Notes under the pieces: generated by a model
Database searches by the model: none
Told to the model about the DNA's origin: nothing
The model's input: the letters and a program-made list of their open reading frames with translations, nothing else
Made by a program: the position numbers and the translations under genes
NCBI GenBank assembly: GCA_024449565.1
Contig: GCA_024449565.1_4810.1
Source: a phage
Reading direction: 5' to 3' (one strand)
Length of the DNA: 64,000 nucleotides
In this document: positions 1-64,000 of the stretch, one piece after another
Layout of the letters: every line of letters begins with the position of its first letter
Numbering within the stretch: the first letter of the stretch is position 1

Positions 1-239
1 AGGTCTATCCAGTAGACAACATCGACTCAATTCAAGGCGAAACAGTATACTTTGAAGATGAATGCGTTCGCGGCATCGGCAAATTTATGGGATTGTGCCC
101 ATCTTCATCCAAAAATAAATTCTATCGTATTCAAGTTGAAGAAAACGATATGTTTGATAAAGTCACGCGCTCGATTGTTCCTGGCGGCGGAACTCCAATC
201 TTTATGGCAGAATCAGACATCAAGGGGATTATCAAATGA
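1..239 (+). CDS. 3-prime end of a hypothetical protein gene truncated by the window start
   Basis: Frame open from base 3 to TGA at 237-239; stop overlaps next start (ATGA). No start codon for this frame inside the window. Confidence 0.35.
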   Translation, partial: VYPVDNIDSIQGETVYFEDECVRGIGKFMGLCPSSSKNKFYRIQVEENDMFDKVTRSIVPGGGTPIFMAESDIKGIIK

Positions 240-475
240 GAACTTTAACCGAACTCGATGTTTTGAAAGACGTTGCAGCGGCGCTGGGCGTTGAAGTCTC
301 TGAAAAGTCGACACTGGGTGCTCTGCGTCGTGATTTACTCGAAGCCGTCGACCGCAACGATTTTGATCGTAAGTGTTTGCAAAAGAAGATTCGACAGGCA
401 GTAAGGGCGGGTAAGCGATTCCGTGCCAGGTCGTTTGCCGCAAGAAAGCTCGACCTTCAGCACGGAATGCTTTAA
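236..475 (+). CDS. hypothetical protein (79 aa)
   Basis: ORF track; AAGGGG purine-rich RBS upstream of ATG; convergent with terminase gene. Confidence 0.45.
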   Translation: MRTLTELDVLKDVAAALGVEVSEKSTLGALRRDLLEAVDRNDFDRKCLQKKIRQAVRAGKRFRARSFAARKLDLQHGML

Positions 476-478
476 TTG

Positions 479-1939
479 TTAAAGGTTAGAGAAGAAGCCG
501 GATGCTGCAACAATTGGTTTCATCAACGCCATGATTGCTGCGTCCGCTTTGTTAGGCGATTTGACTCCACGCTTTGCCATATCCTTTTTCGATTCAACTT
601 TAAACTTACCAAGCACAGACGTGTCTTTGCGCGGCGCTGACATCTCAAAAAGAAATGTCTCAATTTCTTCCGCAGACCAAGCAGGAATCCCAAGTTCTGG
701 AATGCCGTCTGTGTCGATGGAAATCAGCTCATCAGTCGGGTATACGGCCTGCCCTGTTGCATACTCATATGTCTTCCTGAATCGTTCGGCAATCTCAGTC
801 CATTTTTGCGCTTTTATGTTTGCGAAATGGTCTTTATTGAGTATTTCAACGTGTGGTAACTCAAGGAAGACGTCATCAGGATCATCAACAGCACCTTGCG
901 CGTTGAACGCATTAAATTCGATTCTTGGGAATGTTGGATTTTCATGGATTGCATACTCATTAAGCTCATCAAATTTTGAACCAGCAAATGCACCAACACC
1001 GATGGCGTCATAGGTAATTGATGCGCCGAATGTTAATGCATCTTTCCAAACTCCGCTTGCGGACTTAAGCAATTCATCTTCCAGACCTTCCCATGTCTTG
1101 ATGCCGCGCAATACGTTGCCCGTGACAAATGCTGTGGCGTTTAAGTCGTCGCCGTCGTCCGCCACGTCGAAGCCTATACGGTTAGACCCTGACAAGCTCC
1201 ATCCCAGCGTAGGGTGTTTGTGGAGGTTTAGCGCGGCTTTGACGAATGCACGGTTGATTACAGATTTGTCGCCGCCAGTCTTCGGAACGCCGCCATAAAC
1301 GTGCTCTGCCTTTTTTGGGTCGCGCTCGTACATGCCTGCGATAACGTCCAGCATTGTTTGCGACAAGAATGGATTATCTTGCCAGTTTATCTTTTTAACA
1401 ATGGCATTCTTCGGCGGTCGCATAACAAAGTTCTGGTAGACAAAATCGGCCTCTTCATCAGGGTTAAAGATGATCCATATTTCTGACCCTTCTTTACGGA
1501 TTGTTGGCTCAATAATGTCCCACTGTTCTTCAGTAAGCGCGTGCGCTTCTTCCAGCCAAAGTACGTCAACACCTTCCGTTGATTTGATTTCATCAACATT
1601 ACGTGCGATACCATAAAATAGAAATTCAGATTTAGTTCTTTTATGTTCGATAGAGTTCTTTAATAAATTGAACTCATCTTTGAAATCAGAAATTTCTATT
1701 TTGTCTTTTAATAGAGTATATACAGATTCAGAAATCTTGTTCTGGAATTGTCGAACGCAAAGGAATTTTAATTTGAAGTTTGCCGCCAAATAAATAGCAA
1801 AACCAGCGGCATCATGCGATTTGGAAGATGCACGACCGCCGTATATTACTTTGTATCGCGCTTTCGTCTTCCAGACTTCTTTTAAAGCAGGATTCAACTG
1901 GTACATGACTTTCCAATTATGTGTTAGTATTTTATTCAT
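479..1939 (-). CDS. terL: terminase large subunit
   Basis: 486 aa; N-terminal ATPase region (KVIYGGRASSKSHD Walker A-like, VLWLEEAH Walker B-like) and C-terminal nuclease-like acidic region typical of phage large terminases. Confidence 0.8.
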   Translation of the reverse strand: MNKILTHNWKVMYQLNPALKEVWKTKARYKVIYGGRASSKSHDAAGFAIYLAANFKLKFLCVRQFQNKISESVYTLLKDKIEISDFKDEFNLLKNSIEHKRTKSEFLFYGIARNVDEIKSTEGVDVLWLEEAHALTEEQWDIIEPTIRKEGSEIWIIFNPDEEADFVYQNFVMRPPKNAIVKKINWQDNPFLSQTMLDVIAGMYERDPKKAEHVYGGVPKTGGDKSVINRAFVKAALNLHKHPTLGWSLSGSNRIGFDVADDGDDLNATAFVTGNVLRGIKTWEGLEDELLKSASGVWKDALTFGASITYDAIGVGAFAGSKFDELNEYAIHENPTFPRIEFNAFNAQGAVDDPDDVFLELPHVEILNKDHFANIKAQKWTEIAERFRKTYEYATGQAVYPTDELISIDTDGIPELGIPAWSAEEIETFLFEMSAPRKDTSVLGKFKVESKKDMAKRGVKSPNKADAAIMALMKPIVAASGFFSNL

Positions 1940-2015
1940 ATTATAGTTTGCTTGTACAATCTATATCAAGTAAAATTATGATTCCAGCTTAGTAGTGGAT
2001 AAAGGGTGATCTTTC

Positions 2016-2043
2016 GGCCAGATTCTTTCTGGCCATTTTTTTT
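2016..2043 (+). terminator. intrinsic terminator-like hairpin (ggccaga/tctggcc stem, T9 run)
   Basis: 7-bp perfect stem, 5-nt loop, followed by atttttttt on the plus strand. Confidence 0.45.
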
Positions 2044-2063
2044 GATTAAAATTCACAAAAAGT

Positions 2064-2091
2064 TTGCCTTTCTGAAATTCTGCATTATAAT
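2064..2091 (+). promoter_or_regulatory. sigma70-like promoter (TTGCCT - 16 bp - TATAAT)
   Basis: -35 TTGCCT at 2064-2069, -10 TATAAT at 2086-2091, about 27 bp upstream of the 2118 start. Confidence 0.45.
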
Positions 2092-2117
2092 CATATTAAC
2101 TCAAAACCGGAGGTAAT

Positions 2118-2333
2118 ATGAAACTCATCGACCGCGCCATCAAAGCCATTGATAATCACTCCACAGCGATTGCTTTCGTAATGGGATTTTGTTTCACTGC
2201 TGCGTTTGGCGACGTTCACACATTCAAGTCTGTCATCTTGTGTTGGTCCATTTGGTCACTTATTTCTCTGGTTTTGATTCTTCCGATGACGTGGCTTGTT
2301 CTTACTTGTCTTGAATCTCAAGGTGAAGACTGA
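2118..2333 (+). CDS. small hydrophobic membrane protein (71 aa)
   Basis: GGAGG RBS 6 nt upstream; two predicted hydrophobic helices. Confidence 0.6.
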   Translation: MKLIDRAIKAIDNHSTAIAFVMGFCFTAAFGDVHTFKSVILCWSIWSLISLVLILPMTWLVLTCLESQGED

Positions 2334-2554
2334 TGAGACTATCAATCAAAGAGCGGGCAAAGCGGCCCAAAAGGAGTGAGCCAAAGGCCAAATACACATG
2401 CGTTGGCGGACCGTTCGACGGTCAAGTGGTGTGGCTTTCAAAATCTAATCCATCGACGGTTGAGTTCAGCCTTCGTGGAATGCGCGGCAGATACCTGCTA
2501 AATAGAGAAACAAGTGGCAGCACATTTGTGGAGTGGAAAGAAAATGGCAAATGA
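2333..2554 (+). CDS. hypothetical basic protein (73 aa)
   Basis: ORF track; start overlaps upstream stop (TGATG). Confidence 0.5.
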   Translation: MRLSIKERAKRPKRSEPKAKYTCVGGPFDGQVVWLSKSNPSTVEFSLRGMRGRYLLNRETSGSTFVEWKENGK

Positions 2555-2777
2555 ATTAACCTTAACGGTGCCAAAAGAAGTGCTAGACAAGGCATATGCA
2601 GATTCTGTAAAAGAATTAGCCGTAGTGCTTGGAATTGAAAGTGAATTCAACGTTCAGCTTCAATTCCTAAAAGATACTCTTCAAATCAAAGAGAATAGAG
2701 AGGCTGGCGGCGGTGCGCCTTTAGCTTTGGCAATAATCTATGCGGGATTAATTTTGAAGTCTGGAGATGAACTGTGA
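2544..2777 (+). CDS. hypothetical protein (77 aa)
   Basis: Start moved to internal ATG at 2544 preceded by GGAAAG; the longer track ORF 2514 has an implausible N-terminus. Confidence 0.45.
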   Translation: MANELTLTVPKEVLDKAYADSVKELAVVLGIESEFNVQLQFLKDTLQIKENREAGGGAPLALAIIYAGLILKSGDEL

Positions 2778-2929
2778 ATCGTTGGTGCAGTTGGAAGTTG
2801 AAACGTCTTGCCTGGGCCAATGCCGCCAATTCTGCTGGTGTCATCACCGCTGGCGTTGGGTCGGTATGGGATGGCGAAGGCCGTTGGGACTCGCTGTGTG
2901 GCACGCGCCTATTCTTTCGCGTAAAATAA
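2774..2929 (+). CDS. possible small Trp/Gly-rich protein (51 aa, GTG start)
   Basis: GTG start overlaps upstream stop (GTGA); GGAG 9 nt upstream; followed by 8-bp perfect hairpin cccttccc/gggaaggg. Not in ORF track (below size cutoff). Confidence 0.3.
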   Translation: MNRWCSWKLKRLAWANAANSAGVITAGVGSVWDGEGRWDSLCGTRLFFRVK

Positions 2930-2973
2930 TTATCGCCCTTCCCGAAATGGGAAGGGAATTTAAAGAGGTTATC

Positions 2974-3315
2974 ATGAACAACACTTTGTCACAACTGTTA
3001 ATCTGGACTATCGCTGCTATCATCGGCACCGTTATTATGATGTCAAGTGCAAAGGCTGAAACGGATATTTGCGGCAGACTTATTTCTGAAAACGGCGAAA
3101 TTTATTATGGCAACTCAAAAGGTGATTATATATCGCCTGAAGTTTGCGCTCAGAAGAAAGCAGAAATGCAAAAGCAGTATCATGAAGATCAATCTATATC
3201 TCAAGCCGCGCTGATTGAATTAAGTATATCAGCCATCATCTTTCTAATCGTTTTTATGCTCATTATTAAACCAAATAATGGCAGCCACCGTCATATTCCT
3301 CTCAAAAGAAATTAA
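2974..3315 (+). CDS. secreted or membrane-anchored protein (113 aa)
   Basis: Start at internal ATG 2974 with AAGAGG RBS; N-terminal signal-peptide-like segment and C-terminal hydrophobic helix. The longer track ORF 2767 has a junk-like N-terminus. Confidence 0.55.
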   Translation: MNNTLSQLLIWTIAAIIGTVIMMSSAKAETDICGRLISENGEIYYGNSKGDYISPEVCAQKKAEMQKQYHEDQSISQAALIELSISAIIFLIVFMLIIKPNNGSHRHIPLKRN

Positions 3316-3353
3316 GGTTATAATACGGTTGTCGACAAAACGAGGACCGTAAA

Positions 3354-5264
3354 ATGCCAAGGCTAATATTCAAAAACAACTTTGAGGTCGCGCTCGCTCA
3401 GCCAGCGACGACTTCAGACACCACAATCACAATCCGCTCAGGGTCGGGCTTTCCGACCTTGGGCGCAAACGAGCGTGTAGTGGCGACAGTCGTCGACGCT
3501 GCAACAGGCCTCCAATTCGAAATCATCACTGTAACAGCCGTGGTTGGAAACGTGCTAACCGTGCAGCGTGCACAGGAAGGGACTGCAGCGCGTGCATGGA
3601 GCGTCGGAGATTTTTTATCCATAAGGGTGACGGCTGCCATATTGACAAGCACAGTAAGGAATTTTGGAGAATTACCTTCTGGAATAAACTTAAATGCCCT
3701 TACTGGTTCTTGGTTCGGTCAATACCAGCAGTCTTCTAATTCTGCGGCTTCGCAAGTTCTGAATTATCCTGTAGCCCAATCAGGCAGCCTTGAGGTTATT
3801 TGCTCGGCAAACAACTCTGGTGACCAATCTTGCACGCAAATATACAGCACGAATCCTGACAACAAGCAGTACAAAAGAACTTATAATTCAGAAACAAGCA
3901 CATGGTCTACTTGGGCTAAAATATATAACTCTTCCGACGTGATTCCAGTCTCCAATGGAGGGACTGGTGTTTCAGACATAGGATCAATAAGAAGAGCAAT
4001 ATTGGTGCAAGGACTTGAATGTAATGATCAAACTGGTCCCCAATCATACAACAGCTATCGTTCACCAAATTCAGCATACACATGGAAAATAGATAACTCA
4101 GGACTTGTGCAAGTCATAAAGACTTCTGATGGTTCTGCAGTGCCAATACCTATTGAATCAGGAGGGACTGGTGGAATAACTGCTTATAGTGCAAGGGTTA
4201 ATCTCTCTTTGGATAGGCTGCGCCAAGAAGGTGCTTATACAGAACTGAATTCTGCGAACGGAAGATATAGATTTCTTGTAAATGATTCAGGAGATTGGGG
4301 AGGTTTTGATGGTTCCACAAACGGCTGGAAGCCATTGGCAATAGCGCAGGGAGGGACTGGATCAACCACGTTGGAAGGAGCAAGAACGAATCTGAAAATT
4401 GACAGGTTCTTGCAAGGTGATATTGATACAAAAATATCAACGCCTGATTCGCAATACAACTTTTTCATCACTGACGCTGATTGGGGTCTTTATGATGTAA
4501 CATCACTAAATAGAGTTGCACTCCCAATTGTCAGCGGCGGCACAGGCGGAGTAACTGCTGTTGAATCTTGCAAGTCTCTCGCAGCGATGCATTATAAATA
4601 CCCAGCGCAAACATCATTTGGGCAGCAATACATGGAGACTGGGGTTGGATATTACAGCACTGATCAGTCACCAAGTCCAGGTGGAAGCGGTTCTCCATAT
4701 AACTATGCCGAGATACTTACTATATCTGAATTTGGTAATGGAGCTAACTATTCTCAAATCGCATTTTCAGTGTTGACGGAACAACCGCCGCGATACAGAC
4801 AAAGGTTTGACTCTAATCCAAGGTTGACTAATTGGCGAGATTTCCTTATTCGCGATTTGAATACCAGCGTAGACAGCAACGGATTCATAAAAATTGCTTC
4901 ACCAATAGTCAAAATAAGATTTGATGGATCATTTGAGCTGAACAGCGAGTCAGAAGGCTGCACAGTGTCAAGAGAAGGAAAGGGGCACTATTTGATAAGC
5001 GGTTGCCTCGGATTAAATAGTGATGCCGCCTGGGGAGGCGTTAACGGCGGCTTTGAAATTCCAGTTGATGTGAATAAACAGCCTAGAATTTGGCTTGACT
5101 ATAAAGTGAATGAAGATGGATCAGTTGACGTATTCACATATCACAGGGTGCACAATGATGCCCCAGTTTTTGCAAGGAATAACCTTGAAGGTTATGCAGA
5201 CGGAGACCCAATAGACATACCAAAGGATGCATTTATCTCTGTGAGGGTGCAAATGCCAAAATAA
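3354..5264 (+). CDS. tail fibre-like protein with repeated GGTG motifs
   Basis: 636 aa; GAGGA RBS; four copies of [IV]xxGGTG[GAS]x(6-8)AR.NL motif typical of phage tail fibre shafts; Ser/Asn/Gly/Thr-rich. Confidence 0.7.
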   Translation: MPRLIFKNNFEVALAQPATTSDTTITIRSGSGFPTLGANERVVATVVDAATGLQFEIITVTAVVGNVLTVQRAQEGTAARAWSVGDFLSIRVTAAILTSTVRNFGELPSGINLNALTGSWFGQYQQSSNSAASQVLNYPVAQSGSLEVICSANNSGDQSCTQIYSTNPDNKQYKRTYNSETSTWSTWAKIYNSSDVIPVSNGGTGVSDIGSIRRAILVQGLECNDQTGPQSYNSYRSPNSAYTWKIDNSGLVQVIKTSDGSAVPIPIESGGTGGITAYSARVNLSLDRLRQEGAYTELNSANGRYRFLVNDSGDWGGFDGSTNGWKPLAIAQGGTGSTTLEGARTNLKIDRFLQGDIDTKISTPDSQYNFFITDADWGLYDVTSLNRVALPIVSGGTGGVTAVESCKSLAAMHYKYPAQTSFGQQYMETGVGYYSTDQSPSPGGSGSPYNYAEILTISEFGNGANYSQIAFSVLTEQPPRYRQRFDSNPRLTNWRDFLIRDLNTSVDSNGFIKIASPIVKIRFDGSFELNSESEGCTVSREGKGHYLISGCLGLNSDAAWGGVNGGFEIPVDVNKQPRIWLDYKVNEDGSVDVFTYHRVHNDAPVFARNNLEGYADGDPIDIPKDAFISVRVQMPK

Positions 5265-5338
5265 TTCACTCAAGGCGCTGAAAAGCGCCTTTACTTTATG
5301 CGCTATTAAGTTATACTCATTATACGTTAACAAGTGAG

Positions 5339-5629
5339 GTGAATGAAATGAAATTTGAAGACATCGACAAGGCCCAAAAAGCAAAGGCGCTGCCTAAATA
5401 TGTCATCTGTGGTATTGACCCTGAAGATAACCGCTTGGTTTTCTTAAAGCAAGTTGATAGCAATGAATCTGGCGACGCAGCTAATTGGTGCACCCCTTTG
5501 TTTGAGACAGCAGAAGAAGCCCAGAAGGTATTGTCAGAAAGCAATTTACCTAAACACTACAGTGTCGTTTCACAAGATGACATGGCAAAATTAGTGTTTA
5601 ATTTTTATGGATATGGGAGAAGATTCTAA
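5339..5629 (+). CDS. hypothetical protein (96 aa)
   Basis: ORF track; AAGTGAGGTG RBS upstream. Confidence 0.5.
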   Translation: MNEMKFEDIDKAQKAKALPKYVICGIDPEDNRLVFLKQVDSNESGDAANWCTPLFETAEEAQKVLSESNLPKHYSVVSQDDMAKLVFNFYGYGRRF

Positions 5630-5838
5630 TGGAAATTAAATTATTGTCTGATTTCGTAAAAAGTATTGAAGCCAAAGGCATGACAATCAAGGCTAAGAAA
5701 GGCGGCCTTGTTTGCATCGATAAGCAACAAAGTGATCAGAGTATATCTCTTGATGATATCAAGACAATGCAAAAGCTCAATAAGAAAGGTGATTTACACA
5801 AGTTCTTAACGGATATTGGAGCGGTGGACAATGGATAA
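5629..5838 (+). CDS. hypothetical protein (69 aa)
   Basis: ORF track; start overlaps upstream stop (TAATG). Confidence 0.5.
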   Translation: MEIKLLSDFVKSIEAKGMTIKAKKGGLVCIDKQQSDQSISLDDIKTMQKLNKKGDLHKFLTDIGAVDNG

Positions 5839-5929
5839 AGAGGCACGGCGCTTTGCATTTTGGGGCACGGTTTGTGTTGTCGCGCTGTTTGGAATTGCTT
5901 ATGCAATTGTTTACGCTGCAGCGGCATAG
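5831..5929 (+). CDS. possible small hydrophobic peptide (32 aa)
   Basis: ATG 5831 to TAG 5927-5929 encodes MDKEARRFAFWGTVCVVALFGIAYAIVYAAAA (single TM-like helix); fills the gap before the next gene. Below track size cutoff. Confidence 0.3.
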   Translation: MDKEARRFAFWGTVCVVALFGIAYAIVYAAAA

Positions 5930-5931
5930 TT

Positions 5932-6327
5932 ATGATCATCGATATTGAAAAGGCACTCAAGCGTGAATTGACGCCAGGTGCGACCCCTGGCGAAGAAGCC
6001 TACTACCGACCGAAAGCGCAGCGCACCAATGAGATTCCGGTTGTTAAGCGGACAGTGAATAAGAACGGTCAGAGGTCGCGACCGCGCTCTATCCGGTCCG
6101 GTGAAAGGCTGAAAACGATTCGCCAGTGTCTACAACGACTCGAAATCATGGGTTGCCGCGCTTATATCGACCCTGATGGAAAGGTTCTGGTGAGAATTGG
6201 CAATAGTACACAACTACAAGACGGATTGCCCTGTGGCGAATCCAGACCCATAGCAAAGACCGACCGTGTGGCTACTGGCCGCGAGATTGAGGAAAGTTGG
6301 TTGGGTGCTTTCTTATTAAAATATTGA
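5932..6327 (+). CDS. hypothetical Arg-rich protein (131 aa)
   Basis: Start moved to ATG 5932 (MIIDIEKALK...); the longer track ORF 5860 has a Cys-rich junk-like N-terminus. Confidence 0.5.
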   Translation: MIIDIEKALKRELTPGATPGEEAYYRPKAQRTNEIPVVKRTVNKNGQRSRPRSIRSGERLKTIRQCLQRLEIMGCRAYIDPDGKVLVRIGNSTQLQDGLPCGESRPIAKTDRVATGREIEESWLGAFLLKY

Positions 6328-6334
6328 GGATTAT

Positions 6335-6583
6335 ATGAATCAAAATGAATCAGTAGCGTTCTTACAATGGCTGGAAGGTGTTGTGGAGTATTACGCTCCA
6401 AAAGACCGTTTCATCTTTCAAGGCAAAAGTTATAAGCGCAAAGGACAGGCCCAGAAAGCTGCGCGCAAGTACTGGAAAGAAGTTTATTCAGAGTTCTTTC
6501 AGCAGATGGGCATCATCGGCTCGACCGTATCCGGCGACCCAGCACAGTTGGTATCGATTGATGAATCCAATCGTCACAATTAA
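6335..6583 (+). CDS. hypothetical protein (82 aa)
   Basis: ORF track; GAGGA RBS upstream. Confidence 0.5.
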   Translation: MNQNESVAFLQWLEGVVEYYAPKDRFIFQGKSYKRKGQAQKAARKYWKEVYSEFFQQMGIIGSTVSGDPAQLVSIDESNRHN

Positions 6584-6658
6584 TAAATCGATTTGAATGC
6601 CGCGCTATGCGGCTTTATTATAGTTATTGTTAATCACCCAAATATTGAAGGTAATGAT

Positions 6659-7039
6659 ATGTCAAATAAAAATGATTCTGTGAGTCACACATATACTAAA
6701 GGCAGCGGCATTGCTTTTGGTTCCAGCATCAAAATTGACGCTCCACCTTGCTATTCTGATGGATTGGAAGTTGGCAACCGCGACTTAACATGGGTTTTAC
6801 GTCGCCAATCCGATTTAGAAGAGAAGCTGGAAAATATTGAGCGTTCTCTTGAAAGTCTTCGCGACCAGCTTTTTGGTTGTCCTGAAGATGAGTCAAAACC
6901 TGAATCATATGCAGCCAATCGCGGTTTGATTGATAATATGCTTGCTATTACCGCTCGATCAATTGGTAAAACTGTGTCCATTGAATCATTGATCAGCCAG
7001 ATTGCGGATGGCTTTGGTGATGCCCATAAGAGCGAATAG
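6659..7039 (+). CDS. hypothetical coiled-coil protein (126 aa)
   Basis: Start moved to ATG 6659 preceded by GAAGGT; the longer track ORF starts at 6593. Confidence 0.5.
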   Translation: MSNKNDSVSHTYTKGSGIAFGSSIKIDAPPCYSDGLEVGNRDLTWVLRRQSDLEEKLENIERSLESLRDQLFGCPEDESKPESYAANRGLIDNMLAITARSIGKTVSIESLISQIADGFGDAHKSE

Positions 7040-7069
7040 TGGGTGGATGTTGCTTTAACCGTGAATCGT

Positions 7070-7096
7070 GGGTCGCTTAGTGCGGCCCTTTATTTT
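7070..7096 (+). terminator. intrinsic terminator after the 6659-7039 gene
   Basis: gggtcgc/gcggccc stem (one G-U pair), loop ttagt, then tttattttg. Confidence 0.5.
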
Positions 7097-7098
7097 GC

Positions 7099-7174
7099 CT
7101 GCCGCGCAGGAGTGTACTGCCGCGCAGGAGTGTACTGCCGCGCAGGAGTGTACTGCCGCGCAGGAGTGTACTGC
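7099..7174. repeat. tandem repeat, 18-bp unit ctgccgcgcaggagtgta x4 plus partial fifth
   Basis: Four perfect head-to-tail copies at 7099-7170 followed by ctgc; each unit is a near-palindrome. Confidence 0.9.
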
Positions 7175-7551
7175 AAATTTCCTGTGGGTACAAAATAGTA
7201 CGGTACTGTCTAGGACTTTTTCTTTGAAAAGTTAGTGGACCAAATGTGTCGTATTTTGATTAGTGTACCGCAAATTCCATCAAGTAGCAAAACGCACCAA
7301 AAGACCCATGCCCTAAAAACCACACGAACGCAATAATCAATCGCCGTTACAGTTTCCAGCGTTACAATTAGAAAGCGAATGATTCGATGCATAATAATAT
7401 GAAGCATAATGATTCGAAAGCTAATGGTTGCGCGTAGGATGATATCGGGAGGGATTATTCGAGATGCGTGTAATTTCGCATGCGTACTATTTTCGGGCGA
7501 AGGGTCGGCATATTCTTCGTTTTAGCTCGGAACGAAGGGAAAGTTTTGCGC

Positions 7552-7628
7552 CTTTATAAAACAACGACTTACGCGACCCGCCTTAACGGTCCGATATAGG
7601 TGTCTATATAAAACAAGGACTTACGCGA
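7552..7628. repeat. two 25-bp direct repeats (ctttataaaacaacgacttacgcga / ctatataaaacaaggacttacgcga)
   Basis: Copies at about 7552-7576 and 7604-7628, 2 mismatches, inside a ~570-bp non-coding stretch. Confidence 0.7.
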
Positions 7629-7750
7629 TGTTCTCCATTTAACGTAATACCTGTTATGCGAACTAAGGCGCATCTCGACGAAGATTGTGCGACGACGAAG
7701 GGAAGGATAAAGGAGTTTTCGCGTAGGAGCTCATCGAGATAGGGACGAAG

Positions 7751-7772
7751 AAAAGCCGCGACTAAGCGCGGC
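7751..7772 (-). terminator. terminator-like hairpin downstream of the 7793-8083 minus-strand gene
   Basis: gccgcg/cgcggc 6-bp stem, loop actaag; T-run on the minus strand (aaaa on plus at 7751-7754). Confidence 0.4.
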
Positions 7773-7792
7773 CTATTAGTAACGGAAGGGTA

Positions 7793-8083
7793 TTATAAGG
7801 AGACGATTTTAAAGAAAGAGTAACGGCCTTCGCCTTCGGATACCGCGATATATTCGCCGCCGAACTCCGTAGCAAAATAAACCTTGCCTTCGATAGTAAC
7901 GCGGAAGGTAGAAATATCTTCCTCTTCGAGTTCCGTAAATTCGCTAAAATCGATAGGACTATGAAGCTCCTCGATAGTCGCATCTACGTTAAAGAGATAA
8001 ACGTTTTTAAGTTTTTCGCCAAATACGTTAGAGTTTTCGGAAGTTTCGACGCGAGCGGAACGGATAGCGGCCAAAGTAATCAT
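7793..8083 (-). CDS. small acidic protein, paralog family member 1 (96 aa)
   Basis: AGGAGA RBS; CpG-rich codon usage; aligns with the 8719-9003 product (IRxAxVE, VYxxNVDxTIE, C-terminal GxxYFxAxE). Confidence 0.6.
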   Translation of the reverse strand: MITLAAIRSARVETSENSNVFGEKLKNVYLFNVDATIEELHSPIDFSEFTELEEEDISTFRVTIEGKVYFATEFGGEYIAVSEGEGRYSFFKIVSL

Positions 8084-8190
8084 AATATTCTCCTAGTTAG
8101 TCGGGAGGGTAGCGACCTATTCGCTACCTCATCCCCTCTCGATATAAAACATTATAGTCTTAGTGTACGAAGAAGTAAAGCACTTTTTCG
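8084..8190 (-). promoter_or_regulatory. upstream control region with AGTGTACGAAGAAGTAAAG element
   Basis: 19-bp element at 8162-8180 recurs at 8560-8578 (direct) and 8621-8639 (inverted, 2-3 mismatches); ctcgata(t/c)aaa also shared with the 8494-8560 region. Confidence 0.4.
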
Positions 8191-8493
8191 TTATTCTGCG
8201 ATAAAATATTTATAAGCTTTATCGCCTTCTACGTCGATATACTCGACGATAATTAACGCTTCGCCGCGCGGCGTAACCGTCTCGATAAGGGTAACGGCTT
8301 CGTCGTCGGTCTTCGCGAAGCGGATTGCGCTACGTTCGGCGTACTTAATATCATCGAAGGAAAGGCCGACGAAAGCGACCGCGCGGACCTTAATAATGGT
8401 AGATTCTAGTTCCGCGTTAACGGCAGCGATAAGAGAGCGAACGGTTAAACGGTCTTCGTCGTAAGTAAGGATAGAAGAGATTAAAGTAGTCAT
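8191..8493 (-). CDS. small acidic protein, possible distant paralog (100 aa)
   Basis: Start moved to ATG at 8493 with GGAG RBS (MTTLISSIL...); the longer track ORF ends at 8550. Confidence 0.55.
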   Translation of the reverse strand: MTTLISSILTYDEDRLTVRSLIAAVNAELESTIIKVRAVAFVGLSFDDIKYAERSAIRFAKTDDEAVTLIETVTPRGEALIIVEYIDVEGDKAYKYFIAE

Positions 8494-8718
8494 AATAAAA
8501 CTCCCGATGCTAGTAGAAGGAAGGGCCATCACCCGTCTCGATACAAACAAGTATACGCGAGTGTACGAAGAAGTAAAGAAAAAAGATAAAATAATTTATC
8601 TCATTTTTATCGAAAAAGTGCTTTACTTTTTTCTACACTATATTATAATGTACTCATATCGGGACGGGATGAGTTAACGAATAGGTCGTTAACGCCCGTC
8701 GAGAACTAGGAGTTTAAA
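8494..8718. promoter_or_regulatory. divergent intergenic control region
   Basis: Lies between divergent starts 8493 (minus) and 8719 (plus); contains inverted pair of the AGTGTAC...GTAAAG element and a tattataat -10-like box. Confidence 0.45.
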
Positions 8719-9003
8719 ATGGCTATTCTTAACGTTTCTTCCATCCGTAACGCTATCGTCGAGAACTACGGCGTAAAACAAATTTTATCCGAAGTTTACG
8801 CCGCGAACGTAGACCAAACTATCGAGGCGGGTGGGGTAACGGTCGCCGAGGCTTTTAAACTTTACGCGGCGCTACCGGAATCGGACCGCGAAGCCTTCGA
8901 AGTAAACGTTAACGGATACTTCTTCGAAGCGGTCGAAATCGGTAACATCTTACTCGTTATGGGCGAAGAAGAATTTGATACCTTCTCCCTCGTCGAAGCG
9001 TAA
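8719..9003 (+). CDS. small acidic protein, paralog family member 2 (94 aa)
   Basis: AGGAG RBS; CpG-rich codon usage; homologous to the 7793-8083 product. Confidence 0.6.
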   Translation: MAILNVSSIRNAIVENYGVKQILSEVYAANVDQTIEAGGVTVAEAFKLYAALPESDREAFEVNVNGYFFEAVEIGNILLVMGEEEFDTFSLVEA

Positions 9004-9083
9004 GAGAGGATTTTTAGAGCGTCGTGCGCGGCGCTTTAATAAAATTCTTTCGCGCCTAGCGCCCTAACAAATAGGAGTTCATT

Positions 9084-9710
9084 ATGGTTAGCTTAAATCG
9101 TTTCTCGACTAGCGGCGACGTTATCGCAACTAAGACCGCCGACCTCGTTGCATTTTATAATGCAAATTCAGGTTCGAAGCCGATTAAAAAATTTGCGGAC
9201 CGCCGGACCGCCGAGACTCGCGTAATCGCGCTAATCGAGTCCTTAAACGCGCTCGATGAGCCGTCCAACGAATCGCCAATCCCCGACGCGAAGCCGCGCG
9301 AGGAAGTGTCCAGCGATGTAAAAACGCATAAGGCGCGTGCGGTCGTTAAAAAGGCAGAGCCGACGCAGGAAGAACTCGACGCGATGAGCGATGAAGAGTA
9401 TGAAGCCTTCGTTAAGAGCGGCTTAAACGATAGTGCAAATTGCGTAGTGCAAAATGGAACTCCTTCCCATCGCCGTTCGAATAGCGAAGGTATTGCAAAA
9501 AGTTGGGACAATAAGGAAGTGGCGCAAAAGCGTCTCACCCGTAACGGCGTTATGGTCGAGGGTGTAGGAGAGTTCAAATCGGTCCGCGCAGCTTTCGCCG
9601 CGCTGGGATTACCGGATAGCAAGCACATTCGCTTCCGTATGAAGCTTAAGGAAGCTGGGCGCTTGAACTTCGAGTTCGGCAACAAGTCCTTTACCTTCCA
9701 GATTATCTAA
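9084..9710 (+). CDS. hypothetical protein (208 aa)
   Basis: AGGAG RBS; CpG-rich codon usage; two internal copies of the TAGTGCAAA(T/A) motif. Confidence 0.6.
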   Translation: MVSLNRFSTSGDVIATKTADLVAFYNANSGSKPIKKFADRRTAETRVIALIESLNALDEPSNESPIPDAKPREEVSSDVKTHKARAVVKKAEPTQEELDAMSDEEYEAFVKSGLNDSANCVVQNGTPSHRRSNSEGIAKSWDNKEVAQKRLTRNGVMVEGVGEFKSVRAAFAALGLPDSKHIRFRMKLKEAGRLNFEFGNKSFTFQII

Positions 9711-9760
9711 TCGAATGGCGGCCCTTCGGGGTCGCTTTTCATAGTGCAAATTGGTGGCTT

Positions 9761-10024
9761 ATGAATACGCTTATTCTCATCGCTACGTTGTCCATCGGAA
9801 GTGGTCGCACCTTATCCCTTTATGACCATAGTGCAAATTGCGCCTATCCTACGCGCGTTGCGGCGATAGTTAATAGTGCAAATAAGATGCTATTCGAGAC
9901 TTGCTGGAGGGTCGATAACGAGAAAGGTCGGGTAGTCTTAGGCTATAGTGCAAATCTGCTGGTGGAGTCGTTCGATTGGACGGTTGAAGGTCGTAAATTG
10001 TTACGTAAAGTGACTAAAAGATGA
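9761..10024 (+). CDS. questionable ORF (87 aa) carrying three in-frame motif copies
   Basis: Weak RBS; three in-frame AGT-GCA-AAT (Ser-Ala-Asn) copies of the motif; may be non-coding. Confidence 0.3.
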   Translation: MNTLILIATLSIGSGRTLSLYDHSANCAYPTRVAAIVNSANKMLFETCWRVDNEKGRVVLGYSANLLVESFDWTVEGRKLLRKVTKR

Positions 10025-10085
10025 CTTATAATAATACACTTTCTAACGCGTTTATGGTTACAACCTTCCCCGTCGTATTACCGAT

Positions 10086-10125
10086 GGCCCTAGAAGTGGA
10101 GAAAATGTGTTCTAGGGCCGTTTTA
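10086..10125 (+). terminator. terminator-like hairpin (10-bp perfect stem) between convergent genes
   Basis: ggccctagaa ... ttctagggcc with 14-nt loop, then gtttta; immediately followed by a motif copy. Confidence 0.45.
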
Positions 10126-10138
10126 TAGTGCAAATTGG

Positions 10139-10612
10139 CTAGTGGCGGGAGAATTGCTCTCCTTCTTTGGCCGCCTCTCCAAAATCCTTGTAGAAATCAT
10201 CCATGGAACGGCCCATTTTACTATTGCCATTTTCATCAATCATCGTGATGCCGTAGATGATATTCAGTTCACGAATGGCATTAAGTTTGGCTGATGCCGC
10301 GACTTCTGGATCACGCACAAGCTTCACTAGATTGTGGATGGAACTCTTTACGCTCCACAATTCCTTCAATGGCATCTCTTCCATACGCTTTTTGTAGCGC
10401 ATCTTGTAGTACGGATTGCGCTGAGTGCACAGGATTCGCTGGCCAGTGTAGTTATCGGTCGCAACCTCCATGCCAAATACTAGTGCAAAAGCTGCGCGCA
10501 TGTCATGGCCTTGAATAACAAGGTCAATGAACTCATCGAATAATGCCTGATTATGCTCTGCAAATCGCGGGTCTTCAAAGTCTTCAGGCATTGCTACATA
10601 ATCTTGACTCAT
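10139..10612 (-). CDS. hypothetical acidic protein (157 aa)
   Basis: Start moved to internal ATG at 10612 (MSQDYVAMPEDFED...); two motif copies abut the start on the other strand. Normal (non-island) composition. Confidence 0.5.
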   Translation of the reverse strand: MSQDYVAMPEDFEDPRFAEHNQALFDEFIDLVIQGHDMRAAFALVFGMEVATDNYTGQRILCTQRNPYYKMRYKKRMEEMPLKELWSVKSSIHNLVKLVRDPEVAASAKLNAIRELNIIYGITMIDENGNSKMGRSMDDFYKDFGEAAKEGEQFSRH

Positions 10613-10693
10613 AGTGCAAATCCCATAGTGCAAATTAATAGTGTGAATTATACAATGAATGAACATTATATTCAAGTGCAGATTGATGTTCAA

Positions 10694-11453
10694 ATTGGCT
10701 GTAAACGTACATAAATCATAGTGCTAAATGAATAGCGGACCGTGATGCGTGGTGTACTGTTTGATACGTATAAAAGAAATCCATCCCTTTCGCCGCTTGC
10801 TATGCAAATCAATGACTTAGCCGCTGCTGGCTGGTTGAAGCGTATCATGACGTATCATCCGTATTGCCGCAAGTCTTTGTTTTTACTTATATCTTACGGA
10901 TAATACGTATAAATATAAGTTCAGTATAAGTATGAGGATGTAGAAAAAAATTAATTTAAATTAATTCAAAATGGAGTTAATTGTTTTTTTCAAAGTTGTA
11001 TAAAGTATAGCGGCGACGCGTATCATCCGTATCATCCGTAAGATGTACCATTGAACCCAGTCGCGGCGCACCATAGAAGTGTGTGGAGTGAACTACGGAT
11101 AGGTCCAAATCTTACGTCATTATACGTTTAAATTCTATGCGTAAGGTTAGCCAGCTAACTATATCTCCTTTTTAATTTCAAGCGGCAATCCCAGAGACGG
11201 CGCACCATGTACACAAACACACCACGGTACACGCTCCAATTCCTAGTGATTTCCTCTCCAATCCCACAACACCACAGTACAATAATCTTCCAAAACCGCA
11301 CACATATTCAAGACGCAAAATTCACGTCACAATCCTCACTACCAACGACACTCTAATAGATTTACACAAATCAATCGATTTATCCGATAATAAAGACTCA
11401 CATTCCACAGGCAAATAAAAAGGGCCAATCGGCCCTCTTAACATTAATCATAA
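10694..11453. other. 760-bp non-coding region with iteron-like repeats, AT-rich dyad and strand-skewed CA-rich tract
   Basis: No ORF of 60 aa or more on either strand; CGTATCATCCGTA-type repeats at 10841-10870 and 11018-11040; AT-rich tract 10943-10991; CCCAGnnnCGGCGCACCAT at 11056-11074 and 11189-11207; G-poor tract about 11208-11400. Confidence 0.5.
11408..11437 (-). terminator. intrinsic terminator downstream of the 11454-11906 gene
   Basis: gggcc/ggccc stem with T-run on the minus strand (ctttttatttgcctg). Confidence 0.5.
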
Positions 11454-11906
11454 TTAAAATATAAAATTCTTCACTCCAAGCCTTTTAAATTCTTTCCTTA
11501 ACATCATATTAAACTTCTTCAATTTAGTTTTATTCATCCTTAGCGGATTGTAGGTGAACACCTTTTCTATTACTTCCTCACTCATTTTTGAGCGCATATT
11601 AGTTGCGTAATAGTTCTTGAACGTATAAATAAGGTAATTTGCTTCAAGCTTAAGTTCAATTACTTCCTCCGATTCATCAAGCTCAAGCAATCCTCTTTGC
11701 GTAAGAATATCTCTTAATATATCCTGACATTTCTTGCAATCACCTTTGCCTAAAAGCGAGTCGATGTAATCGCCGCTGACGCGCTCATCACCGAAGTATG
11801 TTGCGCGACCACAAAGGCTTTGCACTTCTCCTTCGTCAAAGTAGTGCGCGCGATGAGCCCACTTCGGTATGGCCCAACCAGCGGCGATAAGCTTATTACC
11901 CATCAC
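11454..11906 (-). CDS. hypothetical protein (150 aa)
   Basis: ORF track; 4-bp overlap with upstream gene. Confidence 0.55.
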   Translation of the reverse strand: MMGNKLIAAGWAIPKWAHRAHYFDEGEVQSLCGRATYFGDERVSGDYIDSLLGKGDCKKCQDILRDILTQRGLLELDESEEVIELKLEANYLIYTFKNYYATNMRSKMSEEVIEKVFTYNPLRMNKTKLKKFNMMLRKEFKRLGVKNFIF

Positions 11907-12502
11907 CCCTCCTTAACGACCCGATAAGCGATGATGTCTGAACCATAGCCAAGCAACGTTCTGTTCCAACCGATGCAGTCAGAAAAGACATCGTTAGCGA
12001 CAATGCCGTCTCTGTATTTGACGTCTACCCGTTTCCCAGGCACCGGATTCTCACCGCCATGCCACGCTGTCCAAGCATCACCATCATTGCTCTTGACAAC
12101 ACGATAAGCAGCAATGTCGCTGCCATTTAACGCTCCTATATGGCCCCAGTGAAGATGGTCAGAAAGTCTTGATAAAACTTTATCAGCCCCATCACGCAGC
12201 TTGTATTCAACAATCTCGCCAGGCACCGGATTCAAGCCACCAAACCACACATTCCACGCTTCTTCCTTCGGCGCATCCTCATCCACGCCTATAGTAGCAA
12301 CGACGTCGTGCAACTGCTTAACAAGCGCCGACGCATCACGGACCTGTGAGCGTAATGCAACCAACTCGCGTTGCGCTTCACTGTATTTCGCTTCCAGCGC
12401 GGCATAGTCCTCATATTCAACATAGCCGCCTTCATCATCCTTTACAACTTCGCAGGTGCAAGCGTGCTGCGTGCAATAATCAACATCGTAACGTTGTATC
12501 AT
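11903..12502 (-). CDS. hypothetical protein with two copies of a GGxNPVPG...DIIAYRVV repeat domain (199 aa)
   Basis: Internal ~55-aa duplication; N-terminal coiled-coil-like segment. Confidence 0.6.
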   Translation of the reverse strand: MIQRYDVDYCTQHACTCEVVKDDEGGYVEYEDYAALEAKYSEAQRELVALRSQVRDASALVKQLHDVVATIGVDEDAPKEEAWNVWFGGLNPVPGEIVEYKLRDGADKVLSRLSDHLHWGHIGALNGSDIAAYRVVKSNDGDAWTAWHGGENPVPGKRVDVKYRDGIVANDVFSDCIGWNRTLLGYGSDIIAYRVVKEG

Positions 12503-12993
12503 TTTAACTTCTCCAAAATTCCAATAGCGATTTGCGTCTGTTTCTCAAGCGCAAGACGCAGTATGTCAATTTGCAAGTCACGATGGGCCAGTTCAGCGGC
12601 GATGTCAGACTTGCTGTAAAGTCCTTCATGAGTCATGGCATAGATGTGGCGTGTATAATAGCCGCCCTCGTCGAGTTGCTCGATGTCACGTTGCCCGACT
12701 GCGTATTGGTCATCGGTCGATGGCGCTTGGTCCTGAATTTTAATTGCCGTCACTTCCTTTAATGAATCGCGTGATGCTGGCCTGTTCTCTTCGAACATCT
12801 TTCCATCACCAATTTGCTTGCACCAAAGCGAATCGCCGATTGCGTATCCCCACTGGCCGCAACAATCGTTCCATGCAGGCTTCCCCTCATACGCCCAGAT
12901 GGTTCCGTTAGAGTCACGTGCAACGAATTTTGCACGAGCGTCTATTTCGTATTCTTTGCCTTCAAAATTGATGCGTTGCGTTTTGTTAGTCAT
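12499..12993 (-). CDS. hypothetical protein (164 aa)
   Basis: ORF track; 4-bp overlaps with both neighbours. Confidence 0.55.
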   Translation of the reverse strand: MTNKTQRINFEGKEYEIDARAKFVARDSNGTIWAYEGKPAWNDCCGQWGYAIGDSLWCKQIGDGKMFEENRPASRDSLKEVTAIKIQDQAPSTDDQYAVGQRDIEQLDEGGYYTRHIYAMTHEGLYSKSDIAAELAHRDLQIDILRLALEKQTQIAIGILEKLK

Positions 12994-13322
12994 GATGCAT
13001 CCTTAGTTGGATAGAATTTAGGGTTTTTCTTATAGAACGCCTTGAGCCATGCCTTTGCTTCGGCAATGCTGCTGAACTCTTCCTTGGAGAGTCCGGTGCG
13101 GTCCTCGCCTGCGACCTTGAAATGGATGCGCACCTTGAGCCGAAGGTTGGTTGCTCTCGCGTAGTGGCCTTCATAGCCGTCATGATTAAGACTTACTATC
13201 GCGGCGAGCATCTCGCAGTCTTCTTTATCGGGATTGCCGCTGTAACAAATCGGCCAGCCGCGACGTTGGAATGACCTGTATTGGCCTGTCGGCTCAGGGT
13301 CCACGTACCATTTCAATTTCAT
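12990..13322 (-). CDS. hypothetical protein (110 aa)
   Basis: ORF track; 4-bp overlaps. Confidence 0.55.
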   Translation of the reverse strand: MKLKWYVDPEPTGQYRSFQRRGWPICYSGNPDKEDCEMLAAIVSLNHDGYEGHYARATNLRLKVRIHFKVAGEDRTGLSKEEFSSIAEAKAWLKAFYKKNPKFYPTKDAS

Positions 13323-13642
13323 TCAAATTTCTCCGTCTCTTTAATGCACTGTAATACCTCTTCGATGCCCACTTCAACTTGCACATCGCTTTGACGCATC
13401 TCATCGATGAATTCATCTTCACAGCGTATCGGGTTATGCATCGTTGATATTTCAAACACCTCAACGTGACTGACCAGCGGCAAAAGGTGCTTCCTTACTA
13501 ATTTGATTAAAACGTCGTGCGAGTCCTTGTCTTTTATTTCTGATTCAATATTATTTTCTTCACAGAAAAGTGACACTGTGTCACCATCCATGAATCCGAA
13601 CTTAGATGCAAGCGATTGCGCGCGCAAGTTAAGAGTTTTCAT
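13319..13642 (-). CDS. hypothetical acidic protein (107 aa)
   Basis: ORF track; 4-bp overlaps. Confidence 0.55.
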   Translation of the reverse strand: MKTLNLRAQSLASKFGFMDGDTVSLFCEENNIESEIKDKDSHDVLIKLVRKHLLPLVSHVEVFEISTMHNPIRCEDEFIDEMRQSDVQVEVGIEEVLQCIKETEKFE

Positions 13643-13980
13643 TTGACCTTCTCCAATTGGAATCTTGTTTCTGGAAAGCCTGCGACAAACATGTCACGGC
13701 CCTCGACATCACGCTTCACGAACCAACGCATTCCGCTTACTACCGTGAAGACAATTTGCCTTCCATCAATAATAAGTCCTTTTGCTTCATAAAGCAAATA
13801 GGTCTGACCGACTTTGAAGCTGGACAGCTCTTTGCTTGCGCTGGTGCACTTGAGCCGCCACTGGGTGAGATTGGATTCGCTCGCCTCGATGTCAACAACC
13901 TTACCGCGCAGCGGCGATGTGCGCTGAAGTTCGGCCATTTGTTCATCAAATGTCAGCTCACGGCCTTCTTGCTCTTCCAT
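13639..13980 (-). CDS. hypothetical protein (113 aa)
   Basis: ORF track; overlapping neighbours. Confidence 0.55.
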   Translation of the reverse strand: MEEQEGRELTFDEQMAELQRTSPLRGKVVDIEASESNLTQWRLKCTSASKELSSFKVGQTYLLYEAKGLIIDGRQIVFTVVSGMRWFVKRDVEGRDMFVAGFPETRFQLEKVK

Positions 13981-14480
13981 TATTCCTCCACGACGCGATA
14001 AGCAATGATGTCATACCCCGATTCTTTATGACTCCAACGGCATTTTTCGGATTCTGAAGGAAAAATCGTCTTTGTGCCTTGCCTTATTGCCACGCGGACT
14101 AATTTACCAGGCACAGGATTGCAGCCGCCAGCCCATTCAATCCAGCCGTCACTCGCCATCGGTTTATCCTTCAAGCACTCATGCTTCTCACCGATGTGGG
14201 CGACAGGTTGACGGCTTCCGTGATAGAATGCAAGCGCAACATCATGGCTTGGGTGAGTATTAGAAAGGCAAATGTCATCACACCAAAGCTCCATGGTGCG
14301 CGACTTAAGGGTCATGATATTGATATACCACTCGATGGTGTAGTGGTCATTAAGGTTGCCAACGATATAGAAGTTGCGACAAAACACCTTATCGCTATCT
14401 GACTTCTCGCGACGATAGCTTTTGATTGCGCCTGCCTTTACGGCCATTTCCAGTACTGCTTCGAGTTGTTCGATTTTCAT
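13980..14480 (-). CDS. hypothetical protein with one C-terminal GGxNPVPG...DIIAYRVV repeat domain (166 aa)
   Basis: C-terminal 55 aa match the repeat in 11903-12502. Confidence 0.55.
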   Translation of the reverse strand: MKIEQLEAVLEMAVKAGAIKSYRREKSDSDKVFCRNFYIVGNLNDHYTIEWYINIMTLKSRTMELWCDDICLSNTHPSHDVALAFYHGSRQPVAHIGEKHECLKDKPMASDGWIEWAGGCNPVPGKLVRVAIRQGTKTIFPSESEKCRWSHKESGYDIIAYRVVEE

Positions 14481-14713
14481 TTCTTTACTCCGAGTTCAAT
14501 TTGATAGCCGATTAACAATTCATTTTCGCCGATGGTAAATGCATCGACTGGCTGCGACATCACCGCTTTTAAATATACCTTCTTGCGCCGCTTTGCCTTG
14601 TACAAACAACGGTCGCCGCTGCGGTTGTAAATATTAAGCCAGGTGCGTTTACTAATCTTATGAGGCACATGCGGCTTGATGAATAATAAACGGGCTTTAA
14701 GATTTGATGTCAT
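14477..14713 (-). CDS. hypothetical basic protein (78 aa)
   Basis: ORF track; 4-bp overlap with downstream gene. Confidence 0.45.
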   Translation of the reverse strand: MTSNLKARLLFIKPHVPHKISKRTWLNIYNRSGDRCLYKAKRRKKVYLKAVMSQPVDAFTIGENELLIGYQIELGVKK

Positions 14714-15005
14714 AATATTTCCCTCCAGCCATATTCTCTTTAATTTCTTTTAATGCTGCACGACCTTTCTTTGTCATCACGACTGATGAATATCGGGTGG
14801 GGTCTTTCTCTCCTGGCACTTTCCAGTCAACAAGGCCCAGCCGGAATAAGACAGGAATTGATGGCGCGTTAACGTCGTGAAACAGTGAAGGCCGTTTCTC
14901 ATAAGCCTTCTTGCAGTCGCCGCGCAACATGTATGATGTGCTGTCTTCCATGCGATATAAGGTCTGAATCTGGGCTAGGCTTAATCTCATTGCTGTCTTC
15001 TCCAA
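14697..15005 (-). CDS. hypothetical protein (102 aa)
   Basis: ORF track. Confidence 0.5.
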   Translation of the reverse strand: MEKTAMRLSLAQIQTLYRMEDSTSYMLRGDCKKAYEKRPSLFHDVNAPSIPVLFRLGLVDWKVPGEKDPTRYSSVVMTKKGRAALKEIKENMAGGKYYDIKS

Positions 15006-15172
15006 ACTGCGTGTAATGTTTTCTGGTCGAACTTGGACAACGTTTCACGCTCCGAAGCCTTAAGGAATCGCGTGCCAAAGAACAGCATGCCTTGCGGCGT
15101 TTTAACGAGAGACACGCCTTTGTTACGGTAAAAGCTTACCATTGCTGAAGCGTTATGGACTTCGGTACTCAT
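14987..15172 (-). CDS. hypothetical protein (61 aa)
   Basis: ORF track; short, overlaps neighbour by 19 nt. Confidence 0.4.
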   Translation of the reverse strand: MSTEVHNASAMVSFYRNKGVSLVKTPQGMLFFGTRFLKASERETLSKFDQKTLHAVWRRQQ

Positions 15173-15174
15173 AA

Positions 15175-15477
15175 TTAAATCCCCTTAAAAACAAAGCCGC
15201 TGATAACAGATTGATAGTAGGTCACGCCGCGCACCTCTACAACCTTGCAGCGATGGGCCTGGCCCTTATATTCTATCCACCAGACTTCCATATCAGGCAA
15301 GTTGTTGCGACGCGTCAACCAGCCGTGAAACAGCTTGTATGTTTCGCCGACCTTAAAAGGTTTCAGCGTACCGTAAGAATCAACCTTGAATGCGCAGACA
15401 ACATCTTTGCTGTCTTTGTGTACAGCGTCATGAAATAATCCGCTTCTGCCAAACCTTTCGTCGTAACTCATAATCAT
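15175..15477 (-). CDS. hypothetical protein (100 aa)
   Basis: AGGAGA RBS; preceded by the 29-bp repeat element. Confidence 0.55.
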   Translation of the reverse strand: MIMSYDERFGRSGLFHDAVHKDSKDVVCAFKVDSYGTLKPFKVGETYKLFHGWLTRRNNLPDMEVWWIEYKGQAHRCKVVEVRGVTYYQSVISGFVFKGI

Positions 15478-15516
15478 TCTCCTTTGCTTGATGAACTAAG
15501 TATAATACAGGCAAAT

Positions 15517-15545
15517 AAAAAGGCAAGCATTTAGCTCACCTTTTT
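15517..15545 (-). promoter_or_regulatory. 29-bp repeat element: imperfect terminator hairpin with sigma70-like promoter (copy A)
   Basis: Minus strand reads aaaaaggtgagctaaatgcttgccttttt then tgcctgTATTATACT; identical 28-29 bp at 16770-16797. Confidence 0.45.
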
Positions 15546-15548
15546 GAA

Positions 15549-15809
15549 TTAAATATTCTTCGCCTCTTCGTGAAGTCCGACCGACCTTAGTTTGCGCCGC
15601 AAGTAAGCTTTCTTTTCGCTCTCCCGCCCTTTCGGAGTAACGCGCCAGCGTAATGTGTTCTCCAGATTCTTGCGTCGGTTGTGCTCGTCGAGTAGCTCTA
15701 CCAGTGCCTTTGCGTCGTCGAGTGTTAACACCACGGGCCGCGACCCATTAACGGCTTGTCGAAGCTTCCGCGCGGCAACGGCCAACTTGGTCATCGGACC
15801 CTTGTTCAC
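15549..15809 (-). CDS. hypothetical basic protein (86 aa)
   Basis: ORF track; 4-bp overlap with upstream gene. Confidence 0.5.
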   Translation of the reverse strand: MNKGPMTKLAVAARKLRQAVNGSRPVVLTLDDAKALVELLDEHNRRKNLENTLRWRVTPKGRESEKKAYLRRKLRSVGLHEEAKNI

Positions 15810-16189
15810 GGCAACTCCTTATTCATAGGCGTGATAGACAACACCTTCACTTCAGTGATGTCACGGTTGTATTGGCGCTTGATTTGTAGAATCTGAGATT
15901 GGATGCGCGCAATAAAGTGCGACGTGATTCCTTCCTTAACGTTAATCAAGGCCGCAAGCTGAATTGAGTCGATGTCGCTTCTCAATGTTGTTGGACAGTA
16001 AATCGTACTTGGTGCGCCGTAAGCCCGTTGCACTTCATAAGCAGAAGCTTTGAATGACACAAGAAACATTCTTTCTTCAAGTTGGCTTTCGCTTCTTGGA
16101 TTCTTATCGCAACCAGACATGTGTTTCACAAACTCTTCATGCGGAAGGTGCATGACGTCGTGGCAATAAGGGCAGCGTTTCATTCTCAT
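15806..16189 (-). CDS. hypothetical zinc-finger-like protein (127 aa)
   Basis: N-terminal CPYCHx(n)HxxxxC cluster. Confidence 0.5.
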   Translation of the reverse strand: MRMKRCPYCHDVMHLPHEEFVKHMSGCDKNPRSESQLEERMFLVSFKASAYEVQRAYGAPSTIYCPTTLRSDIDSIQLAALINVKEGITSHFIARIQSQILQIKRQYNRDITEVKVLSITPMNKELP

Positions 16190-16422
16190 TTTGCATACTC
16201 CATAGCATATTGCTGCAGCTTAAATGCAGCCTTGTTCAATTGTTTGTGCCTTGCGTACAAGCGCTCACGTTCTTCTTCAGGGCAATCGGCACGAAGAATA
16301 GTCATGGCAATACTTGACATCGCATTAAGGGTGCGCTGAAAAGCCGACACCATGCGCAGCTCATTACGCTTGTTGAAAGACAACTTACCCAGCGCGACAT
16401 TCATAATTGCACCTCGACACAC
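16186..16422 (-). CDS. hypothetical protein (78 aa)
   Basis: ORF track; 4-bp overlap. Confidence 0.5.
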   Translation of the reverse strand: MCRGAIMNVALGKLSFNKRNELRMVSAFQRTLNAMSSIAMTILRADCPEEERERLYARHKQLNKAAFKLQQYAMEYAK

Positions 16423-16718
16423 GATTCACTAGCCTTGAAGCTCCATCCTTCCAGACCGACTTCGCCGCAACAGCGCACCTTTGCCCATCCAGTCATGAGC
16501 CATTGGTGATACTTTTCGAAGTAGGTCGGCTTTTCTGAATAACAATGTATGAGGCCGTCATTGTCAATGGCCACGTAACGCGTCCAAGGCGCAACGGGTA
16601 CAACTACGTCGCCGTGGTCCTCTGGCCAAGGCTTGATGTGTACAGCTGTGTTCAAGTCTACGTTTAACACGCTTCCTAACCGCTCGTCTTGTTCCTGGTC
16701 GATGCCTAAGTAAATCAT
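16401..16718 (-). CDS. hypothetical protein (105 aa)
   Basis: Start moved to ATG at 16718 with AGGTGA RBS; the longer track ORF ends at 16778. Confidence 0.5.
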   Translation of the reverse strand: MIYLGIDQEQDERLGSVLNVDLNTAVHIKPWPEDHGDVVVPVAPWTRYVAIDNDGLIHCYSEKPTYFEKYHQWLMTGWAKVRCCGEVGLEGWSFKASESCVEVQL

Positions 16719-16769
16719 AATCACCTCACTTGTTCGTCTTGATGAAAAGAGTATAATTATTGATAAAAG

Positions 16770-16797
16770 AAAAGGCAAGCATTTAGCTCACCTTTTT
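16770..16797 (-). promoter_or_regulatory. 29-bp repeat element: terminator hairpin plus promoter (copy B)
   Basis: Same sequence as 15517-15545, followed on the minus strand by AATTATACT -10-like box. Confidence 0.45.
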
Positions 16798-16802
16798 GAT
16801 AT

Positions 16803-17135
16803 TCATTTTACATAGTGGAGTAGGTCAATCTCTATCTGTTCACGTGTCCTTGTTATCTTTGTATCACCCGTCCGGTGAGAGAATCGATAGATGGTCAACT
16901 CTCCGTCATTTCCTCTGTCAAACTTCATGCTGGCTAGTCTACAAGCATATATTGCATTAAGCCTTTCGCCATAAGACAGAAGATTGAAGGTCAATACTGT
17001 GTTGCCCATTCTTGCATTTTCTTTTATGCACTTCTTTAAGAAGTAATAAGAATCAGCAAATGCATTGGCCTTCTTCCACACTTCCTTTATCAATCCACGC
17101 TCATGCGCGGCGAGTATTTGATCACGGGTCATCAC
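16803..17135 (-). CDS. hypothetical protein (110 aa)
   Basis: ORF track; 4-bp overlap. Confidence 0.5.
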   Translation of the reverse strand: MMTRDQILAAHERGLIKEVWKKANAFADSYYFLKKCIKENARMGNTVLTFNLLSYGERLNAIYACRLASMKFDRGNDGELTIYRFSHRTGDTKITRTREQIEIDLLHYVK

Positions 17136-17368
17136 TGCACCTCTGTTATTCCGGTGATACGAACGATTACGGTGTCATCTAAATTGAACTGCTGCCGCGC
17201 GACGCGCTTGATGTCGTCCTTAAGGTCCGCAATCAACTCCCTTGTTAACACTGTACGCTCTGAAACGTCATATTGAACGTCAAAGGTATACTCGCCATAA
17301 AATACCGCGCCATTGGGAAGTTGCACGACATAGAATGCCATATACATGGCGTTAATATAATCTTCCAT
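17132..17368 (-). CDS. hypothetical protein (78 aa)
   Basis: Start moved to internal ATG (MEDYINAMYM...) overlapping upstream stop (TAATG). Confidence 0.5.
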   Translation of the reverse strand: MEDYINAMYMAFYVVQLPNGAVFYGEYTFDVQYDVSERTVLTRELIADLKDDIKRVARQQFNLDDTVIVRITGITEVQ

Positions 17369-17715
17369 TACACATTCTCCACGGGTCGACGGATGAGTTT
17401 GCGTAATCCTTCGGGCCAGACCTTCTTGATGACGGCTTTTGCTGGGCTGGATGAAAGCTTCTTCAGCTTCAATAGGACACACCCTTCATCATCGTTCGGT
17501 TGCACCTGGATAACGACTCGCGCTTGTCGGTCGATGACCATGACATCCCCAACGCGGATGTCTTTCACCAACACGCCCATCTCTTTCGTACCGGATATGC
17601 CAATCACGTGGTCGCAACGGACTCGCGACGGTATCAACGTACCGCCTTCAGCCATCTCACGCACGCGCTTCTTAATCTCTGCGCCATACAACGTTTCATC
17701 TTTAACATGAGCCAT
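17368..17715 (-). CDS. hypothetical protein (115 aa)
   Basis: ORF track. Confidence 0.5.
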   Translation of the reverse strand: MAHVKDETLYGAEIKKRVREMAEGGTLIPSRVRCDHVIGISGTKEMGVLVKDIRVGDVMVIDRQARVVIQVQPNDDEGCVLLKLKKLSSSPAKAVIKKVWPEGLRKLIRRPVENV

Positions 17716-18196
17716 GGTCGAGTACCTTATAAAGAGTGCAAGAAGGACTGCTGAATTCCCTTAATGCATAAGCCACGTTCAAGCTGCCAGGTTCTTTCTT
17801 TGCGTTTGTCACTTCCATGCATTGGCAGCCGTTTATGCTGTATCGTCTTACTACAACAGCATTGAAAATCTGACTGCCGTAATAGACGCAGACGATAACA
17901 TCACCGACTTCTATTTTATCAGCCGGAACAGGCTTAAGGCGCGGCTTTTTATCAACATAAGTCTTGATAGGAACTTGTACGCAACGAGATTGATGGTAAA
18001 TAGGTCTTGTTGCACCCTTGACGTTGCGCTTCAGCAATTCATCAATGGCATAGTCAACATCATCACTTTCAAACTCCTTCATGATGAAGTCTCTTACCCT
18101 TACACGAAGGTTAACATCTGCTTCTGCACGTCTCAATGCGTGTAAAATTTCTTCAGCTTCTTCTTTGTTCAACATTAAAGGGCGATGTATGATCAT
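17702..18196 (-). CDS. hypothetical protein (164 aa)
   Basis: ORF track. Confidence 0.5.
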   Translation of the reverse strand: MIIHRPLMLNKEEAEEILHALRRAEADVNLRVRVRDFIMKEFESDDVDYAIDELLKRNVKGATRPIYHQSRCVQVPIKTYVDKKPRLKPVPADKIEVGDVIVCVYYGSQIFNAVVVRRYSINGCQCMEVTNAKKEPGSLNVAYALREFSSPSCTLYKVLDHGSC

Positions 18197-18198
18197 AA

Positions 18199-18462
18199 TT
18201 AACCTCTGATTTGTGACACAAAACGTTTATAATGTTCTTTGGCCAGGACGCGTGCGCGCTCTTTCGTATGGCCGCTGGCTTCAAGTACGCGGCGAAGCTG
18301 CTTGATTGCGTCTGCCTTGCTGATTTTATTATTGCTAAATTGATATTTATTCATTTCTTCATCTTCTCTCAATTCTGATTCAAAATCCAAACAATCTTCT
18401 TCGCCACTTCTCGTTTCGAGAAATAATTTGCACTTGCCTTTTATCATAAGTTTGTTATTCAT
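18199..18462 (-). CDS. hypothetical protein (87 aa)
   Basis: ORF track; 4-bp overlap with upstream gene. Confidence 0.5.
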   Translation of the reverse strand: MNNKLMIKGKCKLFLETRSGEEDCLDFESELREDEEMNKYQFSNNKISKADAIKQLRRVLEASGHTKERARVLAKEHYKRFVSQIRG

Positions 18463-18680
18463 GCTTCACAAGCCGCCTTAATTTGACGTGGAGTAACGAT
18501 GACCACTTCACCAACCAGTGACTTGTCATCTTCTTTTACCGTATCGATTCGAACGCGATAGTGATTGCGACCGCGCGAATCAGTAAGGTGTTGATCCAGC
18601 TCAAGGATGGTTCCTGCACGCATGTGATGTCCTGATATCCAACGGATACGGTCGCCAGCCTTAAGGGTTTTCTTGCTCAT
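18459..18680 (-). CDS. hypothetical protein (73 aa)
   Basis: Start moved to internal ATG at 18680 (MSKKTLKAGD...); track ORF extends to 18845 with a junk-like N-terminus overlapping the upstream gene. Confidence 0.45.
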   Translation of the reverse strand: MSKKTLKAGDRIRWISGHHMRAGTILELDQHLTDSRGRNHYRVRIDTVKEDDKSLVGEVVIVTPRQIKAACEA

Positions 18681-18687
18681 CTTCAAC

Positions 18688-18966
18688 TCACTTATAATAT
18701 TTAAACATAGCCGCGCAAAAGTCTTGCATGGCATTCTTAATTTGCTTCTTAAACAACGGGTCATGCATCGTTTCAACATTCGTCTTAATCCGAACGTGAC
18801 CGATAACATCAAACGCAGTCGCTGGCATCGGCTCATAGATTTCATGATCGTTCAAGATTATATCTAGCTTTGACTCAGAAATCACGGGATAATTCTTGCC
18901 AGCAGTAAATTGGTCATCAATAGGTGATGTGCACTTGACAAAGAATACTTTGTATGTAGTAATCAT
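18688..18966 (-). CDS. hypothetical protein (92 aa)
   Basis: ORF track. Confidence 0.5.
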   Translation of the reverse strand: MITTYKVFFVKCTSPIDDQFTAGKNYPVISESKLDIILNDHEIYEPMPATAFDVIGHVRIKTNVETMHDPLFKKQIKNAMQDFCAAMFKYYK

Positions 18967-19172
18967 AGAGAATCCTTCGGGCCGCAGTAGCGCCCGTCCA
19001 GGTAGCGGTCATATTGGATTAAAGCGAATGTTTTCAGCGAAAGGTTACGGCGCTTAAACAGATGACCAGTTGCTGGATTCTGCTCGTGCGCCGTTGGATA
19101 AAGGCGTGACAGGTAGTGGATGAGGACTTGCAAAGCCCTACGTTGATTTGTTATTCTCCCCTGTGTATTCAT
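18963..19172 (-). CDS. hypothetical protein (69 aa)
   Basis: ORF track; 4-bp overlap. Confidence 0.45.
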   Translation of the reverse strand: MNTQGRITNQRRALQVLIHYLSRLYPTAHEQNPATGHLFKRRNLSLKTFALIQYDRYLDGRYCGPKDSL

Positions 19173-19362
19173 GGCTGAATCTACCCTCTGTCAATATCCG
19201 GTCATGGATGACTATACCAGTACAGCGCAGGCGGTTGGCATTGCTTCGCGCCTTTGCTGCTTGATGAGGATTGAACAAGCCAAACAAACTAGCCTTAAAA
19301 GCAAACTGGTAATATTTGATTAAGGTACTAAGTGCTAACTCAATCCTGTCTAAATTAATCAT
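19138..19362 (-). CDS. hypothetical protein (74 aa)
   Basis: ORF track; first gene of the minus-strand run. Confidence 0.45.
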   Translation of the reverse strand: MINLDRIELALSTLIKYYQFAFKASLFGLFNPHQAAKARSNANRLRCTGIVIHDRILTEGRFSHEYTGENNKST

Positions 19363-19401
19363 AATATCACCTCGTCAGAAAAGCAAATATTTTGATGATA
19401 A

Positions 19402-20049
19402 TTATCCTGTGGCCTGCATATTGCGTACATACTTCTGCTCTAATGAATAGATGAAGTCGGCGACAGTCAATCCCTTCGTGTGCCATTCATACATGGTGAA
19501 GCCTGTATTCAGGAAATAGCCGCGCACTTTATCCATTGCTTCAGCTTCCTCCATTGAAGCCATCAGCGCGGCGACGTTGTCATAAGAAGGCACAAATCCC
19601 TTCTTGCGTAGCGCATTGCGCAAATCTTTAGTTCTGAATCCAATCTTGCAAGGGTCATCACGACCAGTAGATGATGCAACCTTTGGTAGCGCAAGGAACT
19701 CTTTAAGGAACATTGCAATGTTCAAGTCGCCTGCGTCATCAAGCTTCTGGATTCGGTTGCGACCGCGACCCTTGAATTCACTTGCGCGAGGGTGAGTGCC
19801 AAAACAGTGCGCACCTTCCAGTTTAGGGTCGATGATCATTACATCTTTACCAATGCGCAGCTCTACGTAGTAAAGATAAGACTCATCGACAAGCTTTGTA
19901 CGCTTGCAAGTGATTGAGTCCTTATCATAACCAAAGCCACGCAACACGGTTGAAATCATCCGGTTCATTTCTTCGCCGTGAACATCACTTTCTTTGTTCA
20001 GTTCACCAAGATGTTGAAAGAATTTAGCGATGTTGATTGCTTTATTCAT
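19402..20049 (-). CDS. hypothetical protein (215 aa)
   Basis: ORF track; stop overlaps helicase gene start by 1 nt. Confidence 0.55.
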   Translation of the reverse strand: MNKAINIAKFFQHLGELNKESDVHGEEMNRMISTVLRGFGYDKDSITCKRTKLVDESYLYYVELRIGKDVMIIDPKLEGAHCFGTHPRASEFKGRGRNRIQKLDDAGDLNIAMFLKEFLALPKVASSTGRDDPCKIGFRTKDLRNALRKKGFVPSYDNVAALMASMEEAEAMDKVRGYFLNTGFTMYEWHTKGLTVADFIYSLEQKYVRNMQATG

Positions 20050-21719
20050 CAGAATTCATCCTTATCTCTTCCCAAAGAACGTTTACGTTCAATAACCTTC
20101 TTCAAGAACTCAATATCTTCAGGGTCAGACTCATCGCGGATAAGATACGCTAAGATGGTCATCAAGTCAGAAATGTATTCCCCTGCTTCATTCTTAATCA
20201 GCGGCGTAAAGTAACCGCGCTGGTTGCGATAGGTCGCAGGTTCAAAGCCAAGCTTTGACATGTGCGGCGCAAGGGTACGAGAGAAAGGCGACTTGCCGCA
20301 CTTCGCTCTGAATCCCATAGCGATAGCACCACTGGTAATGTGCCAGCGTCCGCTGTGATGTCGGTCATAAGGCGCGGTGATGACGACTTCAACAAGGTCG
20401 TTGTCAACCATCTCATCACGGATAACGCCTCGCGCACGTTCCATTTCATTCTTGCTGAACTCAGTAAGCATGCGAGATGTTTCACCAACAAACGCGTTAT
20501 AGCCTGCTTCGCCGTGCTTCTCCATCCACGCAGCACACTCAGCCATCAACTGCCAAACGTCTTCTTTCAAAGTAGAAAGGTCAGCTTGGAAGTCTTTCGA
20601 CCAGTTCGGTTGCCCGTCCTTATCAGCGAGTTGGCCAACAAAGATAGGATACACACGACGGTTGCCTGTGTCATCACGTTGCATGCCTGCGTATTCGTTG
20701 CCGTCCATGATAGCAATCCACTGGCGTGGTTTCACCTGCGTATCTTCAAATTTGAAGTCCAGGTCGTCTTCCGTCTTAGTCAGGAATGCTTTCATGTTTT
20801 CGATGTCGGCCTTTTTAAAGCCTGTCATCTCGCCGACGTTCGCGATAATTGAGCGACCCGTAATAGCTCGCAAGAACGGGTTGAAGTTCTGCGCGGCTAA
20901 GTTCAACGGAATCGGTGTTGCGTGGCGGTCGTTCATAATAGCTTCGCAAAGCAGCTTGCTAAAATAACTCTTGCCTGCGTTCTGGCCGCCGATGAGCGCG
21001 ATGGAGATTGGCGCTTGACAGCCAGGGTTGGTCAGGCGGTTGTAGAGCGATAGCCAAAAATACACACCGATTTGTCGGTTTAACTCTGTATCGAACGGTC
21101 GGAATAGCTCGATAAGGTATTTCTCGATGCGCGCAGTACCGTCCCATTCAGGCAGCTTCTTGTAGAAGAAGTCCATCAGGTCGTCACGCTGATAACGCAT
21201 GGCCCATTCCTTATAGGATTGAGCGACCTGACGTGAGTTTGGGTTGGACAGTCCTGCTGCGTCGACAGCGGCAACTATCTCTGTGACTTCTAAGGTACGG
21301 TCAGTGAATGTTTCGCCGCGATGGTCGACTAAGCGCCCACGAAAAGTATCTTTGTGAGGGAATGGAACAACGCCACTTCCCTTATCAAACAACGCGTCGA
21401 AAACCGCATAACGGTTCATGTCACTTGTCCGGTCTGCCTGTAGAACGAAGTCATCTTTGGTCGGCTTGTAGTGAGGGAACTTGATTACCTGAAGTGAGGC
21501 GAGCAAGCGTGCTCTTTCAACCAAGTCTTCTTCACCGTAGCATTCCATGCGCTCTGAATCTTTTTCAACGGCTTTATGTTGAAGGCTGATTTTAGCTCTG
21601 GTGCCTTGCTGCTCTGCTGCCTGCATTTCTTCCGAAACGCCTGCATCTTGAATTTCGTCAAAGATTGCACCAAATTCATCACCTGTATCCTCTGGAAGAT
21701 TGTCATTATTAATTGACAT
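20049..21719 (-). CDS. P-loop NTPase, putative primase-associated replicative helicase (VirE/D5-like)
   Basis: 556 aa; Walker A IALIGGQNAGKS; Walker B-like hhhhDG region; size and context of phage primase/helicase proteins. Confidence 0.6.
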   Translation of the reverse strand: MSINNDNLPEDTGDEFGAIFDEIQDAGVSEEMQAAEQQGTRAKISLQHKAVEKDSERMECYGEEDLVERARLLASLQVIKFPHYKPTKDDFVLQADRTSDMNRYAVFDALFDKGSGVVPFPHKDTFRGRLVDHRGETFTDRTLEVTEIVAAVDAAGLSNPNSRQVAQSYKEWAMRYQRDDLMDFFYKKLPEWDGTARIEKYLIELFRPFDTELNRQIGVYFWLSLYNRLTNPGCQAPISIALIGGQNAGKSYFSKLLCEAIMNDRHATPIPLNLAAQNFNPFLRAITGRSIIANVGEMTGFKKADIENMKAFLTKTEDDLDFKFEDTQVKPRQWIAIMDGNEYAGMQRDDTGNRRVYPIFVGQLADKDGQPNWSKDFQADLSTLKEDVWQLMAECAAWMEKHGEAGYNAFVGETSRMLTEFSKNEMERARGVIRDEMVDNDLVEVVITAPYDRHHSGRWHITSGAIAMGFRAKCGKSPFSRTLAPHMSKLGFEPATYRNQRGYFTPLIKNEAGEYISDLMTILAYLIRDESDPEDIEFLKKVIERKRSLGRDKDEF

Positions 21720-21794
21720 TTAATCCTCCTGATACGGCTTTGTTATATTGTTGCATGGATATATCCTTTCAGGGTGCGGTAAATAAACGCCAGA

Positions 21795-21814
21795 AATCTG
21801 GCGTTGTATATTAA
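21795..21814 (-). terminator. hairpin (aacgccag/ctggcgtt) between minus-strand genes
   Basis: 8-bp perfect stem with 4-nt loop; weak T-run on the minus strand. Confidence 0.3.
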
Positions 21815-21855
21815 TATAGTAAAACTCAATTTAAAGCAATATAACTGGTGAACTA

Positions 21856-22146
21856 TCAGCAAGGAAATTGGTCAGCGTATGCCTTTCTCAATTTGTTTAC
21901 TGATTGAACAGCATGAAGGTATTGGCAATCGGTGAAGATGCGGCGCAAATGATCCATAGAAGACAGGTCATCGTTAGTAACCACCAGAATCTCTTCCGAA
22001 GGGCAGCCAGCTTCTTTGACAATCTCATTAAGATTTTCGCCACTAATTTCTTCAACACGTTTCACCTCATCGATACCGTAAACATCAACGGCAACTTCGA
22101 TGTCGTCATCGCTGATATTTTCACCATAAAGAATTACAATATTCAT
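21856..22146 (-). CDS. hypothetical acidic protein (96 aa)
   Basis: ORF track. Confidence 0.5.
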   Translation of the reverse strand: MNIVILYGENISDDDIEVAVDVYGIDEVKRVEEISGENLNEIVKEAGCPSEEILVVTNDDLSSMDHLRRIFTDCQYLHAVQSVNKLRKAYADQFPC

Positions 22147-22247
22147 TTACTCACCCCTGCCAAATAATATGCCATATCCAATACATATAATAGCCCCAGG
22201 ATGATAACAAGGGAAATGATTAATGTGTATTTCTTTACGGCTTTCAT
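22143..22247 (-). CDS. possible small membrane peptide (34 aa)
   Basis: ATG to TGA overlapping downstream start (ATGA); encodes MKAVKKYTLIISLVIILGLLYVLDMAYYLAGVSK. Below track size cutoff. Confidence 0.3.
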   Translation of the reverse strand: MKAVKKYTLIISLVIILGLLYVLDMAYYLAGVSK

Positions 22248-22265
22248 AAGTATCTATACCTAAAT

Positions 22266-22529
22266 TTACTGTTGAGGATCACCAATGGAGTCTGTCGCAT
22301 CCCATTCAACGCGTGCTGTGCGTTCTGCTGGTGGGCAACCTTCGCCAGCTTGAAGCTCAACAACACCTTCATGAGAGCAGCACTGGCACTCTACAAGGTC
22401 GCCATCTTCCCAGGCACCTTCCTCCGCGTTGCGATGCTGCCGCACCTTGATAACATCGCTTGCACAGTTAGGACAAGTCGAGAGATTGCTGGTAACGTTC
22501 CAGGTGAACTCGTTACGGAAAGCACCCAT
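22266..22529 (-). CDS. zinc-ribbon protein (87 aa)
   Basis: Start moved to internal ATG (MGAFRNEF...); CPNC and CQCC pairs. Confidence 0.45.
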   Translation of the reverse strand: MGAFRNEFTWNVTSNLSTCPNCASDVIKVRQHRNAEEGAWEDGDLVECQCCSHEGVVELQAGEGCPPAERTARVEWDATDSIGDPQQ

Positions 22530-22530
22530 G

Positions 22531-22821
22531 CTACACCTCTTGATCTCTTTGCTGTTGAATCGCGGCTGAAGCTTCGTCAAAATTGACTGGCTCAACGGTG
22601 AACGTTGCACTGACCGTAAGGTTTTTAATAGTCAGCAGCGTATTGAATCGTTCGGCCTGAAGATTCATAGCGACATGCGTGGATACGTTAAGGATTGCCC
22701 CAACAACTTCCTCCACTGCGTAGCCTGCAAACAAAGGAAGAATCTGGTTGACAAGCTTAAGCTCGTTTTCAACACGAAGATTTTGTGCTTCTTCAACGGT
22801 CATCATTTTTGGTTCGTTCAT
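22531..22821 (-). CDS. hypothetical protein (96 aa)
   Basis: ORF track. Confidence 0.5.
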   Translation of the reverse strand: MNEPKMMTVEEAQNLRVENELKLVNQILPLFAGYAVEEVVGAILNVSTHVAMNLQAERFNTLLTIKNLTVSATFTVEPVNFDEASAAIQQQRDQEV

Positions 22822-22823
22822 TT

Positions 22824-22970
22824 TTATTCCTTAACAAATTCAGAGTAGTGTTGGGCCGCAGCCGCTTGATGGTGAGCCATGACTCCTTGAAGGGTCGGAA
22901 GCTCTGCTGGTTTAGGTTCTAACGACTTTAACAGACATTCAACCTCGATGTTCAATTCTTCGCTTTGCAT
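22824..22970 (-). CDS. possible small protein (48 aa)
   Basis: GAGGTG RBS before ATG; encodes MQSEELNIEVECLLKSLEPKPAELPTLQGVMAHHQAAAAQHYSEFVKE. Below track size cutoff; coordinates approximate. Confidence 0.3.
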   Translation of the reverse strand: MQSEELNIEVECLLKSLEPKPAELPTLQGVMAHHQAAAAQHYSEFVKE

Positions 22971-23028
22971 GAATCACCTCTGCTTCAGTTCATAAAATGA
23001 TTATAGTTGCTATGAAAATAAAAGCAAA

Positions 23029-24111
23029 CTATTTTATGCCACCTGCACGACGATTTATCATGTCAAGTTGATTCTCAATATAAGGCATGACGATTGCTTC
23101 AACAAAAGCAGTCCAACCTTTCTTGCCTTCCCCTTTCCGGTGACAGTCGTGGGCGCAACCGAACACAAACTCATGTTCTGCACCAGGAATAGGGCCGCGA
23201 AAGTAAGCGCCATACGGGTCGCCGTTGGTGTGTTCTTCACCCCAAGGACAGATTATGCGGCACTTGCCTGACATGTTCTCGATGACGTCGCCATCAGACC
23301 CTTCACCCATTTTGTTGCGCGATAGAATCTGCTGGGCTATTTTATACCAAACAGCATCATACTTGTATTCATCGACGTCAATTTGAATCTCACGCTTTTG
23401 CGGCATGACGACGTGAAAGCCAAATGCCTGACAAATGTCTTCGATGGTGTAGCGCAATGAGTAGTCTGCATGGACAAGTCGGCAGCGGAACGGGTCGCCG
23501 TTCTCATCGACATATTTATAGGGGCCGTCGTGAGTCACACGCTTGTTGTTGATGCACCCAGGAACACGGCCCACGCGCGTTACGTCTTTAATCGTGTTGT
23601 CGCCGCCCTTCTTGAGTACCATGTTAACGAAAGACCCAAGGAACGCTTTGAACTGAATAAGATGGTCAATCGGTTCTTTAAAGAAGTACCAAAGCTGGTG
23701 GTTGTTCGGTGAAGTCTCGACGATGACAGTCGGCTTCAGTCGCTCAAAAAAGAATTCCAAATCTAAATCGCCTTTGGACCCTTTACCGTGACCGATGTCG
23801 TCGACCATCATCGCCATGCCATGGCCAAAGGCCGACTCTGTACGCCAGTATCGCATCTCACCCGTCTTTGGGTTGGGAGACTTACGCATTGAACTTATGC
23901 AGGCGTAACCGTTCTGATGTTGCATCAGCGGCTTTCCCAACTTCCAAGGCTTAGGCCAGAAGCTACTGTTAATCTTCTTGCCGCGCTCGTCAGTCTGCAC
24001 CGTTGCTTCAGGCGCAAACACCGTCATGACGCGCTCATCTTCTGGAATGCCTCTTTGGAGTTCTGTTAAAAACTCTTCGATTATTTTTGCTTCTTCTCTT
24101 AAACTAGCCAT
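23029..24111 (-). CDS. putative DNA primase / primase-polymerase-like protein
   Basis: 360 aa; acidic hhhVDDIGHG motif; Cys/His cluster CPWGEEHTx(n)FGCAHDCH; adjacent to P-loop helicase. Assignment by motif and context only. Confidence 0.4.
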   Translation of the reverse strand: MASLREEAKIIEEFLTELQRGIPEDERVMTVFAPEATVQTDERGKKINSSFWPKPWKLGKPLMQHQNGYACISSMRKSPNPKTGEMRYWRTESAFGHGMAMMVDDIGHGKGSKGDLDLEFFFERLKPTVIVETSPNNHQLWYFFKEPIDHLIQFKAFLGSFVNMVLKKGGDNTIKDVTRVGRVPGCINNKRVTHDGPYKYVDENGDPFRCRLVHADYSLRYTIEDICQAFGFHVVMPQKREIQIDVDEYKYDAVWYKIAQQILSRNKMGEGSDGDVIENMSGKCRIICPWGEEHTNGDPYGAYFRGPIPGAEHEFVFGCAHDCHRKGEGKKGWTAFVEAIVMPYIENQLDMINRRAGGIK

Positions 24112-24271
24112 CTTTCTTTCCTTCGGTGATCAATACCTGCAGTATAATATTGAGTGATACAAAGTCAACAATATTTACCATTTAGTTCACAATTTCGATT
24201 TACTTTGCTTTATACTATATCTGCAATTATACTATCAGAAAATATTTCCGCACTAACAAAGGTCGCCTGAA
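24112..24271. promoter_or_regulatory. divergent promoter region between primase-like gene and plus-strand replication block
   Basis: AT-rich 160 bp with several TATAAT/TATACT-like boxes on both strands. Confidence 0.4.
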
Positions 24272-24598
24272 ATGAACGAAAAAGAGACGAAGCAACGCGA
24301 ACGTGCAACACACGTCGGAATCGTTGAGTCCTTCCTTAATACAAGATTGAATTCAAGCCTAACAATCATGCGATTCCTGGGTCAACCAGACAGAATCAAA
24401 TTTATTTTTGCCGCAAATCCGGTATCGCTGTACATCCCTGTTGAATCCATGGCGTACTTAGTGCGCGACGAGAAAGGATGGAAGATACCAAACACAACTG
24501 TTTTCTTCAGTCATGTTGATGGTGAGATGTTTGAACGAAAAGAAGATTGCCATTTTATTCCAGTATATCTGGACCTTGACAGCGTAGTGGAGTTATAA
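24272..24598 (+). CDS. hypothetical protein (108 aa)
   Basis: ORF track; stop overlaps helicase start. Confidence 0.5.
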   Translation: MNEKETKQRERATHVGIVESFLNTRLNSSLTIMRFLGQPDRIKFIFAANPVSLYIPVESMAYLVRDEKGWKIPNTTVFFSHVDGEMFERKEDCHFIPVYLDLDSVVEL

Positions 24599-25782
24599 TG
24601 AACATTCCAGAATTTAATGATGAGCCAGTGATTCAGTTTAACGCGCAACAAATCGATGCCATCGAGAAGGCCGTTGCATGGTACAAGCGGTTGCAGGACG
24701 GTAAAACGACGAAGCGTGTGTTTTTCATTGCTGGCTATGCAGGGACTGGTAAAACCTCTATTGCTCGCGAGATTGTGCGTCGCTGTGTCGGTGAGTACGG
24801 CGCTATCTATATTGCGCCGACCGGAAAGGCTGCAAGCCGATTAAAGCAAAAAGGCTGTCGTGGCGCTAAGACCCTTCACCAGTTCATCTATAACGTGCGC
24901 GGCGTAAATGACGACAATGAGCCAATCTTTTCGAGAAAGTCAAAGCTGGATGAAAGGCCGCACCTTGTTGTACTCGATGAAGCGTCGATGGTTGGCGAGT
25001 GGGACACAGAGCGCCTTCTTGATCACCGCATCCCTGTCCTGGCATTAGGCGACATTGGACAAGTCCCTCCGGTAAAAGCCGCTGCCTACTTTACTGAAGA
25101 TGCCGTTGACGTGCTGTTAACAGAAATCATGCGGCAAGGGAAAGAGTCCAATATAATCCGCGCCTCCTTCTTCGTGCGCCAAGGCAACCGCCTTCCTCCG
25201 CGTGAATACGATGACGTCAAAGTATTGGCAGAATCGCCGCGCGTTACTGCATTGAAGAAATTCATGGGCGAAGATGATCAAATTATTTGCTCCTATAATA
25301 GCACCAAAGATAAATGGAATTCGTTATTACGGCAAGTGAGCGGACGTATAACGCCAATGCCAGGAATCGGCGAGAAGGTTATTTGCACCTTCAACCAACA
25401 CGGTCCAGGATTCTGTAATGGCGAGCAGGGGATTGTTATTAGCTATGAGCCAGTGCCGGACTTTGAAAGGGATGAAGACGAGTCGAATGAAATGATGTAT
25501 GTCAACTTGCGCTCATTGACTGATGGTAAAGATATAAAGGTAAAGATTAATCCTCTTTCCTTCTCTACTGATCAGGAAGTGCGCAAAGAAGCGCAACGTG
25601 CTGTTGGAGGCATGGACTATGGATATGTCATCACGGTGCACAAATCGCAAGGCAGCGAGTGGGACAATGTGTGCGTGCTGGAAGAAATCTTGCGCGGCGT
25701 TCCGTACTCCAAGATGATGTACACCGCAATCACCCGTGCCAAGAAGAATCTGACCGTGTACCGTGATTTGAAAGCGCGTTAA
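24598..25782 (+). CDS. SF1 DNA helicase, Dda/RecD-like
   Basis: 394 aa; Walker A GYAGTGKTS, DEAS box VVLDEASM, C-terminal VHKSQGSEWDNV and TAITRAK motifs. Confidence 0.8.
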   Translation: MNIPEFNDEPVIQFNAQQIDAIEKAVAWYKRLQDGKTTKRVFFIAGYAGTGKTSIAREIVRRCVGEYGAIYIAPTGKAASRLKQKGCRGAKTLHQFIYNVRGVNDDNEPIFSRKSKLDERPHLVVLDEASMVGEWDTERLLDHRIPVLALGDIGQVPPVKAAAYFTEDAVDVLLTEIMRQGKESNIIRASFFVRQGNRLPPREYDDVKVLAESPRVTALKKFMGEDDQIICSYNSTKDKWNSLLRQVSGRITPMPGIGEKVICTFNQHGPGFCNGEQGIVISYEPVPDFERDEDESNEMMYVNLRSLTDGKDIKVKINPLSFSTDQEVRKEAQRAVGGMDYGYVITVHKSQGSEWDNVCVLEEILRGVPYSKMMYTAITRAKKNLTVYRDLKAR

Positions 25783-25940
25783 TGTTGACGTAAATTTACG
25801 AAAAATAAAACTGAAAATCAGTTTAATTAAAGTGGCATTGCCGCCATAGTTTTTAGTTGCTACTGGCGGCGACTGAAGGCATAATTAAGTTATCCCAAAC
25901 GGGGAATATAAAATAAACTAATTTATTTAAGGACTGTCAA

Positions 25941-26780
25941 ATGGCCGAAGCAATCAAAGTATTATCTAAAGAAGAAAAACAAGCCGCTGCAGCAGAACGT
26001 CGTCGCGTAGCTGAAGAAAAACGTTTGGCTAAAAAGAAAGAAGCCGAAGAAAAGCGCCAGAAGCGCGAACAGGAAAAACAAGCCAAGCGTGAAGAAGCCG
26101 CGCTGAAACGCAAGCAGGCTGCTGACGAGAAGGCTCAGAAGCGTGCTGAAGAAGCAGCTAAGAAAGCTAAAGAGCGTGCAGAAAAGGCCGCTGCTAAGAA
26201 AGCAGAGCGTGAAGCCGCTAAAGCAGCAAAAGAAATCGAAAAGGCAAAGGCTAAAGAAGAAGCCAAGCGCCTGAAAGCCGAGCAGGCTGCGGCCAAGAAA
26301 GCAGAGCGTGATCAAGCCCGTGCTGCAGCGAAGGCCGAAAAAGAGAAGGCCAAAGAAGAAGCTAAAGCGAAACGCAAGGCAGAGCGTGAAGCTGCTAAGA
26401 TTGCGGCGAAAGAAGCTGCAGAACAGCAGAAAGAACAGCGTAAGAAAGAAGCTGAAGAACGTCGCAAAGCCATCGCAGAACGTAAGGCTGCTAAAAAGGC
26501 AAACGGTCAGCGTCGTGCAAAAGCCACTCACTTCATCTACACTGGCAATGGCCTGAGCCAGCCGCAAGAGCATTCCACCCGTGGACGCGTTCTGGCGGCG
26601 ATCAAAGAAGGCGAAGTTGGCGTGGCACAGTCTATCGATGAGCTGGGCGAAAAAGTTAAAGATCAACTGTTTGGCGCTTCCGTTCGCTCCTACCTGAGCA
26701 AGCTGGAAGAGATGGGACACATCGAGTTTGTCGATGTTGAATCCAACGACGATGCTGAAGACGGTGATCAAGCGGAATAA
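25941..26780 (+). CDS. Lys/Ala/Glu-rich low-complexity coiled-coil protein with globular acidic C-terminal domain
   Basis: 279 aa; ~190 residues of KAE-rich repeats (EEKRxAKK, AEREAAK) then ~80-aa non-repetitive acidic domain. Confidence 0.65.
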   Translation: MAEAIKVLSKEEKQAAAAERRRVAEEKRLAKKKEAEEKRQKREQEKQAKREEAALKRKQAADEKAQKRAEEAAKKAKERAEKAAAKKAEREAAKAAKEIEKAKAKEEAKRLKAEQAAAKKAERDQARAAAKAEKEKAKEEAKAKRKAEREAAKIAAKEAAEQQKEQRKKEAEERRKAIAERKAAKKANGQRRAKATHFIYTGNGLSQPQEHSTRGRVLAAIKEGEVGVAQSIDELGEKVKDQLFGASVRSYLSKLEEMGHIEFVDVESNDDAEDGDQAE

Positions 26781-26808
26781 CCTGTAGGACGGTTATATAG
26801 CGGTAATT

Positions 26809-26836
26809 GACCCACACTTGATGTGGGTCTTTTTTC
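26809..26836 (+). terminator. intrinsic terminator after the KAE-rich gene
   Basis: gacccaca/tgtgggtc 8-bp stem, loop cttga, then ttttttcg. Confidence 0.6.
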
Positions 26837-26914
26837 GTCTGTACTAAATAGAAATGACTTGTTGCTGTAAATTAATTTAGCTATTATACTTCTCATATCA
26901 CCCACAAAGGAAAA

Positions 26915-27910
26915 ATGAACATGAAACAACCTGTAATGATTATCGGCGGCGGCTTGGCAGGACTTATTACCGCGTGTCACTTCCCGAACTCCATTGTGTA
27001 CGAAGCAGGGGAACGAGCGCCACAGCACAAGGCGCTGCTACGCTTTCGCGGCGAAGAAGTAAGCCGTATTACCGGAATCCCTTTTAAGGCCGTGACAGTT
27101 GACAAGGCTGTGTATTTTCGCGGTAACTACTATAACGACCATTGCCCAATCAACCTTGCCAATATGTATTCGATGAAGGTCACCAATCAGTTTGGTAGCC
27201 GTTCAATCATGAAGCTTAAAACTGCAACGCGTTATATTGCGCCGGACGACTTCTATGATCAGCTTGTCGATAAACTGGGTGATCGCATATTCTTCAATAC
27301 TCCGGTTGACACGCTTTGCGGCTATAGCGAGACGCCAATCATCAATACATCGCCGCTGCCAGTCATGATGAAGCTGGCAGGAATTGATCAAAATATTGAC
27401 TTTTCATTCGATAAAGCAAACATTCGCGTTTACCGCTTTAAGATTAAACGTAAGTGTGAACTGTATCAAACCATTTACTTTCCTGATTGCTCCGTCAGAA
27501 CTTACCGTGCATCAATCACTGGCGACACATTGATCATTGAAACAATTCCTTTGGTTAGCGTAAGTGAAGCCGCAGTTGAAGCCGCTGGCGGCATTACTCG
27601 TTACCGTGACATTAAGTTGCGTGCAGAAGTTGACGAAGTGTTGACGGCCTTTGGTCTTTCATGGAGTGACATTTCTCTCGAAGAAGTTGAAAAGGTCGAC
27701 CAGAAGTATGGCAAGATTGTCGACATTCCGAAAGACTTGCGACACGCTCTACTCCTACAGCTGACCATGGATTTGAACGTATTCAGTGTCGGTCGATTCG
27801 CTACTTGGCGAAACATTTTGCTTGATGACGTTGCTCATGACCTTGTTGAAGTTGAAAAACTCATCAAAGCAAATAACTATCAAAAATTTGCTTATATTGC
27901 TAATAAATAA
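26915..27910 (+). CDS. FAD/NAD(P)-binding oxidoreductase-like protein
   Basis: 331 aa; N-terminal dinucleotide-binding fingerprint VMIIGGGLAGLITA. Confidence 0.55.
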   Translation: MNMKQPVMIIGGGLAGLITACHFPNSIVYEAGERAPQHKALLRFRGEEVSRITGIPFKAVTVDKAVYFRGNYYNDHCPINLANMYSMKVTNQFGSRSIMKLKTATRYIAPDDFYDQLVDKLGDRIFFNTPVDTLCGYSETPIINTSPLPVMMKLAGIDQNIDFSFDKANIRVYRFKIKRKCELYQTIYFPDCSVRTYRASITGDTLIIETIPLVSVSEAAVEAAGGITRYRDIKLRAEVDEVLTAFGLSWSDISLEEVEKVDQKYGKIVDIPKDLRHALLLQLTMDLNVFSVGRFATWRNILLDDVAHDLVEVEKLIKANNYQKFAYIANK

Positions 27911-27918
27911 TTTGCTTT

Positions 27919-27955
27919 CTGCTTCAATGGGCGTATACTTTAATCATTGAAGCAG
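27919..27955 (+). other. 11-bp perfect inverted repeat (possible RNA processing or attenuator hairpin)
   Basis: ctgcttcaatg ... cattgaagcag with 15-nt loop; no T-run. Confidence 0.4.
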
Positions 27956-27976
27956 AACTCATAAGAGGAAACGAAA

Positions 27977-28423
27977 ATGAAACGCATCACTGGAATCGCG
28001 CTTGCCGCAACTGCTATTCTCGGAACCATGTATATGGAAGCGACTGAAGCTGCCATCCGTACTTCCGATTCAATCGCTGTTTACGATTGCGAAGCGATGG
28101 ACGGCAAGACCGCAGCGACGACTGGCGCAACAATTACCACTTACATCGGTGTGAACGAGCAGGAAGGTCTGAATATTCAGATTCAGGGATTCACCGGAAA
28201 AGGCGCCAACCGGACTCCGTGGATGCAGCGTTTCACTTTCGTTCAGCCTCGTTCGACTGGCGACTTTATTAACCTGATTGGTGAAAACCGTTCTGGTGCA
28301 GAAATCTTTACCTCAATGAGTTCTAATAATGAACCAAAGAAAAGTTTTCAGTTGCTTTATAACGCACAATTCGTTTATCATTGCACCTTCTCTGGTGATC
28401 AGCAACTAGTGAATTACCGTTAA
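27977..28423 (+). CDS. secreted protein with signal peptide (148 aa)
   Basis: AAGAGG RBS; N-terminal signal-peptide-like segment MKRITGIALAATAILGTMYMEATEAA; two Cys in the mature part. Confidence 0.6.
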   Translation: MKRITGIALAATAILGTMYMEATEAAIRTSDSIAVYDCEAMDGKTAATTGATITTYIGVNEQEGLNIQIQGFTGKGANRTPWMQRFTFVQPRSTGDFINLIGENRSGAEIFTSMSSNNEPKKSFQLLYNAQFVYHCTFSGDQQLVNYR

Positions 28424-28436
28424 TAGGATAATTAAA

Positions 28437-29246
28437 ATGAAAGTTGAATTAATTCGATACACCCAAGATGCACTTGACCTTTTGCTGGAAACAAAGAACA
28501 CGCGCATGACTGGTAAGCCAGTCTCTGAGATGACAGAATCAGAGAAGCAAGAGCACTGGCGCTACATGCTTGATACAATCAAGTCTCCTTTTGACTTTGT
28601 GGACTATATCTTTGATATCACAGCTGTATCAAAGAACATGACCCATCAGATGGTACGCACACGCACAGGCGCATATCAAGAACGCACCAGCCGCGCTCAG
28701 GAGTCGTCTGCATTTGATGCGATTCGTCCGAAGGCATTCGAGCACCCTTCTGACTGCAATGATGAAAATGCATTTGATGATGTGCACATAAGAAATCACT
28801 CATTGGCAGAGAAGTGGGATGATGCGATGGCCACGATTGACGCTCTATACCAAGAGCTTCGCGCGGCTGGCGCAGAGATTCAAGATGCACGTGCCGTGTT
28901 GCCTTCTAATATGCAAACGCATATCATGGCAAAGTTCAACTTGCGCACTCTACAACAAATGGCCTCTAACCGCTTGTGCACGCGTACTCAAGGCGAGTAT
29001 CAAGAAGTATTCCGTGCAATGGTTGCGGAAGTCCTTAAGGTGCACCCGTGGGCCAATCCTTTACTACAGCCGCAGTGCATCGGTATGGGTAAGTGTGCAT
29101 TTCCTCGTCACGGTAAGGCCCATTGCCCATGGTATCGTGATTGGATGGATACGACTGCACAGCAAGAAGAATTGCGCATTCAGTTTTGGGATGCCGCGCC
29201 AATCACCAACAATCCAGTTGCTAAAGATGGAGTATCAAAAGGATGA
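28437..29246 (+). CDS. thyX: flavin-dependent thymidylate synthase (ThyX)-like protein, divergent active-site motifs
   Basis: 269 aa; SPFDFVDYIFDITAVSKNMTHQMVRTRTGAYQERTSR matches the ThyX core, with RHR as RTR and SPFEH as SPFDF. Confidence 0.6.
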   Translation: MKVELIRYTQDALDLLLETKNTRMTGKPVSEMTESEKQEHWRYMLDTIKSPFDFVDYIFDITAVSKNMTHQMVRTRTGAYQERTSRAQESSAFDAIRPKAFEHPSDCNDENAFDDVHIRNHSLAEKWDDAMATIDALYQELRAAGAEIQDARAVLPSNMQTHIMAKFNLRTLQQMASNRLCTRTQGEYQEVFRAMVAEVLKVHPWANPLLQPQCIGMGKCAFPRHGKAHCPWYRDWMDTTAQQEELRIQFWDAAPITNNPVAKDGVSKG

Positions 29247-30115
29247 GCATTAAAAACAGCGAAATCTTAAATGTATTCGACCTTGACGGAACGCTGTTTG
29301 ATGACCGTTGGCGCTTAGACCGCATTAAGGTGGCAGGTCCGTTGTCAGACTATGATGATTATCACAGCGGTATTGGTTATGATCAGTTCTATCCTCACAT
29401 TGCATCAGCAGTAGAGTCGGCATCTCTTCGCGGTGAGGCGGTTGAATATTGGACTGCAAGGCCAGAAAAATACAGACAAGTGACTTTTGAACGTCTGGAC
29501 AATGTTTTTCCTTTTGATGAATTTACAATCAAGATGAGAGACTATGGCGACAAACGTCCATCAACTATTATGAAATCTGCATGGCTATCGCACGCATTGC
29601 GGCACGGCGATTATCGAATCATCAACGTATTCGACGACCGACAAGACGTACTCGCGCGGATGCAAGATGAAGCATTGTATTATAATTCCGTTGCTCAAAA
29701 TAAAATCGCTTTTACATTTAATCTTTGCAAGGCAGGTGAAGTGGTGCAACAATTAGCAATTGATCCAAGCGCAACAGGGCAAGAAGAGACTAAGGCTGTG
29801 GAAGTTGAACAATCTCCGGCAACTGCCGCCGATATTCTTGATGCAATGGCAGCAACCTTCCGTGAGCGCAACGCTGTCTATGGCGATAACGCTGTGATGG
29901 TAGGTCAGGTTATGCAAGTGCTTTTCCCTAATGGCGTGACGTTGAAAACGCCGGAAGACTACCACATGTGGCATCTGTTCGAGCTTAAGATTGTCAAGCT
30001 TACACGCTTCGCAATCAGCGGCCTGAAGCACGAAGACTCTATACACGATGATGGTGTTTACAGCGCCATGTGTGAACGTCTTGTTAACACCCATAATATT
30101 AATTTCAATAAATAG
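29243..30115 (+). CDS. HAD-superfamily phosphatase-like protein with unknown C-terminal domain
   Basis: 290 aa; HAD motif I FDLDGTLFDD at the N-terminus; start overlaps ThyX-like stop. Confidence 0.55.
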   Translation: MSIKNSEILNVFDLDGTLFDDRWRLDRIKVAGPLSDYDDYHSGIGYDQFYPHIASAVESASLRGEAVEYWTARPEKYRQVTFERLDNVFPFDEFTIKMRDYGDKRPSTIMKSAWLSHALRHGDYRIINVFDDRQDVLARMQDEALYYNSVAQNKIAFTFNLCKAGEVVQQLAIDPSATGQEETKAVEVEQSPATAADILDAMAATFRERNAVYGDNAVMVGQVMQVLFPNGVTLKTPEDYHMWHLFELKIVKLTRFAISGLKHEDSIHDDGVYSAMCERLVNTHNINFNK

Positions 30116-30144
30116 TTTACTTGTGCGTTTCGATGAGTTATATT
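30116..30144 (+). promoter_or_regulatory. sigma70-like promoter (TTTACT - 17 bp - TATATT) within conserved element
   Basis: Shares ~26 nt (GAGTyATAwTTAyyTCATCGAAACGAA) with the element upstream of 37108; overlaps an 11-bp perfect inverted repeat. Confidence 0.45.
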
Positions 30145-30180
30145 TATCTCATCGAAACGAAGTCCAAAAAGGATAAATAA

Positions 30181-30864
30181 ATGAAAAAAGTAATTGTTGT
30201 AACTGGCTGCAATTCCGGTCTTGGTAAGTCCATTTTTGACACCCTTGGCGCTTACGGTCATGAAGTTGTCGGTATTGATTTGGAGAACGGCTATGACATC
30301 CGTAACGCGAAACAGATGAAAGAGCTTCTCTCTCAATACGACGTAGAAGGCTTGATCAACTGCGCTGGCGTCAACTCCAACAACTGGTTCGAAGATGTTA
30401 ACTACGAAGAGTTCAATCGCGTTATGCACACCAACGCCTTCTCTTTCGTCAACACGACTCAGGCCGCGCTGAAAAGTCTTATTGACAACAAAGGTTTTGT
30501 GATCAACATCGTTTCCAACGCTGCGCATATTCCTATGACGTCCAGCTTGTGTTATAATGCTTCCAAGGCTGCTGCGCTCATGATTAGCAAGCAGATGGCT
30601 CACGAGCTTACGCCTAAATACGGGATCACGGTATTCTCTATTAGTCCTAACAAGCTACGTGGTACTGGCATGTCCAAACAGATTGAAGATGCTGTTTGCG
30701 CGACTCGCGGCTGGACTCCTGAATACGCTGCTGAATACCAGAAAAAGGCACTGATGAATGGATTGGAGACTGAGCCGCAAGTAATTGCTGACTTCATTCG
30801 CCATATCTTAATTACGGGCGCATGGCGCTTTATGTCTGGTACTGATATTCCATTTGGGAAATAA
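30181..30864 (+). CDS. short-chain dehydrogenase/reductase (SDR)
   Basis: 227 aa; cofactor motif VTGCNSGLGKS; catalytic YNASK (YxxxK). Confidence 0.75.
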   Translation: MKKVIVVTGCNSGLGKSIFDTLGAYGHEVVGIDLENGYDIRNAKQMKELLSQYDVEGLINCAGVNSNNWFEDVNYEEFNRVMHTNAFSFVNTTQAALKSLIDNKGFVINIVSNAAHIPMTSSLCYNASKAAALMISKQMAHELTPKYGITVFSISPNKLRGTGMSKQIEDAVCATRGWTPEYAAEYQKKALMNGLETEPQVIADFIRHILITGAWRFMSGTDIPFGK

Positions 30865-30867
30865 ATC

Positions 30868-31038
30868 ATGACTATCAAAGTTGTTGTAGAAGTGATTGGC
30901 GACGTAGCAGAAGTGAAGATTGATCAAGAAGGTGTTGGATTTGAAGTAATAAGAATCGAAAACGCAAAGATTAACCACGAGCGCGTCGGTTCCATTGAGA
31001 CTTATTCCATCGAAGGCAACACAGTAATTAATCAATAA
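30868..31038 (+). CDS. possible small protein (56 aa)
   Basis: ATG 30868 to TAA 31036-31038 encodes MTIKVVVEVIGDVAEVKIDQEGVGFEVIRIENAKINHERVGSIETYSIEGNTVINQ. Below track size cutoff. Confidence 0.4.
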   Translation: MTIKVVVEVIGDVAEVKIDQEGVGFEVIRIENAKINHERVGSIETYSIEGNTVINQ

Positions 31039-31058
31039 TATTTAATTAAGGAAACAAA

Positions 31059-31610
31059 ATGCCACATTTTAAAATTGAACAAATCGCCCTGTCAATCCCA
31101 GATGCTCAACGCGCTCAGGACTTCCTGGCTAAAATAGGCCTGACAGAATGGTTCCATGATCACGTTGTTGCTACTGGTCGCGTATTTGAAGCTGATTACT
31201 TTAAAGGTCAGCGCGGCGATTGCACCAATGAAGCTAACTTGCGCTTCAACTATCAGGCTGGCAACGGTACTGATGGCGGCGCTGGTAAGCCTCTTGAGCT
31301 TGAAATCCTTGACTATACAAAAGGTTGCAACTGGATTCGCGAAAACATCGAATACATCGATGCGCACGACAATCAGGTTAGCCATCTTGGTATGCACGTG
31401 ACTGCCGCTGAACTTGCTGAATGGCGCAAGTTCTTTAAAGAAGAAGGCATTCAGGTTGCGCAGGAAGTTGTGACCGACTCTCACACCAACCCAAACATTG
31501 CTGGTCAGCGTCGTTACAACTATGTAATCTTTGATACGCGTGAAATCATCGGCGTTGATTTGAAGTTTATCGTGCGGTTGAATCAAGACGGTACTCCGTA
31601 CACTGCATAA
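31059..31610 (+). CDS. VOC (glyoxalase/dioxygenase-like) family protein, tentative
   Basis: 183 aa; AAGGAAA RBS; N-terminal HFKIEQIALSIPDAQRAQDFLAKIGL resembles the VOC beta-alpha-beta-beta-beta signature. Confidence 0.45.
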   Translation: MPHFKIEQIALSIPDAQRAQDFLAKIGLTEWFHDHVVATGRVFEADYFKGQRGDCTNEANLRFNYQAGNGTDGGAGKPLELEILDYTKGCNWIRENIEYIDAHDNQVSHLGMHVTAAELAEWRKFFKEEGIQVAQEVVTDSHTNPNIAGQRRYNYVIFDTREIIGVDLKFIVRLNQDGTPYTA

Positions 31611-31626
31611 CGAATCTTGAATCTGT

Positions 31627-31651
31627 GGCCGTCCTAATGGGCGGCCTTTTT
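31627..31651 (+). terminator. intrinsic terminator after the enzyme cluster
   Basis: ggccgtcc/gggcggcc stem, loop taat, then ttttt. Confidence 0.55.
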
Positions 31652-31664
31652 GTAGGAGGCCAAT

Positions 31665-32207
31665 GTGTTATTTCTCCCTTATGACTTCGAAACAACAGGA
31701 TTAACCGTGCACCCGAAAGCGCCGCTTGGAATGCAGCCGCGCCCTATTGAATTTGCAGGGTTGTTGACGGACGGCAAAGAGATTCTTGAAACGTTCGAGT
31801 TCATAATTAATCCTGAAATTGTGATTGAAGAAATCATCACAAAGATTACCGGATTGACAAATGAAGACCTTGAGTGCAATCCACCATTCATCAATTTTGT
31901 CCCGCAGCTAAAAGAAATCTTCAAGAAGACGGATGCCACTATCGCGCACAACCATGCGTTCGATAAAAACATTCTTGATTATGCACTACAGCGCGAAGGA
32001 CTTACGCTTGATGATGTTAATTTTCCAGAAATAAACATTTGTACAGTTGAGCAAACCTTGCCTATTTTTGGCCGAAGAGTTAAGCTTCAAGAGCTGTATG
32101 AATTATATTTCGGAAAATATGAACAGAAACACCGTGCATTAGACGACGTAATATTACTGCACAAAGTCTGCCAACAAATTGGCGTATATGACATCTGGAG
32201 TAAATAA
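31665..32207 (+). CDS. DnaQ-like 3-5 exonuclease (DEDDh family)
   Basis: 180 aa; GTG start with AGGAGG RBS; Exo I FLPYDFETTGL, Exo II HNHAFDKNIL, Exo III HRALDDV. Confidence 0.8.
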   Translation: MLFLPYDFETTGLTVHPKAPLGMQPRPIEFAGLLTDGKEILETFEFIINPEIVIEEIITKITGLTNEDLECNPPFINFVPQLKEIFKKTDATIAHNHAFDKNILDYALQREGLTLDDVNFPEINICTVEQTLPIFGRRVKLQELYELYFGKYEQKHRALDDVILLHKVCQQIGVYDIWSK

Positions 32208-35104
32208 TGTTTCCACAATTGAGAGTTCGCAGCGGTTACACGTTCAAAGAAGTTTATGGACGGCATCCTGAAATTATAGCACGGCTCAAAGAGTTGGGCT
32301 GCGAAGTCGCGGCATTAGTTGATAACAACACATGGGGTCACGTTCGCTGGGAAAAGGAATGCCAGAAAAATGATATTAAGCCTATGTTTGGAATGGAGAT
32401 TCCAATCATCGACCCTGATGCGGACCCGAAAAAGGGATTCAAACCGAAGGCTTGGATATTGGCCCTTGACTTAAAATCTTTTTACAACGCTACAACACTT
32501 GCAACGCAGCGCGGTGGACTTACCCGTGCAGAGTTCGGTGCGCTTGATGGCGTCGTTAAATTCTGTGGCGGTGCCGTGGAGTTGCTGCGGCCAGAGGACT
32601 ACGACTATATAGACGTCAACCCATCATCGTTCCTTTTGGCAAAGCGCCAGGCATTGGCTCATCGTAGCAGTGGAAGGCCGCTGGTTTTAACCGGATACAA
32701 CCACATGCCTTCACCTGAGCACGTTGACTTTGCTTATGCGTGGGAAGTGCGCGACACGGTCAAGCCGCACTGCATCGTTGACGCGGAAGACTTGCGAAAA
32801 CAGCTTAAAGGCATCTTGACTGAAGATGAACTTGATCAGGCAACGGCCAATGCTGTTGACATAGCAAACGGCATAGTCGGACTTGACCTGAAATTACGCA
32901 AGGCACCGATTATTCACCTTGCTGGTGACATGGTAAAGCTTGCTCGCGAGGGTATGGAGTACCGTCTAAAAGCAGGTCACATCAAAGAATGGACTCAGGA
33001 ATACGAGGACCGCTTCAACGAAGAAATTCACCAGATTCAGCTGAAAGATTTCGACTCATACTTTCTGGTGGTAGCGGACCTTGTACGATTCGCAAAAACA
33101 AAAATGCTCGTCGGTCCTGCGCGCGGCTCATCGGCTGGTTCACTTGTTTGCTATTGCCTCGGCATCACGGAAGTGGACCCAATCCCGTATAAGCTGCTGT
33201 TTGCCCGATTCATCGACGTAAGCCGCGCCGACCTTCCTGACATCGACATCGACTTTGAAGATACCAAACGCTATATGGTGTTTGATTATCTTAAAGAGAA
33301 ATATGGCGAAATGAACGTTGCAAAGCTTGGCAACATCAACACGCTTAAGGCCAACTCAGTAATGGCTCAGGTTGGTAAGAAGTTCAACATTGGATATCAC
33401 GAAACAGCCAACATCAAAAACGCATTGCTTGAATACTCATCCGGTGACGCCCGTTATGGTCACGGTCTGGAGGATACCTTTGCAACAACGACCACGGGCC
33501 AAGAGTTCGTGGCGAAATATCCTGACGCCGCGCGATGCATGGGTGACCTTGAGATTCACCCTTCCCACACTGGCGTTCACGCAGCGGGAATCATTGTGTG
33601 TAATGACCCAATCTCTGATTACTGTACTGTAACTGCAGAAGGGATTGCGCAAATCGATAAGCCTGACAGCGAATACCTCAACCTTTTGAAGCTTGATGCG
33701 CTGGGCCTTCGTACTCTCGGTATTATTTCTGATACAGGCGTTATTGATGCTGAAACGCTCTACGGAATCAAGCTTGATGATCAAAGCGTCCTTGACATTC
33801 TTAACGAAAACAAGATGTCAGGCATCTTCCAGTTTGAAGGTGATGCTGTACGCTCAGTAACAAACTTTGTTCATGTCGATAACTTTAACAAAATCGACAA
33901 CCTGACAGCTTTGGGTCGACCTGGCCCGTTGTCATCCGGTATGGCCCAGAAATACATTGAACGCGCGGCAGGGCGTGCGCCGATTGAATACGACGTGCCG
34001 CAGCTTGAGCCGTACTTAAAAGAGACTTACGGCGTGTTTCTTTACCAAGAGCAAATCATGGCCGTGGTTAAAGAGATTGGTTCATTTGACTGGGCGAAAA
34101 CGTCCGCTGTGCGTAAGGCGATGTCAGGCCGTAAGGGTGAAGAATACTTTAACAAGCTTGGCGAGGACTTTGTTGCAGGCGCAATCAATAACGGCGTACC
34201 GGAAGCGGATGCAAGAAAGCTTTGGCAAGCAATGGCTACGTTCGGGTCATGGGGCTTTAACAAGTCGCACTCCGTGTCATACGCGGTCGTGACCTACTGG
34301 ACATTGTGGCTTAAGCGACACTACCCGTTGGAATTTGCCGCTGCCTGCTTACGCGCTGCTAAGGACGAAGACCAGACGATTGCGATATTACGTGAACTTG
34401 CGAAGGAAGGCGTGGATTACGTTCCAATCGACCCTGATCACTCTTCGATGAACTGGACCATCGCGAACGGAAAGCTAATCGGCGGCATTATGAACGCGAA
34501 AGGGTACGGAATGGTGAAGGCGATGAAGTACATCGAAGCGCGTGAAGCCGGAACCTTAACGCAGAAGCAAAAGGACGCATTGGCCAATGCTGAAGTAAAA
34601 TATGGCGACCTTACAGAGATGCACACAAAGTTCGGCTGGGCGTATAATGACCCGTATCTGATTGGCGTGACGTCCGGCGCTTCAATACGCCAGATGAAGG
34701 AAGTCGGTGATGACGAGCGCGCAATAGTAATCGGCAAGTTGACAAAGAAAGTGCTTGCGGACGAGAACGAAGCAACACGCATCCGTAAACGACTTGAGCG
34801 CGGCATCTATACAAAGCAAGGCAAGCTTAAAAAGGGTCTTCAAGCTGATGGCCGCTACGCAGAGTTTGACCAGTACGGGAACAAGCTTGAGACTCAGTTC
34901 ATCGACCTTATGTGCAAAGACGACTCGACCGACTCGCCAATGCGCTTCAGGATTCGTCCAGAGAAGTTCCAGAAGTACGGGAAGTACATCGCTGAAAACG
35001 TCGGGAACGGCGCATTCTTCCTGATGAAAGGTCGTAAGCTTGAAGGCATTGACATGTTCATCGTTGACGTGATCAAACAGGTGTATCCAGATGGCAACAA
35101 ATAA
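32207..35104 (+). CDS. dnaE: DNA polymerase III alpha subunit-like replicative polymerase (DnaE family)
   Basis: 965 aa; degenerate N-terminal PHP region; polymerase core GPARGSSAGSLVCYCLGITEVDP ... DLPDIDIDFE matches the DnaE palm motifs. Confidence 0.85.
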   Translation: MFPQLRVRSGYTFKEVYGRHPEIIARLKELGCEVAALVDNNTWGHVRWEKECQKNDIKPMFGMEIPIIDPDADPKKGFKPKAWILALDLKSFYNATTLATQRGGLTRAEFGALDGVVKFCGGAVELLRPEDYDYIDVNPSSFLLAKRQALAHRSSGRPLVLTGYNHMPSPEHVDFAYAWEVRDTVKPHCIVDAEDLRKQLKGILTEDELDQATANAVDIANGIVGLDLKLRKAPIIHLAGDMVKLAREGMEYRLKAGHIKEWTQEYEDRFNEEIHQIQLKDFDSYFLVVADLVRFAKTKMLVGPARGSSAGSLVCYCLGITEVDPIPYKLLFARFIDVSRADLPDIDIDFEDTKRYMVFDYLKEKYGEMNVAKLGNINTLKANSVMAQVGKKFNIGYHETANIKNALLEYSSGDARYGHGLEDTFATTTTGQEFVAKYPDAARCMGDLEIHPSHTGVHAAGIIVCNDPISDYCTVTAEGIAQIDKPDSEYLNLLKLDALGLRTLGIISDTGVIDAETLYGIKLDDQSVLDILNENKMSGIFQFEGDAVRSVTNFVHVDNFNKIDNLTALGRPGPLSSGMAQKYIERAAGRAPIEYDVPQLEPYLKETYGVFLYQEQIMAVVKEIGSFDWAKTSAVRKAMSGRKGEEYFNKLGEDFVAGAINNGVPEADARKLWQAMATFGSWGFNKSHSVSYAVVTYWTLWLKRHYPLEFAAACLRAAKDEDQTIAILRELAKEGVDYVPIDPDHSSMNWTIANGKLIGGIMNAKGYGMVKAMKYIEAREAGTLTQKQKDALANAEVKYGDLTEMHTKFGWAYNDPYLIGVTSGASIRQMKEVGDDERAIVIGKLTKKVLADENEATRIRKRLERGIYTKQGKLKKGLQADGRYAEFDQYGNKLETQFIDLMCKDDSTDSPMRFRIRPEKFQKYGKYIAENVGNGAFFLMKGRKLEGIDMFIVDVIKQVYPDGNK

Positions 35105-35513
35105 CCGTGAGCAGAAATACATATTCGTGCCTTTGAAGAAGCATTCAGAATCGGTATTGAAGCTTCAACGAATCGAGTCGATGACTGGTGATGGCGTGCC
35201 GGACGTAATCGGCACCAACCGGAAAGGGCGCGGCTTTTGGCTTGAAATGAAGTTCTTTGAATCGTGGCCTGCAAGGGCCACCACTGCACCTTTTAGAAAT
35301 GCATTTGAGAAAGGCCAATGCAGCTTTCTTTCTTCGTGGAATGATTGGAAATACCCATCATTTGTTCTGCTTAAGGTTGATTCTGAGAAGATGTTTTATT
35401 TAGTCCACCCTTCTATTGAATTAAAGCGTTATAATATTGCAGACGTTCAACGTGAGATAATCGTGAAGGGAACTATTCATCACATCATCAAGTATTTAGA
35501 GGAATTGTCATGA
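35091..35513 (+). CDS. PD-(D/E)xK nuclease-like protein (VRR-NUC-like), tentative
   Basis: 140 aa; GVPDVIGx(n)FWLEMK fits the PD...ExK pattern; overlaps DnaE end by 14 nt. Confidence 0.45.
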   Translation: MATNNREQKYIFVPLKKHSESVLKLQRIESMTGDGVPDVIGTNRKGRGFWLEMKFFESWPARATTAPFRNAFEKGQCSFLSSWNDWKYPSFVLLKVDSEKMFYLVHPSIELKRYNIADVQREIIVKGTIHHIIKYLEELS

Positions 35514-37033
35514 AAACACAAGGGATGCGCCACCAATTATTGGCGCTTGATAAAGCAGGTCGCAGAAAATACTTTGCTTATTTTATGGAGCAGGGTCTTG
35601 GCAAAACCTGGACTGCTTTGGCAGAGTTTGAAAAACACTTCGCCGCTGGCGCATTTGATGCCATGGTTATCATCGCTCCTAACGGTGTACACTCAAACTG
35701 GATTCGCCGTGAAGCACCAGAGCACCTTTCCATCAAATGGATTGGTCATTACTGGCGCGGCAATGACAAGATGAAAACTAAAAAGGGCAAAGCAATTTGG
35801 GAGAAGATGTTTGCTGATCACTATCCTGAAGGTGAAGTGCCTGCGCGCATCTTCTCATTCAACATTGACACGGTGAATACGCCAGTCGGTTATCAACACA
35901 TCGAATCGGTCCTGAAGAAGTATCGCTGTTTGATGATCATTGATGAATCGACGCGTATCAAAAATAACACAGCCAAACGCTCCATCAAGGTTGTAGAATT
36001 GGGACGGCTGGCAAAGGCCCGTCGAATCCTTTCTGGCACGCCGCTGCCACGCTCGCCTGCTGATATTTACATGCAGTATCACTTCCTTGAAGCTGGCTTG
36101 CTTGGCACCAAATCGTTCCGTGCATTCAACTCTGAATTCACAGTACTGCTTGAAGCGCACGACCCAGAGATGCAGGCCATTCTCAAGAAAATCGGCGGCA
36201 ACGGTTATGGCATTCCGCAAGTGCCGCGCAAAGACCAGTTTGGTCGACCGATGTACAAAAACCTTGACAAGCTTATCCGGCTGATGGAGCCGCACTATTT
36301 CCGCGCGACAAAAGCGGAATACTTGCCGGACCTTCCAGAGAAGGTGTACAAGTTTATCGACTTCGAGTTGTCGCCTAAGCAGCGCGATGTCTACGATGAA
36401 CTCAAGAATGAGTACAACTATCTGATGGAGTACAAAGGGGAAGAAGAAAACGTTAAGTTTGAGATGATCGCATCTCGCACTAAGATGAAGCAGGTGACAT
36501 CAGGCTTTGTTAAGGTATATGATGAGATGGTCTACATGGAAGACAACCCACGATTCACAGCCTTTAAGGATTATGTGGAAGGGGTGCTGGAAGACGACCC
36601 AGAGCGCAAATTCATTGTTTGGGCCATCTTTAAGGAAGAGATGAACCAGATTAAGGACTGGCTTGAGTCTGAAGGCGTGGTCACTGGTGTGTATAACGGT
36701 GAGACATCAAAAGAGCAGCGTGAGTTCTTGATTGATGATTTCCAGAAGAACACAGTCGAGAACGGTGGGACGCAAGTGTTGGTTTGTCACGCTGCAGCGG
36801 CAGGCATCGGGATCACGCTTACCGCCGCCGACTTGGCAATCTATTATTCTTGCAACTATGACAACGAGTTGCGCAAACAATCCGAAGACCGAAATCACCG
36901 CATCGGCACCAAATCAAGCGTGTTGTATGTTGATTTTATTGGGGTTGATACCATCGACGAAGAAATTCAGCGTTCATTAAGTATGAAGTCTATGCTTGCT
37001 GATCACATCCTCGACGGCAAAAAGATGAATTAA
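35510..37033 (+). CDS. SNF2/DEAD-like superfamily 2 helicase
   Basis: 507 aa; motif I EQGLGKT, motif II IIDESTRIKN, C-terminal helicase region. Confidence 0.8.
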   Translation: MKTQGMRHQLLALDKAGRRKYFAYFMEQGLGKTWTALAEFEKHFAAGAFDAMVIIAPNGVHSNWIRREAPEHLSIKWIGHYWRGNDKMKTKKGKAIWEKMFADHYPEGEVPARIFSFNIDTVNTPVGYQHIESVLKKYRCLMIIDESTRIKNNTAKRSIKVVELGRLAKARRILSGTPLPRSPADIYMQYHFLEAGLLGTKSFRAFNSEFTVLLEAHDPEMQAILKKIGGNGYGIPQVPRKDQFGRPMYKNLDKLIRLMEPHYFRATKAEYLPDLPEKVYKFIDFELSPKQRDVYDELKNEYNYLMEYKGEEENVKFEMIASRTKMKQVTSGFVKVYDEMVYMEDNPRFTAFKDYVEGVLEDDPERKFIVWAIFKEEMNQIKDWLESEGVVTGVYNGETSKEQREFLIDDFQKNTVENGGTQVLVCHAAAAGIGITLTAADLAIYYSCNYDNELRKQSEDRNHRIGTKSSVLYVDFIGVDTIDEEIQRSLSMKSMLADHILDGKKMN

Positions 37034-37046
37034 TATCAAAAATAAT

Positions 37047-37075
37047 TTGACTTGTCACGGAAGATGAGTCATAAT
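37047..37075 (+). promoter_or_regulatory. sigma70-like promoter (TTGACT - 17 bp - CATAAT) within conserved element
   Basis: Near-consensus hexamers; followed by TCATCGAAACGAA as at 30145-30160. Confidence 0.5.
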
Positions 37076-37107
37076 TACTTCATCGAAACGAAACAGAGGA
37101 ATACAAA

Positions 37108-37371
37108 ATGGTACGCATCCTTGAACGTTACAAAAATGAATCTACTGGCGCAATCGCTTTCAAACGTCTTTTGGTCAAAGAAATTGACGGTATGTTCCGC
37201 GTTGTTAAAGAGTTTGATTATGGCAACGGTGCTGGGGTGAATACCGTTATTATGCCTGGTATCAAGGCATATAAAACATTAAAAGGCGCTGAGAAGGCTT
37301 TGGCGGCTTGGAAGTCTGAACGTTATCAAATGACCCGTGTTGAAGGTCTAATGCAAGAAGGTAAAATATGA
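37108..37371 (+). CDS. hypothetical protein (87 aa)
   Basis: ORF track; AGAGGA RBS. Confidence 0.5.
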   Translation: MVRILERYKNESTGAIAFKRLLVKEIDGMFRVVKEFDYGNGAGVNTVIMPGIKAYKTLKGAEKALAAWKSERYQMTRVEGLMQEGKI

Positions 37372-37619
37372 GCAACAAAGTATTGTTAATTGGTCCGCCA
37401 GCTTGCGGCAAAACGACTAGCGCAAAGAATATTGCTGAAGTCATGGGATTGAATAACATTTACGACATAGGAAAGGGTGGAGAAGACAATTTTAAGTCCG
37501 CACTCAAAGATGACAAGGAAGGTCTTTATGTCACTGTGAAATTACCGCGCGGCATTCGCCGTGAACAATTTGATATTGTAATTGAAGTCAACAGAGGATT
37601 TATCGATGTCAGATATTAA
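37368..37619 (+). CDS. small P-loop-containing protein (83 aa)
   Basis: Walker A LLIGPPACGKTT; too short for a complete kinase or ATPase. Confidence 0.5.
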   Translation: MSNKVLLIGPPACGKTTSAKNIAEVMGLNNIYDIGKGGEDNFKSALKDDKEGLYVTVKLPRGIRREQFDIVIEVNRGFIDVRY

Positions 37620-38163
37620 TTGGGAAGATGATTTGCCGCAGGTTGCTCCTGAGAGCATTCAAGAGCGCCTTGCGCGCTTAGTATCGGAATTGGCAGAACG
37701 CCAAGAAGCTTTGACAGAGCTTGAAGATGAAGCTGATATGCAAAAGCAGCGCATCAGTGAAATCAAAACTGTTCTGCTTCCTGGTGTTATGGATGAGCTT
37801 GGCGTGTCCGAAATCAAGCTTGAAGACAAGACCAAAATCAAGGTCGAGTCAAAAGTGAATGCTTCAATCAAGAAAGAAAACGAATTAAAAGTTTTCGATT
37901 GGCTTGTCAACAACGGTTACGGCGGCCTGATCAAGTCCAGCGTCACGGCTGAGTTCGGTCGCGAAGAAATCGAACAGGCGCAAGAGATTGTTGCCGCACT
38001 GCGTGAAGATGGTGTTGAAGCCACATTGAAACAAGGCGTTCATTCTGCTACACTGAAGTCGTTTGTAAAAGAACAGCTGGAAGCAGGCAATCCAGTTAGT
38101 GAAGATATTAGCGTTTTTGAATACAAAGAAGCTAAAATAACCTTGCCTAAAAGCAAAAAGTAA
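37606..38163 (+). CDS. hypothetical acidic coiled-coil protein (185 aa)
   Basis: Start moved to ATG 37606 (MSDINWEDD...). Confidence 0.5.
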   Translation: MSDINWEDDLPQVAPESIQERLARLVSELAERQEALTELEDEADMQKQRISEIKTVLLPGVMDELGVSEIKLEDKTKIKVESKVNASIKKENELKVFDWLVNNGYGGLIKSSVTAEFGREEIEQAQEIVAALREDGVEATLKQGVHSATLKSFVKEQLEAGNPVSEDISVFEYKEAKITLPKSKK

Positions 38164-38222
38164 TTTAACCTTTATCTTGAAATCAGGTTGCCACGAAACT
38201 TGATACTATAGGAAAATATCAA

Positions 38223-39083
38223 ATGTCTAAGAAAGAAACTACCGAAGTTGCAGCGAAAAACACCCAGATGTCCGCTATGGCTGATTTTGTCGACATGACC
38301 GATTTTGGCGCTGGTTTTGAAGGTGCCGATGCCGATGCGTATGCCATTCCTTTTATCGTCGTACTGCAAAAGATGTCTCCGATGGTCGACGAAGATGATC
38401 CAAAACACGTGCCTGGCGCAAAAGCTGGTATGCTGTACAACACCGTTACTGGTGAGTTGTATGACGGCAAGAAAGGCGTGCAGATCATCCCTTGTGCATT
38501 CAAACGCACCTTCATCCTTTGGGGCGGTCGCGAGTCCGACGATAAAGGCTTTAAAGGTGAATTCACCAAAGAGCACGTTGATGCAGAAGTCGCGGCAGGC
38601 CGCGCTGTTGAAATCAACGGTAAGGTGTTTGTTCCAGACGAAAACGGCAAAGTGCACGAGAAAAAATCTCCTTACTATGCAGATACACGTAACCACTTCG
38701 TCATTCTGTTGAATGAAGAAACGGGTGAATTTGGCAGCGCCATGTTGTCTTTGACTTCTTCAATGATCAAGCCGTCTCGAATGCTGATGACCGCGCTACA
38801 GCAGAAGAAAGTTCAGACTCCGCAAGGTCTGAAAACGCCGCCGACCTTTATGAACATCGTTCGCATGGGTGCTGCATCCCAGTCCAAAGACGGCAACACC
38901 TGGTCCGTTCTGAAGTTTGAGCTGGAAGGTCTGGTGCAGGACAAAGGTCTGTACGAAGTCGCCAAAGCATTCCACAACGACGTGGTTGGCGGCAACGTTA
39001 ACATTGACCGCAGCAAGCAGGAAGAAGCAAGCGGTGCCGCTGGTCCTGTCAATGAAACTCCGACCGACGCAGAAGAGTTTTAA
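38223..39083 (+). CDS. putative single-stranded DNA-binding or annealing protein (acidic C-terminal tail ending in Phe)
   Basis: 286 aa; C-terminus ...NETPTDAEEF resembles SSB-type acidic tails; position within replication block. No fold-level evidence. Confidence 0.4.
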   Translation: MSKKETTEVAAKNTQMSAMADFVDMTDFGAGFEGADADAYAIPFIVVLQKMSPMVDEDDPKHVPGAKAGMLYNTVTGELYDGKKGVQIIPCAFKRTFILWGGRESDDKGFKGEFTKEHVDAEVAAGRAVEINGKVFVPDENGKVHEKKSPYYADTRNHFVILLNEETGEFGSAMLSLTSSMIKPSRMLMTALQQKKVQTPQGLKTPPTFMNIVRMGAASQSKDGNTWSVLKFELEGLVQDKGLYEVAKAFHNDVVGGNVNIDRSKQEEASGAAGPVNETPTDAEEF

Positions 39084-39099
39084 TCGACAATCAAATCAA

Positions 39100-39130
39100 C
39101 AAGGCTGCCGATTGGCGGCCTTTTATTTAT
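39100..39130 (+). terminator. weak terminator-like hairpin after 38223-39083
   Basis: gccg/cggc stem region followed by cttttatttatc. Confidence 0.3.
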
Positions 39131-39140
39131 CTGGTGCATC

Positions 39141-39659
39141 ATGATAGAAAGAATTGTACCGCTCCTGAAGATTCTGGCCCTTGTCGGCGCGTTTGCCGCT
39201 GGATCATACGTTGAAGACCTTAAGCAAACCAACGCATCACTGGCCAAGGATAATCAATATCTGACATCGCTTAATGAGCGTAAGGACAAGATAAATGCAC
39301 TCGAAGAGCAAATTGCAACTTTACAGGTTGAATCGGCATCGGCATATGAGAAGGGTCGCCAGGAAGCGCAACTGGTTGCTGATGACACTATTGCTCGTTA
39401 CAAGTCTGGGAATATCAAGCTGCGCGAGCAACTCAGCTGCTCCCGTGAGTTACTCAGGAGTGTGCCCGACTCTGCGACCACTGGACGCCTCTCTATCCCA
39501 GAAGGAAACTGTGGACTATCAGAAGAAGATGTCAGATTTCTTGTTCAGTTCGCCGCAGAAACAAATCGATTAAAAGAGAAAGTTAATAGCTTGATTGATA
39601 CTTATAATCAGGCTAAAATAAAAATCGATCAATTCAATGCATCAAAGGAAAATAAATGA
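39141..39659 (+). CDS. i-spanin-like protein (Rz-like): N-terminal TM anchor plus coiled coil
   Basis: 172 aa; TM helix IVPLLKILALVGAFAAGSYV then coiled-coil region; contains embedded lipoprotein ORF in another frame. Confidence 0.5.
   Translation: MIERIVPLLKILALVGAFAAGSYVEDLKQTNASLAKDNQYLTSLNERKDKINALEEQIATLQVESASAYEKGRQEAQLVADDTIARYKSGNIKLREQLSCSRELLRSVPDSATTGRLSIPEGNCGLSEEDVRFLVQFAAETNRLKEKVNSLIDTYNQAKIKIDQFNASKENK
39346..39573 (+). CDS. o-spanin-like outer-membrane lipoprotein (Rz1-like), embedded in alternate frame
   Basis: Track ORF 39295-39573; lipoprotein signal with lipobox-like LVTSLGISSC; entirely inside the i-spanin-like gene. Start codon uncertain. Confidence 0.45.
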   Translation: MRRVARKRNWLLMTLLLVTSLGISSCASNSAAPVSYSGVCPTLRPLDASLSQKETVDYQKKMSDFLFSSPQKQID

Positions 39660-40279
39660 AACAGATTTATGCAAACATTCGCCATTGGGCTTCTGACCGT
39701 AACATCATCCAAGGTTGCGACCTTAAGGACCAATACCCGAAGCTTATCAGCGAGTTTGGGGAGTTAACCGACCACGTTGATCAACTCCATGACCTTGTGT
39801 TCTTCGACCCTGAAATTGGCTATACAGAGCAGGCCATCTGTGACTTGCAGGCCGCAATTAAGGACGACATTGGCGATTGCCTTGTTGTGTTGACCATCCT
39901 GGCAGCGCAAAACGGTACTGAAATCGAAAACATTAATGGCGGCGGTTGCGCTGATAAAGGTGCTCACCCTCATTCATTTATCCTTCGCCTGGCAAAGACC
40001 CTTGGACGACTTGGTGATGCTATTGCCAAGAATCAGACCATGGATATTGACGTCACCATCATGGCCGCAGTCGATTACCTTTCCGGCGTAGCTCATGATT
40101 ATGGCCTTCGCTTATCCGACTGTGCGCAAGCGGCCTACGAAGACATCAAGGACCGCAAAGGTGTCATGTACAACGGAACGTTCATCAAATCTACTGATCC
40201 AGCTTATGAGCACTCCTGCAAAATGGTAAAGAAGCTGGAACTTGAAGACCGTGTGATCAGAGAAGTTACAGGACAATAA
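39656..40279 (+). CDS. MazG-like nucleoside triphosphate pyrophosphohydrolase
   Basis: 207 aa; EFGELTDH motif (ExxGEL) typical of all-alpha NTP-PPases. Confidence 0.5.
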   Translation: MKQIYANIRHWASDRNIIQGCDLKDQYPKLISEFGELTDHVDQLHDLVFFDPEIGYTEQAICDLQAAIKDDIGDCLVVLTILAAQNGTEIENINGGGCADKGAHPHSFILRLAKTLGRLGDAIAKNQTMDIDVTIMAAVDYLSGVAHDYGLRLSDCAQAAYEDIKDRKGVMYNGTFIKSTDPAYEHSCKMVKKLELEDRVIREVTGQ

Positions 40280-40281
40280 TT

Positions 40282-41244
40282 ATGACAGCATTAAAACCAA
40301 TGAAGGGTTGCCAACGTAAGCAGATTATCGAGCGCGGCGAAGATGTGCCGCTGCCTTGCGGACTTTCATTCAAGGTCGATGGCATACGCGCAATGGCGTA
40401 TGACAACTTGCCAATGGGCACATCCGGCATGGCGCTGAGAAACGTTCAAATCAAAAAAGAGTTCCTCTTTTTGGGTGAACTAATTCACGGACTTGATGGA
40501 GAGCTAATCGACGGCAATCCAAATGACAAGAACGTCATGCAACAGGCCTATACTGCATGCATGAATACTGATGCAATCACTAACTTTACATGGTGGGTGT
40601 TTGATGACTTCAGCGACCCTGATTTGCCTTTTGAAAAGCGTTATGCAAACTATCGAGCTAGAGTTGCTGAAGTTAATCAACATCTCATCAACCATGGTCG
40701 ACGCCCATTCCTTCGCGCTCTCGAATATCGCAACATCGAAAATATGGAGCAGTACGCGGCAATGCAAATCGAAGCAGACCAGCTTGGCTATGAAGGCTTG
40801 TATGGCAAGTCTTGGACGGGCAAATACAAGCATGGCCGCGCAACGCCAAAGTCACGTGATGTGTGGAAGGACAAGCCGTGGACAGATGAAGAAGGGTTGA
40901 TCATAGACTTCGTTGAGATGATGGAGAACAACAACGAAGCATTCATTGACGAATTGGGTCGCACCAAGCGTTCAAAAGAGGCTGAAGGCTTAGTTGCAAA
41001 AGGATACCTTGGATCATTTGTAGTTGTCAATCCAAAATATGTTGATGAGAAAGGTGAAATGATTCCTTTCCGCGTCTCCGCTGGTTCAATGCCTATGGCA
41101 GAGAGAAAAATGCTTTGGGAGAATCGCGAGAATTATCGAAACAAGTATTTGACATATAAATTCTTTAACTTTGGCATAGTTGACGTGCCGCGCTCTGCCT
41201 TGTATAAGTGCTTCCGTGATATTACCGATATGGAGTATTTTTAA
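40282..41244 (+). CDS. ATP-dependent DNA ligase (nucleotidyltransferase superfamily)
   Basis: 320 aa; motif I SFKVDGIR (KxDG), motif III LDGELI, motif IV YEGLYGK, motif V-like VWKDK. Confidence 0.65.
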   Translation: MTALKPMKGCQRKQIIERGEDVPLPCGLSFKVDGIRAMAYDNLPMGTSGMALRNVQIKKEFLFLGELIHGLDGELIDGNPNDKNVMQQAYTACMNTDAITNFTWWVFDDFSDPDLPFEKRYANYRARVAEVNQHLINHGRRPFLRALEYRNIENMEQYAAMQIEADQLGYEGLYGKSWTGKYKHGRATPKSRDVWKDKPWTDEEGLIIDFVEMMENNNEAFIDELGRTKRSKEAEGLVAKGYLGSFVVVNPKYVDEKGEMIPFRVSAGSMPMAERKMLWENRENYRNKYLTYKFFNFGIVDVPRSALYKCFRDITDMEYF

Positions 41245-41318
41245 CACACTGGATAAATAATTGTTGCGTATAATCTATCGCGCCGTTTTCTAGAATTTAA
41301 TATACAGTGTATACATAA

Positions 41319-41344
41319 AGCCGGAAATTTCCGGCTTTTCTTTT
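41319..41344 (+). terminator. intrinsic terminator after ligase gene
   Basis: Palindrome agccggaaatttccggct then tttctttt. Confidence 0.55.
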
Positions 41345-41419
41345 ATTTACTTTCGGCGTATTTACTTTCAAAACCTTGAGCCTATACTATTAATATTCAT
41401 AATCAAAAGGTGAATTATA

Positions 41420-41962
41420 ATGAAAGCGAACAAATTAAAGATTGTTTTGATCATCATCATGGCTATGCTGACAGTTATATTCTTCACCAAGACTGCATCG
41501 GCTGAAAATATGTTTACGCCGCCGAATGGAAGTGCAAAAGTTTTGACAAGATATTTCAACAATGGGCAGTCATTTGAGTTTTGCTGGAATAAATACGACG
41601 TAATAAAAGAAAGATTTGACAAAGAAAAGATGTGCGTAATGAATGATCGCGGTCGGCAGGTCGTGTCGTTTGTGTTCGGAATGTCAATGGCAAAAGTTGA
41701 TGCCCCTGAAATCGTTGTCAGGTATAATACATTGGACAGCGGCCTTGTCGACAAGACATACCCTGTTGCAGTAGACAGCAGGACAGGCGGCGCACTAATA
41801 CTCACTCCAGAAGATAAATCAGATGTCGTTAACATGCTCATCAACAGCAAAGACGTAATCGTGTTTTATCACATTGAAGGCGTATCAGACTACCAAATGG
41901 CCTACTATCCACTGCCCTTGAGAGATGCTTCAGGTAATGTTAAGACACAGGAAGTGCGTTGA
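41420..41962 (+). CDS. secreted protein with signal peptide (180 aa)
   Basis: N-terminal KLKIVLIIIMAMLTVIFFTKTASA signal-like segment; AAAGGTG RBS. Confidence 0.55.
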   Translation: MKANKLKIVLIIIMAMLTVIFFTKTASAENMFTPPNGSAKVLTRYFNNGQSFEFCWNKYDVIKERFDKEKMCVMNDRGRQVVSFVFGMSMAKVDAPEIVVRYNTLDSGLVDKTYPVAVDSRTGGALILTPEDKSDVVNMLINSKDVIVFYHIEGVSDYQMAYYPLPLRDASGNVKTQEVR

Positions 41963-42189
41963 CATGGGTGGTAGTTATGCAGAAAGATTTGGAAGAAAAC
42001 AAAAGGCTGAAAAAGGCTTTGACGTCTCAAATCTTATCCCTGTTGGTAAAGCTTATTGGGGAGTCAATTAGCAACAAGGTGGCACGGGCCGCGATTGTGG
42101 GTGCAATTGGTATGGCGGGGTATTATTTCGACTTACCAGACATTGATACAAGTTCCGCTCCGCCCGTCCAAGTTGAAGCCGTAAAATAA
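41959..42189 (+). CDS. small membrane protein (76 aa), possible holin-like
   Basis: One hydrophobic helix AAIVGAIGMAGYYF; convergent with the endolysin gene. Function is inference. Confidence 0.4.
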   Translation: MTWVVVMQKDLEENKRLKKALTSQILSLLVKLIGESISNKVARAAIVGAIGMAGYYFDLPDIDTSSAPPVQVEAVK

Positions 42190-42191
42190 AC

Positions 42192-42213
42192 AAAGGCCCA
42201 TATGGGCCTTTTT
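42192..42213. terminator. bidirectional terminator between convergent genes
   Basis: Palindrome aaaggcccatatgggccttttt with A-run before and T-run after. Confidence 0.6.
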
Positions 42214-42214
42214 C

Positions 42215-42859
42215 TTACATAACTGCTAGTGCATCTTTGTAACGCTTTCTTCGCAACTCACCGTGGTTTGCTGCGTTCGGCGCGGCCCCGTTAATCCGCT
42301 TAACGGTTGAATCAAAATTTCCTGCATCCGCAAGAGGAATACAGCCGCTATTCTTAAAGAACCATGCCGCGCTGTCAGCAATGTATTTTGGTTCAGTCAG
42401 AATATCAGGATTGTTCAATGCATCATAGCCTGATTGACGCGTATATTCCGCATAGTTGGCCTTTCCAGTCAGCTGAATGGCACCACGGCCACGGTACTTC
42501 CAACCGTCGCCAGATGCTACTGAACCGTTGCCCATGCGGTTTGCATATGTATTATTGGCGATTTCCACAGGTTTACGGGCAATCGACAGTGCCAATGAGT
42601 TCGGGGCACTTCCAGAGCGACCGTTGACGCTGTAACGACTAGGCCATGTATTGGCAAGACCTTGAGCGGAATAATTCAGATTTTCCACAAAGGTCTTCAG
42701 ACTGCCTGTTTCCACTCCTACGTTTGCAAGCAGCGCCGCGACGGCATTCTTGCTTTTGATTCCGTAGTGCTCACAAGCCTGCTTGAAGGGGTCGACCCAT
42801 TTTTCAGCAACATCCATGCTGCATCCGGTCCCTTTAGATATTACGTTTGCATTAATCAT
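42215..42859 (-). CDS. endolysin, glycoside hydrolase family 19 (chitinase-like) type
   Basis: 214 aa; GVETGS and RGAIQLTGKANY motifs characteristic of GH19 phage lysins. Confidence 0.7.
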   Translation of the reverse strand: MINANVISKGTGCSMDVAEKWVDPFKQACEHYGIKSKNAVAALLANVGVETGSLKTFVENLNYSAQGLANTWPSRYSVNGRSGSAPNSLALSIARKPVEIANNTYANRMGNGSVASGDGWKYRGRGAIQLTGKANYAEYTRQSGYDALNNPDILTEPKYIADSAAWFFKNSGCIPLADAGNFDSTVKRINGAAPNAANHGELRRKRYKDALAVM

Positions 42860-42867
42860 AAATCACC

Positions 42868-44652
42868 TTATGCGCTTCTGTACCAGCCGTTCAAGACGAC
42901 ATATCGCGGCAGAGTTGAAACAGCCGTCGGCACGGACTGTCCTGCATCGCCAGTGTTACCGACCACATCGTGAGTGTGAGCGGGAAGTGTATAGCTGTGG
43001 CTGTGATTTCCGGAAAATTGAATATTCAAGCCATGGGTGTGTGAACCAGAAGATTGAATATTGTGGACATGGTTGCCGTTAGTTGAAGTGTTGAATTTGT
43101 AGTTATCATAATCCGTCTTTCTGCTTCCAATGTTGTTGTTTGTTCCATCATAAACTCCGTATCGAGCTTGGTCGGCAAACGCCTCGCCCCATCCGCTGTC
43201 GTGATGGTGGTTACCAGCTGCATCCATACCGTGAGAGTGAGCACCGTTTTGGCTTGTATCACCTATGTGGTTATGGTTGCCTGCGTCTCCAGTGGTATTT
43301 GACCATGGACCACTTTGTCGCGTGGTAATGTTCACGCTGTGATTGTGGAGTGGAAGCATTGCAGCGGTAAGGGTAACAGAGTCTGCACCGCCTGTATCAA
43401 GACCGTTTCGCGCCGTGCCAGACGTGCGAATCACCATGTTATCAGGCAACCTTGTCCATACCTGACCGTAAGCGCCCAGTTTAGTATTTGGGTTAGTCCC
43501 GTTGGTAAGGAATCGAGTCTCACCAACTTCGAATACGTCGCCCATGGTAATCAACTTCGCGGCAAGCGCGTCAAGTTGCCTTTTGGTAACAAATTGCTGC
43601 GGCTCCGTAGCATCAACGCCGATTTGCGCCGCGCCGAATGCCTGAAGAAGACGCCAAACAGTGCCGTCATAGATGATGGTGAATGGCAACAGGCCTACGA
43701 TAGCGCCAGCTGGCAACTCGCTGCCGTCGAATCCAAGAACGGCAACTTTGTTTACACCAATGGTCACGGTGACAGGTCCGGTAGTCGTCACATCATTGAC
43801 GATTGTCAGGCGACTACCTGCTGACGGAGGCCATGAATACCCTGCTGGAACGGTAAGGATTATGTCTTGCGCTCCTTTACCTGATGCAAGATTCGGCGTT
43901 CCAATTTGCACGTCTTGAACAGTGGCATTTTGAATCCAAGCACTCCAAGCACCAGAAGTATAAGAGCGAGTAAACAAATAGCCATTCATTGATGTATATT
44001 GCTGCAAGGCAAAGGTTTGCGCATCGACCTGCCAAGCGCAGACCTGCAGCCGACCTGCAACCTTCGTTGCGCCAACTGCATTCGGGATGTTAGAGCACAG
44101 AGCGGCGACGGAATCGGATTGAATCACGATAGTTGTGGAAGTCGTGATATTATCGAAGTCCACAAAACTTGAAATCAATCCACGAACAAAGTACGGGTTT
44201 TGCGCATCGCCGCCAGCAGGCATCGGAATGTATTTTCGCGCTTCGCTGGGCAGCGTTAATTCCTGCCAAGATTCCGTTTCTCCGTTGGCTGGCACGGCGC
44301 TTGTGTTGCCGTCGACCACGCTTTGAAAGATGCGCCACTCAGGCGCTGAAGGCGTTCCAGAGTTGCTTACTACGATGGCGTTTTTCGGGTATCCATCCGG
44401 CTTCAAGTCAGAAGAGAAATATTGTTGAGCGCCATGATCTTGAATAAACATAAGGTTGTCTGTAATCAAATTCAGCAACCAGTTCATGGATTCGCGCTCA
44501 ACAGCTTTCGCGGCGACGTTTCCAGCCTCCAGGGCAAGCGCATAGTCAGGGGTGTAGCCGCGCTGGAAGTTCACATAACCACTTGGGCTTGCATCCGGCA
44601 CCACGGATACATCACCGCTTTGCGCGAAAGGTCTGTTAATAAGTGTTGGCAT
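42868..44652 (-). CDS. tail fibre protein with C-terminal His-x-His repeat region
   Basis: Start moved to internal ATG with GAGGA RBS (MPTLINRP...); C-terminal 150 aa contain many HxH motifs as in metal-binding tail-fibre tips. Confidence 0.65.
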   Translation of the reverse strand: MPTLINRPFAQSGDVSVVPDASPSGYVNFQRGYTPDYALALEAGNVAAKAVERESMNWLLNLITDNLMFIQDHGAQQYFSSDLKPDGYPKNAIVVSNSGTPSAPEWRIFQSVVDGNTSAVPANGETESWQELTLPSEARKYIPMPAGGDAQNPYFVRGLISSFVDFDNITTSTTIVIQSDSVAALCSNIPNAVGATKVAGRLQVCAWQVDAQTFALQQYTSMNGYLFTRSYTSGAWSAWIQNATVQDVQIGTPNLASGKGAQDIILTVPAGYSWPPSAGSRLTIVNDVTTTGPVTVTIGVNKVAVLGFDGSELPAGAIVGLLPFTIIYDGTVWRLLQAFGAAQIGVDATEPQQFVTKRQLDALAAKLITMGDVFEVGETRFLTNGTNPNTKLGAYGQVWTRLPDNMVIRTSGTARNGLDTGGADSVTLTAAMLPLHNHSVNITTRQSGPWSNTTGDAGNHNHIGDTSQNGAHSHGMDAAGNHHHDSGWGEAFADQARYGVYDGTNNNIGSRKTDYDNYKFNTSTNGNHVHNIQSSGSHTHGLNIQFSGNHSHSYTLPAHTHDVVGNTGDAGQSVPTAVSTLPRYVVLNGWYRSA

Positions 44653-44662
44653 TGCCGTTCCT

Positions 44663-47401
44663 CTACACGATGTATTTAATTTTTGATAAAAGGGTTGATG
44701 CCCAATCACCAGTTAAGTCAGTTATGTTCATGCTTGAAACATAACCGCCAGCAGCACTTCTTGGAAAGTTTACTGTCGCTACAACATCCCCATTCGAAGC
44801 TATCAATTGAACTCCAGTCGCCAGTGACCCTGGGTTTTTGATGTATATAGAAGTTGCAGTTTTCTTTGCAAAGTCTTCGCTTGTTGAAATCGCAAGCGCA
44901 TTCATCGTATTACCAGAAACAAGCATCAAGCTTAAAATATCAAGTTCAAGAGTCGTACCAACTTCGGTCGGCAAGTCTTTCCCTGATATCAAGCCAATGC
45001 TTATTCCACCTGTCGAACCATCCCAAGTCGTTCCTGCAACAATCTCAGCGGCAAGGTCAACTTCGATACGTTGCAAATCACCTGCGCCTATGCTGTAGAA
45101 TTTAGGGATATAGCCGCCCATACCATCCGGTACGGTTACGAAAAGTTTTTGACCGTTTACCGTGTTGTTTTTAACTATTGCGATAAATGACAAAGGACCA
45201 GTCAGGCTGCCAGTGTATTTAGTAGCAAGTACAGCGCGTGCATAACCGGACGCTGGCACAGTTCCTATTGTAGCGGAAAGCTTGAATGATGGGAACTGGT
45301 TGGGCGCACCGCTGATTGGCGTCGCCGTTACCGTGTTATCTCCGTCCTTGACGATATTGCCAAAAGATGTGCCGTCATTGGGCTGTGTGTATCGCCAGTA
45401 GTTTGTGATCGCGGCACGTGGGATTTCACGACCAAAGTCATCTCTTGATGCTTTTGAGATTGAATAGTCGTTGACAAGTGCGCCGTCGATAACTTGGTTC
45501 ACACCTTTCAGAGATTCAAGCTGTCGTATTACGCCTTTAAAGTTGTTCAGCGGCCACTCGTTTATGCCGCCAACTCTGATGATGCCGTCAGTGTTAATCC
45601 ATGCGACACCTTCCGTTTCGAATCCTACTCGCGTGTCTGTTATGTTGCTGACAGTCAAATCAATATCAGATAAGTCTGCGACTTCTTGGTAAAGCTGCCA
45701 ACGTATTCCGGCATTTGCTGGCAAGAATCCTTCATTCCTGTCGCCAACTAGCGTCTTAAAGTTGTCGGATAAGTTGTTGGCGAAATAAGGCCCGATGACA
45801 TATTCCATGTAATAGTCAGCGGTCGGCGGCGGCGGTACGCCGTCCAATCGGCTAACGTTCCATGAGCGTCTGATGCCGTCAGTCTCTGCAATCAATGTTG
45901 CGTTTCCTGGGTACGGGTAGCCGCCGATTGAACCAGAGTATGCAAGCGATGAACCAGGCTGCATGAATGATTCACCTACCACGCCATCCCTTGTTGTCAA
46001 CGGACCGTTTGCGCAAGATATGTTGTTGAGCGTTCCTGCCGTAACAGACAGGATTGCCGTTCCATCTGCAGGAGGATTTTGAGTCCCATAGAAATAAGGC
46101 TCAGGCCCATTAGGATTTTGAACAGGGTCGCAAACACAAATGGAGTATCCAAAAAGAAGCGCATCAGACCCTTCAGGCAATTCGCGAGTCTGGGTTGATC
46201 CAGCGGCAGTTGCTTTCAACTCAATTGAAAAGCTTGTTTTCACCCCAGCCGTCGCGTTTGCAGTTTGCTCTACAATCCAGATTCTGTACCAATCGCCGCC
46301 GATTGCCTTGATGCCACCACGATTTGATTCCCTTCTCACACCGTCGAACTTGCCTGTGATGAAATAACTCAAAGAAGAGTCAAGGTTGAACTGCCCAGTC
46401 ACTGGGTCGAAAAGTTTTCCATTACTCGATGCATCACTGTTCTCTGTTACGGAAACAGAAGCCACGTTTTCAGAAAGCACTTTTATGTAGAAGCTATAGC
46501 AAACGTTGACACCAGCCTGAGAAGGAAGCGCAATAGATTGGGCGCTTGGATTATTGGCCAAAGAATACACAGGCTCGCCGCTGGAAGCGGTCTTGATGAC
46601 CCGTACTGCGTTGGCGAAATTCTCTATGGCCTCTCCTGGGTAGTCACCGCACAGTTGTCCGTAATAGTCAGGGCCGCCATATTGTCGTGTATCGCCGCCG
46701 ACAATACCAGCGCCGGAACCATTGCCCCATGAATACCAGTCTGGGTGCGCCATCCGTGACACGGTGCCTGACACTCCGCTGATGGTAAGTCCTGCGTTGT
46801 TGCCATGGCTTAAAAGTATCTGCTTATAATCGTGCTGAATCTCAGTTGACCCTTGCCAGTCGTACAGAAGGAATGAGCCATTGGTTGATTCAGACGAAGA
46901 CACCGCGCCTTGAGTATTGTCGGTCACATATGCGTAGCGTGATGAAGAATAATCCCAAGCCTCTCCACGGTTGAAAATCCACTTAAGCATGCGGTTGATA
47001 CTTTCGATGCGGCCATCACTTGTAAGCGTCAGATAACGAAGCTTAAGAAGTATGCGTGCTTCTTCGATATTCTTTACAACCTTCCCGCCAGCACCAAAGA
47101 AGTTGCCGCCGATGTTGTCCGCACCTTCAAAGTTGTCGCGCGTCGGTCCAAACGCCCAGTTGTGCTCATAATTGCTTAAGTCCACAAAGTCTCTTGGTAT
47201 GCAAAGAATGTCGCACCAAATATAAATGCCCATTGCATCACAAGTATCAATGTTGAATATGTTCTTGTACCAGTCAATCCAAAACTGATCTTGATATCGC
47301 TCGTACCAGTCACTTTTCTTTTGCACCAAAGATGTGATGTTTGGCGCATTGTTCTGCATCCACTTAAGGTTTTGCAACAGGTTTGTGTCAAACTTTTGCA
47401 T
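44663..47401 (-). CDS. large tail fibre or baseplate-associated structural protein (912 aa)
   Basis: Position between baseplate-like gene and tail fibre; Gly/Ser/Asn/Thr-rich. Confidence 0.55.
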   Translation of the reverse strand: MQKFDTNLLQNLKWMQNNAPNITSLVQKKSDWYERYQDQFWIDWYKNIFNIDTCDAMGIYIWCDILCIPRDFVDLSNYEHNWAFGPTRDNFEGADNIGGNFFGAGGKVVKNIEEARILLKLRYLTLTSDGRIESINRMLKWIFNRGEAWDYSSSRYAYVTDNTQGAVSSSESTNGSFLLYDWQGSTEIQHDYKQILLSHGNNAGLTISGVSGTVSRMAHPDWYSWGNGSGAGIVGGDTRQYGGPDYYGQLCGDYPGEAIENFANAVRVIKTASSGEPVYSLANNPSAQSIALPSQAGVNVCYSFYIKVLSENVASVSVTENSDASSNGKLFDPVTGQFNLDSSLSYFITGKFDGVRRESNRGGIKAIGGDWYRIWIVEQTANATAGVKTSFSIELKATAAGSTQTRELPEGSDALLFGYSICVCDPVQNPNGPEPYFYGTQNPPADGTAILSVTAGTLNNISCANGPLTTRDGVVGESFMQPGSSLAYSGSIGGYPYPGNATLIAETDGIRRSWNVSRLDGVPPPPTADYYMEYVIGPYFANNLSDNFKTLVGDRNEGFLPANAGIRWQLYQEVADLSDIDLTVSNITDTRVGFETEGVAWINTDGIIRVGGINEWPLNNFKGVIRQLESLKGVNQVIDGALVNDYSISKASRDDFGREIPRAAITNYWRYTQPNDGTSFGNIVKDGDNTVTATPISGAPNQFPSFKLSATIGTVPASGYARAVLATKYTGSLTGPLSFIAIVKNNTVNGQKLFVTVPDGMGGYIPKFYSIGAGDLQRIEVDLAAEIVAGTTWDGSTGGISIGLISGKDLPTEVGTTLELDILSLMLVSGNTMNALAISTSEDFAKKTATSIYIKNPGSLATGVQLIASNGDVVATVNFPRSAAGGYVSSMNITDLTGDWASTLLSKIKYIV

Positions 47402-47407
47402 AGTTCC

Positions 47408-48679
47408 TCACACAAATTTAACGTTGATGAAGCCGCGCATAGTATTCGCCTTATCCCAAGGGTTGGCAATCCACTCGCTGCCGTAATCGGATGGATAATT
47501 TGGCGCTGCCTGTCCGCTTTTTACTGCTGCAATTTTGCAATCTTTGATATAAAGTCCTGGATATTCGCAGGATACTGCTGAAGCAATTTCAAAAGAAGAT
47601 TGAGATTGACCCACTGCATATCCTTGCTCGCCGTTAAAATTGCCATTGCCGTAATTCAGTACAGCGGCAATAATAGACTCTGCATCAGCGGTCGCCGTTC
47701 CTCTTGAAACGGTTATGTCAACATACAAGTCATATATCACTGCAGTATTAAATTTGACAAAATAAGACAGTTGCGATTCTTCGTCGACAACTTCTATTCC
47801 ATCAGGCGAGTTGACTGGATCACCTTGATTAGCAGCGCCAAAGTCCCAAGGTTGACCGCCCATCTTCGCCTTGAATATCGTCTCCGCAAACACTTGCTTG
47901 TCAAATGTTCCGCTTGCGCACACCCAAACACCGTTAGGCGTTGAGAAGGTGATGCCGCGCACCGTTCCAGGCGCTCCTGTGTCGTTCTCAACGACCATCA
48001 CAGATTCTACACCGTCGACCGACATGGCGCGAGCGCGAATGGCACCAAGCGATGCAATGCCCTGCTGGTAAAGACGCTTAACACGAGCGGCCTTTAATGC
48101 TCCGTCGCTCATGTATTGTGTTCCTGGCACGGTCGTTGTTGCCGACGTTGAATAAGTTCTTGACCATCCGATGACATCATAACCTTGCACCACTGTAAAC
48201 TCTTCATCAGGCGCAACAGTGAATGATCCATAATCTTTTGACGCAAGAGTCATATTGCTTGTCTTGCCAGTCGAAGTGATTTGAACGTCTTCCAGAACAT
48301 ACCAGTATGTACCATTTGAATCAGTAAGAAGACTTCCAGCAGGAATTTCCAGCAGCGGCGTTCCCTCTGCAGTCACACCTTTCAACATCGTGCTTACGTT
48401 CTTTGTGCGCTCGATACCAAGAAGCGCCGCGATTGCATCAAGATATACTCCATATGAGTAGTTAGGGTTGATGAGACTTCCCAATTCGGCATTGTTCTTC
48501 ATCACTGAAGTTCTTGCCAACGTTTCTGTTGCGATTAGAGTGCCTTGCGGCGTCGAAGCATCAACATCAAGCCCGACCCCTAAAGACTCAATCCATTCAC
48601 CTTGAACATCAGCCAATAAATCTGCCGTGTCAATGGTGATCACACCAGTGCTTACTATGTAAGAATATTGTGCACTCAT
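47408..48679 (-). CDS. baseplate protein, putative baseplate J-like wedge
   Basis: 423 aa; size and position upstream of fibre genes. Context only. Confidence 0.4.
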   Translation of the reverse strand: MSAQYSYIVSTGVITIDTADLLADVQGEWIESLGVGLDVDASTPQGTLIATETLARTSVMKNNAELGSLINPNYSYGVYLDAIAALLGIERTKNVSTMLKGVTAEGTPLLEIPAGSLLTDSNGTYWYVLEDVQITSTGKTSNMTLASKDYGSFTVAPDEEFTVVQGYDVIGWSRTYSTSATTTVPGTQYMSDGALKAARVKRLYQQGIASLGAIRARAMSVDGVESVMVVENDTGAPGTVRGITFSTPNGVWVCASGTFDKQVFAETIFKAKMGGQPWDFGAANQGDPVNSPDGIEVVDEESQLSYFVKFNTAVIYDLYVDITVSRGTATADAESIIAAVLNYGNGNFNGEQGYAVGQSQSSFEIASAVSCEYPGLYIKDCKIAAVKSGQAAPNYPSDYGSEWIANPWDKANTMRGFINVKFV

Positions 48680-49428
48680 TCTATCATATTCCCAGTTCTG
48701 TTTCCAGGCCCGTTACCGATATGCCCGTGAGTGGATACATCAATGCCGCCGACCGTTGTGCCAGTCGGAAGCGTTGCCGTCGTTCCTTCTTTGCCTTCTA
48801 TCCCACCATTGAATGTTGCCTTTCCATTTACTATCAATTGTTGATCGATAGTGGTTATCGGGGTCTTGACGTTTACTCCAGCAGACGCAGTTATGTTTAT
48901 TGAGTCATCGCTTAGTGCAATTCTCACAGCGCCGCTGAGGGATTGAATTACCATTGACCCTGCATCCTCTCCGCTTATGGTGTATTTTCGGAATACATCC
49001 GGTATGAACAGTCCATCAGCGAAAGTTTTTACACGGCCATTGGTAGGCGCGGTCGGCTTCAATTCTTCAAGGAATGTCGACAACTCGCGGTCGCCAGCGA
49101 ATATCCAGCCCAAGTCGCCTTCCTTCAAAGGGAAGTTGATCACGAATCCGCCGCCGCCGATTGCCAGTACCGGAATTGACACCAAAGGTTGACGCTCCAC
49201 TGGCTTATCATCAAGACTTACGAAATGAATAACAGGTTTTATGACTGCTAAATTTTTCTTGCGGTCATAAGATATTACTTGCGCAGGAATCATACCATCA
49301 GTGGTATACTTGCCACGGTCCAGCATTCCCTGAAGCGCGGCAAACATACTTGATTTGTCAGTTTGGTTGGGGCTTGTAAGTTGGGTTAACTTTTCTGCCA
49401 TCATAGACTCCTTATATCTGATCAACAA
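48676..49428 (-). CDS. baseplate component, tentative (250 aa)
   Basis: Gly/Thr-rich C-terminus; position in baseplate block. Context only. Confidence 0.4.
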   Translation of the reverse strand: MLIRYKESMMAEKLTQLTSPNQTDKSSMFAALQGMLDRGKYTTDGMIPAQVISYDRKKNLAVIKPVIHFVSLDDKPVERQPLVSIPVLAIGGGGFVINFPLKEGDLGWIFAGDRELSTFLEELKPTAPTNGRVKTFADGLFIPDVFRKYTISGEDAGSMVIQSLSGAVRIALSDDSINITASAGVNVKTPITTIDQQLIVNGKATFNGGIEGKEGTTATLPTGTTVGGIDVSTHGHIGNGPGNRTGNMIE

Positions 49429-49461
49429 ATTATAATCTATAAGGAGTCTATAAGCAATATT

Positions 49462-49983
49462 TTAGCGATTTGACTTTGATTCTTTAATGGCAGCTTCGTT
49501 TGAGTAGGCTTCATTAAGTGATTTTGCTATTAAACCATCAAACATGGCAAATGCATCACGCAGTGAATAGTATTCTTCCAACTCCTTTAAAGATGCAAGG
49601 CCGTTATTTATTAGACTTGCAACCATTGGCTCAAGATAATTAGGCTCTACTGTCGGTGCATCCGCCAAGAATCTATTTGGAATTTTGGTGCTTTTCCAAT
49701 CGCTAAGGAATCCAAAGTTGTGCTTTTTAACGGCTTCCATCAATACTTTCAACACAAGATTAGGCGGCAAGTGATTAGGAATACTTTTCACTTCCTCACT
49801 AATTACTTTTTCAGAATTAAGCCTTACTTTGGACCCGTCGTATTTGATTACATAACATTCACTCAATAATTCAAGTGGGGTTAATATACTTATGTCATCG
49901 ACCATTTCAAATGCATCTATTGCGCTGAATTGATGAATTTCATAAGTTACGCCAAACAAGTCGATTATTTTATTCTTTCTCAT
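49462..49983 (-). CDS. hypothetical structural-module protein (173 aa)
   Basis: ORF track; within tail/baseplate block. Confidence 0.5.
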   Translation of the reverse strand: MRKNKIIDLFGVTYEIHQFSAIDAFEMVDDISILTPLELLSECYVIKYDGSKVRLNSEKVISEEVKSIPNHLPPNLVLKVLMEAVKKHNFGFLSDWKSTKIPNRFLADAPTVEPNYLEPMVASLINNGLASLKELEEYYSLRDAFAMFDGLIAKSLNEAYSNEAAIKESKSNR

Positions 49984-49985
49984 AT

Positions 49986-50858
49986 TTATGCCGATGGTGC
50001 AACGCCGCCCGTCACCGTAAATATATCATCACGACTCGCTAAATCATATTCAAGTTGCATGATGACAAATGTGGTGTCGTTCAAGCTTGGGTTTAAGACT
50101 GATTTGAATTTAACACCTTGTGCAAGCTTCAAATCTGCGTTATACATACAAGTGAAGTCTGCACCCCACTCGTTCCACATCGGTATTCCGACAAATTCCT
50201 CAATGACTGTAATCTGGTCTGGATTTAGAATTTTGTCTTTATCCTTAACAATTAACGTATCGTCATCAATGTATGCCGCGATTGAGTTGCGTTGATAGTT
50301 CTGGATCTCAAGCAGCAGCGCAGCAGCAACATATGTTGTTCTTCCTGGGTTCACAAGTCGCTGATTGTTAATCGACGTGTCACAAATAACAGTATCGATG
50401 CCCATTTGTTTTGCAGACCATTCCACAAACTCTTTGAAAGTCGGGTTGGATGGCGCGGCTTGAGTTATGAACTTCGTTCTGTTTATTTGGTTGGTGTAAC
50501 AAGTGATTCTGATGACAATATTCGGCGGCGGTGCTGTGATCTCAACTGTCGTCACCTGTCCCTTGTATACCAAGTTGCTGCTGATTACGCTCCCTTCTCT
50601 GTATCCAGCTTCAATAGTCACGTTAACATAGTTCGCCGCCAACTGACCTTGATCACGCAGACGTTTGTTGAATGCCGTGAAGTTGGAAAGCAGGTACTCT
50701 CTCAAGTACCCTGTCAATCCTGCGACTTCAATCGTGGCCTTATTCTGAACGGAAAGTGCTGCCTTTTTGATTCGGCATCTAAGCATCAATCCTTCATCAA
50801 GCACTTGGCTTGTGCCATCCGGCATAGATAAGGTGACTTTAAGGATTCTCTTTTTCAA
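49986..50858 (-). CDS. tail/baseplate hub-like protein, tentative (290 aa)
   Basis: Immediately downstream of the tape measure gene. Context only. Confidence 0.4.
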   Translation of the reverse strand: MKKRILKVTLSMPDGTSQVLDEGLMLRCRIKKAALSVQNKATIEVAGLTGYLREYLLSNFTAFNKRLRDQGQLAANYVNVTIEAGYREGSVISSNLVYKGQVTTVEITAPPPNIVIRITCYTNQINRTKFITQAAPSNPTFKEFVEWSAKQMGIDTVICDTSINNQRLVNPGRTTYVAAALLLEIQNYQRNSIAAYIDDDTLIVKDKDKILNPDQITVIEEFVGIPMWNEWGADFTCMYNADLKLAQGVKFKSVLNPSLNDTTFVIMQLEYDLASRDDIFTVTGGVAPSA

Positions 50859-50862
50859 ATTA

Positions 50863-53043
50863 TCACCACTTCAAAGGTGTAGCAGTAAGGTTGTTTATGT
50901 CATTGATATCATCTTGTTCAAGCACTCGTTTCGTTTCGAATGCCGTGCTGCGTGGGTCTTGAGCGCCGTTGACGTTGATGACAACGTTTTTCTGACCCAT
51001 AGTAATATCACGCCCACCAGGTCGACTATTCGCGGAAAGGTCGCCGCCGTATTTCTGGAATGCCTCAAGTTGGAATGCAGCAAGACGAGCATTCTTCATC
51101 GCTTCGGCTTGAATGTTCGGTCTTACACCTGGAGTTGAAGCCAGTTGCATGTTTTTAATATAATCCCTTTGCGTTCCAAGTTTAAGGTAAGTTTGAGCAA
51201 AGTCAATATCGCCTTTGTTAACTTGCCCTTGCATCAACTGCTCAACTGGCACGTTTAGGTATCCTGCAACGGCTTCTTGCAACTGTCTGTATTGCACCGT
51301 TTGGCGGGATTGGCCTTGTACTGGTGCATAACGGCCCTTTGGTGCTTCCGCTCCGCTACCGCTAAGTACTGGAGTAACTGGTGCACCTTGCGGCGCTCCT
51401 GTGGCGTATTCTCCATTCGCCTGTCGGTCGAGAGCGGCCATTACCTTGCCAGGGTATGCACGGGTGTTCTTTCCCCATCCGCTTCGGTCATATCCACCGT
51501 GATACATAGTCAGCGCAAGATTCCAATCGCCATTGGCAGCTGTTAAATATTCCTTGAGAAGTTGAGCGCCGCCCATAATGTTTTGTCTTGGGTCGTTACC
51601 GTCTGTGATACCAAGTCCCTTGAAGTTGGAAGGCATTATTTGCATCAATCCGGTCGCGCCTGCTCCGCTCACAGCGTTAGGGTTGAATCCAGATTCGACT
51701 TCTGTGACGGCCTTCATCATCGCAACAGGGATTCCATAACGCTTGGAAGCTTCCTCATAGATTGAGTCATATGCAGTCGGATTTCCTGACCCCAAGTTGT
51801 TGCCTACGGTCGCACCAGTGCTTAGTGCTGGTGTGCCAGGCATTGCGGATTGGCCTGCGCTTCGTCCTATCTCACCAGCCCATGCAGCCCACGCTTGTCG
51901 CTCATCAATAACACCAGCAAAGGTTGAAACGGCGCTTGAAAACAGGTTGATGTCGCGAGTGAAAAGTGCTTGCGCAGAGCGTTGTTCAGCCGCGTTTTGC
52001 TCCTGGTTCCTCTGGCGCTTCACATCGCCGTCAGCCATCTGAGTTATCCATCTATCAACGGCACGCTCGTGACGCTCGTTAACAGCCGCCTGTTTATCGA
52101 ACGGGTGTTTCAAATCAGCGATGAAATTGTCGACAAATTCAGACCATCCATCAGACATCCTTTGGAACATCATCTGGAATCCTTCGACTGTATCGGCAGT
52201 CTTGCTGACAAGCGTCGAGAATGCTGGCATCACGTTCTCGCCGATTACCAGTTCAATGCGTCGCCAGTCTTCTTGAATTTGGCCCATGCTGTTTCGTATC
52301 GTTTCAAGCGCAGCCTGCTGTCTTTGCAGCTTCGCCGTTTCTTCGTCGCTTATACGGGTGCTTTCTTTGACTGATTGATTTCGCTCACGAAGCGCACGGA
52401 CTTCATCGGCGGTAAAACCTGCCAGAGCACCAATAGCACGAGCGGTTTGCTCATTCACACTTCTCAGCTTTGTGCCAATTTCATCAAGCAGCTGGTTTGT
52501 GTCTTTGATGCCGCCGTTACTGTTGAAAGGACTGGTCCCCATCTTGTTCAGCAGCAAGTTATCCTTGTTCATCACATCTGGGTTGGTGTATGCGTTGAAT
52601 GCGAGATTAGAAGCCTTGCTGATTAAATCCCTTGACCCTTGCGCACCAAGAACTCCGCCTGAACTTTCATTCAATTGTCGCTGTAATTGCTCTACGCCAA
52701 TTGGTGAAAGACCTGCTTCAAATCCAAGCTTCCTTTGCGCTTCGTATTCTTTTCGAACATCAACGATAGATTTGACTACGACAGCCAATCCTGCGACAAC
52801 AGGGACGAGCGCGGCAAAGCGATAAGTAAGCCGCGCAAGGATTCCGTCAATAGACCCCAGTTCAGCTGTGAGAGGCTTCAACTCACCAAACACATCCTTG
52901 AATGCTCCAGTGAAGTCTTTGCCAGCGGACTTTGCCTTTTTGTTTGTCTGATCAACCTTATCTTGCAATTGCTCAAGACGATTGATGGACTCTTTCAAGT
53001 CCACCGTATATTGAAGAACAAATTTTTCTAATGAGTCAGACAC
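50863..53043 (-). CDS. tail tape measure protein with lytic transglycosylase (SLT) domain
   Basis: 726 aa; N-terminal coiled-coil-like region; SLT signature VTEVESGFNPNAVSGAGATGLMQIMP; position between tail and baseplate genes. Confidence 0.7.
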   Translation of the reverse strand: MSDSLEKFVLQYTVDLKESINRLEQLQDKVDQTNKKAKSAGKDFTGAFKDVFGELKPLTAELGSIDGILARLTYRFAALVPVVAGLAVVVKSIVDVRKEYEAQRKLGFEAGLSPIGVEQLQRQLNESSGGVLGAQGSRDLISKASNLAFNAYTNPDVMNKDNLLLNKMGTSPFNSNGGIKDTNQLLDEIGTKLRSVNEQTARAIGALAGFTADEVRALRERNQSVKESTRISDEETAKLQRQQAALETIRNSMGQIQEDWRRIELVIGENVMPAFSTLVSKTADTVEGFQMMFQRMSDGWSEFVDNFIADLKHPFDKQAAVNERHERAVDRWITQMADGDVKRQRNQEQNAAEQRSAQALFTRDINLFSSAVSTFAGVIDERQAWAAWAGEIGRSAGQSAMPGTPALSTGATVGNNLGSGNPTAYDSIYEEASKRYGIPVAMMKAVTEVESGFNPNAVSGAGATGLMQIMPSNFKGLGITDGNDPRQNIMGGAQLLKEYLTAANGDWNLALTMYHGGYDRSGWGKNTRAYPGKVMAALDRQANGEYATGAPQGAPVTPVLSGSGAEAPKGRYAPVQGQSRQTVQYRQLQEAVAGYLNVPVEQLMQGQVNKGDIDFAQTYLKLGTQRDYIKNMQLASTPGVRPNIQAEAMKNARLAAFQLEAFQKYGGDLSANSRPGGRDITMGQKNVVINVNGAQDPRSTAFETKRVLEQDDINDINNLTATPLKW

Positions 53044-53046
53044 AGT

Positions 53047-53463
53047 TTACCCCTTGTTTGGAGTCTCGCCGCTGAGGAATGGCGCGATTAATCGCATCGA
53101 TTCGCCAATAAATGCTGCAGCCATTTCGCCGCCAACCTGTTCCCAGTATCCTTCACGTTCAGCGTGAGTCTCTGGGTTGATTCCGTTTTCCATCAACACC
53201 GCTTCGAAAACCAATTTTAAGTTTTCCCAGTCGCCAAGATGGTTGTCAATAAGTGCGCCAGTGCTCAGAGGAATTTCTTGCCCGACATCAAGTTCAACCT
53301 TCGCAAAGCTTAATACTTCCATTGTGTATTCTGAACGAAAGGCGGGGTCTTTTGACATCGCAAATTCGATGAATCGGCGCTGTATGTTCCAACCTTCCAT
53401 CGCAGTCATTTTGCTGATTTTAATTTCTACTTTGCGACCAGTTTGTTTATTGGTGATCTTCAT
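53047..53463 (-). CDS. tail assembly chaperone-like protein, tentative (138 aa)
   Basis: Directly upstream of tape measure gene. Context only. Confidence 0.35.
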   Translation of the reverse strand: MKITNKQTGRKVEIKISKMTAMEGWNIQRRFIEFAMSKDPAFRSEYTMEVLSFAKVELDVGQEIPLSTGALIDNHLGDWENLKLVFEAVLMENGINPETHAEREGYWEQVGGEMAAAFIGESMRLIAPFLSGETPNKG

Positions 53464-53464
53464 T

Positions 53465-54025
53465 TTATATTCCTACTGTTGATTTTATTTTATTATATAA
53501 CGAACTCACAGTTGTAGTCAAACTGACTGGCTCTTTAATAGCCACGCCATTTGACGATTCATCTGCGGACTGTTTAGGGTCAAAGCTTCCTTGAATACTA
53601 AATGACGTCTGTTCAAATGTTATTACAATTGAGACTCCATTCAGGTTTTCTTCTGACTGAGTTATTTCGACATCAGACATCGACATTTTGCTTGCAATTA
53701 TGCTTCGAGAAGTTATTGAAAATGTAACTTCATCATTGTCGAATGTATTAATTATGTTTTCAATAGTCGATTGGTCATTGCAAATTACGTTTAGCGCCAT
53801 GTGCGCTGGCATTATTACTTTTGCCGCCTGTAGATTGCTTACTGAGGATATGCTTGATACTTCCACCACCTGCATTGCCGTTCCAGCAAGTGGAAATTGA
53901 GTGGTTTCTGCTGGTGATGTTATTTCTGCAGATACTGGAGAAAGCTTTGTCCATACAGGAATCCCTGTTGACTCATTCGTTATGGTCAAAGATTGACCAG
54001 AGAGCAGAATCGAAACAAAGTCCAT
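53465..54025 (-). CDS. hypothetical tail-module protein (186 aa)
   Basis: ORF track. Confidence 0.5.
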   Translation of the reverse strand: MDFVSILLSGQSLTITNESTGIPVWTKLSPVSAEITSPAETTQFPLAGTAMQVVEVSSISSVSNLQAAKVIMPAHMALNVICNDQSTIENIINTFDNDEVTFSITSRSIIASKMSMSDVEITQSEENLNGVSIVITFEQTSFSIQGSFDPKQSADESSNGVAIKEPVSLTTTVSSLYNKIKSTVGI

Positions 54026-54558
54026 CAGAACATCCCCTTGATGCCATTCATCACCTTTGTTGCAACGCCAGTGACGCTGGCAGTGGTTTCTTTTATATAA
54101 GCTATGCCGCGCTCGATGACAGTTGAGTCGGCTGCTTGCGCTGTTTGAATAGACACATCCTGCTGTGTTAATATTTCGTGGAATACCAGTTGTATGGGTT
54201 GTGAAGTTATATTGTCAGCATCTTGGCTGAAATTGTTATTTTGCAGCACCATACGTTCAAATATTAGCCCACGAGAATTTATTGTGTATATCGTGGACCT
54301 GTTTTGCAACATCTTTGCGATTGCGTCGGACGCGCTTTTTGTCTGTGCTATTACAGTCACAGTCAATATTCTAGGCATTTTGACTCTGCCATCGACGATA
54401 TAGCTTCCGTCTTCCCTTTGGTTTTTGAATATCTTTGCTTGGAGTCTTATTTTAACGTTAACAATCGCCCAACCAAGCGTTGACACTTCCCCAAGGTTGA
54501 AGCTTCTTATTGTGAAGCTTCTGTTGGAAAGACTATATGACAATAAATCGATAGCCAT
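54025..54558 (-). CDS. hypothetical tail-module protein (177 aa)
   Basis: ORF track; start overlaps upstream stop. Confidence 0.5.
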   Translation of the reverse strand: MAIDLLSYSLSNRSFTIRSFNLGEVSTLGWAIVNVKIRLQAKIFKNQREDGSYIVDGRVKMPRILTVTVIAQTKSASDAIAKMLQNRSTIYTINSRGLIFERMVLQNNNFSQDADNITSQPIQLVFHEILTQQDVSIQTAQAADSTVIERGIAYIKETTASVTGVATKVMNGIKGMF

Positions 54559-55055
54559 TAAATTGACCCCAATATGCTCTGCACCACGCCTTTTGCAATT
54601 TGCGATGTGCTCTGTGCGCCGCCGTAGCTGGCAAACACGAATGTGTATCTGTTTGTCTTACGACGACCGGACTGCTCAATGGAGTCGCCAAGCGGACCGC
54701 TGATGATGGTCCCGTTCGAAAACGCCACTCTGCCGCCATCAGGATATGTAATAAGCATTGATGTGACATCCTGGATAGGAAGCCACTTGAATCCGCCTTT
54801 ACGAGCGGAAAGCAAAAGCTTTAGGTTTATGTCGTCTTCAGTGTTTGGGATCACTGCAATGGATACGCGAACGACGGCGGCCTTGTCATAAATACAAATG
54901 CCGCCGTCATAAGTAAGTTGATAGCCTACTGATTCAACTTCCTCAATAATTAGCGAATCCTGGTCATCAGACAAAGAACTGATATTCAGCCCAACAGGAA
55001 AAGATTGGAGAGCGACAATTCTAATGCTTGTGCCAAATCCACTAATATTGACCAT
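54558..55055 (-). CDS. tail tube-like protein, paralog of 56006-56473 product (165 aa)
   Basis: N-terminus MVNISGFGTSIRIVALQSFPVG versus MINVSGFGASIRLVASNTFPNG; similarity continues along the protein. Confidence 0.5.
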   Translation of the reverse strand: MVNISGFGTSIRIVALQSFPVGLNISSLSDDQDSLIIEEVESVGYQLTYDGGICIYDKAAVVRVSIAVIPNTEDDINLKLLLSARKGGFKWLPIQDVTSMLITYPDGGRVAFSNGTIISGPLGDSIEQSGRRKTNRYTFVFASYGGAQSTSQIAKGVVQSILGSI

Positions 55056-55057
55056 GT

Positions 55058-55324
55058 TTACTCCGCAGATGCAGATTTAACTGCTGCAAGAATTTCATCC
55101 TTATAAGAAAGACCTTTGATGTCAATCTCATGTTCCTTTGCATAAGCCTTCAATTCAGAGACGCTCATTGAATCAAAATCAACTTTCGATTCTACTGCCT
55201 TCTCTTCAACCTGTTCTTTCTTCTCCGCAACAGGGTTTGAAGTCTTTTTGAATAATTCCGATGCGTCTTCAAATTTTTCTCCAAATTTCATGACGCCATT
55301 AGCAAAATGAATTACTTGTGCCAT
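55058..55324 (-). CDS. hypothetical protein (88 aa)
   Basis: ORF track. Confidence 0.5.
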   Translation of the reverse strand: MAQVIHFANGVMKFGEKFEDASELFKKTSNPVAEKKEQVEEKAVESKVDFDSMSVSELKAYAKEHEIDIKGLSYKDEILAAVKSASAE

Positions 55325-55680
55325 TATTGATTACTCACCTTTATACGTTCGCCATAAATAGTCACCACTTCAGCGGTGAATCCAAGAATACCGTTTTGGA
55401 TGGTGACAGTCAATGAGTCGATTCCGGCAACGTCTGCTTTCTTCAGAATAGCATCTGCAATCGACTTTCTCGCACCGTCTTCATCAACGGGCGATTTGAA
55501 AACAGTGCCCAAATAATCGACTCCGTTTTCAACATCGTACAAGTCTTCACCAAGTCGCATTTGATGCGCCGCCTTGATAACTTGTACCATGGCCTTTTCT
55601 CCTGACAGAATATTCAAATTTCTTCCATCAGGCAGAAACAGGTCATTGTTATCATTAACTTCAATCGTTAGAGTTGTCAA
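55324..55680 (-). CDS. hypothetical protein (118 aa)
   Basis: ORF track. Confidence 0.5.
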   Translation of the reverse strand: MTTLTIEVNDNNDLFLPDGRNLNILSGEKAMVQVIKAAHQMRLGEDLYDVENGVDYLGTVFKSPVDEDGARKSIADAILKKADVAGIDSLTVTIQNGILGFTAEVVTIYGERIKVSNQ

Positions 55681-56006
55681 ATTGCAAACTCCGCTTCAGC
55701 AGTTTTCTGGAATTCAGCCAACTCAGATTCTGACATGTAATATAAATTACAGCCGCCAGAGTTAAAATGCTCATAATCGGGTACGCTGTCAAAAATAAAG
55801 TTGCCGTACCCAATCATGAGATATTTATAAGGCACCATTGGTATACCACCAAAACAACGTACCCCCTGAATCAACAATTCGCCATTGCGGTAAACATCTG
55901 CGCACATGTGCTCAATTGCGGCGAATATGTGCAGCTGCCAATAAGCACCGTCAACGTTAAAGCTGATATTCTGGTTAGGTACACTGTCAAGTGGTATTTG
56001 ATACAT
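55677..56006 (-). CDS. hypothetical protein (109 aa)
   Basis: ORF track; 4-bp overlap. Confidence 0.5.
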   Translation of the reverse strand: MYQIPLDSVPNQNISFNVDGAYWQLHIFAAIEHMCADVYRNGELLIQGVRCFGGIPMVPYKYLMIGYGNFIFDSVPDYEHFNSGGCNLYYMSESELAEFQKTAEAEFAI

Positions 56007-56473
56007 TATAAAATCTCTTGGTTGCTCACGCCAGTTTTGACTACGTTCTCAAACTTAAAGCGATATTGACGTGTTTTTACACGACCCTGAGACTGGATGC
56101 CAGGAATCACTGAACCAGTCGTCAAAGTTCCCTTGTTCAGTGTGATGACCATGCCAGAAGGGTAGGTCAGAATAAGGGTGATCACGTCTTTCGCAGAGTT
56201 CTTGCGCTTGCCTACACGGTTAGCCGCTGCCAGAACATCTAAGTTTACATCGCTTTCAGAAGTAGGGATGATGTTGACGCCTACTTCAAGAGGGTTGGCA
56301 CGGTTCCAGACTACCAAGTCACCGTTCAATCCCATTGCCGCTTCAGAGATTTGAAGATCAGGCGCGTCAATCGGATCAGCATCATCTGCGAAATCAGAAA
56401 GAGTTACACCATTTGGAAAAGTGTTTGATGCCACTAAACGAATCGAAGCGCCAAAACCGGAAACGTTAATCAT
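56006..56473 (-). CDS. putative tail tube protein (155 aa)
   Basis: Directly downstream of the putative sheath gene; paralog of 54558-55055. Confidence 0.5.
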   Translation of the reverse strand: MINVSGFGASIRLVASNTFPNGVTLSDFADDADPIDAPDLQISEAAMGLNGDLVVWNRANPLEVGVNIIPTSESDVNLDVLAAANRVGKRKNSAKDVITLILTYPSGMVITLNKGTLTTGSVIPGIQSQGRVKTRQYRFKFENVVKTGVSNQEIL

Positions 56474-56520
56474 TACAGATTCCTCTCAGAGAGATGGCCG
56501 CCAGTTACGGCGGCAATTAT

Positions 56521-58059
56521 TTAGATAAGAACGTCACGACCTTCAACGCGACGCACAGCATCATCTTTAGAGTAGATTAGCGTGTATGTTGCATAGTATT
56601 CGGTGCGCCCATCGGAGGTGGTTTCAGTATCAAAGTCTACAGTCAGCCAGTAACCGATAGTTTCAACCTGCCGCCAAGCAGTGTTGTCACCGGAAGTTTG
56701 CGTGATGTATTGTTTCTGAATCTCAGTCAGCGCCTTGCCAACAGAGATGGTGCCGTTAACCTTTGCATTGTCAACAGCAACTTGAATCATGGCTTGTACA
56801 GTCGCTTTACCTTCTTCGTTTGCAGGCACGCGACCAAGATTCAAGAACATGCTGAACAGCTGAGAAGTGATAGCAGATTTAAGCCACATCTCGTTGGCAT
56901 AAGTATTCATGTCAACTGCTGCGGTAGACCCGCCCATCAATACGCCGCGCTGGAAGAATGCCAAGGTTTGTCCGGCCTGCTGAGTTGCACCGATGTAGTT
57001 AGCACGGTTTTGATCAGCAGTATCTGCGCGAGAGTCAGTTGAAACAGTCACATTGCGAGTATCAAACTGATAATACATGTAGTTTTGAGTTGCATTCACA
57101 GTATTATAGTTTGTTGCCGCGAGGATTTCAGCAGGTGCTTGGTCGATGTAATCGTTTGCAAGGTTAGTTGCACGAATCATCATGCCAACGCCTGAGTACC
57201 CTTTCAGAGCGGTATAGTATGACCCGATATTAGCGAACGAAGTCGAGAATAAATACATGTACATATTATTCTGCGAATGAGTCCACGCTGCCACAGCGGT
57301 AATCTCTTCCAGAGTTCGGTCTGCTCCAGCGAAAAGGAATGAGCCGAAGTTGTTGGAGATTTCCACAGATGCTGCGATTGCTTCTACCGGACTTGAAACG
57401 CCCTGGCCTGCAACGGTTACGGTGCCAGTGGTGGTCCAACCCAATGCTTGAGACGGGTCTGTCGGTTGGCCTGTGACGTTGATAGACAGATTGCCTGCAC
57501 CAGCAGTCGACGGCGCTGCTTCCAGCGTGAACTGCTGAGTATTAGCGTTCCAATACACTTCTGCATCAGCAAGTGCAGGCACCGACGTACCGCCTTCTGC
57601 TGCAAATTTAGTATTGATTGCCGTTTCCAGAAGTTCAGCCACATTCGCCAGACTTGTTGCCGCTGAAAGGTTAATTGCGTCAGTCAGGTAGTCTGTGCCA
57701 TCATAAGTAATGCTTAAGATAGCGCCAGTGAATGCTTGAAAAGTAGCAAGCACTTTAGGCTCAGTATCACCGATTACCATTGCTGGAATCGCAGTTGAAA
57801 CAATTCGCGAGAAGCTGATTGAATCAGGCGAGTTAATTTGCTTGCTGATGAATCCAAAATATGATGCTGCGCGCTTATATTCTTCGGAAGAATAACCGAA
57901 ATATGATCCAACAGCATCAGCCGTTGAAAATTCTGCTACAATGCCTGGCGGCAGAACTGTATTAGAAGTCATGACGCGAAGCGACAGTTTGCGAACTGCA
58001 ACAGCCGCGCCTGCTCCGACCCCTGATACAATTTTAATATAACGAGATTGACTGATCAC
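56521..58059 (-). CDS. putative tail sheath protein (512 aa)
   Basis: Large Ala/Thr/Ser-rich protein immediately upstream of tube-like gene. Inferred from gene order and size. Confidence 0.45.
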   Translation of the reverse strand: MISQSRYIKIVSGVGAGAAVAVRKLSLRVMTSNTVLPPGIVAEFSTADAVGSYFGYSSEEYKRAASYFGFISKQINSPDSISFSRIVSTAIPAMVIGDTEPKVLATFQAFTGAILSITYDGTDYLTDAINLSAATSLANVAELLETAINTKFAAEGGTSVPALADAEVYWNANTQQFTLEAAPSTAGAGNLSINVTGQPTDPSQALGWTTTGTVTVAGQGVSSPVEAIAASVEISNNFGSFLFAGADRTLEEITAVAAWTHSQNNMYMYLFSTSFANIGSYYTALKGYSGVGMMIRATNLANDYIDQAPAEILAATNYNTVNATQNYMYYQFDTRNVTVSTDSRADTADQNRANYIGATQQAGQTLAFFQRGVLMGGSTAAVDMNTYANEMWLKSAITSQLFSMFLNLGRVPANEEGKATVQAMIQVAVDNAKVNGTISVGKALTEIQKQYITQTSGDNTAWRQVETIGYWLTVDFDTETTSDGRTEYYATYTLIYSKDDAVRRVEGRDVLI

Positions 58060-58071
58060 GTCGGTGTCCTC

Positions 58072-58557
58072 TTATTTAATGACTTGGCTGCTGACAGATT
58101 GCCACATGAGGCTAGTGTGAATCAAAGGCTTGTCGAATCCCTTCACACGTACAGTATATCTGGCGTTTGGTTGCCACGGTCCGTTTTTAATTGATTCGAC
58201 AATCTTTGCTTCCATCGCAAGCCCAATTTGACCCAATGCCTGTCTAGCGTCTATTTTACCGGAAAAAATCTTTTTAGCAATTTTATTCTCTATTTCACTG
58301 CGCTCACTAACGAATAATTCATAGGCATATCTCATGAATGGTCTGGGTGGCACTTCTACCCTGACTGGGCCTTGTCCAAAGTTCAAAACGGCTATGTGAC
58401 CAAACTCGTTAAGCCGCGCGACTTCTGACACCAGTATGCCTTCTCCACCAGTTTCTGAAGGGTATCTGGTAGAATCAAACCATCCTGCCTCAACAGTAAG
58501 ACCCTTCATAGATTGAAGTGCCTTAATCTGTTTTTCTATCATTTTTGATTTTGTCAT
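58072..58557 (-). CDS. hypothetical head-tail joining region protein (161 aa)
   Basis: Start moved to internal ATG (MTKSKMIEKQ...); the longer track ORF overlaps the upstream gene. Confidence 0.45.
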   Translation of the reverse strand: MTKSKMIEKQIKALQSMKGLTVEAGWFDSTRYPSETGGEGILVSEVARLNEFGHIAVLNFGQGPVRVEVPPRPFMRYAYELFVSERSEIENKIAKKIFSGKIDARQALGQIGLAMEAKIVESIKNGPWQPNARYTVRVKGFDKPLIHTSLMWQSVSSQVIK

Positions 58558-58558
58558 A

Positions 58559-59140
58559 TTACACCGGAACGTCACCCAAATCATTATTAACAGCTCTTGC
58601 CACTGCAGGAGTATCAATTGAAATTGCGTTTCTGTGAAGTATTACCAAATCAAAAGAAGGGAATGATTCAAACTGCGACATGTCATCATAAAACTTTTCA
58701 TTATTATTCATGTCGATTCGATATACTGATGCTTGATGCTTTTTGAACCAATCTCTCAGATTGGCTTTATGAGTTATGAATCTTGCTAAATAAGTCAAAA
58801 CATCATTAGCTGTAGGCTTTTCTGGATTGCCAGGGACTTCTGGAAATAAGCCGCTAATTTGAAAACGTGTTGCGTATATTTGATCTTCAATATCTTTAAA
58901 TTTGCCATTGACGAATTGAGATTCATCATTGACAAATTCATTCTTTCTCATCGACCAACCGAATGGAACTGAGAATAAAAGGTTAAACCAAATCTGATCA
59001 CCAGTCGGAATGCCCTGTTGAGTCGGTTGATACTTTTTCTGGACCGGAACAGCAGAAAGGTCTGCACGACTATACGCCGCCAGACCTTCTTCAATTCGCG
59101 TCGCCAGCATGTCAATCAGGTCGACATCTGTCATATACAC
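58559..59140 (-). CDS. hypothetical virion-module protein (193 aa)
   Basis: ORF track. Confidence 0.5.
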   Translation of the reverse strand: MYMTDVDLIDMLATRIEEGLAAYSRADLSAVPVQKKYQPTQQGIPTGDQIWFNLLFSVPFGWSMRKNEFVNDESQFVNGKFKDIEDQIYATRFQISGLFPEVPGNPEKPTANDVLTYLARFITHKANLRDWFKKHQASVYRIDMNNNEKFYDDMSQFESFPSFDLVILHRNAISIDTPAVARAVNNDLGDVPV

Positions 59141-59141
59141 C

Positions 59142-59528
59142 TCAAGTAGACACTGGAAAGCTTTGTTTTACTTCCACGGCAAGGCAAGACGTCCAACCAT
59201 CTTGGTCAAACCATGTCGTTTCATCTTCCATCTTGTACGTTTTGCCACCAAACACAAAATAGTCGCCGGAAGCGTCGCGGTCAAGGTCAACAATGTCTTT
59301 GTCCACCCAGATTTTGACATAGTTCTTTTGAAGCTCTAATCCAAGCTCAACGTATTGGTTTCGAAGAACAGCCTGCACCGAAGCAAGTAGGGTGATTGGT
59401 TCTTCATATGTAGTGACATAGTTGCGCATCTTATCAAGGGTGCGCCCCTTGTACATGTAATATTGAATCGGTTGGCGACCGATGACCTTTGTCGCAACTC
59501 GATATAAGTTTACGCCAGGAATCCTCAC
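59142..59528 (-). CDS. hypothetical virion-module protein (128 aa)
   Basis: ORF track. Confidence 0.5.
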   Translation of the reverse strand: MRIPGVNLYRVATKVIGRQPIQYYMYKGRTLDKMRNYVTTYEEPITLLASVQAVLRNQYVELGLELQKNYVKIWVDKDIVDLDRDASGDYFVFGGKTYKMEDETTWFDQDGWTSCLAVEVKQSFPVST

Positions 59529-59989
59529 CAGAATACCCCACCAATTTTACGAAAGCCTTCGCGCTCTGGAAGCCCACCGAATGACAAGCCGCCAACGGCC
59601 AGTGCTTGCAGAAGCGCCCAAAGCGCCATGCCATAAGGAGTGCTTGAAAGCCAGTATTCCCAACCATCACTCGCAGGCGGCGCTACCTTATTCACGGTGA
59701 TGTCACCGATTGTTGCACCAGTCACGAAGCCGCCTTGTTCAACTCCGTCACCAGAAGACACAGACACCTGTTGGTCTGCGGCTATGCATAAAAGATGAGC
59801 CGTCATATATTCCAATGCCAGCTCCAATTTACTGCCATTTAAAACACGACAAGGACTGTCTTGTGATTCAATAAATTCACATGCCATGTCATAGAATACT
59901 TGAAGCGTTGTGTCAGGGAATTTGACCTGATCAGCAAACTGTGGAAATTTTATTCTGAACTTTTCGTAATCTAATGACATGGCATTCAC
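59525..59989 (-). CDS. hypothetical virion-module protein (154 aa)
   Basis: ORF track; 4-bp overlap. Confidence 0.5.
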   Translation of the reverse strand: MNAMSLDYEKFRIKFPQFADQVKFPDTTLQVFYDMACEFIESQDSPCRVLNGSKLELALEYMTAHLLCIAADQQVSVSSGDGVEQGGFVTGATIGDITVNKVAPPASDGWEYWLSSTPYGMALWALLQALAVGGLSFGGLPEREGFRKIGGVFW

Positions 59990-59994
59990 CTTAT

Positions 59995-60459
59995 TTAAAC
60001 GCGGAACAAATCATCTTCTTGTTCGCCGCTCAATTTAACCTTGATGCGCTTGTCAGCCGTCTCACGCGTCATAGGTGCGAACGGGTCATCTGACATGCCG
60101 CGCACTTCTTTAGCGACAGCTTTATGATTGCCAACGATGTCGTGGTTAACCACTTTAACCAGACCTTTTTCAAGGTGCTGCTTGAATACGTGATGATCTT
60201 TTAAATGTTCAAAATCAGCATCGCTTACAACGGTGACGATTCCTTCAGGAGTCCACAAAGGTGCACCATCAGCGCCTTTTGCCATTTCACCAAAGCCGGA
60301 AGTTGCCGAAGTAAGACCAGCACCGCCCTTGATCAGAATCTGTTTGCGAATATTTGGAAGAGCGCCTGAACCAGCTTTTGCATTCGGGTTTTCTTTCACT
60401 TCCGTATAGAAAGTGTAGTTGACTGACATAGACATAGTTGAAACGATGTATTTTGGCAT
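59995..60459 (-). CDS. hypothetical virion-module protein (154 aa)
   Basis: ORF track; downstream of capsid gene. Confidence 0.5.
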   Translation of the reverse strand: MPKYIVSTMSMSVNYTFYTEVKENPNAKAGSGALPNIRKQILIKGGAGLTSATSGFGEMAKGADGAPLWTPEGIVTVVSDADFEHLKDHHVFKQHLEKGLVKVVNHDIVGNHKAVAKEVRGMSDDPFAPMTRETADKRIKVKLSGEQEDDLFRV

Positions 60460-60520
60460 TTTGTAGTCCTATTTATATAAGCCTCAGATAAGCCCCTACA
60501 GCCCTTGAGGTCTATTGATA

Positions 60521-60546
60521 TGGGGCGAAGCCTTTCGACCACGCCC
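60521..60546 (-). other. stem-loop downstream of the major capsid gene
   Basis: ggggcg ... cgcccc inverted repeat in the 115-bp gap after the capsid stop; no clear T-run. Confidence 0.3.
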
Positions 60547-60574
60547 CATGTGTTTTACTGTGTAATCACAGCAA

Positions 60575-61714
60575 TTAAATACCAGTCATACGGACGACTG
60601 CGAACGGACGCTTGAGCAGAACGCCTGCTGTTGCGTTTGCGTAGTCTTCAACGTAGCTCTTAGCACGCTTTTCAACGCCCAGAGTCATGAACTTGGTTTG
60701 AACCAGCTGACTGAATACGGAACCATCATCGCTTGAACCATCGATTGAGGAATCGATGTGATCAGCGTACAGGTATGCCACGTTCAAGAAAGTCGGGTCG
60801 CTGCCAAGTGCGCCGTTGAGTTCCGGTGCAGACTTGATCTTCATCTTCGGATAAGTCTGGGTGATCCAGTCACGTACAGAAATACCGAAGTCAGTGGTGT
60901 TGGACAGCCAATCGATAGAGTTAGTCGGCAGCGCAAGAGTCATGTCAACCTTCTCTGGATCAATCTGGTCCTGAGAGTTCACACGAATTTGACGAACCAT
61001 CAAACGGATGTCTGCAGTCACCTGTTGGAAAGTCGCAGTGGCCCAGCCGGAAGTGGTGGTGGAAGTCATCGCCGCTGGCAGGTTTGGATCATTCAGGAAG
61101 CCGAACGTGCGGTTGTTCCCGTTGTACCAACCATAGAAGCCGATTGCGTTACGCATGATTTCCAGAGATACAGCAGCCTGCTGGCGTTTGGTTTCTGCGG
61201 AGTTCAGACGCATCGCAGACGCGCGGCCTTCTTCCAGCATACCAACTGCCATGCCCATTTCACCGCGAACGATAGAGCGACGTTCAAAGTTTACGTTCCA
61301 GCTTGCCAGAGGAATAGAGGTGAAATCACCATATTCAACTGCGGTGCCAGCTGGTTCAACGATGCCCTGAACGATTTCTGCATCTTCCCACTGACCAACG
61401 GTATCAATACCAACCAGCTCGTCGATTTTACGAGCAGCTGTCATGATTTTGACGAAGCCAGGCAACCACTGCTGCAGGAACTGCAACGGGGTCGGGATTG
61501 ACGGAGTAGTCTGCGGCGCAGTAAACGCGGCATCACCTACGCGGAAAGCGCCTGCACGGTTTAAGTGCTCAATCTGATCACGCACAATCGCGGAATCAAA
61601 CACAATACCGATACGAGCAAGCTGGGAAACAGCCGCGTCGGTGACGGATTGCATATCAAAAGGGCGCACCTTGCTCGCTGGGAGGCGAGAGTGTGTTTGG
61701 CTAATGCGAGTCAT
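60575..61714 (-). CDS. putative major capsid protein (379 aa)
   Basis: Size and position downstream of scaffold/protease-like gene and upstream of tail genes; followed by long gap with stem-loop. Not confirmed by homology. Confidence 0.55.
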
Positions 61715-61728
61715 TATTCACCTGCCTA

Positions 61729-62367
61729 TTAACGAGTCAATTGTACAATGGTATAAGTGGAAGACTGGACGCTTGGGCCGGAAAGGGCAATAGCAGTCGG
61801 GTCAATCACGATACCGCCTGGAATGGCAACCATGCCAGTTGGCAGTGAGCCAGTATAGGCGATAATTGCACCAATAGGCAAGTTGTTCGGGTTATCCGTG
61901 CTGGAGATGCCTTTAGGTACATAAGCGAGCAAATCGCCATAGTTAAGCGTCTGCGGGCTGGTGCTTGGGTTGAATACTTCAACTACGAGGCCCGTGCACA
62001 TGTCGTAGAACTCGCCTTCGCTGTATTGAGGCAGAACCATGCTGGCGCCCAAAGGACCAGTAGAGTTGCCATACAGCGCGTAACGCTTGCTATTGCCGAG
62101 GATGCCGTAGTAGTTGGTGCCGCCCAGCTCAACTTCAAAGTCCTGCGCGCCCAAAGTTTTGGTTTGACCAGTGCCCATTAAGGATACGTCAGCCTTAAAA
62201 CCGAACACACGGCTGATGGCGTTTACGTTTGCGCCTTCGTTGGCGTTGGCAATTCGACCTGGCTTCCCACGCTGTGGGCCGTCGCGAACGATGTCGCCAG
62301 GAAAGCCAGTTGTATATTGACGGCCTACACTAGTTTGGAAAGTCATGTTTATTCCCCTTTCAACCAA
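61729..62367 (-). CDS. head-module protein, possible decoration or accessory capsid protein (212 aa)
   Basis: Gly-rich; between scaffold-like and capsid genes. Confidence 0.45.
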   Translation of the reverse strand: MVERGINMTFQTSVGRQYTTGFPGDIVRDGPQRGKPGRIANANEGANVNAISRVFGFKADVSLMGTGQTKTLGAQDFEVELGGTNYYGILGNSKRYALYGNSTGPLGASMVLPQYSEGEFYDMCTGLVVEVFNPSTSPQTLNYGDLLAYVPKGISSTDNPNNLPIGAIIAYTGSLPTGMVAIPGGIVIDPTAIALSGPSVQSSTYTIVQLTR

Positions 62368-63767
62368 GCTTCAAATGCTTCGTCAGTTGCTGCAGAATCC
62401 GCAGCGGCCTTTTGTTTTGCGACTACACGCTGTTTTTGACCGTGTTCAACGCCACGCAGATAATTATCCACCACGTCAAACTCAGCACCATCAACGCACT
62501 TCAAGCCTAACTTTTTAGCGCCATATTTCGCTACGGACTTGGAGTCCATAGTTGCATGATCAAAGGCACCAACAACTTTAGACAGGCGCTGGTAGAGGCT
62601 ATTCTTACGAGCAGAATCAGCGTAGAAAGCAGCAACTGCTGAATCAGATGCCATTGAGTGTTCCCCTTTTGCTGGACCTGGCGACGCTTTCGCCGCTTTT
62701 GTCGGTTTGTCATCTTTTTCGACCGAAGCCCCCTTTACGTTGCTGTTTTGCAGGCCGCTAACCACATCTTCAGCTTTGTCGCAAGGTGATACATCTTCAG
62801 CCTTGACTTCAACTTCTTCGTCTTTGACTTCGGCTTCAACTTCTTCTTCATCACCTACCGCGCCACCTTTCAGTTTTGCAATAAGTGCTTCGATTTGGCT
62901 GATCAATTGCGGAAGTTCGCCGCCAGCGTTAGATTCAGTTTCAACTTCAAACTTCTCTTCACCTTCTGGGGTTTCTTCTGCTTCTGCCTTGACTTCTGGA
63001 TCAACCATTACTTCTTCACGATTTTCGGTTGAGTCCTTCTCTTCTGCTTTCACTTCAACTTCGTCCTGATGAGCAGCTTCAGTACTCTCTTCATTCAGAA
63101 ATTGTTCGAGCGCAGGGATCAGTGATTTCAGCTGTTCAACAGCATTATCACGCGCTTTACCTTTTAACGGTTTTAGCATGTCTAAATCCTCGTTGGATGG
63201 TGTTACAGTCGTCAAACAAAGATGGTCAAAGCAACGACCATCCAGCACCCGTGCACCTGGTACTCGACCAACGTCCACGAGAGCAATGTGGTTGCCGCGA
63301 AGAGTTGTCTGCACCACTTCATACGGCTGCCCGTCAAACTCTCCAGACTGTATGATGAATTCACAGTCATATCCCAAAGACAAGTCAACCTTTCCAGAAT
63401 CAATGGCCTTCTTCAGACGACGGCTAAACACTTTAAGGTCGCCGCGCATCCATGGCTTGTCATAATAAACATTGCCAGTCAGAACGCCATCAACTCCATA
63501 CTCTTCGGGTGCTGTGTTATCCTCATCACCTTCGAATCCAGAAAGCATTTCGTGATTGTCGATGAAAGGGATATTTTTGAATGAATCTATCGCTTCGGGG
63601 TCTTTCACCGCTGACTCTGGGCGATAAACTTTTACGATGCGATTCGGATCACCATCAAGTCCAACCTGACCTGCAGAATAATCAAAAATGCCAAATGACG
63701 AAATGGGACAACCCACAATCATCAAGAATCCATTTTTGTCAATTTCGCGTGCCGTTTGCATTCGCAT
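62349..63767 (-). CDS. putative prohead scaffold/protease fusion protein
   Basis: 472 aa; N-terminal globular domain, highly acidic Glu/Val/Lys-rich middle typical of scaffolds, C-terminal domain; first gene of structural operon in the window. Confidence 0.45.
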   Translation of the reverse strand: MRMQTAREIDKNGFLMIVGCPISSFGIFDYSAGQVGLDGDPNRIVKVYRPESAVKDPEAIDSFKNIPFIDNHEMLSGFEGDEDNTAPEEYGVDGVLTGNVYYDKPWMRGDLKVFSRRLKKAIDSGKVDLSLGYDCEFIIQSGEFDGQPYEVVQTTLRGNHIALVDVGRVPGARVLDGRCFDHLCLTTVTPSNEDLDMLKPLKGKARDNAVEQLKSLIPALEQFLNEESTEAAHQDEVEVKAEEKDSTENREEVMVDPEVKAEAEETPEGEEKFEVETESNAGGELPQLISQIEALIAKLKGGAVGDEEEVEAEVKDEEVEVKAEDVSPCDKAEDVVSGLQNSNVKGASVEKDDKPTKAAKASPGPAKGEHSMASDSAVAAFYADSARKNSLYQRLSKVVGAFDHATMDSKSVAKYGAKKLGLKCVDGAEFDVVDNYLRGVEHGQKQRVVAKQKAAADSAATDEAFEAWLKGE

Positions 63768-64000
63768 CCACCCTCAAATAAGTATTGTGTATTATATCTA
63801 ATGAAAAAAACTTAGGCAAACAATAATTATGGTTTGAATATGTATAACAACCGATATAGCCGCGCCTTAATTAGTGTGATACGGATGATACGGATAAAAT
63901 GAGGCGTATTTTTATCCGTATCGGTGTATAAGCCGCGCTATCACTGGTGTGCTACGGATGATACGGATGATACGGATACTTTTCATATATAAGAGTTTAT
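63768..64000. promoter_or_regulatory. upstream region of the structural operon with TACGGATGATACGGA iteron-like repeats
   Basis: Repeats at about 63878-63896 and 63954-63980 are reverse complements of the CGTATCATCCGTA repeats at 10841-11040; AT-rich. Confidence 0.45.

Follow-up and report, generated by a model that had tools for sequence, protein, structure and literature searches.

The window, the whole stretch of 64,000 nucleotides of phage DNA that was analyzed, belongs to a Wifcevirus, a myophage of E. coli/Shigella, with about 98% DNA identity to vB_EcoM_WFH and CWP003. Its tail module, encoded on the minus strand, contains two genes of similar length. Gene A (56006-56473) encodes a tail tube protein of 155 amino acids beginning with MINVSGFGASIRLVASNTFPNG, and gene B (54558-55055) encodes a baseplate tube protein, or "tail tube-B", of 165 amino acids beginning with MVNISGFGTSIRIVALQSFPVG. 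As an earlier note on this DNA had described, one copy, A, lies next to the sheath gene (56521-58059), and three small ORFs (55677-56006, 55324-55680 and 55058-55324) separate A from B. A starts 47 nt downstream of the sheath gene. Plausible ribosome-binding sites precede both start codons, with GAGG 8 nt ahead of the ATG in A and GGAG 5 nt ahead of that in B, the ORF of which is intact. The stretch between A and B was searched for an internal promoter or terminator, with a negative result: the promoter-like count was 12 against a shuffle expectation of 10.1, and since it does not exceed this expectation, separate transcription finds no support.

The order of the genes in this module equals that of the Pbunavirus phages E217 and Pa193 and was also found in four other genera. 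Apart from the tape measure, all named genes match their respective chains in E217/Pa193, and all features that follow lie on the minus strand. The gateway protein (58559-59140; PF22756 E217_gp29, E = 1.6e-38) is the ortholog of E217 gp29 and an analog of lambda-gpU-like terminators; it caps the tube on the side of the head and keeps the last ring of the sheath in place, and it was likened to lambda gpU by the E217 authors (PMC10329688). For a tail completion gene, the ORF at 58072-58617 gave no match in the PDB sequence search. The tail sheath of 512 amino acids (56521-58059) is the ortholog of E217 gp31 and Pa193 gp32, as seen from matches to 8fvg_A (E = 4.9e-167), to 9b42_S (E = 8.6e-167, full length) and to DUF3383 (E = 5.5e-120). 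Between A and B lie a helical-bundle baseplate adaptor of 109 amino acids (55677-56006; E217 gp33/Pa193 gp34; 9b45_A, E = 7.1e-26; 8env_G, E = 1.4e-25; Pam3_gp18, E = 4.8e-16) and a sheath initiator of 118 amino acids (55324-55680; E217 gp34/Pa193 gp35), residues 1-111 of which align with residues 1-111 of chain 9b45_G, "gp35 Sheath initiator" (E = 4.6e-23). The TTG start of the latter overlaps the upstream stop codon (TTGA) and has a GGAG 8 nt upstream. The third small ORF (55058-55324, 88 amino acids) occupies the position of E217 gp35 and matches phrog_10541 (E = 1.1e-28). Its C-terminus is SAP/Rho_N-like, the matches to SAP, DUF6887 and Rho_N all falling below the curated Pfam thresholds. 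It showed no homology to its positional counterpart in Pbunavirus E215 (E = 0.23); E217 gp35 itself is not mentioned in the description of the E217 virion (PMC10329688) and is absent from the solved virion models.

Downstream from B are the genes for ripcord-1 (54025-54558; E217 gp37/Pa193 gp38; 9b45_S, E = 5.3e-20; 8eon_A, E = 1.5e-19; PF22760, E = 1e-10) and ripcord-2 (53465-54025; E217 gp38/Pa193 gp39; 9b45_V, E = 1.8e-26; 8eon_D, E = 2.2e-26; PF22760, E = 1.2e-71), the second being a distant paralog of the first (23% identity, E = 2e-5). The next gene (53047-53463), which immediately precedes that of the tape measure, has a product of 138 amino acids with no Pfam match; it belongs to phrog_4627, of unknown function (E = 1.1e-64). 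The same position is also occupied by a gene in Kyle, E215, Pluto and MATE2, and position, the one criterion used here, suggests a tail assembly chaperone. The tape measure protein (50863-53043) was assigned from its position and from a lytic transglycosylase (SLT) domain at residues 430-529 (E = 3.3e-24); relatives annotate it as "lytic tail protein" or "transglycosylase". The trimeric baseplate/tail hub, which has tube-fold domains, follows at 49986-50858 (E217 gp41/Pa193 gp42; 8eon_E, E = 9.4e-87; PF22759, E = 6.5e-119).

Comparison of A with B by BLASTP gave a gapless alignment covering residues 1-143 of both proteins, with 47 identities in 143 positions (33%), 61% positives and E = 2e-32. 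The paralogy that the earlier note had proposed from a common N-terminus and a similar length is thus upheld, as the likeness is not confined to the first ~20 residues and reaches residue 143. Searching the whole window with A or B by tblastn recovered its partner (E = 6e-28 and 6e-24), with no further match below E = 0.05; because just the partner gene is returned, exactly two copies are detectable by sequence in the window. Likewise, no sequence link of A or B to the ripcord or hub proteins was found below E = 0.03; the tube fold common to all of these proteins is known from the E217 structure (PMC10329688). A Pfam scan with a cut-off of E <= 0.1 returned a single family for both A and B, PF22764 (E217_Gp32), which groups tube-fold proteins of Pbunavirus-like myophages and has a curated gathering threshold of 27 bits. 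A scored 202.5 bits (E = 2.8e-60, profile positions 1-143 of 144) and B 180.4 bits (E = 1.9e-53, positions 2-143 of 144). AlphaFold2 models made without an alignment were unusable (mean pLDDT of 31.0 for A and 32.0 for B); the fold is settled because orthologs with solved structures match at E ~1e-50.

These orthologs also tell the two copies apart. In the PDB sequence search, A matched the tail tube chains best (9b42_M, "gp33 Tail tube", E = 1.9e-48 over residues 1-150; 8fuv_T, E = 5.8e-42) and the baseplate-tube chains more weakly, at ~1e-25 (3.4e-25 for Pa193 gp37). Conversely, B matched the baseplate-tube chains best (9b45_M, "gp37 Baseplate tube", E = 1.1e-52 over residues 1-162; 8env_I, E = 2.2e-49) and the tail-tube chains more weakly (1.4e-21 for Pa193 gp33 and 3.2e-16). 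Judged by these matches, A is the ortholog of the tail tube protein E217 gp32/Pa193 gp33, and B is the ortholog of E217 gp36 ("tail tube-B")/Pa193 gp37 ("baseplate tube"). The claim that one contractile-tail module contains two tube-fold paralogs accordingly stands, the products of both matching PF22764 and solved orthologs. The gene neighborhood agrees: A lies directly downstream of the sheath gene, likewise in five other genera, and B lies downstream of the sheath initiator and directly upstream of the ripcord-1/ripcord-2 pair, in an order shared without change by WFH, Kyle, E215, Pluto and MATE2.

The correspondence with the two Pbunavirus phages is close. In E217 (PDB 8FUV, 8ENV, 8EON) both proteins fall in the same Pfam family and each window protein best matches its counterpart; the gene order from gateway to hub is common to the window, with gp31, gp33, gp34, gp37, gp38 and gp41 all matched. 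Pa193 (PDB 9B42, 9B45) supplies the best PDB matches for both A and B, and for its roles "Tail tube", "Baseplate tube", "Ripcord-1/2", "Sheath initiator" and "helical bundle" there are one-to-one counterparts among the window genes. The differences concern the host (P. aeruginosa for Pbunavirus, E. coli/Shigella for the window phage), the protein identity of A and B to their Pbunavirus orthologs (~52-53%, with E215 as proxy), the gene that separates sheath initiator and B (88 amino acids here and 143 in Pbunavirus, the two being unrelated) and the tape measure. The latter is 726 amino acids long in the window and 858 in Pa193, which makes a shorter tail probable.

A tree and alignment of 12 sequences from 7 phages, comprising five two-copy genomes and two single-copy tubes, placed A in the tube clade and B in the B clade. 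A single clade, with a bootstrap value of at least 91, unites the B proteins from Wifcevirus, Kylevirus, Pbunavirus, Luteibacter phage Pluto and Xylella phage MATE2 (Carpasinavirus). Identity is 48-59% among these B proteins, from five genera with different hosts, 42-72% among the five tube proteins of the two-copy genomes, and 26-39% between tube and B proteins, the two single-copy tubes included. The family was found in 384 phage records at 745 places, from which it follows that ~361 records (94%) carry two copies. By these sequence comparisons the duplication of A and B is old, since the two clades are separate across five genera and ~94% of the genomes with the family have both copies. The pair is therefore not "unusual", as the earlier note had called one form of it. 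Small single-copy relatives exist, such as BcepB1A.

Taken together, we consider A and B to be anciently diverged paralogs with separate jobs in one contractile tail (probability about 0.94). The jobs themselves are seen in the two relatives. In Pa193, the tube consists of 34 stacked hexamers of gp33 alone (204 copies), and the "baseplate tube" gp37 has an RMSD of 4.2 Å to the tube protein (PMC11456595). In E217, gp36 ("tail tube-B"; RMSD 3.6 Å to gp32) forms a hexameric ring to which three gp37/gp38 heterodimers attach (PMC10329688). We infer the copy numbers and contacts of A and B in the window phage by transfer from these ~52-53% identical orthologs. A would thus polymerize as stacked hexameric rings within the sheath, and scaling by tape-measure length from the 34 rings of Pa193 suggests ~29 tube rings here. 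B would form a single hexameric ring at the distal end of the tube and on the same axis. The upper face of this ring would lead on into the first ring of the tube and its lower face would be the platform for three ripcord-1/ripcord-2 heterodimers, which would step the 6-fold symmetry down to the 3-fold symmetry of the trimeric hub and tail tip. Lying between tube and ripcords, B would be part of the "cap" with which the baseplate closes the tube. What the papers on E217 and Pa193 give is an architecture rather than an assembly pathway (PMC10329688, PMC11456595); from this architecture, B is most likely the template where tube polymerization starts, in the manner of a tube initiator. Among the options that the earlier note had offered for the pair, tube plus tube-initiator is the one borne out, A corresponding to the tail tube and B to a protein that forms a single ring at the baseplate end in its orthologs.

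The same fold family (PF22764), the similar length and the full-length similarity of A and B would also suit a tube of two components, in which both proteins co-polymerize, alternating or in blocks, over the whole tail length. However, the tubes of E217 and Pa193 are homopolymers of the A ortholog, and the B ortholog is present as one ring of six. Moreover, A and B sit in separate conserved orthologous clades, and B has a clade-specific C-terminal tail and is grouped in gene order with the baseplate cap genes. The "unusual two-component tube" of the earlier note is excluded by homology, the 34 rings of Pa193 being built from one protein, and we regard it as very improbable here. Its other suggestion, a tail terminator, would make B the tube cap at the head-proximal end; terminators are indeed small proteins whose hexameric rings stack onto the tube, but cryo-EM places the B orthologs at the opposite, baseplate end. 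The head-proximal ring is the gateway, whose ortholog was found at 58559-59140 (PF22756, E = 1.6e-38), and neither A nor B matches gateway/terminator families in the Pfam scan (E <= 0.1). Homology thus assigns the terminator role to the gateway gene and makes such a role for B extremely unlikely.

Tandem gene duplicates occur in phage structural modules, and B could in principle be such a copy of the tube gene, recent, redundant or in decay, and lack a role of its own. Against this, A and B are just 33% identical, B orthologs have kept 48-59% identity across five genera, both copies are retained in ~94% of the genomes with the family, and the B ORF is intact with a good Shine-Dalgarno sequence. 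We give this explanation next to no weight; a recent redundant duplicate is refuted by the clade structure of A and B.

A division of labor between a tube and related ring proteins is found in other contractile systems. In phage T4, gp19 is the tube, and gp48 and gp54 are tube-fold baseplate proteins that start it. The likeness lies in the use of tube-fold paralogs as first rings between hub and tube; T4 differs in having two different initiator rings and a far more complex baseplate. In the antifeeding prophage (Afp) and extracellular contractile injection systems, with Afp1 as the tube, a hexameric tube-fold "tube initiator", Afp7, bridges the tube and the 3-fold needle/hub (PMC6851490). Afp7 differs from B in its extra C-terminal domain and in its direct contact with the pseudo-hexameric Afp8. 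In phages of the window type, unlike in Afp, the step from 6-fold to 3-fold symmetry falls to a separate ripcord-1/ripcord-2 heterohexamer. In the Pfam scan (E <= 0.1), B matched PF22764 only and no family of the T4 gp48/gp54 or Afp7 type, so that its resemblance to these proteins would be functional and architectural only.

One feature of B sets its clade apart. Past the tube core, the B proteins carry a C-terminal extension of ~20 amino acids, present in window B, in which the alignment revealed the motif GAQ[ST]..Q....[IV].[SA][IL].G in 5 of 5 B proteins and 0 of 7 tube proteins. The matched deposited chains of E217 and Pa193 end near residue 151-152 of 167, hence this tail is absent from those models. 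The E217 text gives residues 1-167, although the deposited chain ends earlier. It is a doubtful but conceivable idea that the B tail is an undescribed assembly switch and that the tube-B and ripcord block was inserted in an ancestor. Such a tail could reach the sheath initiator on the outside or the tape measure on the inside, and could restrict B to one ring and license the polymerization of A. In the ancestor of the Pbuna/Wifce/Kyle lineage, with genomes of 60-73 kb, the block might have come to lie between tube gene and chaperone gene, where it would replace the tube starter of small single-copy relatives such as BcepB1A.

The arrangement of tube and baseplate tube is already known. The Pbunavirus cryo-EM structure has previously served to annotate structural genes of Wifcevirus (bioRxiv 10.1101/2024.09.12.612763), and the pair is available at near-atomic resolution in two close relatives, so the scientific weight of finding it here is small. 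Nevertheless, the tube, the baseplate tube and both ripcords are labeled "tail fiber protein" in RefSeq and in PHROG 2420 and 2580, and the title of PF22764 itself reads "Tail fiber protein gp32". This label is wrong for these genes. It could mislead the engineering of host range or receptor-binding proteins in therapeutically relevant phages, and the practical value of the present assignment lies in annotation hygiene.

Genes A and B, read in the earlier note as a paralogous tail-tube-like pair, are open reading frames on the minus strand at 56006-56473 (155 aa) and 54558-55055 (165 aa), each with the N-terminus quoted there and with a Shine-Dalgarno sequence at normal spacing. The two proteins are indeed paralogues. 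In a gap-free BLASTP alignment, the two share 33% identity and 61% similarity across residues 1-143 (E = 2e-32); the similarity is thus full-length and far beyond chance, rather than restricted to the first ~20 residues. No third copy was found in the window, as tblastn with A and with B matched the other copy only. AlphaFold2, run on A and B as single sequences, gave models with a pLDDT of ~31-32, which were discarded.

Both proteins match the Pfam family PF22764 (E217_Gp32), A at 2.8e-60 and B at 1.9e-53, and they differ in their best match among solved structures. A is orthologous to the tail tube of the Pseudomonas phages E217 and Pa193: it matched Pa193 gp33 ("Tail tube", 9B42) at 1.9e-48 and E217 gp32 (8FUV) at 5.8e-42, versus only about 4e-25 for baseplate-tube chains. 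B is orthologous to the baseplate tube of these phages, with Pa193 gp37 ("Baseplate tube", 9B45) at 1.1e-52 and E217 gp36 (8ENV/8EON) at 2.2e-49, versus only 1.4e-21 and 3.2e-16 for the tube chains.

In E217, gp36 ("tail tube-B") has an RMSD of 3.6 Å to the tube protein gp32 and assembles as a hexameric ring on the same axis as the tube. Three gp37/gp38 heterodimers attach on its surface and reduce the symmetry to match the trimeric hub gp41 and the tip gp43; together, these proteins form the baseplate "cap", which seals the channel and, once the tail has contracted, remains at the tip of the tube (PMC10329688). The same arrangement was described in Pa193, where an RMSD of 4.2 Å separates the baseplate tube gp37 from the tube; gp33 hexamers in 34 stacks, or 204 copies, make up the tube proper (PMC11456595). 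Among the options proposed for the duplicated fold, a tube plus an initiator-like protein is supported by the match of A to the solved tail tube and of B to the solved baseplate tube. B as a tail terminator is ruled out as far as homology can do so: the head-proximal ring of E217 is made of the gateway protein gp29, likened by the authors to the lambda terminator gpU (PMC10329688), and the gp29 orthologue in the window is a separate gene (58559-59140), distinct from B. An unusual two-component tube is excluded to the same extent, since the orthologues of B lie in the baseplate and the Pa193 tube proper contains gp33 only.

As a tail tube and a baseplate tube, A would build the repeating tube and B a single ring bridging the tube and the ripcord ring, roles carried over from homologues that are about 52-53% identical. 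The architecture further suggests that B may be the template where A polymerisation starts. T4 gp48/gp54 are analogues for such a template of tube polymerisation. The tube initiator Afp7 offers another (PMC6851490). Scaling by the tape measure, which has 726 aa in the window versus 858 aa in Pa193, would give about 29 rings for the tube, with A and B in a ratio of ~30:1.

Neighbouring genes that have a solved counterpart in E217/Pa193 all map to it, in unchanged gene order. On the minus strand, the collar (59142-59528) and gateway (58559-59140) genes are followed by the 512-aa sheath gene (56521-58059, 4.9e-167) and, 47 nt downstream, by A, the copy that had been placed next to the sheath gene. 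The three small genes noticed between A and B encode a helical-bundle adaptor of 109 aa (55677-56006, 7e-26), a sheath initiator of 118 aa (55324-55680, 4.6e-23) and an 88-aa product without solved counterpart (55058-55324). Downstream from B lie, on the same strand, ripcord-1 (54025-54558, 5e-20), ripcord-2 (53465-54025, 1.8e-26), a 138-aa gene without solved counterpart (53047-53463), the tape measure gene with an SLT domain (50863-53043) and the hub gene (49986-50858, 9.4e-87). The ripcord proteins form a second paralogous pair in the tail module (both PF22760, 23% mutual identity, E = 2e-5); their counterparts in E217 and Pa193 assemble into a heterohexamer turning 6-fold into 3-fold symmetry (PMC10329688, PMC11456595).

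Several features of the module were observed alongside. Between the gateway and sheath genes, the mechanically called 181-aa ORF 58072-58617(-) has a TTG start and a 59-nt overlap with the gateway gene. The PHROG family that it matches ("tail completion or Neck1 protein") aligns from residue 22 onward. Together with an ATG at 58557 (MTKSK...) directly after the gateway stop, this makes 58072-58557 the probable extent of the real gene. A sequence search found no PDB homologue of the product, and the equivalent in the RefSeq annotation of Wifcevirus WFH has only 243 nt. The sheath-tube spacer contains a perfect 6-bp G+C hairpin (56497-56514, GCCGCC-n6-GGCGGC; folding z-score only -2.1), which might act in mRNA stability or attenuation and thereby set the ratio of sheath to tube expression. 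The sheath-initiator gene opens with a TTG that overlaps the TGA preceding it (TTGA), and GGAG lies 8 nt upstream of this start. Because its 118-aa product aligns with Pa193 gp35 from residue 1, the WFH RefSeq version (NC_048194, 8325-8591; only 267 nt, 88 aa) looks truncated by 30 residues at the N-terminus. The 88-aa ORF product ends in a SAP/Rho_N-like helix-extended-helix, with Pfam matches below threshold only; it shows no similarity to the 143-aa product in the same slot (that of E217 gp35) of Pbunavirus E215, and neither is seen in solved virions.

B-type proteins also carry a conserved C-terminal tail of about 20 residues that is missing from the tube clade (columns about 158-180 of the A-type and B-type alignment). 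In the window it is encoded at 54558-54623 (22 aa, YGGAQSTSQIAKGVVQSILGSI). The matched E217 and Pa193 chains end near residue 151-152 of 167, so these models lack the tail; the Pa193 paper describes outward-extending C-termini bound by the sheath initiator (PMC11456595).

RefSeq and many GenBank records give the label "tail fiber protein" to four products in a row, namely the tube, the baseplate tube, ripcord-1 and ripcord-2 (53465-54558, 54558-55055 and 56006-56473 in the window; 6466-9474 in NC_048194). None of the four is a fibre; the label originates from PHROG 2420, PHROG 2580 and the Pfam title "Tail fiber protein gp32". The arrangement itself is already known, since the two cryo-EM papers describe the tube and baseplate-tube pair and the BASEL collection paper annotated Wifcevirus structural genes from the Pbunavirus structure (bioRxiv 10.1101/2024.09.12.612763).

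The 5.1-kb segment around A and B shares 97.5-98.6% identity with its fifteen best matches among phage records, including Shigella phage CWP003 and Escherichia phages vB_EcoM_WFH, FEC19 and ECML-117. Identity is 80% or more for all 29 Escherichia and Shigella phage records that matched; they belong to the genus Wifcevirus (genomes of 66-72 kb). The pair is conserved well beyond this genus. A tblastn search of 50,697 phage records with A matched 745 places in 384 records, so about 361 genomes (94%) carry two copies, with hosts such as Pseudomonas, Escherichia, Pantoea, Serratia, Xanthomonas, Xylella and Luteibacter. We aligned A-type and B-type proteins of Wifcevirus, Kylevirus, Pbunavirus E215, Luteibacter phage Pluto and Xylella phage MATE2 with the lone tube proteins of BcepB1A and Bordetella IFTN6. 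Tube-clade proteins shared 42-72% identity with each other, B-clade proteins 48-59%, and the two groups 26-39%; the B proteins group in a single well-supported clade, with diagnostic substitutions including YDGG for GLNGD and F.FGS for RFRFEN. The duplication is thus older than the split of these genera. The 40-47 kb myophages BcepB1A, Bordetella IFTN6 and Vibrio phiV039C have just one tube gene of the PF22764 type; in the two with annotation (BcepB1A and IFTN6), chaperone and tape measure genes come directly after it and there is no tube-B or ripcord block. The tube-B and ripcord block thus looks like an insertion specific to the lineage of 60-73 kb genomes.

What the first reader, a model, noticed from the sequence alone, without database searches (positions are those of the whole stretch)
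63768..64000. Same iteron in inverted orientation upstream of the structural operon
The non-coding DNA upstream of the first structural gene carries TACGGATGATACGGA repeats at about 63878-63896 and 63954-63980. These are the reverse complement of the CGTATCATCCGTA iterons at 10841-11040. Two arrays of one iteron in opposite orientation, each upstream of a major minus-strand transcription unit, suggest a shared regulator controlling both operons, or paired sites for a DNA-looping or packaging protein.
Basis: seen in the sequence. Interest (0 to 1): 0.5.

Follow-up and report, generated by a model that had tools for sequence, protein, structure and literature searches.

The report
Paired iteron origin-like elements in phage
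The repeats are the visible half of one of two matching 300-bp DNA elements (short protein-binding repeats on both sides of a very AT-rich centre) that this E. coli phage and its relatives all carry; they look like replication origins for the phage's own helicase, and one of them is also where the packaged chromosome ends.

Summary
The repeats are real. The 13-mer occurs only at 10851-11040 and 63880-63974, with 0 of 100 shuffles reaching that count. The "inverted orientation" is an artefact of the window end.

The window is a Wifcevirus, a PB1-like E. coli myophage. In relatives the 63.9-kb array continues into an AT-rich core and a second arm. This gives element E2, which is co-oriented with and paralogous to element E1 at 10840-11127. 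Each element has 9-bp TACGGATGA units in both orientations around a roughly 100-bp core. The two cores are the most AT-rich spots in the genome.

Seven lineages carry E1-type elements with lineage-specific repeats. In six of them E1 and E2 share the same repeats.

- **Position of E1:** it lies upstream of the small terminase gene. In most lineages it also lies directly downstream of a helicase whose best fold match is SaPI1 Rep1, an initiator that binds exactly this type of origin.
- **Genome end:** the virion DNA end, which is the boundary of the 3.7-kb terminal repeat, falls at the dyad centre of E1 (10972/10973).

Best reading (about 0.5): two Rep-type replication origins, with E1 also carrying the terminase cut. 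The main rival is small-terminase binding sites. No experiment exists, and I found no published description.

The parts
63878..63897 (+). E2, protease-proximal arm: two tandem 9-bp units (GA-TACGGATGA-TACGGATAA)
63914..63922 (+). E2: single unit in the opposite orientation (ATCCGTATC). It forms a 13-nt inverted repeat with 63888-63900.
   Evidence: I7
63952..63979 (+). E2: three tandem 9-bp units (TACGGATGA, TACGGATGA, TACGGATAC). This is the left arm of a perfect 22-nt inverted repeat; the right arm lies 101 nt away, beyond the window end (FEC19 L001 8077-8098).
   Evidence: I1
63980..64000 (.). Start of the E2 AT-rich core, cut off by the window end. The 80-bp stretch starting at 63980 has 8.7% GC, the lowest in the genome.
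63791..63819 (-). Sigma-70-like promoter TTGCCT-17-TATAAT between E2 and the protease gene. The homologous promoter in Pbunavirus 14-1 (P014) has a mapped transcription start.
   Evidence: L001 7820-7792, where window coordinate = L001 coordinate + 55999
62349..63767 (-). Prohead protease gene downstream of E2
10840..10864 (+). E1, outer arm on the TerS side: GCGTATCATGACGTATCATCCGTAT (units in TCATCCGTA orientation)
10893..10912 (+). E1, inner arm on the TerS side: CTTACGGATAATACGTATAA (units in TACGGAT orientation). It forms an inverted repeat with 11025-11047.
   Evidence: I1
10911..11018 (.). E1 AT-rich core (17.5% GC over 80 bp, second lowest in the genome). The virion DNA end, which is the boundary of the terminal repeat, lies between 10972 and 10973. 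That is within 5 bp of the dyad centre at 10967.5.
11019..11042 (+). E1, inner arm on the far side: CGTATCATCCGTATCATCCGTAAG, part of a 48-nt block nearly identical in E2
11056..11077 (+). Box found in E1 only: CCCAGTCGCGGCGCACCATAGA. The 16-mer core is exact in Serratia phage MyoSmar E1 and absent from E2.
   Evidence: (D14)
11093..11126 (+). E1, outer far-side units: CTACGGATAG and CTTACGTCATTATACG. They form an inverted repeat with 10835-10854.
   Evidence: I2
10139..10612 (-). Small terminase (TerS) gene immediately downstream of E1. It is a homologue of phage E217 TerS (PDB 7UXE, E=9e-33).
7300..10972 (-). The 3673-bp direct terminal repeat, present once in the window. Its boundaries are identical to those in Mansfield (PhageTerm) and WFH.
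20049..21719 (-). VapE-like / SaPI1 Rep1-like self-loading helicase with a predicted C-terminal winged helix. This is the candidate protein that binds the repeats.
23029..24111 (-). RepB-type primase gene upstream of the helicase gene, giving the pri-rep gene order

Best explanation
The array at 63878-63979 is the left half of E2. E2 is one of two co-oriented, paralogous elements of about 300 bp; the other is E1 at window 10840-11127. Each element has 9-bp repeats (core TACGGAT) on both sides of a roughly 100-bp extremely AT-rich core, pointing in opposite directions.

I read both as replication origins of the type used by SaPI Rep-like self-loading initiator helicases. In this model the C-terminal winged helix of the phage's Rep1-like helicase (window 20049-21719) binds the repeats. 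Two hexamers load on either side and the AT-rich core melts.

E1 is the ancestral origin. In most relatives it sits directly downstream of the helicase gene. E2 is a second origin, or an origin enhancer, placed in front of the head-assembly operon.

E1 has one further job. The terminase cuts at its dyad centre (10972/10973), which makes the left end of the virion DNA and one boundary of the 3.7-kb terminal repeat. E2 lacks the E1-specific sequences, and no DNA end has been reported there.

- **Shown:** the anatomy; the restriction of the repeats to two loci; conservation and lineage-specific co-variation of E1 and E2; the position of the DNA end; the gene order; the fold of the helicase.
- **Inferred:** which protein binds the repeats, and that replication starts there.
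For: 1. **Anatomy.** E2 has a perfect 22-nt inverted repeat with a 101-nt AT-rich spacer. E1 has nested inverted repeats around 10911-11018. The two cores are the two most AT-rich 80-bp windows of the genome in Wifcevirus, and likewise in Pbunavirus Ab29.
2. **Restriction to two loci.** The repeats occur only in E1 and E2. The same holds for the lineage-specific repeats of MyoSmar and Ab29.
3. **Co-variation.** Six lineages were compared: Wifcevirus, Kylevirus, Myosmarvirus, Pbunavirus and two metagenomic lineages. In each, E1 and E2 share 19-40 canonical 9-mers, against 2-19 between lineages and 2-9 against coding DNA. The repeats differ by lineage: TACGGATGA, GGTTATTT, ACTTTTCG, GGTAATT, TATCCGATA and GCCGCAACT. 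A seventh lineage, Burkholderia phage Maja, has an E1-type element with GATAGTTAAC.
4. **The helicase.** It matches SaPI1 Rep1 (PDB 7PDS) by sequence at E=4e-11. The AF2 model (pLDDT 85) has Rep1 as by far the best fold match, at E=6e-16 over about 480 columns. It also shows a C-terminal helix/strand pattern typical of a winged helix.
5. **The SaPI precedent.** PMC9371898 describes the SaPI replicon. The primase gene lies upstream of rep and the origin lies immediately downstream of rep. The origin has short repeats on each side of an AT-rich centre, at least two per side pointing in opposite directions, and the Rep winged helix binds them.
6. **Gene order here.** The RepB-type primase gene lies upstream of the helicase gene. 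E1 lies immediately downstream of the helicase gene in Ab29, MyoSmar, four metagenomic lineages and Burkholderia phage Maja.
7. **Independence from packaging mode.** E1 and E2 are fully conserved in Pbunavirus, which is reported to package by headful without fixed ends (PMC10913387, PMC12390725). The shared function therefore does not depend on a precise cut.
8. **No better origin candidate.** The divergent region beside the replication genes has no repeat array.
9. **The cut in E1.** Mansfield and WFH agree to the base. Kyle, MyoSmar and MTx also end inside their own E1 cores.
Against: - No experiment shows binding or initiation.
- In the window's own genus, about 9 kb of small ORFs separate the helicase gene from E1, so the rep-then-origin adjacency is not met here.
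- The small terminase gene is the one neighbour of E1 that is invariant in every lineage examined. The DNA end lies exactly between the repeat arms, as in P1 pac and SPP1 pac. The repeats could therefore be terminase sites.
- The variable parts of both candidate proteins diverge between lineages (helicase residues 408-556, TerS residues 1-80), so co-variation cannot choose between them.
- E2 keeps the sequences next to the cut site in Kyle and MTx. This is not needed for a pure origin, although gene conversion could explain it.
- The units are 9 bp, against 5-6 nt in SaPIs.
- An origin in the middle of a head-gene cluster is unusual.
Confidence: 0.5

Rival explanations
1. The repeats are binding sites for the decameric small terminase. 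E1 is a pac/cos-type packaging initiation site: TerS bound on both arms presents the AT-rich core to the large terminase for the cut. E2 is a second TerS platform. It might couple head-protein expression to TerS level, or pair with E1, as proposed for the T4 gp16 pac sites in genes 16 and 19.
For: - The virion DNA end lies within 5 bp of the E1 dyad centre. It lies inside the E1 core in three genera and five records.
- The TerS gene lies 280-600 bp downstream of the element in every lineage examined.
- The protein is a homologue of E217 TerS.
- The TerS N-terminal half, the HTH region in E217 TerS by my recollection of the E217 paper (not read), is its most divergent part.
- Tandem units 9 bp apart would suit DNA wrapped on a ring of HTH domains. 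This is inference.
- The SCUT-S1 paper places a PhageTerm 'Pac' site in an AT-rich region (PMC6521218).
Against: - A full second copy inside the genome should be cut too, yet no record or PhageTerm result places an end at E2.
- E217 TerS showed no appreciable DNA binding in vitro (review PMC9611059). I could not establish which DNA was tested.
- E1 and E2 are equally conserved in Pbunavirus genomes, for which no fixed ends were found.
- A 100-bp core at 9-20% GC is not a feature of known pac sites.
Confidence: 0.25
2. The repeats are operator or activator sites for a phage transcription factor that co-regulates the TerS gene and the protease-scaffold-capsid operon.
For: - Both elements lie between a terminator and a sigma-70-like promoter of a leftward late-type gene.
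- In Pbunavirus 14-1, a mapped transcription start (P040) arises inside the TerS-proximal repeat arm of E1. Mapped sigma-70 promoters P041 and P014 precede TerS and the protease gene (bioRxiv 10.1101/2023.10.13.562163, Table S3).
Against: - The distance from repeats to promoter differs, at about 60 bp for E2 and about 150 bp for E1.
- No start site is mapped inside E2 in 14-1.
- Other late operons (large terminase, portal, tail) have no such repeats.
- The long AT-rich core, the dyad symmetry and the DNA end in E1 are left unexplained.
Confidence: 0.1
3. The two elements are functionless duplicated DNA kept alike by gene conversion, or a repeat derived from the host.
For: Similarity between E1 and E2 extends beyond the repeats into core-flanking blocks. 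Gene conversion would produce this pattern.
Against: - Both positions are conserved across lineages whose protease is only 44-60% identical.
- Within Wifcevirus the elements are about 97-99% identical, while neighbouring DNA is 92-95% identical.
- There is no match in 5,426 E. coli genomes.
- The 19 bacterial hits to the 22-mer are one-directional tandem repeats that look coding (e.g. acidic Asp/Thr repeats), in unrelated taxa.
Confidence: 0.03

Closest known systems
SaPI (staphylococcal pathogenicity island) replication origin with its Rep initiator-helicase (SaPI1 Rep1, PDB 7PDS; PMC9371898)
   Same: - Short repeats sit on both sides of an AT-rich centre, at least two per side and pointing in opposite directions.
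- The repeats are lineage-specific.
- The gene order is primase, helicase, origin (in most relatives).
- The helicase is the best fold match in the PDB and has a predicted C-terminal winged helix.
   Different: - The host element is a virulent 68-kb myophage, not a satellite island.
- The units are 9 bp (7-bp core), not 5-6 nt.
- There are two copies per genome, about 16 kb apart.
- One copy contains the virion DNA end.
- In Wifcevirus the origin is not adjacent to the helicase gene.
Satellite phage P4 ori and crr, bound by the alpha primase-helicase (from my own knowledge; not read here)
   Same: Two separated loci carry the same short repeats for one self-loading primase-helicase with a C-terminal winged helix, and both loci act in cis.
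   Different: - P4 crr is a pair of 120-bp direct repeats without an AT-rich core of its own.
- The P4 loci are 4.5 kb apart rather than about 16 kb.
- P4 ends at a separate cos site.
Terminase recognition sites with repeats flanking the cut: P1 pac, SPP1 pacL-pacC-pacR, lambda cosB/cosN (from my own knowledge)
   Same: The DNA end lies between two sets of short repeats, next to the small terminase gene.
   Different: - Those sites are single-copy.
- They have no 100-bp AT-rich core.
- They are bound by TerS. Here the binding protein is unknown and a full second copy is apparently not cut.
Phage T7 concatemer junction with the adjacent replication promoters phiOL and phiOR (from my own knowledge)
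   Same: Origin-like elements lie beside the terminal-repeat boundaries, and repeat duplication and packaging are coupled to DNA synthesis.
   Different: T7 origins are promoters for the phage RNA polymerase followed by AT-rich DNA. They have no repeat arrays, and the T7 terminal repeat is 160 bp.
Dyad-symmetric origins of SF3-helicase viruses (SV40, papillomavirus E1 binding sites) and HSV oriS (from my own knowledge)
   Same: Inverted binding sites flank an AT-rich region, where two helicase hexamers load head to head.
   Different: These are eukaryotic viruses with an unrelated origin-binding domain, and no genome end lies in the origin.

Membership tests
SaPI Rep-type origin (repeats / AT-rich centre / repeats, self-loading helicase) | Short repeats on both sides of an AT-rich centre, at least two per side, pointing in opposite directions | tested here: met
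   E2 has three tandem units at 63953-63979 facing two tandem units at FEC19 L001 8077-8098. This is a perfect 22-nt inverted repeat with a 101-nt spacer. E1 has arms at 10888-10910 and 11025-11047. The cores have 9-18% GC.
SaPI Rep-type origin (repeats / AT-rich centre / repeats, self-loading helicase) | Origin lies immediately downstream of the rep (helicase) gene | tested here: inconclusive
   Met in Pbunavirus Ab29, MyoSmar, four metagenomic lineages and Burkholderia phage Maja. Not met in the window's genus, where the helicase gene ends at 20049 and E1 starts at about 11127. E2 is never next to the helicase gene.
SaPI Rep-type origin (repeats / AT-rich centre / repeats, self-loading helicase) | A cognate Rep-like helicase with a C-terminal winged-helix domain is encoded | tested here: met
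   phmmer matches 7PDS at E=4e-11. The AF2 model has pLDDT 85 and a helix/strand pattern at residues 436-504 typical of a winged helix. Foldseek ranks 7PDS first at E=6e-16 over about 480 columns.
SaPI Rep-type origin (repeats / AT-rich centre / repeats, self-loading helicase) | Primase gene upstream of the helicase gene | tested here: met
   A RepB-type primase gene lies at 23029-24111 (minus strand), upstream of the helicase gene at 20049-21719 (minus strand). The same order holds in Ab29, MyoSmar and Maja.
SaPI Rep-type origin (repeats / AT-rich centre / repeats, self-loading helicase) | Repeat sequence is specific to each lineage and matched to its own Rep | tested here: inconclusive
   The repeats are lineage-specific. 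The helicase C-terminal region is its most divergent part, at 19-37% identity against about 60% in the core. The TerS N-terminal half diverges as well, so the partner cannot be assigned.
SaPI Rep-type origin (repeats / AT-rich centre / repeats, self-loading helicase) | Rep binds and melts the origin, and the origin supports replication | not testable with these tools
   This needs EMSA or footprinting, a plasmid origin assay, or marker-frequency sequencing.
pac/cos-type terminase recognition site | The mature DNA end maps inside the site | tested here: met
   This holds for E1 only. Mansfield position 1 and WFH position 1 both equal window 10972. The ends of Kyle, MyoSmar and MTx lie in their own E1 cores. 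No record ends at E2.
pac/cos-type terminase recognition site | Lies in or next to the small terminase gene | tested here: met
   TerS (10139-10612, minus strand) starts about 230 bp from the nearest E1 repeat (10840) and 360 bp from the cut. The arrangement is the same in all lineages examined. E2 lies next to the protease gene instead.
pac/cos-type terminase recognition site | One functional site per genome unit | tested here: not met
   A complete paralogue, E2, exists in the same orientation about 16 kb away. In Kyle and MTx it even keeps the sequences next to the cut site.
pac/cos-type terminase recognition site | The repeats are bound by the small terminase | not testable with these tools
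   The only indirect evidence is a review statement that E217 TerS did not bind DNA appreciably in vitro (PMC9611059).
Plasmid-type iterons (RepA/pi/TrfA class) | Tandem direct repeats of 17-22 bp on one side of the unwinding element, with DnaA boxes | tested here: not met
   The units are 9 bp, occur in both orientations and flank the core on both sides. No plasmid-type Rep was found among the nine largest window proteins scanned.
Operator / upstream activator sites of a shared transcription factor | Fixed position relative to the regulated promoters | tested here: not met
   The nearest repeat lies about 60 bp upstream of the -35 hexamer at E2 and about 150 bp upstream at E1. In 14-1, a transcription start lies inside an E1 arm and none lies in E2.

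The most novel reading that the evidence does not exclude
One DNA element serves both replication and packaging. The AT-rich unwinding core of a Rep-type origin would also be the site where terminase makes the cut that defines, and allows duplication of, the 3.7-kb terminal repeat. Origin firing at E1 and end formation would then be mechanistically coupled. This would be a long-repeat analogue of T7's requirement for both an origin and a concatemer junction. The uncut twin, E2, would act as a second origin. A variant of this reading has the helicase and the small terminase competing for the same repeats, as a switch from replication to packaging.
Probability: 0.25. Interest if true: 0.75.

Novelty: new variant of a known kind. 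Interest (0 to 1): 0.55.

Why it matters
PB1-like phages (Pbunavirus, Wifcevirus and relatives) are among the phages most used in therapy. Even so, neither their replication origin nor their packaging signal has been defined, and reports on their genome ends contradict each other.

These paired elements give concrete candidates of about 300 bp for both functions, and two named candidate binding proteins. They also explain why the small terminase gene sits 50-58 kb from the large one: it travels with the origin and end element.

If the origin core is indeed the terminase cut site, the element offers a tractable system for a poorly understood question, namely how long exact terminal repeats are generated. 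The elements matter for phage engineering too. Genome rebooting, minimal replicons and transduction-free designs should not disrupt them.

Tried and rejected
- **Host-derived or scattered repeat.** Rejected. There is no match in E. coli genomes. The IMG/VR hits to the 22-mer are all Wifcevirus. The bacterial hits are unrelated one-directional coding-type tandem repeats.\n- **Structured RNA.** There are no Rfam matches anywhere in the window.\n- **GCGGCA(A) boxes as a second specific motif.** Rejected. The hexamer is common throughout the genome, at 92 copies.\n- **Origin in the divergent primase/Dda-helicase intergenic region (24111-24598).** It has no repeat array.\n- **Within-genus conservation to separate repeats from spacers.** Uninformative. 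The whole elements are 97-99% identical across Wifcevirus.\n- **Co-variation of repeats with the TerS N-terminus versus the helicase C-terminus.** Both diverge between lineages, so nothing is decided.\n- **GC skew.** It follows transcription direction, and the apparent minimum at 64 kb is a window-end artefact.\n- **Pfam on TerS.** No hit. The assignment rests on PDB 7UXE.\n- **Papers I could not read.** The E217 terminase paper was not held; I did not request Ceyssens 2009 (subscription journal, no PMC id in the reference list). What I say about them comes from reviews or memory and is marked as such.\n- **Repeats near the other boundary of the terminal repeat (AATCATTATGC type).** Not significant genome-wide at 2 mismatches. 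They are visible only as a local cluster.

Full report
**1. The observation**

- Window 63878-63897 reads GATACGGATGATACGGATAA, and 63952-63979 reads CTACGGATGATACGGATGATACGGATAC.
- These are the reverse complement of CGTATCATCCGTA at 10851, 11019 and 11028.
- The exact 13-mer occurs six times in the window, all at these two loci. With up to two mismatches there are 8 matches against 0.89 expected, and no shuffle out of 100 reaches 8.
- The real unit is 9 bp, with a 7-bp core TACGGAT.
- In a census of all 9-mers in the reconstructed genome, TACGGATGA occurs 10 times. Nine copies lie in the two elements and the tenth about 370 bp from E2. Other frequent 9-mers are GC-rich and dispersed.

**2. 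What the window is, and what the window end hides**

The window is a Wifcevirus. This genus of E. coli myophages has genomes of about 68 kb; the window is 98% identical to FEC19, WFH, WFC, ECML-117 and Mansfield.

The gene downstream of the array is the prohead protease, not the first structural gene. Large terminase, portal, a MuF-like head protein and one more gene lie further upstream.

The window stops inside a 570-bp intergenic region. In FEC19 this region continues as follows:

- a 75-100 bp AT-rich core;
- then TATAAAGTATCGCGGCAACG-CGTATCATCCGTATCATCCGTAAG;
- then GATACGGATGATACGTCATTATACG.

This is the order and orientation found at window 10840-11127. The two elements align over their whole length on the same strand, including a 48-nt block that is nearly identical. 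"Inverted orientation" is therefore a truncation artefact. There are two co-oriented paralogous elements, each containing units in both orientations. I call them E1 (10840-11127) and E2 (63878 to about 64150 in window-equivalent coordinates).

- E2 has a perfect 22-nt inverted repeat with a 101-nt spacer.
- E1 has nested inverted repeats, at 10888-10910 with 11025-11047 and at 10835-10854 with 11113-11132.
- The two cores are the two most AT-rich 80-bp stretches of the genome, at 8.7% and 17.5% GC.

**3. The genome end lies in E1**

The Mansfield record opens at a 3673-bp direct terminal repeat predicted by PhageTerm (PMC6753283). WFH was sequenced by another group and carries a 3701-bp repeat at both ends (PMC6563267).

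Both records start at the same base (ATTTTGAATTAATTTAAATT...) and both repeats end at ...GGGCATGGGTCTTT. In window coordinates:

- the terminal repeat spans 7300-10972;
- the left end of the virion DNA falls between 10972 and 10973;
- this is within 5 bp of the centre of the inner dyad of E1, at 10967.5.

The first substantial gene inside the repeat is at 10139-10612 on the minus strand. It is a homologue of the structurally solved small terminase of Pbunavirus E217 (PDB 7UXE, E=9e-33).

**4. Conservation and co-variation**

Other genera carry the same two-element layout with different repeats.

| Lineage | Repeat | Where found |
|---|---|---|
| Serratia phage MyoSmar (protease 54% identical) | ACTTTTCG(TTTT) | Upstream of the protease, and at only one other place: its PhageTerm repeat boundary, next to its TerS orthologue (35% identical) |
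| Serratia phage MTx (related to MyoSmar) | Same as MyoSmar | Ends within about 14 bp of the aligned position |
| Pantoea phage Kyle | GGTTATTT and GAATATCCGAA | Both elements; its record starts in the E1 core |
| Pbunavirus Ab29 | GGTAATT | 9 of 12 copies lie in the two elements; the conventional genome start lies in the E1 core |
| IMG/VR contigs carrying the same TerS family | Further lineage-specific repeats around an AT-rich core | 280-600 bp upstream of TerS |

I compared six lineages for which both loci are available. The 800 bp upstream of TerS and the 800 bp upstream of the protease share 19-40 canonical 9-mers within a genome. They share 2-19 between lineages, and 2-9 against coding DNA.

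The repeats are not host DNA. Within Wifcevirus the elements are 97-99% identical, more than the neighbouring DNA. Two conserved positions, lineage-specific sequence and identity between the two copies together point to a phage-encoded sequence-specific binding protein.

**5. Which protein, and what for**

Two candidates flank E1 in the ancestral gene order.

*Downstream: the small terminase.*

*Upstream: a VapE-like helicase (window 20049-21719).*
- Its gene ends directly before E1 in Ab29, MyoSmar, four metagenomic lineages and Burkholderia phage Maja. Maja has its own repeats (GATAGTTAAC), its own AT-rich core and a TerS homologue.
- In Wifcevirus about 9 kb of small ORFs are inserted between the helicase gene and E1.
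- The helicase matches SaPI1 Rep1 (PDB 7PDS) by sequence at E=4e-11.
- An AF2 model (pLDDT 85) has Rep1 as by far the best PDB fold match, at E=6e-16 over about 480 columns. It also shows a winged-helix-like helix/strand pattern at residues 436-504.

The paper that reports 7PDS describes the SaPI replicon (PMC9371898):
- the primase gene lies upstream of rep;
- the origin lies immediately downstream of rep;
- the origin is made of short repeats with an AT-rich centre;
- at least two repeats on each side point in opposite directions;
- the Rep winged helix binds them, and two hexamers probably self-load.

Here a RepB-type primase gene lies upstream of the helicase gene, and E1 and E2 have exactly that anatomy. 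No other repeat-plus-AT-rich structure exists in the genome that could serve as an origin.

E1 and E2 are also fully conserved in Pbunavirus. Several groups find no fixed ends in that genus (PMC10913387 and PMC12390725). [quoted passage not shown]

I therefore rank the origin reading first, at about 0.5. E1 additionally carries the terminase cut. E1-only sequences, such as the box at 11056-11077 that is also exact in MyoSmar, could explain why only E1 is cut.

**6. Rivals**

*Small-terminase binding (0.25).* This explains the end lying between the arms, as in P1 pac and SPP1 pac, and the invariant linkage to TerS. It must also explain an uncut full copy, the reported lack of DNA binding by E217 TerS (PMC9611059), and conservation in headful-packaging relatives.

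*A shared transcription factor (0.1).* This fits the setting between a terminator and a promoter. It also fits a mapped transcription start inside the E1 arm of Pbunavirus 14-1. It does not explain the variable spacing to the promoters, the absence of such repeats at other late operons, the AT-rich core, or the DNA end.

*Unresolved.* Divergence of the helicase C-terminus and of the TerS N-terminus cannot discriminate between the two proteins. All functional statements are inference. No binding or replication data exist, and I found no paper that describes these elements.

**7. Verdict**

The repeats are a real and specific feature.

The kind of element is known: a Rep-type origin with repeats, an AT-rich centre and repeats. 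Three things are new:
- its presence in duplicate across the PB1-like phage clade;
- the co-evolving pair of elements;
- the virion DNA end at the centre of one copy.

Noticed in passing
window 9155-10730: Ten same-strand copies of ATAGTGCAAAT lie inside the terminal repeat. Two of them overlap the TerS start codon (10609-10637). They could be early-promoter -10 elements (TATAGT) or operator sites.
   Followed up: no
window 7372-7427 (minus strand), 70-130 bp inside the other repeat boundary (7300): Four AATCATTATGC-like repeats lie about 15 bp apart, followed by GTAACG twice. TAATCATTAGC and CTAATCATTGAG also occur at the right end of Pantoea phage Kyle. Unlike the E1/E2 repeats, this motif is therefore shared between genera. 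It is a candidate signal for the right-end cut. It is not significant genome-wide at 2 mismatches.
   Followed up: partly
window 7099-7170: An 18-bp tandem repeat, CTGCCGCGCAGGAGTGTA, occurs about 3.5 times just outside the terminal-repeat boundary.
   Followed up: no
window 11056-11077 and 11190-11208; MyoSmar L014 3640 and 3349: The 16-mer CGCGGCGCACCATAGA is exact in E1 of both Wifcevirus and Myosmarvirus, although the surrounding DNA does not align. It is absent from E2, Kyle, MTx and Ab29 at up to 3 mismatches.
   Followed up: partly
window 7300 and 10972: The window is a circular or concatemer-style assembly. Both physical ends of the virion DNA lie inside it, and the 3.7-kb terminal repeat is present only once.
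   Followed up: yes
window 11130-20049: About 9 kb of small minus-strand ORFs separate the Rep-like helicase gene from E1 in Wifcevirus. In Pbunavirus, Myosmarvirus, Burkholderia phage Maja and several metagenomic lineages the two are adjacent.
   Followed up: partly
L022, L032, L039 (Alistipes / Rikenellaceae MAG contigs): The 22-mer hits in these Bacteroidales contigs sit in arrays of GATACGG / GTATCA-type short repeats that look like iterons of some other element, not like coding repeats.
   Followed up: no
Pbunavirus 14-1 (literature), equivalent to Ab29 L019 50-110: The mapped transcription start P040 of phage 14-1 has its whole promoter inside the TerS-proximal repeat arm of E1 (TAATTTGGTAATTTGGTATACTTTAGTATTTGA). 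Whatever protein binds the repeats would therefore also control this promoter.
   Followed up: partly
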